24,000 nt of DNA from an uncultured Faecalibacterium sp. (GTDB taxonomy: Bacteria; Bacillota; Clostridia; Oscillospirales; Ruminococcaceae): positions 15,714 to 39,713 of the forward strand of contig CAYZIL010000019.1 of NCBI GenBank assembly GCA_964478515.1, given 5' to 3'. The notes beneath the pieces are model-generated. The model saw only the letters and a program-made list of their open reading frames with translations, did no database searches and was not told the DNA's origin. Made by a program: the position numbers and the translations under genes. The number at the start of each line of letters is the position of its first letter. The stretch's first letter is position 1. Of the stretch, positions 1-24,000 are shown piece after piece.

Positions 1-75
1 GAAATAGACATATTATTGTATTAAACTGTTTAAGATACTTTTGGATATTGCCGCTTGAGCGCGGCCGGAGGACAT

Positions 76-1623
76 ATGTCCAGAATAAAAAGCAGTATAC
101 GCAATGTCTCTTACGGCATCGGCTCGCAGGTTGTTATCGTGCTCGTCACACTGGCGACTCGCTCGCTGTTCGCCGCTTTGCTGGGTAAGGATTACCTCGG
201 CCTTAACACCCTTTTTCAAAGCGTTATTTCCATTCTCTCGCTAACTGAACTGGGTTTCGGCTCGGCGGCGCTGTTTGCGCTCTACCGCCCTATTGCGGAA
301 AACGACCGCGAGCGCATAGCCGGGCTCATGCACCTGTACGCGAAAATATATAAGATAATGTTTTTCGTGGTGCTCGGCTTCGGTCTGGCGCTGATGCCGT
401 TCTTGCACTATCTTATTAAGGATATGCCCGACAACATTCGTCATTTGAACGTCATTTACCTGATGTTTGTGCTCAACTCGGCGGTGTCGTACCTGTTTTC
501 CTACAAGCGCTCGCTGCTGTTTGCCGACCAGAAAAACTACAAGATTCTGACAGTCACTACGGTGATGAAGGTCGCTCTTTCGCTCTCGCAGCTTGTCGGC
601 TTGTGGGTGACGCAGGGCAACTATTTTATCTATCTCGCCCTGATGATTTTTTTCACCTTCAGCGAAAACGTCTTTATTTCGGTGCAGGTCAAGCGCGAGT
701 ACCCGTGGCTGGGCGAATACAAAAAAACGCGCGTCAGCGACGCCGACAAGCACAGCCTTGTGTCCAACACCAAAGCGCTGCTGCTGCACCGAATCGGCGC
801 CATTGCCGTGCTGCAGTCCGACAACCTCATCACCTCCGCTTTTATAAATCTCGCCACCCTGGGCATATACTCTAACTACCAACTAATTTGGCACACGCTG
901 CAAACCGCCGTGAGCAACATCATGAACGGCCTGCAAGCGAGCATTGGTAACTTCAACGTCAGCGCGCCGCCCGAGCAGCGACTGGATATTTTCAATAAGC
1001 TGAATTTGGCAATGCAGCTTATCTGTTCATTTTGCACGGTGGGGCTGTTTTGCCTGTCTTCACCGGTCATAGACTTGATTTTCGGGGCGAGCTACGTCTT
1101 CCCCACCTCGACGGTGCTGATTATTTCGCTTTACTTCTACTTTCTGGTCATGCGCACCGCCCACCAGGTAATTAAAGATACCTGCGGTCTTTTCCGTCCC
1201 GACCGCTACAAGCCGCTGGTAGAAGCGGTATTCAACGTTGTATTTTCAATTATTCTCGTAAAGCTCATCGGCTTTAACGGCGTGCTCATAGCGACGATTG
1301 CCGACAACCTGCTCATCGCCTACCCGGTAGAGGTCTATGTGGTTTTCAAATACGCGCTCGGCACCGATATGTGGAAATACTACCGCCGCTTTTTCGTTAA
1401 CCTGGCTGTGCTGGCGGTACAAATGGGCGCAACCTGGTTTGCCTGTTCGCTCGTCGGCCCGGGCGGCATTGCCGGAATTGCCATAAAGGCGGTCATCTGC
1501 TGCACAGTGCCCAACGCCGTGAGTCTGCTCGCCTTTTACCGCACCCGCAGCTTTAAGGAACTTGCCGCCACCGCCCGCCGGCTCATTGCGGAGCGCGGCG
1601 ACCGAAAAAAGGAGACTGTGTGA
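76..1623 (+). CDS. wzx: Polysaccharide/oligosaccharide flippase, MOP superfamily (Wzx-like)
   Basis: Track ORF 55..1623. Long multi-pass hydrophobic protein with a Polysacc_synt-type N-terminus (SIRNVSYGIGSQVV...). GGAGGA at 67-72 favours ATG 76 over TTG 55. Its stop overlaps the next start (TGATG at 1621-1625). Confidence 0.8.
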   Translation: MSRIKSSIRNVSYGIGSQVVIVLVTLATRSLFAALLGKDYLGLNTLFQSVISILSLTELGFGSAALFALYRPIAENDRERIAGLMHLYAKIYKIMFFVVLGFGLALMPFLHYLIKDMPDNIRHLNVIYLMFVLNSAVSYLFSYKRSLLFADQKNYKILTVTTVMKVALSLSQLVGLWVTQGNYFIYLALMIFFTFSENVFISVQVKREYPWLGEYKKTRVSDADKHSLVSNTKALLLHRIGAIAVLQSDNLITSAFINLATLGIYSNYQLIWHTLQTAVSNIMNGLQASIGNFNVSAPPEQRLDIFNKLNLAMQLICSFCTVGLFCLSSPVIDLIFGASYVFPTSTVLIISLYFYFLVMRTAHQVIKDTCGLFRPDRYKPLVEAVFNVVFSIILVKLIGFNGVLIATIADNLLIAYPVEVYVVFKYALGTDMWKYYRRFFVNLAVLAVQMGATWFACSLVGPGGIAGIAIKAVICCTVPNAVSLLAFYRTRSFKELAATARRLIAERGDRKKETV

Positions 1624-2612
1624 TGGACGTAAGCATAATAATTCCCGTTTACAATGTCGACAGCTATCTGCCCGCCTGTCTGGACTCGGTGCTGGCGCAG
1701 GACTTCAGCGGCAGTTTTGAAATAATTGTCGTCAACGACGGCTCTACCGACGCCGGCGCGCGCATTGCCGACGAATACGCGGCGCTCCACCCGCAGCTCA
1801 TTCGCGTTATCCACCAGGCCAACGCGGGTCTCGGCGGCGCGCGCAACACCGGCATTGCCGCCGCCGCGGGCGACTATCTGCTTTTCGTCGACAGCGACGA
1901 CACCGTCGCCCCAGACATGCTCTCGACGCTGTTCGGGCTGGCCGCCGCGCACGGCGCAGACATGGCCGTGTGCGGTATGCGTGTCGTCGGCGAGGACGGC
2001 CGCACTATAGAGACTATAGCGGAGGATATGCCCGAGAATACCGCCCTGCCGCCGGCCTCGCGCCCCGACATGCTGCTGTGCCACCCCGTGGCCTGGAACC
2101 GGCTGACCCGACGGCGCGTTTTTACCGACAACAATATTCTTTTCCCGCCGCGCACCTGGTACGAGGATTTGCGCACGACCCCAAAGCTGCTGCTCGGCTG
2201 CGACAGCGTCGTATTTACCCGCAAGCCGCTGTACAACTACCTGCGCCGCAGCGGCTCAATAACCAACAACCGCAACGTGCGCCGCAACCGCGAAATAGTC
2301 GACGCCTTCGACGACCTTATACTGTATTTCCGCGACAACGGTCTTTTTGACAGCTGCCGCGACGAGCTGGAGTTTCTCTGCGTCAGTCATCTTTTTCTGG
2401 CGGCGTCCGTGCGCGTGCTGCGCGTCGACCCCGACAGCGAGCTGCTGGCCATGTTCCGCGAATATCTTTTCAATGCCTTTCCCGAATGGCGCTCAAACCG
2501 CTATCTTTCCCGCATGAGACGCCTGCAGCGCCTGGCGCTCAAGCTGTGCGACGCGCGCCGTTACCGGCTGCTGGCGCTGCTGTTCAAAGTTAAGGACGGA
2601 GCGCGCTTATGA
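1623..2612 (+). CDS. Family 2 glycosyltransferase
   Basis: N-terminus VSIIIPVYNVDSYLPACLDSVLAQ...IIVVNDGSTD...FVDSDD is the classic GT2 (GT-A fold) signature with a DxD motif. AAGGAG lies upstream of ATG 1623. ATGA start/stop overlap with the next gene. Confidence 0.85.
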   Translation: MDVSIIIPVYNVDSYLPACLDSVLAQDFSGSFEIIVVNDGSTDAGARIADEYAALHPQLIRVIHQANAGLGGARNTGIAAAAGDYLLFVDSDDTVAPDMLSTLFGLAAAHGADMAVCGMRVVGEDGRTIETIAEDMPENTALPPASRPDMLLCHPVAWNRLTRRRVFTDNNILFPPRTWYEDLRTTPKLLLGCDSVVFTRKPLYNYLRRSGSITNNRNVRRNREIVDAFDDLILYFRDNGLFDSCRDELEFLCVSHLFLAASVRVLRVDPDSELLAMFREYLFNAFPEWRSNRYLSRMRRLQRLALKLCDARRYRLLALLFKVKDGARL

Positions 2613-3571
2613 AACAGGTAAGCGTCATTGTTCCCGCCTGGCGGGCGGAAAAGTGTCTTGGCGACTGTCTTGACTCGCTGCTTGCCCAAAGCGCCGATAT
2701 TGAGGTGCTGGCGGTAGACGACGGCTCTGACGACCGCACCGGCGCAATAATAGACGAGTACGCGGCGCGGCGTCCCGACGTCGTGCGCGCTTTTCACAAG
2801 CCAAACGGCGGACAGGGCTCGGCGCGCAACCTGGCGCTGGGCGCCGCCGGCGGTGAATATGTCGGTTTTGCGGACGCCGACGACACTGTAGAGCCTGATA
2901 TGTTCGCGCAGCTGTACGCCGCCGCCAAAAAAGCCGACGCCGACATTGCCGTGTGCAACGCACTCGGCCACTGCGCGAGCGGCACGCAGGTAATTGAGTT
3001 GTGCGGGTTTACTTCGCCGCTGCTGATGGCGGGCTCGGTCTGGAATAAAATATACCGCCGCGCGCTTGTCGGCGAGCTGCGCTTTCCCGAACGGCGGCTG
3101 TGGTACGAGGATCTTGAGTTCAGCGCAGAGCTGGCAATGCTCGCCAAAAACAGCGTCACGGTTCCGCGGCCGCTCTACCATTACAACCAGTTTGACGAGT
3201 CGACCATCCGCAACCGCAACGCGCGCAAAAATCTTGACATCATCGCCATTTTCGACGGCATCTTCGCTTATGCCGACGCGCGCGGACTCTCGGCGGCAAT
3301 GGCGCTGCCGCTGCAAGCGCTCGTCGCCGACCACATTCTGGTGCAAAGCGTCGGCCGCGTCGCCGTCATGGACTCGCCTGAGCGCGCCGCGGTAATAGAC
3401 GAACTGGTCGCCTACGCGCGCCGCCGCTGCCCCGAACTGAGCGGCGAAGCGCTGAAATTACTGCCGAAAAACAGCTCCGTAATTGCAAAACTCAACTACC
3501 GCGGCGGCTGGAAGGTCTCGCGCGCACTGCTCGGCGCCAACGCGGCGCTGCGCGGAAAGGCAAAACAATGA
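2609..3571 (+). CDS. Family 2 glycosyltransferase (tandem paralogue)
   Basis: VSVIVPAWRAEKCLGDCLDSLLAQ...LAVDDGSDD...FADADD, with the same architecture and length as the preceding GT2. ATGA overlaps at both ends (2609-2612 and 3568-3571). Confidence 0.85.
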   Translation: MKQVSVIVPAWRAEKCLGDCLDSLLAQSADIEVLAVDDGSDDRTGAIIDEYAARRPDVVRAFHKPNGGQGSARNLALGAAGGEYVGFADADDTVEPDMFAQLYAAAKKADADIAVCNALGHCASGTQVIELCGFTSPLLMAGSVWNKIYRRALVGELRFPERRLWYEDLEFSAELAMLAKNSVTVPRPLYHYNQFDESTIRNRNARKNLDIIAIFDGIFAYADARGLSAAMALPLQALVADHILVQSVGRVAVMDSPERAAVIDELVAYARRRCPELSGEALKLLPKNSSVIAKLNYRGGWKVSRALLGANAALRGKAKQ

Positions 3572-4716
3572 AAAAAATATATATAACCGCTCTGCACCTG
3601 TCCCACGGCGGCGTCGAAAACGTCATTTGCAACCTTTCAAACGCGCTGACGCGCCGCGGCTTTGCGGTGGAAATACTGTGCAGCTACAATTTGGGCGCGC
3701 CGGTCTATGAATTGGACCCGGCAGTAAAAGTCACCTATCTCACCGACGCGCGCCCCAACCGCGCCGAGCTGAAAAGCGCTCTGCGCTCGTTTTCTTTCGC
3801 CGCAATAATCCGTGAGGGTCTTGCGGCGGCGCGCACGCTGCGGCTGAAGAAAAGCACCATGGCAGCCGCACTCGCCGCCATTGACAGCGGCGCCGTTATC
3901 AGCACGCGCAACGAGCACTCGGTATTGCTGTCGCGCTGCGGCCGGCCAGGCGTGCTCAAAATAGCTCAGCTGCACCACGACCACCGTTTCGACAAAAAGC
4001 TGCTGCGCGATTTTCGCCGCCGCTACGGGAATATTGACTATTTCGCGCTGCTCACCGCCCAACTGCGCGACGAGGTCGCGGCGATAATGGCGCCGCACAA
4101 CCAACACACAAAAGTTATTTGCGTGCCGAACTTCCTTGCCGATTGCCGCGGGCCGCGCGCCGAAAAACAGCCGCGAATGCTCAGCGTCGGCCGGCTGTCG
4201 CCGGAAAAGGGGTTTGACAGGCTGCTTGACGCCTGGGCGCTGATTGTCGCCAGTTGTCCCGAACTGAGGCTGGATATTGTCGGCGACGGCGTCTGCCGCG
4301 GCGAGCTTGAAACGCAGGCGGCACGGCTGGGCATTGAGAACAGCGTCACGTTTTACGGCATGCTGCCGCACGGCGAGGCACTGAATATGATGTCGCGCTC
4401 GCTCGCCTACTTAATGGCCTCGCGCAGCGAGGGTCTGCCGCTGGTGGTAATAGAGTCAATGAGCTGTGCCACTGTGCCGGTGGCGTACGACGTGCGCGTC
4501 GGCCCGCGGGCGATAATCAGCGACGCCCGCGACGGTTTCCTTGTTCGCGACGGCGACGCCGCCACGTTCGCGGCCGCGGCAGTAAAGCTGGCGCGCGACG
4601 AAAAAATGCGCGGGGAAATGGAGCGAAGCGCAGCCGAGACCGCTTTGCGTTACAGCGAGGACGCTGTCATGCAGCAGTGGCTGTCGCTGCTTAGCGAGGT
4701 AAAAGATGGACAATAA
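3568..4716 (+). CDS. Family 4 (GT-B fold) glycosyltransferase
   Basis: N-terminal HGGVENVICNLSNAL, central GRLSPEKGFDRLLDAW and C-terminal SRSEGLPLVVIESM (E-x7-E) motifs are typical of Glycos_transf_1/GT4. Confidence 0.85.
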   Translation: MKKIYITALHLSHGGVENVICNLSNALTRRGFAVEILCSYNLGAPVYELDPAVKVTYLTDARPNRAELKSALRSFSFAAIIREGLAAARTLRLKKSTMAAALAAIDSGAVISTRNEHSVLLSRCGRPGVLKIAQLHHDHRFDKKLLRDFRRRYGNIDYFALLTAQLRDEVAAIMAPHNQHTKVICVPNFLADCRGPRAEKQPRMLSVGRLSPEKGFDRLLDAWALIVASCPELRLDIVGDGVCRGELETQAARLGIENSVTFYGMLPHGEALNMMSRSLAYLMASRSEGLPLVVIESMSCATVPVAYDVRVGPRAIISDARDGFLVRDGDAATFAAAAVKLARDEKMRGEMERSAAETALRYSEDAVMQQWLSLLSEVKDGQ

Positions 4717-6190
4717 ACTGACCCGGCGCGGCGTGTCGCAGCGCGCGGCGCGTGTGCTGCTGTACGCGCTTATCTGCATGCAGCCGCTGTTAGACGTCGC
4801 TGCCTATTTCTTGCGCCGGAGCGGCGACAGCATGCCGATAACCCTGCTGCGCGGCGCGCTGCTGGTCGCCGTTTTCATTACCGCTTTTATTTCCAGCGAC
4901 AACAAGCGCGCCTATTTTATTTGCGCCGCGCTCGTCGGGCTGTTTTTCGCCGCCCACGCCGGCGTTCATTTTGCGCTGGGCTACCGCTCGCTCAGCGGCG
5001 ACATTGCCGACTACGCCCGCGTCGCCCAACTGCCGCTGTACACTATTGCTTTCATCACGCTGCTGCGGCGCGCCGGCGAGCCCTTTGAGCTGCTCGCGCG
5101 CGCTTTTACCGTAAACCTGGGCACCATCGTGCTGGTCATAGCGCTCTCCTACGCGCTGGGCATGCCGGAATACACCTACGGGGACTACGGTATAGACATT
5201 GGCGTAATGGGCTGGTTCGCCGCCAAAAACGCCCAGAGCTCCATTTTGGTCATAATGTCGCCGCTGATACTCTGCTGGCTGTACGGCAAAAAGAATCCTC
5301 TCTGGTTCTATCTCGGCGCGACGCTAGATTTGGGACTGCTGTTTTTCACCGGCAGCAGACTTTGCTATTACGGTCTGCTTTTATACTGCGTCGGTTTCTG
5401 CGTCGTAATGCTGCTCACCCACCGCTTTGTCTGGCAGCGCTGCGCTTTTATTGTGCTTGTAATGCTCGCAGCCGTCGGCTGTTACCGCTATTCGCCCATG
5501 ACGCAGCGCATGAATACCATGTACGCGGCTTTTGACGTTGCGCAGCAGCGCGTCGACGACTTGAGCGAGTCCAGCTGGGACCTTGAGTACACAATTAATT
5601 CGCAGCGCTACGAGGTCATCTACGGCGATATTTACGAAAACATGACCGGCGCCATGTGCGACGAGTTCGGCACCGAGTCGGTCGCGCAGGCCTACGGCTG
5701 GCTTACAGACAGCAATTCCATCTCTGACGTGCGCGCCCAGAAACAGACCTACGCGCGGCTGCGCTTTGCCGAAATGCCGCTTAGCGTCAGACTTTTCGGT
5801 ATGGAACAGGCCGATTTCACGCTCGGCAGCTACAATTACGACTTTGAGACCGATTATTCCGGTATTTTTTACAGCTACGGTTATATTGGAATTATGCTGT
5901 TCGCCGCTTTTATTCTCTACTTTATAGTCCGCGCTCTGGCGGCGCTGTGGCGGCATTCCGAGTATTTTATGACCCCGACAGCGCTGTGCGATTGTATGGC
6001 GCTGTGCGTTATGCTCGCCGCCGCGGAGTTTTCCGGTCACATATTCCGCCGGCCCAACGTGACAATCTATTTTGCGCTGCTGCTCGCGGCGCTCTGGCTG
6101 TTTTGCGGCGACGCGGCCACTCTGGACAGCGGCGGTCGCTGGCAATTGCTGCCACTGTTTCCCAACGGAAAACGCAAGAACCGAAAATAA
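4706..6190 (+). CDS. O-antigen polymerase/ligase family membrane protein (Wzy-like)
   Basis: 494-aa polytopic protein with a FFTGSRLCYYGLL motif and a large loop followed by a ...DYSGIFYSYGYIGIMLF segment, resembling the Wzy_C domain. It overlaps the GT4 stop by 11 nt. The polymerase-versus-ligase role is inferred from the Wzx/GT context. Confidence 0.65.
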   Translation: MDNKLTRRGVSQRAARVLLYALICMQPLLDVAAYFLRRSGDSMPITLLRGALLVAVFITAFISSDNKRAYFICAALVGLFFAAHAGVHFALGYRSLSGDIADYARVAQLPLYTIAFITLLRRAGEPFELLARAFTVNLGTIVLVIALSYALGMPEYTYGDYGIDIGVMGWFAAKNAQSSILVIMSPLILCWLYGKKNPLWFYLGATLDLGLLFFTGSRLCYYGLLLYCVGFCVVMLLTHRFVWQRCAFIVLVMLAAVGCYRYSPMTQRMNTMYAAFDVAQQRVDDLSESSWDLEYTINSQRYEVIYGDIYENMTGAMCDEFGTESVAQAYGWLTDSNSISDVRAQKQTYARLRFAEMPLSVRLFGMEQADFTLGSYNYDFETDYSGIFYSYGYIGIMLFAAFILYFIVRALAALWRHSEYFMTPTALCDCMALCVMLAAAEFSGHIFRRPNVTIYFALLLAALWLFCGDAATLDSGGRWQLLPLFPNGKRKNRK

Positions 6191-6257
6191 AACATTGCTC
6201 TTTTACCGTTATAGTTGTAAAATGTAATACATATTTTTACCAGAGAGCTTGTGCTTG

Positions 6258-6971
6258 ATGAAAAAGAAAAAGAAGATTGCCCTGATTTTGCTTATCACCG
6301 CAGTCATCCTGTTGGTAATACTTGTCGCATATTTGGCACTGCGCAACATAGTGCCGGATTTTATTGACGTGCTTCGCAGCGGCGACGAAGGACAGGTGGA
6401 GGACTATATCCGCTCTCAGGGCACCTTCACCGGCGTGTTGGTAACCGCCGTGCTGCAATCGCTGCAAATACTGTCAATCTTCCTGTCCAGCGTGCCCATC
6501 CAGGTAGCAGCCGGTATCATCTTCGGGTTCTGGCGGGGTTTTCTTATCTGCTTTTTCAGCGCCGGGCTGACACATTTGGGAGTTTTCATGCTGGTGCGCC
6601 GCATTGGCGACAAGCTGGGAGTGTTGGAGGAGACCGATACTACGGTACGCCGCTGGCGTTTTCTGCGCAATTCCGAGCACCCGGCCTTTTCGCTGTTGCT
6701 GCTCTTCCTAATTCCGCTGCTGCCGAACGGCATAATTCCCTACCTTGCCGCCAAGAGCAAAATAAGCCGCCGCGATTTTGCCATCGTGTTTGCCTTGGGC
6801 AACTGTCCGTCAATACTGATTTTCTGCGCAGTCGGCAGCCGCATACTCAGCGGCGACTATTTAATTGCCGGCTTGCTGATACTCGCTCAGCTGGTCATAA
6901 TGCTAACGCTGTACCTGTGCCGCGAAAAACTGTTTGTCCTGGCGGAAAAGTACCAGTTTGACATCCACTAA
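6258..6971 (+). CDS. TVP38/TMEM64 (DedA-related, VTT-domain) membrane protein
   Basis: Lys-rich N-terminus followed by a TM helix, then PIQVAAGIIFGFWRGFLICFFSAGLTHLGVFMLVRRIG and LLPNGIIPYLAAKSKI, typical of the SNARE-associated/VTT domain. ATG 6258 is preferred over TTG 6249. Confidence 0.75.
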   Translation: MKKKKKIALILLITAVILLVILVAYLALRNIVPDFIDVLRSGDEGQVEDYIRSQGTFTGVLVTAVLQSLQILSIFLSSVPIQVAAGIIFGFWRGFLICFFSAGLTHLGVFMLVRRIGDKLGVLEETDTTVRRWRFLRNSEHPAFSLLLLFLIPLLPNGIIPYLAAKSKISRRDFAIVFALGNCPSILIFCAVGSRILSGDYLIAGLLILAQLVIMLTLYLCREKLFVLAEKYQFDIH

Positions 6972-7026
6972 AACGCGCGGCGCCGAATTTGTTATGTCTG
7001 TCTTTACCGCACACTGTAAATAAACT

Positions 7027-7062
7027 GCGGACCGGCCGTTTGGCCGGTCCGCTATTATTTTT
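7027..7062 (+). terminator. Rho-independent terminator ending the polysaccharide operon
   Basis: Perfect 11-bp stem GCGGACCGGCC (7027-7037), loop GTTT, GGCCGGTCCGC (7042-7052), followed by TATTATTTTT. Confidence 0.85.
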
Positions 7063-7508
7063 GCTTCAGCATTCACAGTGCTCAGAAGCCGGTCGCCGTG
7101 CAAGTGTAATTAAACGCTTAAGCAAACACAAAGCGATAAGTTTGAACGCAAAAGCGCAGCAAACGAAAACGAGTGGCACGCCGCAAGCGCAAAGCTTACA
7201 GGAAACTAAGATGCTATCCGCTTGCAGTATAAGGAAAAATGGGGCGTCGGGGCTAAGTGGACAAGCCGGCGCGTTCCATTGGCCGCCGGCATAACGTCCC
7301 GCATGCTTACAGCACCGTGTTCTTTACTATTTCAGGGGTAATTCGTTTGCTATTGCCGCAAGCGTCTTTATGCCGAGCGGTATTTTGCCCATATAGCCTT
7401 GTGCGCAGCTCCGCCGTTATGAAACGCCATATATTGCGAAATATTAGACAAAAAGTATTACCTGTTATTGTCTATTTTGTCCTCAAGGGAGAAATTAAGC
7501 ACTTGCTA

Positions 7509-7537
7509 TTGCATTATTTGCACAAATATCATATGAT
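7509..7537 (+). promoter_or_regulatory. Candidate sigma-A promoter for the HPr-like gene
   Basis: TTGCAT (7509-7514), 17-nt spacer, TATGAT (7532-7537), about 50 nt upstream of ATG 7586. An inverted repeat TTGCACAA/TTGTGCAA brackets the -10. Confidence 0.4.
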
Positions 7538-7585
7538 GTGATTGTGCAAAAGGCACAAAGACAAACGGATAAGGAGTGATTGAGA

Positions 7586-7804
7586 ATGGTAAAGAATATC
7601 CGTCTTAAAAACATGGAGGACATCTGCAAGCTGCACGACGAGGCGGCAAAGTATTACGGTGACGTCGGCGTCCACAGCGACAGCACTATAGTCGACGCCA
7701 AGTCCCTGCTGGGTCTTATGTCGCTCGACTTGAGCAAACCGCTGGTATGCGTCAGCGAGGACAAAGCCTTTTATCGCCACATCAACTCGCTGCTCGTCGG
7801 CTGA
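7586..7804 (+). CDS. HPr-like small protein lacking the His15 site (Ser46-type site retained)
   Basis: 72 aa. AAGGAG at 7571-7576 sits 9 nt before ATG 7586. VDAKSLLGLMSLDLSK aligns by eye with the HPr motif VNLKSIMGVMSLGIAK, and LHDEAAKYYGDVGV aligns with LVQTASKYDADVNL. The position equivalent to His15 is Asn9 and the position equivalent to Arg17 is Glu11. Confidence 0.6.
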   Translation: MVKNIRLKNMEDICKLHDEAAKYYGDVGVHSDSTIVDAKSLLGLMSLDLSKPLVCVSEDKAFYRHINSLLVG

Positions 7805-7877
7805 GTTCAGGCGTCCACATGTGCGGCGAACAAGCGCCGCGGCAATGCAGCGTCAGCGCTGCAAAATCCGATAGTTT

Positions 7878-7911
7878 CCGGAGACACTCGCGTGTCTCCG
7901 GTTTTATTTTT
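7878..7911 (+). terminator. Rho-independent terminator of the HPr-like gene
   Basis: CCGGAGACAC (7878-7887), loop TCGC, GTGTCTCCGG (7892-7901), then TTTTATTTTT. Confidence 0.8.
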
Positions 7912-8017
7912 GTTCGTTTTTTTGCCTGTGCGCCGGACGCTGATGTGTGCCGCGCCGCGCAACAACACCGACGCCAAGCGCGCGCACACACACTGCAAGG
8001 CCGCAGGAGAAAAAACA

Positions 8018-8063
8018 GCGCGCCCGCGTCTGAGCGGACCGCGGCGCAGCGCCATATTTTTTT
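8018..8063 (+). terminator. Possible second intrinsic terminator (orphan)
   Basis: GC-rich imperfect stem of about 11 bp with two 1-nt bulges (8018-8028 pairing with 8040-8052), followed 4 nt later by T7 (8057-8063). No credible ORF lies upstream of it. Confidence 0.3.
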
Positions 8064-8424
8064 GCTGTCGCGCTGATTATCTTTGGCAAAATCTTTGCAT
8101 ATACAATTACCAGGTGGCGCAATCTGCACCGTCGCGGTATTTCTAAGGCTGTACAGGTATACCCGGCAAGCATAATATACGCAGCGCCGCTCATTAGTTT
8201 ATCTGACGAAATTTGCTTGTTCTCATTGGTAAAAATGCTGTATCTGCGAAAAAAGTAGAAAGTAGAAGAAAGCCGTGACTGATTTTTTCCGCACATCAAT
8301 TGCATTTTTCTGGAAAATGTACCCTAATGGCAAATCTTGCCTGCCGGCTGATTTCCCGATTATTTTGTGATAATTGACATATTTTCCGAAAATTTCTCAT
8401 ATATTTTGACCGCAAAACAGGATA

Positions 8425-8453
8425 TTGACATAAAATAGATGCGGTGTTAATAT
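8425..8453 (+). promoter_or_regulatory. Candidate sigma-A promoter of the DeoR/PTS operon
   Basis: Consensus TTGACA (8425-8430), 17-nt spacer, TAATAT (8448-8453). A weaker TTGACA at 8374-8379 lies upstream. TGTTAA-N7-TTAACA (8445-8463) overlaps the -10 and the likely transcription start. Confidence 0.5.
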
Positions 8454-8505
8454 TGTGTTAACAGGAAAGCAAAAGCAAGCAATAACAAGCAAAGGACAAC
8501 AACGC

Positions 8506-9267
8506 ATGTTCCAAATAGAGCGACTGGACGAACTGTACAGGTATATAAGTAAAAACCAGAGCGCCAGCGTGGAAGAGCTCAGCCGCCTGTTTGGCGTTTC
8601 CAAGGTCACCATTCGCTCAGACATTAACGAGCTTGCCAATAAGGGTCTGGTAATTAAGACATACGGCGGCGCCGTTTCGGCCAGCCACAGCTTTTCCACC
8701 GAGATACCTTACGACTCAAAGTATTCTATAAATTCCACTCAAAAGCGGCGCGTCGCCAAGGCGGCGGCCGAAATGATAGAGGATAACGACGTCGTCATAC
8801 TTGACGCCGGCACCACAACTTTTGAGGTTGTCTCGCACATTACCTGCCGCAACGTCACAATTGTCACTAACGACATACGCATTGCCGCCGAGGTCGCGCA
8901 CCACGGCGGGCTAAAGCTGATTGTGGCCGGCGGCGAGCTTGAAGAGTCGGTCTACACTCTGGTTGGCATGAACACCGAGCGGTTTTTGAGCGAGATACGC
9001 GCCAACAAAGCAATTATGGGCTGCGACGCCTACGACTTGAATTTCGGCATTTCCAACCGCACGCTGTTGGAAGTGTACGCAAAACAGGCAATGATGCGCG
9101 CCGCGGACAAGAAGATAATTATCACAGACAGCTCAAAGCTGGGCAAATGTGTATTCGCCAGAATGTGCGGCCCCTTCGACATGGACGTCTTCATCACTGA
9201 CGCAATGGAACAATCCATGCGCGCTCAAATGGAAGAAGCCGGTGTCGAGGTGCTCATTCCGGAATGA
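8506..9267 (+). CDS. DeoR family transcriptional regulator
   Basis: N-terminal HTH (RLDELYRYISKNQSASVEELSRLFGVSKVTIRSDINELANKGLVIKTYGGAV) plus a DeoR C-terminal sugar-phosphate sensor domain (ILDAGTTT...TNDI...GG). ATG 8506 gives 253 aa. GTG 8455 would lie upstream of the predicted transcription start. Confidence 0.85.
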   Translation: MFQIERLDELYRYISKNQSASVEELSRLFGVSKVTIRSDINELANKGLVIKTYGGAVSASHSFSTEIPYDSKYSINSTQKRRVAKAAAEMIEDNDVVILDAGTTTFEVVSHITCRNVTIVTNDIRIAAEVAHHGGLKLIVAGGELEESVYTLVGMNTERFLSEIRANKAIMGCDAYDLNFGISNRTLLEVYAKQAMMRAADKKIIITDSSKLGKCVFARMCGPFDMDVFITDAMEQSMRAQMEEAGVEVLIPE

Positions 9268-9327
9268 ATATAGCGACCGCGGGATAAACGGCCGCGACGA
9301 TCCTAACTACCAGAAAGGAGGATGGTC

Positions 9328-9636
9328 ATGGGTGACAAGGTTGTAAGCATTCTCGTTGCTTGCGGTTCCGGCGTTGCCACAAGTATGCATGTCGGCTCGG
9401 TCATTAAAGATTATATGAAAGAGCAGCACCTGCGTGTGGAGATAGACGGCACAAGCATCAACAACCTACCGTTCCGTCTCATTGGAAAAGATCTTATAGT
9501 ATCTTCGGCCCAAGTTCCGTTTGAGACGGGATTGCCGGTATTCAACGGTATTCCTATACTGACAGGTATAGGGCAGCAAGAGCTCCTTGAAAAGATTGCA
9601 GACAAAGTCAGGGAGCTGTCGGAAGCGAAGGAATAA
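9328..9636 (+). CDS. sgcB: PTS EIIB component, galactitol/ascorbate-type (SgcB/GatB-like)
   Basis: ILVACGSGVATS phospho-cysteine loop, DLIVSS and PVFNGIPILTGI, which match my memory of E. coli SgcB. GGAGG at 9317-9321 sits 6 nt before ATG 9328. Confidence 0.8.
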   Translation: MGDKVVSILVACGSGVATSMHVGSVIKDYMKEQHLRVEIDGTSINNLPFRLIGKDLIVSSAQVPFETGLPVFNGIPILTGIGQQELLEKIADKVRELSEAKE

Positions 9637-9686
9637 CTCTGTTTCTTTGCAAACTCTTTCTTCCCACAATTTTGAGGAGGTAACCA

Positions 9687-10952
9687 ATGCAAGTAATTAC
9701 TGCAGTAAGTGATTTTCTAAGAAGCCTTGGCGCATCCGTTCTCATCCCGATCATCATTATGATCATCGCACTCGTTCTGGGCGCCAAATTCCAAAAAGCC
9801 CTTGTCGCCGGCTTGACTTTCTCCGCCGGATACATCGGCCTGAACCTGGTCATCGGCTTGATGCTCACGACAATAACCCCGATGTGCAACATCATCATGG
9901 ATTATTTCGGAGCCAACAAGACCATTCTCGACGTGGGCTGGCAGGTAGGCGCGTCAATCGCCTACAGCACCACTTGCGGCGCGCTGATAATCATCGTCTC
10001 GCTGGCGGTTAACATTATCATGCTGCTGCTCAAGGCCACCAAGACCATCAACGTCGACATCTGGAACTTCTGGAACCACGCTTTCACCGCGTCGGTCGTC
10101 TACATCACCTCCGGCAGCCTGGTATTCGGCCTCATCGCCGGCGCCATCCATGCCGCGCTGTGCCTGATTATTGCCGACCTGACCGCCAAGAGAGTACAGG
10201 AATTCTACGGCATCCCCGGCATCTCCATTCCTCACGGCTGGTGCGTCACCTCTGTGCCCATCATCCTCGGTGTCAACTGGCTGCTTGACCGCATCCCCGG
10301 CGTCAAAAACATCGTCTGGGACGAGAAGAAGATTCAGGAAAAATGGGGCATCTTCGGCAACCCGCTGGTGCTCGGCACTGTTCTCGGCCTTATTCTCGGA
10401 CTGCTGGCCGGCTACTACAAAGACATCCCTCTGCTGCTCCAGTCCGCGTTCACCATCGGCGCTGTCATGCTGATACTCCCGCGCTTCATCGGACTGTTCA
10501 TGGAGTCGTTGAGCGTCGTTTCCGAGGCTGCCAAGGGCTTCATGGCCAAGCACTTCCAGGGCCGTGAGTTCTACATCGGCCTTGACTCCGCGGTTCTGAT
10601 CGGCCATCCGATCACCGTCGCGGCCTCCCTGATTCTTATTCCCATCGTTATTCTGCTGTCCGTCTTCCTGCCCGGCAACCAGGTCCTTGCTTTCGGCGAC
10701 CTTGCCTCGCTTGCTTACTTCGTAGCGATGGTCCCCTGCTTGAGCAACGGCAACCTGTTCCGCTCGGTCATCTGCGGCGCGGTCATCATGACTGTCGTTC
10801 TTTACCTGTGCACCTCCTTCGGCGGTGCTCTTACCGCTATGGCCCTGCAGGCCGGTTATTCGCTGCCCGAGGGCACGTCTGACATAACCGCTCTGTCCGC
10901 CGGCAACTGGATCACCTGGGTAATGTTCCAGATTTCTAAACTATTTGCCTGA
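9687..10952 (+). CDS. sgcC: PTS EIIC component, galactitol family (GatC/SgcC-like permease)
   Basis: 421-aa polytopic protein. The motifs VDIWNFWNH, GIPGISIPHG, GREFYIGLDSAVLIGHP and PGNQVLAFGDLA track the GatC family (EIIC-GAT) along its whole length. GAGGAGG RBS at 9674-9680. Confidence 0.9.
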   Translation: MQVITAVSDFLRSLGASVLIPIIIMIIALVLGAKFQKALVAGLTFSAGYIGLNLVIGLMLTTITPMCNIIMDYFGANKTILDVGWQVGASIAYSTTCGALIIIVSLAVNIIMLLLKATKTINVDIWNFWNHAFTASVVYITSGSLVFGLIAGAIHAALCLIIADLTAKRVQEFYGIPGISIPHGWCVTSVPIILGVNWLLDRIPGVKNIVWDEKKIQEKWGIFGNPLVLGTVLGLILGLLAGYYKDIPLLLQSAFTIGAVMLILPRFIGLFMESLSVVSEAAKGFMAKHFQGREFYIGLDSAVLIGHPITVAASLILIPIVILLSVFLPGNQVLAFGDLASLAYFVAMVPCLSNGNLFRSVICGAVIMTVVLYLCTSFGGALTAMALQAGYSLPEGTSDITALSAGNWITWVMFQISKLFA

Positions 10953-11092
10953 GTGGAGTAATTTTACTCTCAGGCGCCTGATCACTTAAGATGTGCGGAT
11001 GCTTCTATAGTGTCTTACTTGGACCGGACGCTGTTTTAGCATCCGCACAATTTACAGCCTTTTTTAGGTTCGCAGAACGTTTTTTCGAACCT
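10948..11092 (+). other. Highly structured intercistronic RNA region (three hairpins)
   Basis: Hairpin 1: 10948-10974, 5+6 bp with a 3-nt bulge, spanning the EIIC stop. Hairpin 2: TGTGCGGATGC (10992-11002) pairing with GCATCCGCACA (11039-11049), with T6 at 11060-11065. Hairpin 3: AGGTTCG (11066-11072) pairing with CGAACCT (11086-11092). Confidence 0.6.
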
Positions 11093-11113
11093 GCATACAG
11101 GAGCAACAACGAA

Positions 11114-12124
11114 ATGAAAGCTGCCGTTTATTATACTAACAGCGACGTGCGTGTTGAGGACCGGCCCGACCCGCGCCCAGAAAAAGGCGGCCTGGTAGTT
11201 AAAACCGAGTGCTGCGGCGTTTGTGTGGCCGATACCATGGAATGGTACAACAAGCCCAAAGCGCCGATAGTTCTCGGCCACGAGGCTACCGGCGTCGTCA
11301 CCGAGCTGGGCGAGGACACCGTCGGCTTCAAAGTCGGCGACCGGGTTTTTGCCCACCACCACGTTCCCTGCATGACCTGCGACGAATGCCGCCGCGGCCG
11401 CTACACTCTTTGCCGCACTTTTAAAAGCACCCGCTACGACCCGGGCGGATTTTGCGAATATTTTGCTCTGAGCGCCCGCAACGTGGCTGAGGATACTCTG
11501 CTGTTGCCCGAAAACGTCGCTTTTGACGAGGGTACGCTTATTGAACCGCTCGCCTGCGTGATACACGCGGTGCGCCGCATGCACATACGTCCCGACGACA
11601 ACGTAGTTATTGTCGGCGCCGGCACCATAGGGTTAATGTTCGTGCAGGTGCTGCACGCTTACGGCGTCAGCGACATTAATGTTTTCGAGCGCATAGACTG
11701 GCGCCGCGACAAGGCCGCCGAATTCGGAGCCATCGTCTGGGACGACGCCAACAAATATATCAGCGAGCGCAAGGGCGCAAACAAAGTACTTGTCATAGCC
11801 AAGGACATTTCCGCAATGGAGCTGGGGCTTTCGGCCGCAGGTACCGGCGCAGACGTGCTTTTCTTCGCCACGCCCGCCGACGACGAATATTTAAAGTTCT
11901 ATGTCAGCAAAGCTTTTTTCAAGGAAATGCGCATCGTCCTTTCCTATTCCGCCGACCACAACGACACTCGCGAGGCGCTGCGTCTGATCGGCTCCGGACT
12001 GGTAAAAGTGCGCGATTACATCACGCACCGCTATTCCCTGTCCCAGCTTGCCGACGCCATCGCACAGACCACGGCGCGCGGCAGGTGTCTTAAATGTATT
12101 ATAGATATGAACCTTGAGTACTGA
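11114..12124 (+). CDS. Zn-dependent medium-chain dehydrogenase (polyol / polyol-phosphate dehydrogenase-like, GatD/sorbitol-DH family)
   Basis: Catalytic-Zn motifs CGVC and GHEATG, structural-Zn motif CMTCDECRRGRYTLC, Rossmann motif VVIVGAGTIGLM. AGGAG lies 11 nt before ATG 11114 (336 aa). The track start at 10991 would translate through the hairpins. Confidence 0.85.
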   Translation: MKAAVYYTNSDVRVEDRPDPRPEKGGLVVKTECCGVCVADTMEWYNKPKAPIVLGHEATGVVTELGEDTVGFKVGDRVFAHHHVPCMTCDECRRGRYTLCRTFKSTRYDPGGFCEYFALSARNVAEDTLLLPENVAFDEGTLIEPLACVIHAVRRMHIRPDDNVVIVGAGTIGLMFVQVLHAYGVSDINVFERIDWRRDKAAEFGAIVWDDANKYISERKGANKVLVIAKDISAMELGLSAAGTGADVLFFATPADDEYLKFYVSKAFFKEMRIVLSYSADHNDTREALRLIGSGLVKVRDYITHRYSLSQLADAIAQTTARGRCLKCIIDMNLEY

Positions 12125-12141
12125 GAAAGAGGGTATGCCCA

Positions 12142-12885
12142 GTGGCATTTGAAATTGACCTAAGCGGACAAGTCGCGCTAGTTACCGGCGCAGTTACCGG
12201 TATTGGCAAGGCTATTGCCAAATCGATAACGCAATCCGGCGCACAGGTAATTATTAACGACATAGTCGCGCCCGACTCCGACGCCGCGCTGAAAACTCAA
12301 GACGAGCTCGCCGCCTTCGGCCCGCGCCCGCACTACGAGCAGTGCGACATTTCCGACGAGACAAAGGTCAAGGCGATGATTGCCAACATCGTCGACACCT
12401 ACGGCCGTCTTGACATGCTCGTCAACAACGCGAGCATCGTAGCCAACTTCCAAAAAAGCTACGACGTGAACACTATGGGTACGTATTACTGCATGCAAAG
12501 CGCCATTGAAGAGTTGGTAAAGACACAAGGGCGCATCGTCAACATCACCTCAGCCTCGGTTTTTTCCGGCGGCACGGGTTACCCGGAATACAACGTCACC
12601 AAAGCCGGTATCTACGCGCTGACGCTGTTTTACGCGCGCAACTACGCCAAAAAAGGCGTGCGTGTCAACGGAATTGCTCCGGCGGTTATTATGACCGACA
12701 TGACCGTAAAACGTTTTGGCAGCGAGCAGGCCATGCTCGACCACTACAAAGACGTCATGCCTATGGGCCGCGTCGGTTACCCCGAGGACATTGCCGGTAC
12801 GGCGCTGTTCCTCATGTCCGACATGTCCCGCTGGATGACAGGCGAGGTACTGATTGTTGACGGCGGCCGCATGCATATAGGCTAA
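12142..12885 (+). CDS. Short-chain dehydrogenase/reductase (SDR, FabG/gluconate-5-DH-like)
   Basis: TGAVTGIGKAIA cofactor motif, NNAS, and the catalytic motif YNVTKAG (YxxxK). GTG start with GAGGG upstream. Confidence 0.85.
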   Translation: MAFEIDLSGQVALVTGAVTGIGKAIAKSITQSGAQVIINDIVAPDSDAALKTQDELAAFGPRPHYEQCDISDETKVKAMIANIVDTYGRLDMLVNNASIVANFQKSYDVNTMGTYYCMQSAIEELVKTQGRIVNITSASVFSGGTGYPEYNVTKAGIYALTLFYARNYAKKGVRVNGIAPAVIMTDMTVKRFGSEQAMLDHYKDVMPMGRVGYPEDIAGTALFLMSDMSRWMTGEVLIVDGGRMHIG

Positions 12886-12920
12886 AGTCTTTTTACCGCA
12901 ACAAATAAAAGGAGAAAAAT

Positions 12921-14006
12921 ATGGACACTAAACTGTTAAAAGCGCTCACAGAAGTTCCCGCCATCAGCGGCCGTGAAGACCTGCTGATAGCCGACGTTTC
13001 AAACAAACTTAAGGCCTACACCGACGACGTTCACATAGACCGGCTCGGCAACGTAACCGCGACGTTCGCGGGCAAGCCCGGCGCCCCGTCTATAGCCTAT
13101 TTTGCCCATCTTGACGAGCTGGGTTTGATAGTGCGCCGCGTCGAAGAAAACGGTTTTCTGCGCATTGAGCGCATGGGCGGCGTGCCGGAAAAAGCGCTGC
13201 TTTGCACCTTTGTCGAAGTCTTCACTATCGACGGCAGCAAGCGGTACCCCGGCGTCGTCGGCACCTGCTCGCACCATCTGACGCCTGCTGACAAGAAGTT
13301 CGCCGTTACCACTACTGCAGAGCTGTACGTCGACATCGGCGCCGGCAGCAAGGCGGAGGTTGACGCCATGGGCATCGGCACCGGCAGCGTAATTACCTAT
13401 CGCCCCAATTTCAGTGAAATAGGCAAATACATCGCCTCCAAAACTCTTGACGACCGCATGGGAATTTATGTGCTGCTCAAACTGGCCGAGCACCTCAAGG
13501 CAAACGCACACGAGGCCACCGTTCACCTCATCTGCTCAGTGCAGGAAGAGTCCAACGTGCGCGCGTGCACACCCTGCTTTACCCGCCTTGCTCCCGACGC
13601 CGCCATCTGCGTTGACATTTCGCCCGCGTGCGACACGCCCGAGCTGAAGGGCCGCTACGACATGGCGCTGGGCGCCGGTCCGGCCGTTATGTACTACAAC
13701 TTCCACGGCCGCGGCACGCTCGGCGGACTGCTCGCCAGTCCCAAGCTCTGCGCTTACCTCGAAAAAACGGCTGTCGACAACGGCATCCCCTTCCAGCGCG
13801 AGGTCGTAATCGGCGTCGTCACCGACGACGCGTTTACCCAGTTTACTGGCACGGAAGGCATCCCCATGGGACACATATCCATCCCCATGCGCTACAGCCA
13901 CTCCCCAACGGAAATGTCCTCTCCCGAAGACATTGACAATACCGTCAAACTCGTCTGCGAGAGCGCCATGCGCTTTAGCGCCAAAGTAGACCTTTCCCGC
14001 GGTTAG
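12921..14006 (+). CDS. sgcX: M42 family metallopeptidase-like protein (SgcX/FrvX/YpdE group)
   Basis: AISGRE, FAHLDELG, LDDRMG, SVQEE, AICVD and RYSHSPTE reproduce the M42 metal-ligand pattern. AAAGGAG RBS. Same family as the 'peptidase' genes found in E. coli PTS operons. Confidence 0.8.
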   Translation: MDTKLLKALTEVPAISGREDLLIADVSNKLKAYTDDVHIDRLGNVTATFAGKPGAPSIAYFAHLDELGLIVRRVEENGFLRIERMGGVPEKALLCTFVEVFTIDGSKRYPGVVGTCSHHLTPADKKFAVTTTAELYVDIGAGSKAEVDAMGIGTGSVITYRPNFSEIGKYIASKTLDDRMGIYVLLKLAEHLKANAHEATVHLICSVQEESNVRACTPCFTRLAPDAAICVDISPACDTPELKGRYDMALGAGPAVMYYNFHGRGTLGGLLASPKLCAYLEKTAVDNGIPFQREVVIGVVTDDAFTQFTGTEGIPMGHISIPMRYSHSPTEMSSPEDIDNTVKLVCESAMRFSAKVDLSRG

Positions 14007-14044
14007 AATACAAACCAAGAACGCATAAAAAGGAGACTTTAACC

Positions 14045-14857
14045 ATGAAATGGACAGAACAGACACTGGGAACCGATAAGCCCATCATCGCCATGTGCCA
14101 CCTGCGCGCGCTGCCTGGCGACCCTTACTTTGACAAAGCCGGCGGCATGAAGGGCGTAGTCGAAATGGCCCGCAAGGAAATGCTCGGCTTGCAAAACGGC
14201 GGCGTTGACGCCATCATGTTCTCCAACGAATTCAGCCTGCCCTACTTGACCAAGGTCCGCACCGAGACCGTCGCCGCCATGGCGCGCATAATCGGCGAGC
14301 TCATCCCCGAAATCCGCATTCCCTACGGCGTGAACGTGCTGTGGGATCCGGCGCGCTCGATTGACCTCGCCGTTGCCACCGACGCAAAATTTGTGCGCGA
14401 GATATTCACGGGCGTTTACGCCAGTGATTTCGGCGTGTGGGACACCGACTGCGGCGACGTTATTCGCCACCAGCGCGCAGTCGGCGGCGAAAACGTCAAG
14501 CTGCTGTTCAACATTGTGCCCGAGGCCGCGAAGTACATTCAGCGCGACAATATCTGCGAAATAGCAAAGAGCACCGTCTTCAACTGCCGCCCCGACGCGC
14601 TGTGCGTTTCCGGCCTGACGGCGGGAGTCTCCACCGACTCGCAGGTGCTCAAGTCCGTTAAGGACACCGTTCCCGACACGCTTGTTTTCGCCAACACCGG
14701 CGTGCGCCCCGAAAACGTCGAGGAGCAGCTGCGTATAGCGGACGGCGCCGTAGTCGGCACAACGTTCAAAAAAGACGGAAAGTTTGAAAACCACGTCGAG
14801 GAGGACCGCGTGCGTTCCTTCATGGACAAGGTTAAGGCCTTCAGAAAGGGTCTGTAA
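14045..14857 (+). CDS. sgcQ: BtpA/SgcQ family TIM-barrel protein
   Basis: IIAMCHLRALPGDPYFD, LQNGGVDAIMFSNEFSLPYLTKVR, GVNVLWDP, REIFTGVYASDFGVWDT, NIVPEAA and CVSGLTAG read as near-colinear with my memory of E. coli SgcQ. Confidence 0.85.
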   Translation: MKWTEQTLGTDKPIIAMCHLRALPGDPYFDKAGGMKGVVEMARKEMLGLQNGGVDAIMFSNEFSLPYLTKVRTETVAAMARIIGELIPEIRIPYGVNVLWDPARSIDLAVATDAKFVREIFTGVYASDFGVWDTDCGDVIRHQRAVGGENVKLLFNIVPEAAKYIQRDNICEIAKSTVFNCRPDALCVSGLTAGVSTDSQVLKSVKDTVPDTLVFANTGVRPENVEEQLRIADGAVVGTTFKKDGKFENHVEEDRVRSFMDKVKAFRKGL

Positions 14858-14860
14858 ACC

Positions 14861-15514
14861 ATGCCGGTCATCATTCCCTCGCTGGCGAGTGCGAACCAGT
14901 CCTGTCTGCGCGAGGAAATTACCCGCGTGGACGGCTGGCCCTACCTGCACTTTGATTTTGAGGACGGAAATTTTATTGACAACATCACCTTCGGACTGCG
15001 CACAGTGCGCGACGTGTCGCCCTTTACCGGCGACATGCACCTGGACGCCCACCTGATGATGTGCGATCCCTTCCTCTTTGTCGACGAGCTGGCCGCGCTG
15101 GGTTTTCGTGCCGTGGCAATCCACTACGAAAATCTCGCCTACCCCTCGCTCGCAATCAACCGCATTCACTCTTTGGGAATGCGCGCAGGTCTGGCGCTCA
15201 ATCCGCGCACCAACGCCGCGGATATTGCCCCGTTCGTCGGCGCGGTCGACTACGCATTAGTGATGACCAGCGAACCGGATACGCTGGGACAAAAGTTCCA
15301 GCCCGCCATGCTTGAAAAGATTCGGGCACTGCGCCAGCAGAGCGCCCCCGGGTTTCATATCATGGTCGACGGCGGTATCGGCGCCGACGAGCTGCGGCTT
15401 GTCGGCGCCGCCGGCGCCGACCTCGCCGTGATGGGTCGCGGCGTTTTCAAGAGTGACGATCCCATCCGCTTCCTCAACACCAATTCAGACAACAGGAGCG
15501 AAATATGGTCCTAA
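14861..15514 (+). CDS. sgcE: Ribulose-phosphate 3-epimerase family protein, SgcE-type
   Basis: IIPSLASAN, HFDFEDGNFIDNITFG, DAHLMM, VMTSEPDTLGQKF and MVDGGI. The Rpe metal and catalytic residues (H, D, D, H, D) are retained. Starts 3 nt after the sgcQ stop. Confidence 0.75.
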   Translation: MPVIIPSLASANQSCLREEITRVDGWPYLHFDFEDGNFIDNITFGLRTVRDVSPFTGDMHLDAHLMMCDPFLFVDELAALGFRAVAIHYENLAYPSLAINRIHSLGMRAGLALNPRTNAADIAPFVGAVDYALVMTSEPDTLGQKFQPAMLEKIRALRQQSAPGFHIMVDGGIGADELRLVGAAGADLAVMGRGVFKSDDPIRFLNTNSDNRSEIWS

Positions 15515-15984
15515 AGGATGTTTTGCGCCGCGAGCTCTGCTTTGCCCACCTTTCCGCCGCCGACAATGAAGACATTCTGCGTCAGCTGGCCCGCCAGCTT
15601 TACGCACAGGGTCTTGTCAACGAGGGCTTTGAGGACAACGTAATAACCCGCGAGCACAATTACCCCACCGGACTTCCGGTGGAATGTGAATACAAAGTCG
15701 CCATTCCGCACACCGATGTGCAGTATGTGCTGCACGACCGTGTCTGTGTGGCGACGCTCAACGAGCCGGTCACTTTTGAGTGCATGGGCGACCCCGACAC
15801 AAAGTTGAGCGTCAAGACCGTCATCATGATGGCAATAAAAGAAAAAGACCAGCAGTTGCCGGTGCTAAAGCAGCTCATCAACCTGGTCGTGCGCAACAGC
15901 GAGCTGATAAACCGCCTTGGCGACGCCGCCGACGGCGACGCTATTTACGACGCCATGCTCAGCGTGCTGCCGGAAGATGAGTAA
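15505..15984 (+). CDS. PTS EIIA component (fructose/mannitol/Ntr type, PTS_EIIA_2)
   Basis: REHNYPTGL...KVAIPHT phospho-histidine motif. AGGAG at 15494-15498. 10-nt overlap with the epimerase gene. Confidence 0.8.
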   Translation: MVLKDVLRRELCFAHLSAADNEDILRQLARQLYAQGLVNEGFEDNVITREHNYPTGLPVECEYKVAIPHTDVQYVLHDRVCVATLNEPVTFECMGDPDTKLSVKTVIMMAIKEKDQQLPVLKQLINLVVRNSELINRLGDAADGDAIYDAMLSVLPEDE

Positions 15985-16627
15985 TTTTCGCAACGTAGTT
16001 TTCGACGTCGACGGCACCTTAATAGACACGGAGGACGCCATAGTCGGCGGAATCCTTGCTTTTGCCCGCGCTCACGGCGTTAACGACTACGACTACGATT
16101 ACATCAAAAAGCACTGCTTCGGCGCCGTGCCCCAGGAAGCCTTTGCCCGCATAGGACTGGGCGAATTTTTCGCCGAGGGCAACAGTTTTGTCAACCACCG
16201 CATGTATGTTGAGCGGCGCGCGCGTCTTTACGAGGGCACCGAGCAACTGCTCGCCCAACTTCGTCGGCGCGGCGTCTCGCTCGCCGTGTGTACGGCGCGC
16301 CCCGGTTTCGAATTCGACGTCGACCCGCTTTTTCCGCGCATCGCGCACTATTTCGACGTCGTTATGTCCAACGAGTATGCCGACGAACCCAAGCCCTCGC
16401 CGGCGCCGCTGCAAAAGTATCTTGCCGAGTTTTCGTTAGACCCGTGCGAGGTACTGTATGTGGGCGACGCCGAAACGGACGAGAGCTGCGCCCACGGCGC
16501 CGGCGTCGCCTTCGCGCTTGCCGGCTGGGGAGCGGCCGACCGCTCGCTGCGCCACGAATATTTATTTGAACGGCCCGAGCAACTGCTTAGCGTCTGCGCT
16601 GATGAGCGCGCGGGCCGATTGATTTGA
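15977..16627 (+). CDS. HAD-IA family phosphatase (phosphoglycolate/sugar-phosphate phosphatase-like)
   Basis: Motif I VVFDVDGTLIDT, motif II CTARP, motif IV YVGDAETDESCAHGAG. ATG 15977 overlaps the EIIA stop (ATGAGTAA). Confidence 0.8.
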   Translation: MSNFRNVVFDVDGTLIDTEDAIVGGILAFARAHGVNDYDYDYIKKHCFGAVPQEAFARIGLGEFFAEGNSFVNHRMYVERRARLYEGTEQLLAQLRRRGVSLAVCTARPGFEFDVDPLFPRIAHYFDVVMSNEYADEPKPSPAPLQKYLAEFSLDPCEVLYVGDAETDESCAHGAGVAFALAGWGAADRSLRHEYLFERPEQLLSVCADERAGRLI

Positions 16628-16645
16628 AAGGAGACCGCACAAACG

Positions 16646-17125
16646 ATGTTTGTTGATTACCGCATGGTGGCGATGATGTTCAAGCGCCACGCACTCAAGC
16701 AGGTGGGCCTGGTCCACGGCCTGGGCGTCTCGCACCCAGTTATTCGCAATGTCGACGGCAAATATCAGCTTGCCGCTTTCACTTACGTCACCTGGATGGA
16801 GGGCTACGAAAAAGGCACCATTCCCCGCCCCGACCACTGGATAGCGCTGGATCTCATCAGCGCCGAACTGGTCAAGACATACGACTGCGCCGAGACCGAT
16901 TTTGCCGAAGAGCCGGCCGACACCGCTCTGGCTCTCACAGAAGCGGAAGCGACGCTGGCACCCGACGTTTTCATGACGGTGTACGAGATGCTCGACGTCG
17001 TGCGCAAAAAATACGACGACACCCACGTTATTGACACAGTCGCCTATAATGCCTACATGGAAAAACTGCTGTCGGTCGTCCCTGAAGTTTTGCGGCCGTA
17101 TTACAGCGAACTTAGCAATATTTAG
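16646..17125 (+). CDS. Hypothetical protein, no recognisable family
   Basis: 159-aa ORF with coding-like composition. AAAGGAG lies 12 nt upstream. It is the last gene before the operon terminator and has an acidic central linker (AETDFAEEPADTALALTEAEA). Confidence 0.55.
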   Translation: MFVDYRMVAMMFKRHALKQVGLVHGLGVSHPVIRNVDGKYQLAAFTYVTWMEGYEKGTIPRPDHWIALDLISAELVKTYDCAETDFAEEPADTALALTEAEATLAPDVFMTVYEMLDVVRKKYDDTHVIDTVAYNAYMEKLLSVVPEVLRPYYSELSNI

Positions 17126-17132
17126 TACGTTT

Positions 17133-17160
17133 AAGCCCGCGGCAACGCGGGCTTTTTATT
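17133..17160 (+). terminator. Rho-independent terminator
   Basis: AAGCCCGCG (17133-17141), loop GCAA, CGCGGGCTT (17146-17154), running into TTTTTATT. Confidence 0.85.
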
Positions 17161-17218
17161 AGCGACAATAATTGCCATACAAATAAACGTGAAAAATATA
17201 TCGCAGTGCCTAATTTAG

Positions 17219-17227
17219 TGGTATAAT
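17219..17227 (+). promoter_or_regulatory. Extended -10 promoter for the aldolase-kinase unit
   Basis: TGgTATAAT at 17219-17227, 30 nt upstream of ATG 17258. There is no good -35, as is typical of extended -10 promoters. Confidence 0.45.
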
Positions 17228-17257
17228 TAAAGTATCAAACTGAAAGGAAGACCTATT

Positions 17258-18052
17258 ATGTCCTCTTATCCCAGCAGAAAAGAAGCTGCCGAGCTTATAT
17301 GCGAGATCGGCAAAAAAATGTACATGAAGCAATTCGTCTCCGCTAACGACGGCAATATGACCATCCGCGTCGGTGATGATACTGTCGTCGCCACGCCGAC
17401 AGGTATAAGCAAAGGCGACTTGACCCCGGAAATGCTGCTGCTTTGCAACTTTGACGGCAAGATTCTCGACGGCACCTATAAGCCCACGTCCGAACTGCCC
17501 ATGCACCTGCGCACCTACCGCGAGGACGACAAAATAATGTCCACCGCTCACGCGCATCCCTGCTTCCTCAACTGCATTGCCAACCTCGGCGCCGAACTCG
17601 ACATGGCGCTGACCCCGGCGACCGCGGCAATCTCCGGTCGCATTCCGGTCGTGCCCTACTGCAACCCCGGCTCCGACTCACTGGCCAACGCCGTTGCACC
17701 CTATGTCAAAGATTACAGCATTGTTATGCTTGCCAACCACGGTCCCATCGCCTGGGGCAAAAACCCGATAGAGGCCTGGTACATCCTTGAGGACGCCGAG
17801 GCATACGCAAAGATGGCCGTCATCCAAAAATTCATCATCGGCTCCTACCGCCCCATCAGCAAGGGTCAAATTCAGACTCTGGCCGACACCCACGACTTGA
17901 CCATCAACCCGAAACGGCTCGTAAACGCGCCCGAGTCTACCACCAACACCGAACCCGCCTTCTCGTTTAACGCCATGGACACCGGTGTGCATCTTGACGA
18001 CGCGTCTGTCGAAAAAGTTGCCCGCCGCGTTGCGGAAATACTCGGCAAGTAA
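17258..18052 (+). CDS. Class II (Zn) aldolase/adducin-family protein (fuculose-/rhamnulose-1-P aldolase or ribulose-5-P 4-epimerase-like)
   Basis: NDGNMTIRV, TPTGISKG, PTSELPMH (Glu ligand), TAHAHP (two His ligands) and LANHGPIAWG (His ligand). It has about 50 aa extra at the C-terminus relative to FucA. Confidence 0.85.
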   Translation: MSSYPSRKEAAELICEIGKKMYMKQFVSANDGNMTIRVGDDTVVATPTGISKGDLTPEMLLLCNFDGKILDGTYKPTSELPMHLRTYREDDKIMSTAHAHPCFLNCIANLGAELDMALTPATAAISGRIPVVPYCNPGSDSLANAVAPYVKDYSIVMLANHGPIAWGKNPIEAWYILEDAEAYAKMAVIQKFIIGSYRPISKGQIQTLADTHDLTINPKRLVNAPESTTNTEPAFSFNAMDTGVHLDDASVEKVARRVAEILGK

Positions 18053-18067
18053 ATAAAAGCTACATGT

Positions 18068-18100
18068 GACCCGCCGCTGAGCGCTGCTTTACGGCGGGTC
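18068..18100 (+). other. Intercistronic GC-rich hairpin
   Basis: GACCCGCCG (18068-18076) pairing with CGGCGGGTC (18092-18100), 15-nt loop, followed by the small hairpin GCGGC-gtctttt-GCCGC (18101-18117). Confidence 0.5.
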
Positions 18101-18144
18101 GCGGCGTCTTTTGCCGCAATACCAACTTTATGGAGCACAAACAT

Positions 18145-19614
18145 ATGAAAAAGCAACACTACGCAGCCGTCGACTGCGGACAAAGCGGCGGAAAAATAGT
18201 AGATTTTTCTTTTGACGGCGACAAACTCGTGTACGAAAAAAGTTTTCCCTTTCGCTACGAACCGGTAACTGTGCGCGGCTCGCTGTATGTCGACATTCTC
18301 GGAATGTACGGCATAATGTGCCGCAGCATCGCCGCGCTCGTGCAGGAATTGGGACCCGGCAGCGTCAAGTGCGTTGGCACCACTACCTGGGGCGGCGGCT
18401 ACGCCTTTTTTGACGACCGCGGCCAAATGGTCGGCAACTCTATAAGTCACCGCGACGCCGGCGTCGTAGCGTCAGCTCAACAATTCGGCCTTTTGGTTCC
18501 TGAGCGCGAATACTACAACGCCACCGGCACCCATTTTGCCTCGCACGTCGGCGCAAACATGCTGTTTTTCGACAAGGCGCACTCCGCGGCCTACGAGGCC
18601 GCCTCGTTTTTATTGCCAACTCCCAGCGTTTTTAACTATTTCATGAGCGGCGTCGCTGCCATGGACGAAACTATCGGCACTGCCACCGGCTTTATGAAAC
18701 TCGGCGGCGGCCTGAATACAGCGATACTCGAGCGCACCGGTCTGCGCACCGACTTGCTGCCGAACACGGTAAGCTGCGGCACTAAACTCGGCACGGCGGA
18801 AAAAAGCTTTGCTGAGACAGTCGGTGACAGCGGCATAAATGTCGTTTGCGCTCCGGGGCACGACACAGCCGCCTGTCTGCCGGCCATCCCGGGAATGGAC
18901 GAGCACAGCTTATTCGTCAGCATGGGCACCATGATTCTTTCCGGCATGGAAACTGCCGCGCCCTGCGTGGGTGAGGGTATGTATGCCAAAGGACAGCGCA
19001 CTGTCGCGTCTGTCGGCGAAAAATTTATTTCTTACGGCGACAAACAGGGCTTTTGGATTATGAACCGCTGCCTTGACGATTTCGATCGACGCGGTCTGAA
19101 TACCGACTTTTCCGTTCTCGAACAGGCCGCAGCTAAGCTGCCGTCAGGGCGCTGTGTAATAGACACCAACGACCCGCTGTTCTACTTGGGTGAACGTCCA
19201 ATGCCGCAGCGCATTCGCGAGTATTGCCGCGCCAGCGGACAGTTTGTGCCCGAAAGCGAATTTGACGTCTACCGCTGCTTGATAGACAGCTACACCTATA
19301 ATGTGCTCAGCTCGCTGCGCGGCCTTGCCGAGGCGGGCGAGCGCAAATTTGACAAGATACACCTCGTCAACGGCGGTTGTCAAAGCCCTCTGCTGTGCAA
19401 TACAATCGCCGCCGCCAGCGGCCTGCCGGTCCACTATGGTATGCGCTATGCCAGTGCCGCCGGTAATGTCCTTACGCAGCTGCAGGGCATGGGCGAACTG
19501 AGCGGGCTGAGCGAGATGCGCGCACTCGCTTCTCACTCTTTCGGTATGCAACTGGCCGACGTGCCGCACGACAGTAACTGGGACGACATCTATGCCCGCG
19601 CCGCGTCACTGTAA
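18145..19614 (+). CDS. FGGY-family carbohydrate kinase, rhamnulokinase-like
   Basis: AAVDCGQSGGK (phosphate-1 motif), GTTTWGGGYAFFD, APGHDTAAC, GFWIMNRC and HLVNGGCQSPLLCN, colinear with RhaB-type kinases. GGAG lies 9 nt before ATG 18145 (ATG 18130 is an alternative start). Confidence 0.85.
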   Translation: MKKQHYAAVDCGQSGGKIVDFSFDGDKLVYEKSFPFRYEPVTVRGSLYVDILGMYGIMCRSIAALVQELGPGSVKCVGTTTWGGGYAFFDDRGQMVGNSISHRDAGVVASAQQFGLLVPEREYYNATGTHFASHVGANMLFFDKAHSAAYEAASFLLPTPSVFNYFMSGVAAMDETIGTATGFMKLGGGLNTAILERTGLRTDLLPNTVSCGTKLGTAEKSFAETVGDSGINVVCAPGHDTAACLPAIPGMDEHSLFVSMGTMILSGMETAAPCVGEGMYAKGQRTVASVGEKFISYGDKQGFWIMNRCLDDFDRRGLNTDFSVLEQAAAKLPSGRCVIDTNDPLFYLGERPMPQRIREYCRASGQFVPESEFDVYRCLIDSYTYNVLSSLRGLAEAGERKFDKIHLVNGGCQSPLLCNTIAAASGLPVHYGMRYASAAGNVLTQLQGMGELSGLSEMRALASHSFGMQLADVPHDSNWDDIYARAASL

Positions 19615-19649
19615 AAACAGTACTCACCACGCAACAGAGTTGATATTAT

Positions 19650-19697
19650 TATGCTAGCAACACGGCGCCGCTTATGCGGCGCCGTGTTGCTAGCATA
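19650..19697. repeat. Perfect 22-bp inverted repeat (stem-loop, probable operon-end terminator or RNA stabiliser)
   Basis: TATGCTAGCAACACGGCGCCGC, loop TTAT, GCGGCGCCGTGTTGCTAGCATA, with no mismatch. There is no U-tract on the + strand side. Confidence 0.9.
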
Positions 19698-19828
19698 TTC
19701 AGGTGAGCGGGCAGCGCAAGTTACCAGCAGCACTAAAGGACAGCACAGCAACAAAAAACACTGCGGTTTATTTTGTAAAGCACGCCGCCGCACAAATACT
19801 GCTTTCCGGTGCGAAACAGCGGGAAATG

Positions 19829-19837
19829 TGGTATGAT
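19829..19837 (+). promoter_or_regulatory. Possible extended -10 promoter for the PHP gene
   Basis: TGgTATGAT at 19829-19837, about 40 nt upstream of the TTG start at 19876. No convincing -35. Confidence 0.3.
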
Positions 19838-19875
19838 AAATATAATAATATATCTTATAAATACAGAGGTCTGTT

Positions 19876-20688
19876 TTGGATTACATTGACTACCACGTTC
19901 ACTCCTTTTACTCCTGTGACTGCACAATGCCGGTGGCGCTGTCCGCCGCCGTCGCTGCCGAGCGCGGGATGGCGGAAATAGCCTACACCGACCACTACGA
20001 CTTTAACCTGCCGCGCTCCATGCCCTGTTTTGACGAGCCCGCCGACATGCAGCGCCGCCGTGACGAGCTGCGCGCCGTCGAGGCAGGATTCGGCGGCAAA
20101 TTAAAAATACGCATCGGCGCCGAACTCGGCGACGGCTGGTACGAACCGCAGCAGGCCGCGCGTTTTGTGCGCAGCAACTATTTTGACTTTGTGCTCGCCA
20201 CCACCCACGGGCTGCGCGGCGGGCGCGATCTTTACTGCTATGCGCCAGAGGGCGCCGACCCCCACGCCCTGCTTGACGAATACTTCGAAACCTACACCCA
20301 CGTCGCCGAATTTACCGATTTTGACTGCATTGGCCACCTGAGCTACGCGGTGCGCAACCTCACCCAGGCTTACGGGGTCAATTTTGACCTGCACAAATAT
20401 TACGACATCTTCCGCGACCTTTTTCGCTGGCTGGTCGAAAACGGCAAGGGACTGGAGCTGAATACTTCCGCGCGCCGTCAGGGTTTTGACTTTACCTACC
20501 CCGACTACGAAATACTCTCGCTCTACCGCGAGCTCGGCGGCGAAATAATTACGGTCGGTTCTGACTCTCATTACCCCGAGCACGTCGCGCTCGGCATAAA
20601 AGACGAAACTGCAATGCTCGCGCAGCTCGGTTTCAAATACATAACCTCTTTTGAAAACAGAAAACCGAAAATGATTAAAATAGAGTGA
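19876..20688 (+). CDS. PHP-domain phosphoesterase (histidinol-phosphatase HisJ/HisK family)
   Basis: N-terminal DYHVHS metal motif, later TDH, GAELG, TTHG, IGHL and GSDSH motifs of the PHP fold. TTG start with AGAGG 7 nt upstream. Confidence 0.8.
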   Translation: MDYIDYHVHSFYSCDCTMPVALSAAVAAERGMAEIAYTDHYDFNLPRSMPCFDEPADMQRRRDELRAVEAGFGGKLKIRIGAELGDGWYEPQQAARFVRSNYFDFVLATTHGLRGGRDLYCYAPEGADPHALLDEYFETYTHVAEFTDFDCIGHLSYAVRNLTQAYGVNFDLHKYYDIFRDLFRWLVENGKGLELNTSARRQGFDFTYPDYEILSLYRELGGEIITVGSDSHYPEHVALGIKDETAMLAQLGFKYITSFENRKPKMIKIE

Positions 20689-20706
20689 GCGCAGCCGCGC
20701 TCACTC
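20683..20706. terminator. Shared hairpin between convergent genes (candidate bidirectional terminator)
   Basis: GAGTGAGCGC, loop AGCC, GCGCTCACTC. The TGA of the PHP gene (20686-20688) and the TGA of the TetR gene (complement of 20701-20703) each sit in one arm. An A-rich run lies upstream and TTTTT lies at 20712-20716. Confidence 0.45.
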
Positions 20707-21255
20707 CATGCTTTTTATAAATTTTTCCGCCTGTTCGGTAAAGCGCCCAGCGTCAAGCCCACCGAGCATCCGCTGTATATTCAGCCCCTCGCCGCACAGC
20801 AGCGTCAACCAGGCCAAAAATTCGGCCGGCTGCTCGCCGCCGCGCTCAGCAATCTTTTCGGTTAACAGCCGTGCAAATTCGGTATAGCGCTCGTTTAGGC
20901 GCGCGCGAATGGGCTCGTTGCCGAGCATGGCGTCGTAAATAAGCTGCATGCGCAGCTCGGCGGCCGTGCTGTCGCGCTCCAGCACATATTTCACCAAGCG
21001 GTGCAGCGAGGTGTCTTTGTTGCTGTCTTCGGTCCAGCGCACCAGGTCGTTCCACTGCTGGTCGAGATAGCGGTCGGTAATGTCGAATATAATTTCGTTT
21101 TTTGTCTTGTAGTGGTAGTACAGCGTTCCCTTTGAAACTCCCGCCGCGCGGGCTATTTCGGCAAGCGATATGTCTGCGAGCGGGCGTTCCGCCAGCAGCT
21201 TTTCGGCACTGTCCAACAATTTTTCGCGGACATTGTCCTTTCTCGGTGCGGCCAT
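20701..21255 (-). CDS. TetR/AcrR family transcriptional regulator
   Basis: N-terminal HTH REKLLDSAEKLLAERPLADISLAEIARAAGVSKGTLYYHYKTKNEI. 184 aa. Divergent from the FAD oxidoreductase gene. Confidence 0.85.
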   Translation of the reverse strand: MAAPRKDNVREKLLDSAEKLLAERPLADISLAEIARAAGVSKGTLYYHYKTKNEIIFDITDRYLDQQWNDLVRWTEDSNKDTSLHRLVKYVLERDSTAAELRMQLIYDAMLGNEPIRARLNERYTEFARLLTEKIAERGGEQPAEFLAWLTLLCGEGLNIQRMLGGLDAGRFTEQAEKFIKSME

Positions 21256-21334
21256 TTATTGTCGCCTTTCTTGTCGTTTTCGCCTATTATAATACCACCG
21301 TTTTGCACTATTTGCCAATATTCCCGCTGCACTA

Positions 21335-21363
21335 TTGACTTGCCTCGCCGCAAAAAATATATT
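21335..21363 (+). promoter_or_regulatory. Candidate sigma-A promoter of the oxidoreductase operon
   Basis: TTGACT (21335-21340), 17-nt spacer, TATATT (21358-21363), within the 160-bp divergent region shared with the TetR gene. Confidence 0.45.
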
Positions 21364-21415
21364 TAATACATCAAGAGTCGCCCGCTTGGCCGACTCGGTT
21401 GCGGGTAGTGGGGCT

Positions 21416-23131
21416 ATGAATATTAATCGCATCAACAAAAAACTGAAAAAACAATTTGCCGGCGCCGTAAATGCGCAGCTGCGGGACGGCTGCGTCGTAC
21501 TCAGTGGACAGTTGGAAAAGTGGGACGACGTACTCGCCGCCTGCTTTGCGGCGGCAACGCCCAACAGCCGTGTGCACGTTGTCAACGACATCCGCTGCGC
21601 TCAGGCGGCGAATTTTGCGCCGCGGCTGCCGGCACTGCGCGACAGCGCGCTTGAGGGCGCTGCCCCCGACGTACTGATTATCGGCGGCGGCATTTCCGGC
21701 GCCGCCATTGCGCGCGAGCTCAGCCGCTGGCAGCTTGACACGCTGCTGGTTGAAAAAGAGAGCGACCTCGCACTGGGCGCCTCGGGGCGCAACGACGGCG
21801 AGGTTCACCCCGGCGTCGACCTCAACCGCGGCAGTCTAAAACAGCACTATGTCATTCGCGGCAACGCCATGTACGAGCAGCTGTGCGCCGACTTGCAAGT
21901 GCCCTTTCGCCGCTGCGGTCAGTACGTCGGCTTTTCGCAGGGCTTTTTGTACCCGCTCGCGCCGCTATTCGCCTGGCAGCGCCGCTTTATTTGCGGCGTA
22001 AAGGGCACGCGGATTATTTCCGGGCGCGAACTGCGCCGCCGCGAGCCCGGGTTAAACCCGGATTTCAAATTTGCTCTGTACACGCCCACTGCCGGCTGTG
22101 TTTGTCCCTACGGAATAACAATAGCGCTGGCCGAAAACGCCGTCCGCAACGGGGCGCGCGTCTCGCTTGACACCGCGGTCACCGGCATGACGGTCGACGG
22201 CGGGCGCATCACCGCCGTCGAGACCAACCGCGGCACGCTGCACCCGCGCCTTGTCATCAACGCCGCCGGCGTCTTCAGCGAACAGATAGCCGCAATGGCC
22301 GACGACCGCTTCTTTTCCATTCACCCGCGCAAGGGAACCAACTCTATTCTTGACAAAAAGCGCGGCGCGCTGCTGCAGAGCATTGCCTCCGTCAAGCTTT
22401 TGCACCGCACGCCCGGCCACACCAAGGGCGGCGGCATACTGCACACTGTCCACGACAATCTGCTCGTCGGGCCCGACGCCGTCGAAACGCCGCTGCCGGA
22501 GGATTATTCCACCGCCCGCGAAAGCATAGAGCGCGTTTTTTTAAAGCAGCGCTCCACCGCGCCCGCGCTCAGCGAGCGCGACATTATCACCTACTTTTCC
22601 GGCGTGCGTGCCCCGACGTTCGAGGAAGATTTTATTATTGAACCCGGCCGGCGCACCGCCAATATCATTCACTGCGCCGGCATCCAGTCACCGGGGCTTA
22701 CTACGGCGCCCGCCGCGGCAATAGACATTGCGGCCATGGCGGTAAAAATGCTCGGCGAGTACCGGCCCGTCGCTGCCAATGTGGCCTTTGACCCCAAGCG
22801 CAAAGCGCCGCCGGTGCTGCGCGAGCTCAGCGACGAGCAGCGCGCCGCGCTCATCGCCGCGGACCCCGACTACGGCGAAATTGTCTGCCGCTGTGAGCAG
22901 ATAAGCAAGGGCGAAATATTGGACGCCCTGCGCAGCGAAATATGCGTGCCGACGCTCAACGGCATAAAAAAACGCGTCCGTCCCGGCATGGGGCGCTGTC
23001 AGGGCGGCTTCTGCTCGCCGCTCGTCACAAAAATAATTGCCGAATTTCTCGGCGTCCCGCTCAGCGAGGTTCGGCAAGGCGGCGCCGACTCGGTAATAAC
23101 CTACGGCCCGAGCAAGGGGGACGCGCAATGA
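21416..23131 (+). CDS. FAD-dependent oxidoreductase (glycerol-3-phosphate / L-2-hydroxyglutarate dehydrogenase-like) with BFD-type [2Fe-2S] domain and BON-like N-terminal extension
   Basis: DVLIIGGGISGAAIARELS dinucleotide fold, GRNDGEVHPG, and C-terminal CRCEQISKGEI...GMGRCQGGFC (BFD-like Cys pattern). Residues 1-84 precede the Rossmann fold and read like a BON domain. ATG 21416 is preferred because the track start at 21335 coincides with the -35 box. Confidence 0.8.
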   Translation: MNINRINKKLKKQFAGAVNAQLRDGCVVLSGQLEKWDDVLAACFAAATPNSRVHVVNDIRCAQAANFAPRLPALRDSALEGAAPDVLIIGGGISGAAIARELSRWQLDTLLVEKESDLALGASGRNDGEVHPGVDLNRGSLKQHYVIRGNAMYEQLCADLQVPFRRCGQYVGFSQGFLYPLAPLFAWQRRFICGVKGTRIISGRELRRREPGLNPDFKFALYTPTAGCVCPYGITIALAENAVRNGARVSLDTAVTGMTVDGGRITAVETNRGTLHPRLVINAAGVFSEQIAAMADDRFFSIHPRKGTNSILDKKRGALLQSIASVKLLHRTPGHTKGGGILHTVHDNLLVGPDAVETPLPEDYSTARESIERVFLKQRSTAPALSERDIITYFSGVRAPTFEEDFIIEPGRRTANIIHCAGIQSPGLTTAPAAAIDIAAMAVKMLGEYRPVAANVAFDPKRKAPPVLRELSDEQRAALIAADPDYGEIVCRCEQISKGEILDALRSEICVPTLNGIKKRVRPGMGRCQGGFCSPLVTKIIAEFLGVPLSEVRQGGADSVITYGPSKGDAQ

Positions 23132-24000
23132 ACACATACGACGTTGTTGTTATCGGCGGCGGCCCGGCCGGTCTCGCCGCGGCAATAGCCGCGCACAAAA
23201 AGGGCGCGCGCGTACTGCTGCTTGAGCGCGAGGCGCGCTTGGGCGGCATACTTAAACAGTGTATACACGACGGTTTCGGTCTGGTGCGTTTCGGCGAAAA
23301 GCTTTCCGGCCCCGAATATGCCGAGCGCTTTGTCGACGAATTTCGCGCGCTCGCCATAGACGCACACACGCTGTGCTTCGTCAGCAGCATTAAGCGCACT
23401 GACTCCGGCTTTGACATAACCGCAGTGCAGCGCAGCGGTGTTGAGCATTTTTCGGCGCGCGCGCTGGTGCTGGCAACCGGCTGCCGCGAGCGCACTGCCA
23501 AACAGGTATCAATTCACGGCACGCGTCCCAGCGGTGTCTTTACGGCCGGCACGGCGCAACATTATGTCAATTTGATGGGCCAGCTGCCGACAAAAAAATG
23601 CGTCATTCTCGGCAGCGGCGACATCGGTCTGATAATGGCGCGGCGCCTGACTTTGGAGGGCGCGCAGGTGCTTGGCGTCTACGAGGCAAAGCCGACGCCC
23701 TCTGGTCTGCGGCGCAACATTCGCCAGTGCCTTGACGATTACGACATCCCGCTGTTTTTGTCCCACACCGTCAGCCGCGTTTTCGGCGACGGTCGGCTCA
23801 GCGCGGTGGAAATTAGCCGCGTCGACGACAAGATGCGCCCCATTCCCGGCAGTGAGAGCCGACTGGAGTGCGACGCGCTGATACTGTCTGTCGGACTTAT
23901 TCCCGAAAACGAACTGGCCGAAAGTCTCGGCGTCGAGCTTGACGCCGCCACCCGCGGACCCGTTTGCGACAACACGCTGATGAGTTCTGTTCCCGGCATA
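23128..24000 (+). CDS. NAD(P)/FAD-dependent pyridine nucleotide-disulfide oxidoreductase (partial, 3' end outside the window)
   Basis: Not in the ORF track because no stop is reached. My own translation from ATG 23128 (ATGA overlap with the upstream stop) gives [35 protein letters not shown]...GGIL... and a second fold, [18 protein letters not shown]. The frame is open for 291 codons to the window edge. Confidence 0.85.
   Translation, partial: [291 protein letters not shown]

Follow-up and report, generated by a model that had tools for sequence, protein, structure and literature searches.

A dehydrogenase-expanded sgc-type PTS operon and an adjoining, most likely independent aldolase–kinase pair in an uncultured Faecalibacterium

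Thirteen consecutive genes on a contig of an uncultured Faecalibacterium sp. (CAYZIL010000019.1) raise the question of whether they form one complete pathway for a carbohydrate or a sugar operon with unrelated genes attached. They lie in a window of 24,000 nucleotides, which is the whole stretch of DNA that was analyzed (positions 15,714 to 39,713 of the contig; coordinates below are those of the window). An earlier note had regarded them as a full catabolic set resembling the sgcXBCQAER cluster of E. coli K-12 (b4300–b4305, b4565), which is of unknown function. As the note had said, the substrate and pathway of sgc were still unestablished as of July 2026 (PMC13343008).

With Pfam and NCBIfam, all 13 open reading frames were found on the plus strand and in the families assigned before, and gene calls made independently on the same contig from metagenomes agreed with them, including a g01 product of 253 aa and a g10 start at 15977. 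Three independent assemblies of the species show the genes packed closely on a single strand, with a 3-nt gap at 14858–14860 and overlaps at 15505–15514 and 15977–15984. The genes, their short gaps and overlaps, the terminator and the final hairpin all lie where the earlier note had placed them. The features are as follows.

8381–8393, no strand assigned: candidate DeoR operator, near-perfect palindrome ATTTTCCGAAAAT, with a related copy at 8305–8318
8425–8453, plus: promoter-like site (TTGACA, 17 nt, TAATAT, TG extension; 10 of 12 matches)
8455/8506–9267, plus: g01, DeoR-family regulator (HTH_DeoR 65 bits, DeoRC 153 bits; likely start ATG 8506)
9322/9328–9636, plus: g02, PTS EIIB of the Gat family with Lac/Cel-type fold (PTS_IIB; ACGSG; likely start 9328)
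9687–10952, plus: g03, Gat-family EIIC (EIIC-GAT 252 bits)
10953–11113, plus: exceptionally long, strongly structured intergenic spacer
11114–12124, plus: g04, Zn-dependent polyol-type dehydrogenase (ADH_N and ADH_zinc_N; frame opens at 10991, likely start 11114)
12142–12885, plus: g05, SDR (adh_short_C2 189 bits)
12921–14006, plus: g06, SgcX-like M42 metallohydrolase (Peptidase_M42 246 bits)
14045–14857, plus: g07, BtpA/SgcQ family protein (TIGR00259 318.8 bits, cut-off 153.4)
14861–15514, plus: g08, SgcE-like member of the ribulose-phosphate 3-epimerase family (172 bits)
15505–15984, plus: g09, PTS EIIA (EIIA_2, 98 bits; active-site His in AIPH)
15977–16627, plus: g10, HAD-IA phosphatase (HAD_2 100 bits; DVDGT and GDAETD motifs)
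16646–17125, plus: g11, 159-aa protein of an undescribed family (no family match)
17133–17160, plus: predicted intrinsic terminator (stem 17133–17154 plus T-run), ending the unit g01/g02–g11
17219–17227, plus: predicted extended -10 element TGGTATAAT, read directly from the sequence
17258–18052, plus: g12, FucA-like member of the class II aldolase family (Aldolase_II 142 bits)
18130/18145–19614, plus: g13, FGGY kinase of the rhamnulokinase branch (TIGR02627 below cut-off; likely start 18145)
19651–19697, plus: perfect hairpin of about 21–22 bp after g13, without a T-run

The region most likely comprises two transcription units, g01–g11 (approximately 8425–17160) and g12–g13; this division, the co-transcription within the units, the promoters and the terminator are all predicted from sequence elements. 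The stem behind g11 (AAGCCCGCG-GCAA-CGCGGGCTT, followed by TTTTATT) has nine pairs, seven of them GC, and was among the two best in the scan. The predicted -10 element sits 31 nt upstream of the g12 start codon. The palindrome has six matches with at most two mismatches (1.5 expected), five of which fall within 8305–8393, upstream of the promoter-like site, and none upstream of g12. Position 8425, at which the earlier note let the region begin, is the first base of this promoter-like site. The spacer between g03 and g04 has a minimum free energy of -56.7 kcal/mol, compared with -35.9 ± 3.3 kcal/mol for shuffled sequences (z = -6.2), and it matched no Rfam family.

Judged by its genes, unit 1 is an intact DeoR-linked sugar PTS operon of the sgc kind. 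All seven component types of the E. coli cluster are common to both, with a four-part core of Gat-family PTS, M42 protein, SgcQ and Rpe-like epimerase, plus a DeoR-type regulator, as had been claimed. BLASTP identities to the E. coli proteins were 68% for SgcQ, 40% for SgcC, 39.5% for SgcE, 38% for SgcX and 35% for SgcB. In contrast, identity between the regulator and SgcR is only 24%, and EIIA had no BLASTP similarity to SgcA at E ≤ 1e-3; these two match by component type and not as demonstrable orthologues. EIIB carries its active-site Cys in the ACGSG motif. In the EIIC tree, g03 groups with EIICs of loci that also have the Zn-dependent alcohol dehydrogenase (Zn-ADH) and the SDR, in a sister clade to the SgcC proteins of E. 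coli and Enterococcus. The gene order also differs from sgc, and the window adds Zn-ADH, SDR, HAD phosphatase, g11 and a separate aldolase–kinase unit. The AlphaFold2 model of g07 is a (beta/alpha)8 barrel (pLDDT 88) that resembles PcrB/GGGPS, KDPG aldolase, ThiE and PRAI; SgcQ is predicted to be an enzyme with a TIM barrel of phosphate-binding type.

We compared the neighborhoods of the 80 best-scoring of at least 567 SgcQ homologue loci, plus metagenome contigs, in a sample rich in metagenome-assembled genomes; genes were called heuristically and clustered by single linkage. Lactonifactor longoviformis, Lachnospiraceae, Syntrophomonadaceae and Anaerolineae all have further instances of the block EIIB-EIIC-ZnADH-SDR-M42-SgcQ-epimerase-EIIA. 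Its order is identical in a Lachnospiraceae locus (L015), a Syntrophomonadaceae locus (L016) and L. longoviformis (L096; 46–78% identity); a Pelolinea locus (L036) has the same run but with EIIB placed after EIIA, and an Anaerolineaceae locus (L040) has a split version. At least five further loci from distant lineages keep Zn-ADH and SDR together with the core, in the same order. Related variants combine the M42-SgcQ-Rpe core with the Zn-ADH alone (L090, L092) or with the SDR alone (L006, L007, L088, L094), as would be expected of substrate adaptors that feed a common core. Phosphatases of one type or another are found repeatedly at these operons, and HAD genes occur in five other SgcQ loci. 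In this locus, Zn-ADH and SDR, both NAD(P)-dependent, are inserted between transporter and core and the HAD phosphatase is appended, and the dehydrogenase-expanded form represents a recurrent, conserved and horizontally spread variant of sgc. Of the additions that the earlier note had counted to the set, the two dehydrogenases and a phosphatase of some type recurred, whereas the aldolase and the kinase did not.

What unit 1 might do is suggested by the enzyme families. The best solved relatives of g04, which has catalytic and structural Zn motifs, are a ketose reductase and sorbitol dehydrogenases. This family resemblance of the dehydrogenases is what hints at a polyol; the SDR reached no NCBIfam equivalog, and both enzymes could instead act on sugar acids or unphosphorylated sugars. 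We infer a route in which the PTS would import and phosphorylate a sugar alcohol or a comparably reduced carbohydrate, and in which the Zn-ADH (of the sorbitol dehydrogenase/galactitol-1-phosphate dehydrogenase class) and the SDR would oxidize the product to a keto-sugar phosphate. M42 and SgcQ would then perform steps common to all sgc-type systems, and the Rpe-like enzyme would 3-epimerize the product into the pentose-phosphate or hexulose-phosphate pool, with the HAD phosphatase as an accessory that may serve as relief valve or for a final dephosphorylation. We assign a probability of about 0.6 to the reading that such a polyol route (unit 1) is followed by an independent g12–g13 module, with g11 as a passenger. 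The M42 aminopeptidase-type metal site is apparently intact and has no explained role in a pure polyol route, which is a point against it.

The tail of the region behaves differently from the conserved block. g11 matched no Pfam or NCBIfam family, its AlphaFold2 model (pLDDT 91) matched no fold in the PDB, and it has no counterpart in any of the 80 related loci; we found 167 representative homologues, and the family includes fusions with Barstar, GrpE or SseB domains. It is probably a passenger from an orphan family, unrelated to the pathway. g12 and g13 are absent from all relatives of the window type. The nearest homologues of the two (76% and 56% identity, respectively) are paired in a sugar locus that lacks SgcQ, M42 and PTS and has PfkB, a GatZ_KbaZ-like protein, xylose-isomerase-like barrels and Gfo/Idh/MocA oxidoreductases; for g13, a single homologue exceeds 31% identity. 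The best solved relatives of g12 are fuculose-phosphate aldolases, and it has a Glu and three His at what we take to be the metal-ligand positions of FucA; its best NCBIfam match is OtnC-like (115 bits, cut-off 250). The pair is thus most likely an independent module of ketose kinase and class II aldolase that landed beside unit 1, although a functional link is possible, with the adjacency kept in the three assemblies. Adjacent kinase–aldolase pairs also characterize the systems with rhamnulokinase and rhamnulose-1-phosphate aldolase or with fuculokinase and fuculose-1-phosphate aldolase. However, with the equivalogs of these systems, g13 scored 182 against 528 (TIGR02627) and g12 at most 95 against cut-offs of at least 250, and there is no RhaA or FucI isomerase.

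The view that all 13 genes make up one complete pathway is doubtful in the light of these data. In such a route, the PTS product would be oxidized and would pass through M42, SgcQ and the epimerase, HAD would remove the phosphate, the RhaB-like kinase would phosphorylate C1, and the aldolase would yield DHAP and an aldehyde. The tight single-strand arrangement in three assemblies, the HAD gene directly upstream of the tail, and the HAD genes beside SgcQ elsewhere are in line with it, as is the FGGY kinase as the commonest neighbor of SgcQ. But those kinases are XylB-like, only 20–22% identical to g13 and not orthologous. Class II aldolase-family genes also adjoin SgcQ in four loci (L009, L010, L040, L065), but those of L040 and L065 are AraD-type 4-epimerases, and the AraD-type model gives 272 bits for L040 (cut-off 251) and 94 for g12. 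In addition, the strong predicted terminator and the -10 element separate g11 from g12, the only other place of the pair is the locus without SgcQ, M42 and PTS, and in one window-type relative (L097) EIIA is followed by an oppositely oriented HxlR-type gene, with which the run ends. The claim of one full set found no support for g11, g12 and g13.

An ordinary polyol PTS for galactitol/tagatose or a Listeria/Lactobacillus-type pentitol, with M42 and SgcQ as irrelevant passengers, is improbable. E. coli gat has Gat-family EIIA, EIIB and EIIC as well, and its Zn-dependent polyol-phosphate dehydrogenase takes the PTS product itself as substrate; the solved relatives of g04 include GatD, lower in the list at 98 bits. 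Known pentitol PTS routes of Listeria and L. casei combine a polyol-phosphate dehydrogenase with Rpe, a logic shared here. Nevertheless, the equivalogs were missed (GatD 120 against 550, GatC (TIGR00827) 430 against 542, GatB 42 against 95, GatA 56 against 139), and the locus contains M42, SgcQ and the Rpe-like epimerase instead of GatY/GatZ and tagatose-6-phosphate kinase, and no Rpi or transketolase. These scores, far below cut-off, indicate that the locus is not a gat system, in line with the earlier note. M42 is present in 16 of 18 PTS-type SgcQ loci, and SgcQ, at 68–81% identity across phyla, is conserved far beyond any of its partners; both points speak against mere passengers. An Rpe-like gene occurs in all 18 of these loci. 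The substrate cannot be read from the sequence, as was stated before: the BtpA/SgcQ subfamily cut-off was the only one passed at this level, and all equivalogs were missed, every one for g08 included.

It is also conceivable, but unlikely, that the true substrates of SgcQ-linked systems are nitrogen-containing conjugates of sugars or polyols, connected through an amide or amine bond (aminoacyl, gamma-glutamyl, opine-like or Amadori-like compounds, for example), with M42 as a genuine amidohydrolase and the dehydrogenases acting on the polyol moiety. Three unrelated peptidase/amidase families alternate beside SgcQ in 44 of 82 loci (M42 in 29, M29 in 10, GGT in 5, the latter usually with an acetamidase), and the operons with only the SDR are closed by GNAT-EIIA fusions. 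When g06 was aligned to 4wwv, the H, D, EE, D and H positions matched what we take to be the M42 metal and catalytic residues, which g06 thus appears to retain. Still, clan MH-type enzymes may have non-peptidase roles, this evidence is wholly indirect, and the locus has no deaminase, aminotransferase or deglycase. In E. coli, sgc deletion mutants had no growth defect on 190 Biolog carbon sources, and sgc was induced under nitrogen-containing slow-growth conditions, both in favor of this idea; however, the authors regard the induction as a state marker and not as substrate induction (PMC13343008, July 2026).

The operon shares further features with other systems. Across 62 of 82 loci, SgcQ adjoins either a PTS or an XylB-like FGGY kinase. 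The ula/sga (PTS) and yia/sgb (transporter plus FGGY kinase LyxK) systems are likewise alternative phosphorylating uptake routes for L-ascorbate and 3-keto-L-gulonate, and lead through a metal hydrolase, a phosphate-binding TIM barrel and 3-/4-epimerases to xylulose-5-phosphate; the AraD-type 4-epimerases beside SgcQ in L040 and L065 fit this likeness. However, SgcQ is a member of a distinct family (BtpA), M42 differs from lactonases of the metallo-beta-lactamase fold, and among the matches listed, no window protein reached the UlaD/SgbH, UlaE or UlaG models. The likeness lies in a possible common mode of working, not in membership. Finally, g07 shares Pfam family PF03437 with cyanobacterial BtpA, a photosystem I biogenesis factor. 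It scored only 143 bits against the BtpA equivalog (cut-off 400) but 319 against the BtpA/SgcQ subfamily (cut-off 153), and its context is carbohydrate catabolism, unlike that of the photosynthesis-linked cyanobacterial protein.

The locus at 8425-19697 is best filed as a new recurrent form of the uncharacterised sgc-type PTS cluster, to which a passenger gene without relation to it and an aldolase-kinase module of separate standing are added. All 13 genes are intact + strand reading frames, and their Pfam and NCBIfam families are those that the earlier note, a reading of the sequence alone by a model, had given. The junctions it had described were also exact: neighbouring genes are 3 nt apart at 14858-14860 and overlap at 15505-15514 and 15977-15984. 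Four starts in the list were refined using independent gene calls on the same contig in metagenome assemblies.

Genes of the locus in order (8425-19697, all on the + strand)
g01, refined start 8506, +, DeoR regulator
g02, refined start 9328, +, EIIB
g03, +, Gat-family EIIC
g04, refined start 11114, +, Zn-dependent dehydrogenase (Zn-ADH)
g05, +, SDR
g06, +, M42 metallohydrolase
g07, +, BtpA/SgcQ
g08, +, Rpe-family epimerase
g09, +, EIIA_2
g10, +, HAD-IA phosphatase
g11, +, 159-aa protein
g12, +, class II aldolase-family protein
g13, refined start 18145, +, FGGY kinase

Active-site motifs are kept in EIIB (the Cys in ACGSG) and EIIA (the His in AIPH), the Zn-ADH has intact motifs for both its catalytic and its structural zinc, and HAD motifs I and IV of g10 are intact as well. 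In an alignment to 4wwv, the H/D/EE/D/H metal-site positions of M42 enzymes are presumably kept in g06. Longest-ORF gene calling picked an antisense frame of 376 aa at 14039-15169 (-), which covers the SgcQ and epimerase genes and exceeds both in length. The frame is artefactual and stems from the G+C richness of the coding sequence; conservation-weighted calling was used instead.

In E. coli, sgc has stood as an orphan cluster since the 1990s. In a BLASTP comparison of the K-12 sgc region proteins with those of the window, SgcQ matched g07 with 68% identity over 268 aa (E = 2e-138), and g07 reached 318.8 bits on TIGR00259 (cut-off 153.4). SgcC, SgcE, SgcX, SgcB, and SgcR matched window proteins with 40%, 39.5%, 38% (E = 1e-79), 35%, and 24% identity, respectively, and SgcA gave no BLASTP match to the window EIIA at E ≤ 1e-3. 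By Pfam, EIIC-GAT, PTS_IIB, and PTS_EIIA_2 are present as separate proteins, g06 is a Peptidase_M42 member (246 bits), and g08 matches Ribul_P_3_epim (172 bits), with the PRK08005 (134 vs 376) and rpe (156 vs 213) equivalog scores of g08 both below cut-off. At the family level, the BLASTP and Pfam results together show that all component types of sgc occur in the window. The gene order differs from that of E. coli sgc, with Zn-ADH, SDR, HAD, and g11 inserted and the aldolase-kinase unit added at the end. The description of sgc as uncharacterised also held: a 2026 systems study saw no phenotype on 190 carbon sources (PMC13343008), other papers name sgc only as a putative PTS or isomerisation operon, and our literature searches gave no functional characterisation of SgcQ, the BtpA family, M42 proteins with PTS, or SgcX/FrvX/YpdE.

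At least 7,795 SgcQ homologues had E ≤ 1e-20, and the best 120 of them were 71-81% identical, with source names from Clostridia, Chloroflexi, and Atribacteria. The window's nearest relatives belong to the Clostridia. We compared the window with 80 genome loci around SgcQ (10-kb flanks), the best-scoring 80 of at least 567 and a MAG-heavy set, by tblastn as well as by our own ORF calling and all-against-all single-linkage clustering, which is heuristic. We used Pfam and NCBIfam to annotate representatives of the clusters, and added Pfam-annotated metagenome and genome contexts of the closest SgcQ relatives. The compared loci carry L-numbers, and SgcQ is found around position 10001 in L006-L085. 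The order EIIB-EIIC-ZnADH-SDR-M42-SgcQ-Rpe-EIIA is the same in three of them, and related arrangements are found in others.

Forms of the sgc-type block in the compared loci
L015, Lachnospiraceae MAG: window-type block, order kept
L016, Syntrophomonadaceae MAG: window-type block, order kept
L096, Lactonifactor longoviformis, cultured: window-type block, order kept; 46-78% identity per protein
L036, Pelolinea MAG: block kept, but EIIB after EIIA
L040, Anaerolineaceae: block in split form
L090 and L092: Zn-ADH only, with M42-SgcQ-Rpe and PTS
L006, L007, L088, and L094: SDR only, with M42-SgcQ-Rpe and PTS
L008 (Anaerostipes hominis) and the E. coli, Enterococcus, Erysipelothrix, and Eubacterium type: M42-SgcQ-Rpe and PTS, neither dehydrogenase

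The addition of both dehydrogenases, which the earlier note had listed among the extra enzymes, is therefore a recurrent feature, given the shared order in L015, L016, and L096 and the variants L036 and L040. The EIIC of the window clusters with the EIICs of the loci with Zn-ADH or SDR, and their clade is sister to that of the E. coli type. The variant pattern is as expected for Zn-ADH and SDR as substrate adaptors feeding a common core. The M42-SgcQ-epimerase core is modular and widespread, occurring in Bacillota, Chloroflexota, Atribacterota, and Proteobacteria. The SDR-only operons end with a fusion of a GNAT acetyltransferase and a PTS EIIA_2 of about 305 aa (L088, 6136-7056; L094, 13022-13936; L006, 13041-13961; L007, 13017-13934); free GNAT-like genes lie close to the cluster in L015 and L040. 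A phosphatase (HAD-IA, Cof-type, MtnX-like HAD, or IMPase) was located within 6 kb of SgcQ in 31/82 loci, and most Firmicute PTS-type operons also have one. As its type varies, the proposed addition of phosphate handling recurs in kind, but not by orthology.

The occurrence of the same variant in the cultured gut isolate L. longoviformis makes the question experimentally testable. In this genome (GCA_900129135.1, FQVI01000031.1), the core is preceded by its own PRD-type regulator, EIIA, HPr, Enzyme I, and a Cof-type phosphatase, and the cluster is a self-contained PTS island.

The last three genes behave differently from the conserved block. For the 159-aa protein g11, which had been counted as part of the set, no counterpart was detected by tblastn in the 80 loci. 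A full HMMER search gave 167 representatives of its family, of which an earlier word-index search had matched only g11 itself. The members stand alone or are fused to Barstar, GrpE, or SseB domains, and these fusions give no hint of a metabolic role. There was no Pfam or NCBIfam match to g11. Its AlphaFold2 model (pLDDT 91, pTM 0.87) consists of one N-terminal helix, a beta-sheet, and three C-terminal helices; it matched none of the solved structures (best Foldseek E = 0.17, TM ≤ 0.30) and resembled one uncharacterised siphovirus protein (TM 0.65). The 167 representatives and the confident fold rule out a spurious ORF. Judged from its homologues, g11 is a real gene of what appears to be an undescribed family, unrelated to the pathway.

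Ahead of g12, the scan predicted a terminator at 17133-17154 with a T-run, which was among its two best, and an extended -10 element, TGGTATAAT, can be read at 17219-17227; like all promoter, terminator, and operator calls here, these are predictions from sequence. No g12-g13 pair was found in the window-type relatives, and in locus L097 the cluster stops after EIIA, where an HxlR-type gene comes next on the other strand. The kinase g13 has one close homologue (56% identity), the remainder being at most 31% identical, with the named ones being actinobacterial rhamnulokinases. This close homologue adjoins an aldolase that is 76% identical to g12, in a neighbourhood that encodes PfkB and a GatZ_KbaZ-like protein, together with two xylose-isomerase-like barrels, Gfo/Idh/MocA oxidoreductases, and an ABC transporter of the ribose type; no SgcQ, M42, or PTS is present at that locus. 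As the pair thus recurs in a non-sgc locus, g12-g13 is a mobile two-gene module. At the family level, g12 is an Aldolase_II and g13 an FGGY protein; g12 missed the cut-offs for FucA_Meth (95 vs 250) and RhaD (59 vs 170), and g13 that for RhaB (TIGR02627, 182 vs 528). Single-linkage clustering had merged g13 with the FGGY kinases adjacent to SgcQ, but BLAST refuted orthology (20-22% identity, at most 61 bits); these kinases are XylB-like (306-354 bits, NCBIfam), whereas g13 is RhaB-like. The class II aldolase-family genes adjacent to SgcQ in L040 and L065 are of the AraD 4-epimerase type (L040, 272 vs 251) and are not orthologues of g12. With the tail lacking from the window-type relatives and a terminator and -10 element before g12, the aldolase and the kinase cannot be regarded as co-conserved additions. 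The same promoter-like site and terminator between g11 and g12, together with the comparative data, argue against the view that all 13 genes form a single pathway, and we consider that view unlikely even though g12-g13 constantly adjoin the other genes in this species.

An ordinary galactitol/tagatose system, an outcome that would have overturned the sgc assignment, was not found at the sequence level. The products missed the NCBIfam cut-offs for GatD (NF007642, 120 vs 550), GatC (TIGR00827, 430 vs 542), GatB (42 vs 95), and GatA (56 vs 139), and none of those encoded in 8425-19697 matched class II FBA/GatY, GatZ_KbaZ, or PfkB. A gat system was rejected on the basis of these cut-offs and the absence of GatY/GatZ and tagatose-6-P kinase. 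The likeness to the Listeria/Lactobacillus pentitol PTS operons is at the general family level only (Gat-type PTS, Zn-ADH, Rpe). Given the missed equivalogs and the tight association of M42 and SgcQ, it is very unlikely that the locus is a known gat or pentitol system carrying passenger genes. Around SgcQ, a PTS alternates with a transporter plus FGGY kinase, ahead of a metal hydrolase, a barrel enzyme, and epimerases. In logic this resembles the ula/yia routes for ascorbate and 3-keto-gulonate, but the window shares none of their defining families: a KGPDC-type decarboxylase (UlaD/SgbH), a UlaG lactonase, and a UlaE-type epimerase are absent from the family matches of the 13 products, g07 matches BtpA only, and the best AraD/UlaF-type score of g12 is 94 vs 251.

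Between Bacillota, Chloroflexota, Atribacterota, Desulfobacterota, and E. coli, SgcQ keeps 68-81% identity, whereas its operon partners in the same loci are 28-69% identical. Going by these identities, SgcQ is evidently under unusually strong constraint for a protein without a solved structure or known activity. A sequence search of the PDB gave no significant match to the SgcQ profile. The AlphaFold2 model of SgcQ is a (beta/alpha)8 barrel (pLDDT 88), and the solved folds nearest to it in Foldseek (TM 0.51-0.61) are PcrB/GGGPS, KDPG and KDPGal aldolases, thiamin-phosphate synthase, and PRAI, which we take to be phosphate-binding barrels of a generic kind. Residues of the His, Asp, Glu, and Cys kinds that are invariant, among them C18, H19, D55, E62, D101, E119, H142, and E160, occur throughout the sequence, and its C-terminal third has Gly-rich motifs. 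We infer that SgcQ is an enzyme with a phosphorylated carbohydrate as its substrate. As neither a solved structure nor a published enzymatic function was found for this highly conserved protein, SgcQ is an attractive target for function assignment.

In the wider neighbourhoods, within 6 kb of SgcQ, 18 loci contain a PTS EIIC, 45 contain an FGGY kinase, and 62/82 contain either of them; the window alone among the 82 loci has both. Rpe-like genes are present in 18/18 PTS-type loci and, except for the window, in no kinase-type locus. A hydrolase of a peptidase family lies within 6 kb of SgcQ in 44/82 loci (M42 in 29, M29 in 10, GGT in 5), so that three unrelated peptidase/amidase families alternate beside it (for example, L050 7-10 kb, L047 7-10 kb, and L045 5-10 kb). 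GGT usually comes with an acetamidase, and the usual companions of SgcQ-peptidase loci are a XylB-like kinase and an IMPase or HAD phosphatase. We know of no current model that accounts for an aminopeptidase-type step in a sugar route. A nitrogen-containing conjugate as the substrate would account for the alternation of the three families, the GNAT fusions, and the induction pattern of E. coli sgc; this idea is compatible with our preferred reading of the locus, yet it is doubtful as it stands. More speculative, and quite unlikely, is the specific proposal that SgcQ, phosphorylation by a PTS or XylB-like kinase, and M42, M29, or GGT constitute a widespread and as yet undescribed catabolic route for sugar- or polyol-amino conjugates. 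In this route, the dehydrogenase-expanded operon would handle the reduced form (polyol, opine-like), C-N bonds would be truly hydrolysed by M42, and SgcQ would be a new TIM-barrel enzyme for a phosphorylated intermediate. If true, E. coli sgc would thereby gain a function, and by extension a function would be suggested for the PTS-peptidase clusters frv and ypd.

For the sgc-type reading of the locus, we propose the following mechanism, to which we assign a probability of about 60% as an overall picture and a lower one for the substrate class. Transcription from about 8425 through g11 would be controlled by DeoR, and a polyol-like substrate would be imported and phosphorylated by the PTS. Zn-ADH and SDR would then oxidise the PTS product to a keto-sugar phosphate; the best solved relatives of the Zn-ADH are sorbitol dehydrogenases and ketose reductase, with GatD lower in the list. 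M42 and SgcQ would perform the conserved core steps, after which the Rpe-like enzyme would 3-epimerise the product into central pentose- or hexose-phosphate metabolism, with HAD as a possible accessory phosphatase. The analysis establishes the layout of the locus, the families of its products, the conservation of the eight-gene block, and the lack of conservation of the tail; the class of substrate, the sequence of reactions, and what M42, SgcQ, and HAD do are our inferences. Acting apart, g12-g13 would convert a free ketose to its 1-phosphate, followed by aldol cleavage. As the earlier note had anticipated, the locus does not reveal its substrate, but it narrows the hypotheses: with two dehydrogenases directly after the transporter in a recurrent variant, the candidates are reduced carbohydrates oxidised after phosphorylation.

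Shortly before the promoter-like site of the DeoR gene there is a near-perfect palindrome, ATTTTCCGAAAAT, at 8381-8393, and related copies of it are at 8305-8318 and 8362-8374 (6 matches vs 1.5 expected). No such palindrome was found before g12, and a DeoR operator common to both units was rejected, as the palindrome is only upstream of g01. The spacer between EIIC and Zn-ADH (10953-11113) has 161 nt vs 37-113 nt in relatives and a minimum free energy of -56.7 vs -35.9 ± 3.3 kcal/mol for shuffled sequences (z = -6.2). It holds a long imperfect hairpin (10987-11054) and a second one (11066-11092), and may act as an attenuator within the operon or serve RNA processing or stability. Rfam gave no RNA family across the whole window, including this spacer.

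The DHAP shunt comprises a kinase, an isomerase, and a class II aldolase. If the shunt cluster beside sgc encodes this set, it would echo the aldolase-kinase pair of the window, which is probably a coincidence. In extraintestinal pathogenic E. coli, the DHAP-shunt cluster for the use of 5-deoxy-pentoses is at the end of the tRNA-leuX island, and the yjh and sgc clusters adjoin it (bioRxiv 10.1101/2023.08.10.552779).

Both flanks are unrelated to the locus. Upstream, 55-6190 encodes three glycosyltransferases (two GT2 and one GT4-type) and a membrane protein resembling O-antigen ligase, followed by a VTT-domain protein and a strong predicted terminator (7878-7901) before the locus. Downstream, 19876-24000 encodes a PHP phosphatase of the HisJ family, a TetR regulator in divergent orientation, and a glycerol-3-phosphate dehydrogenase set that is GlpA-like, beyond which the longer contig L003 has DUF1667 and a further FGGY kinase.
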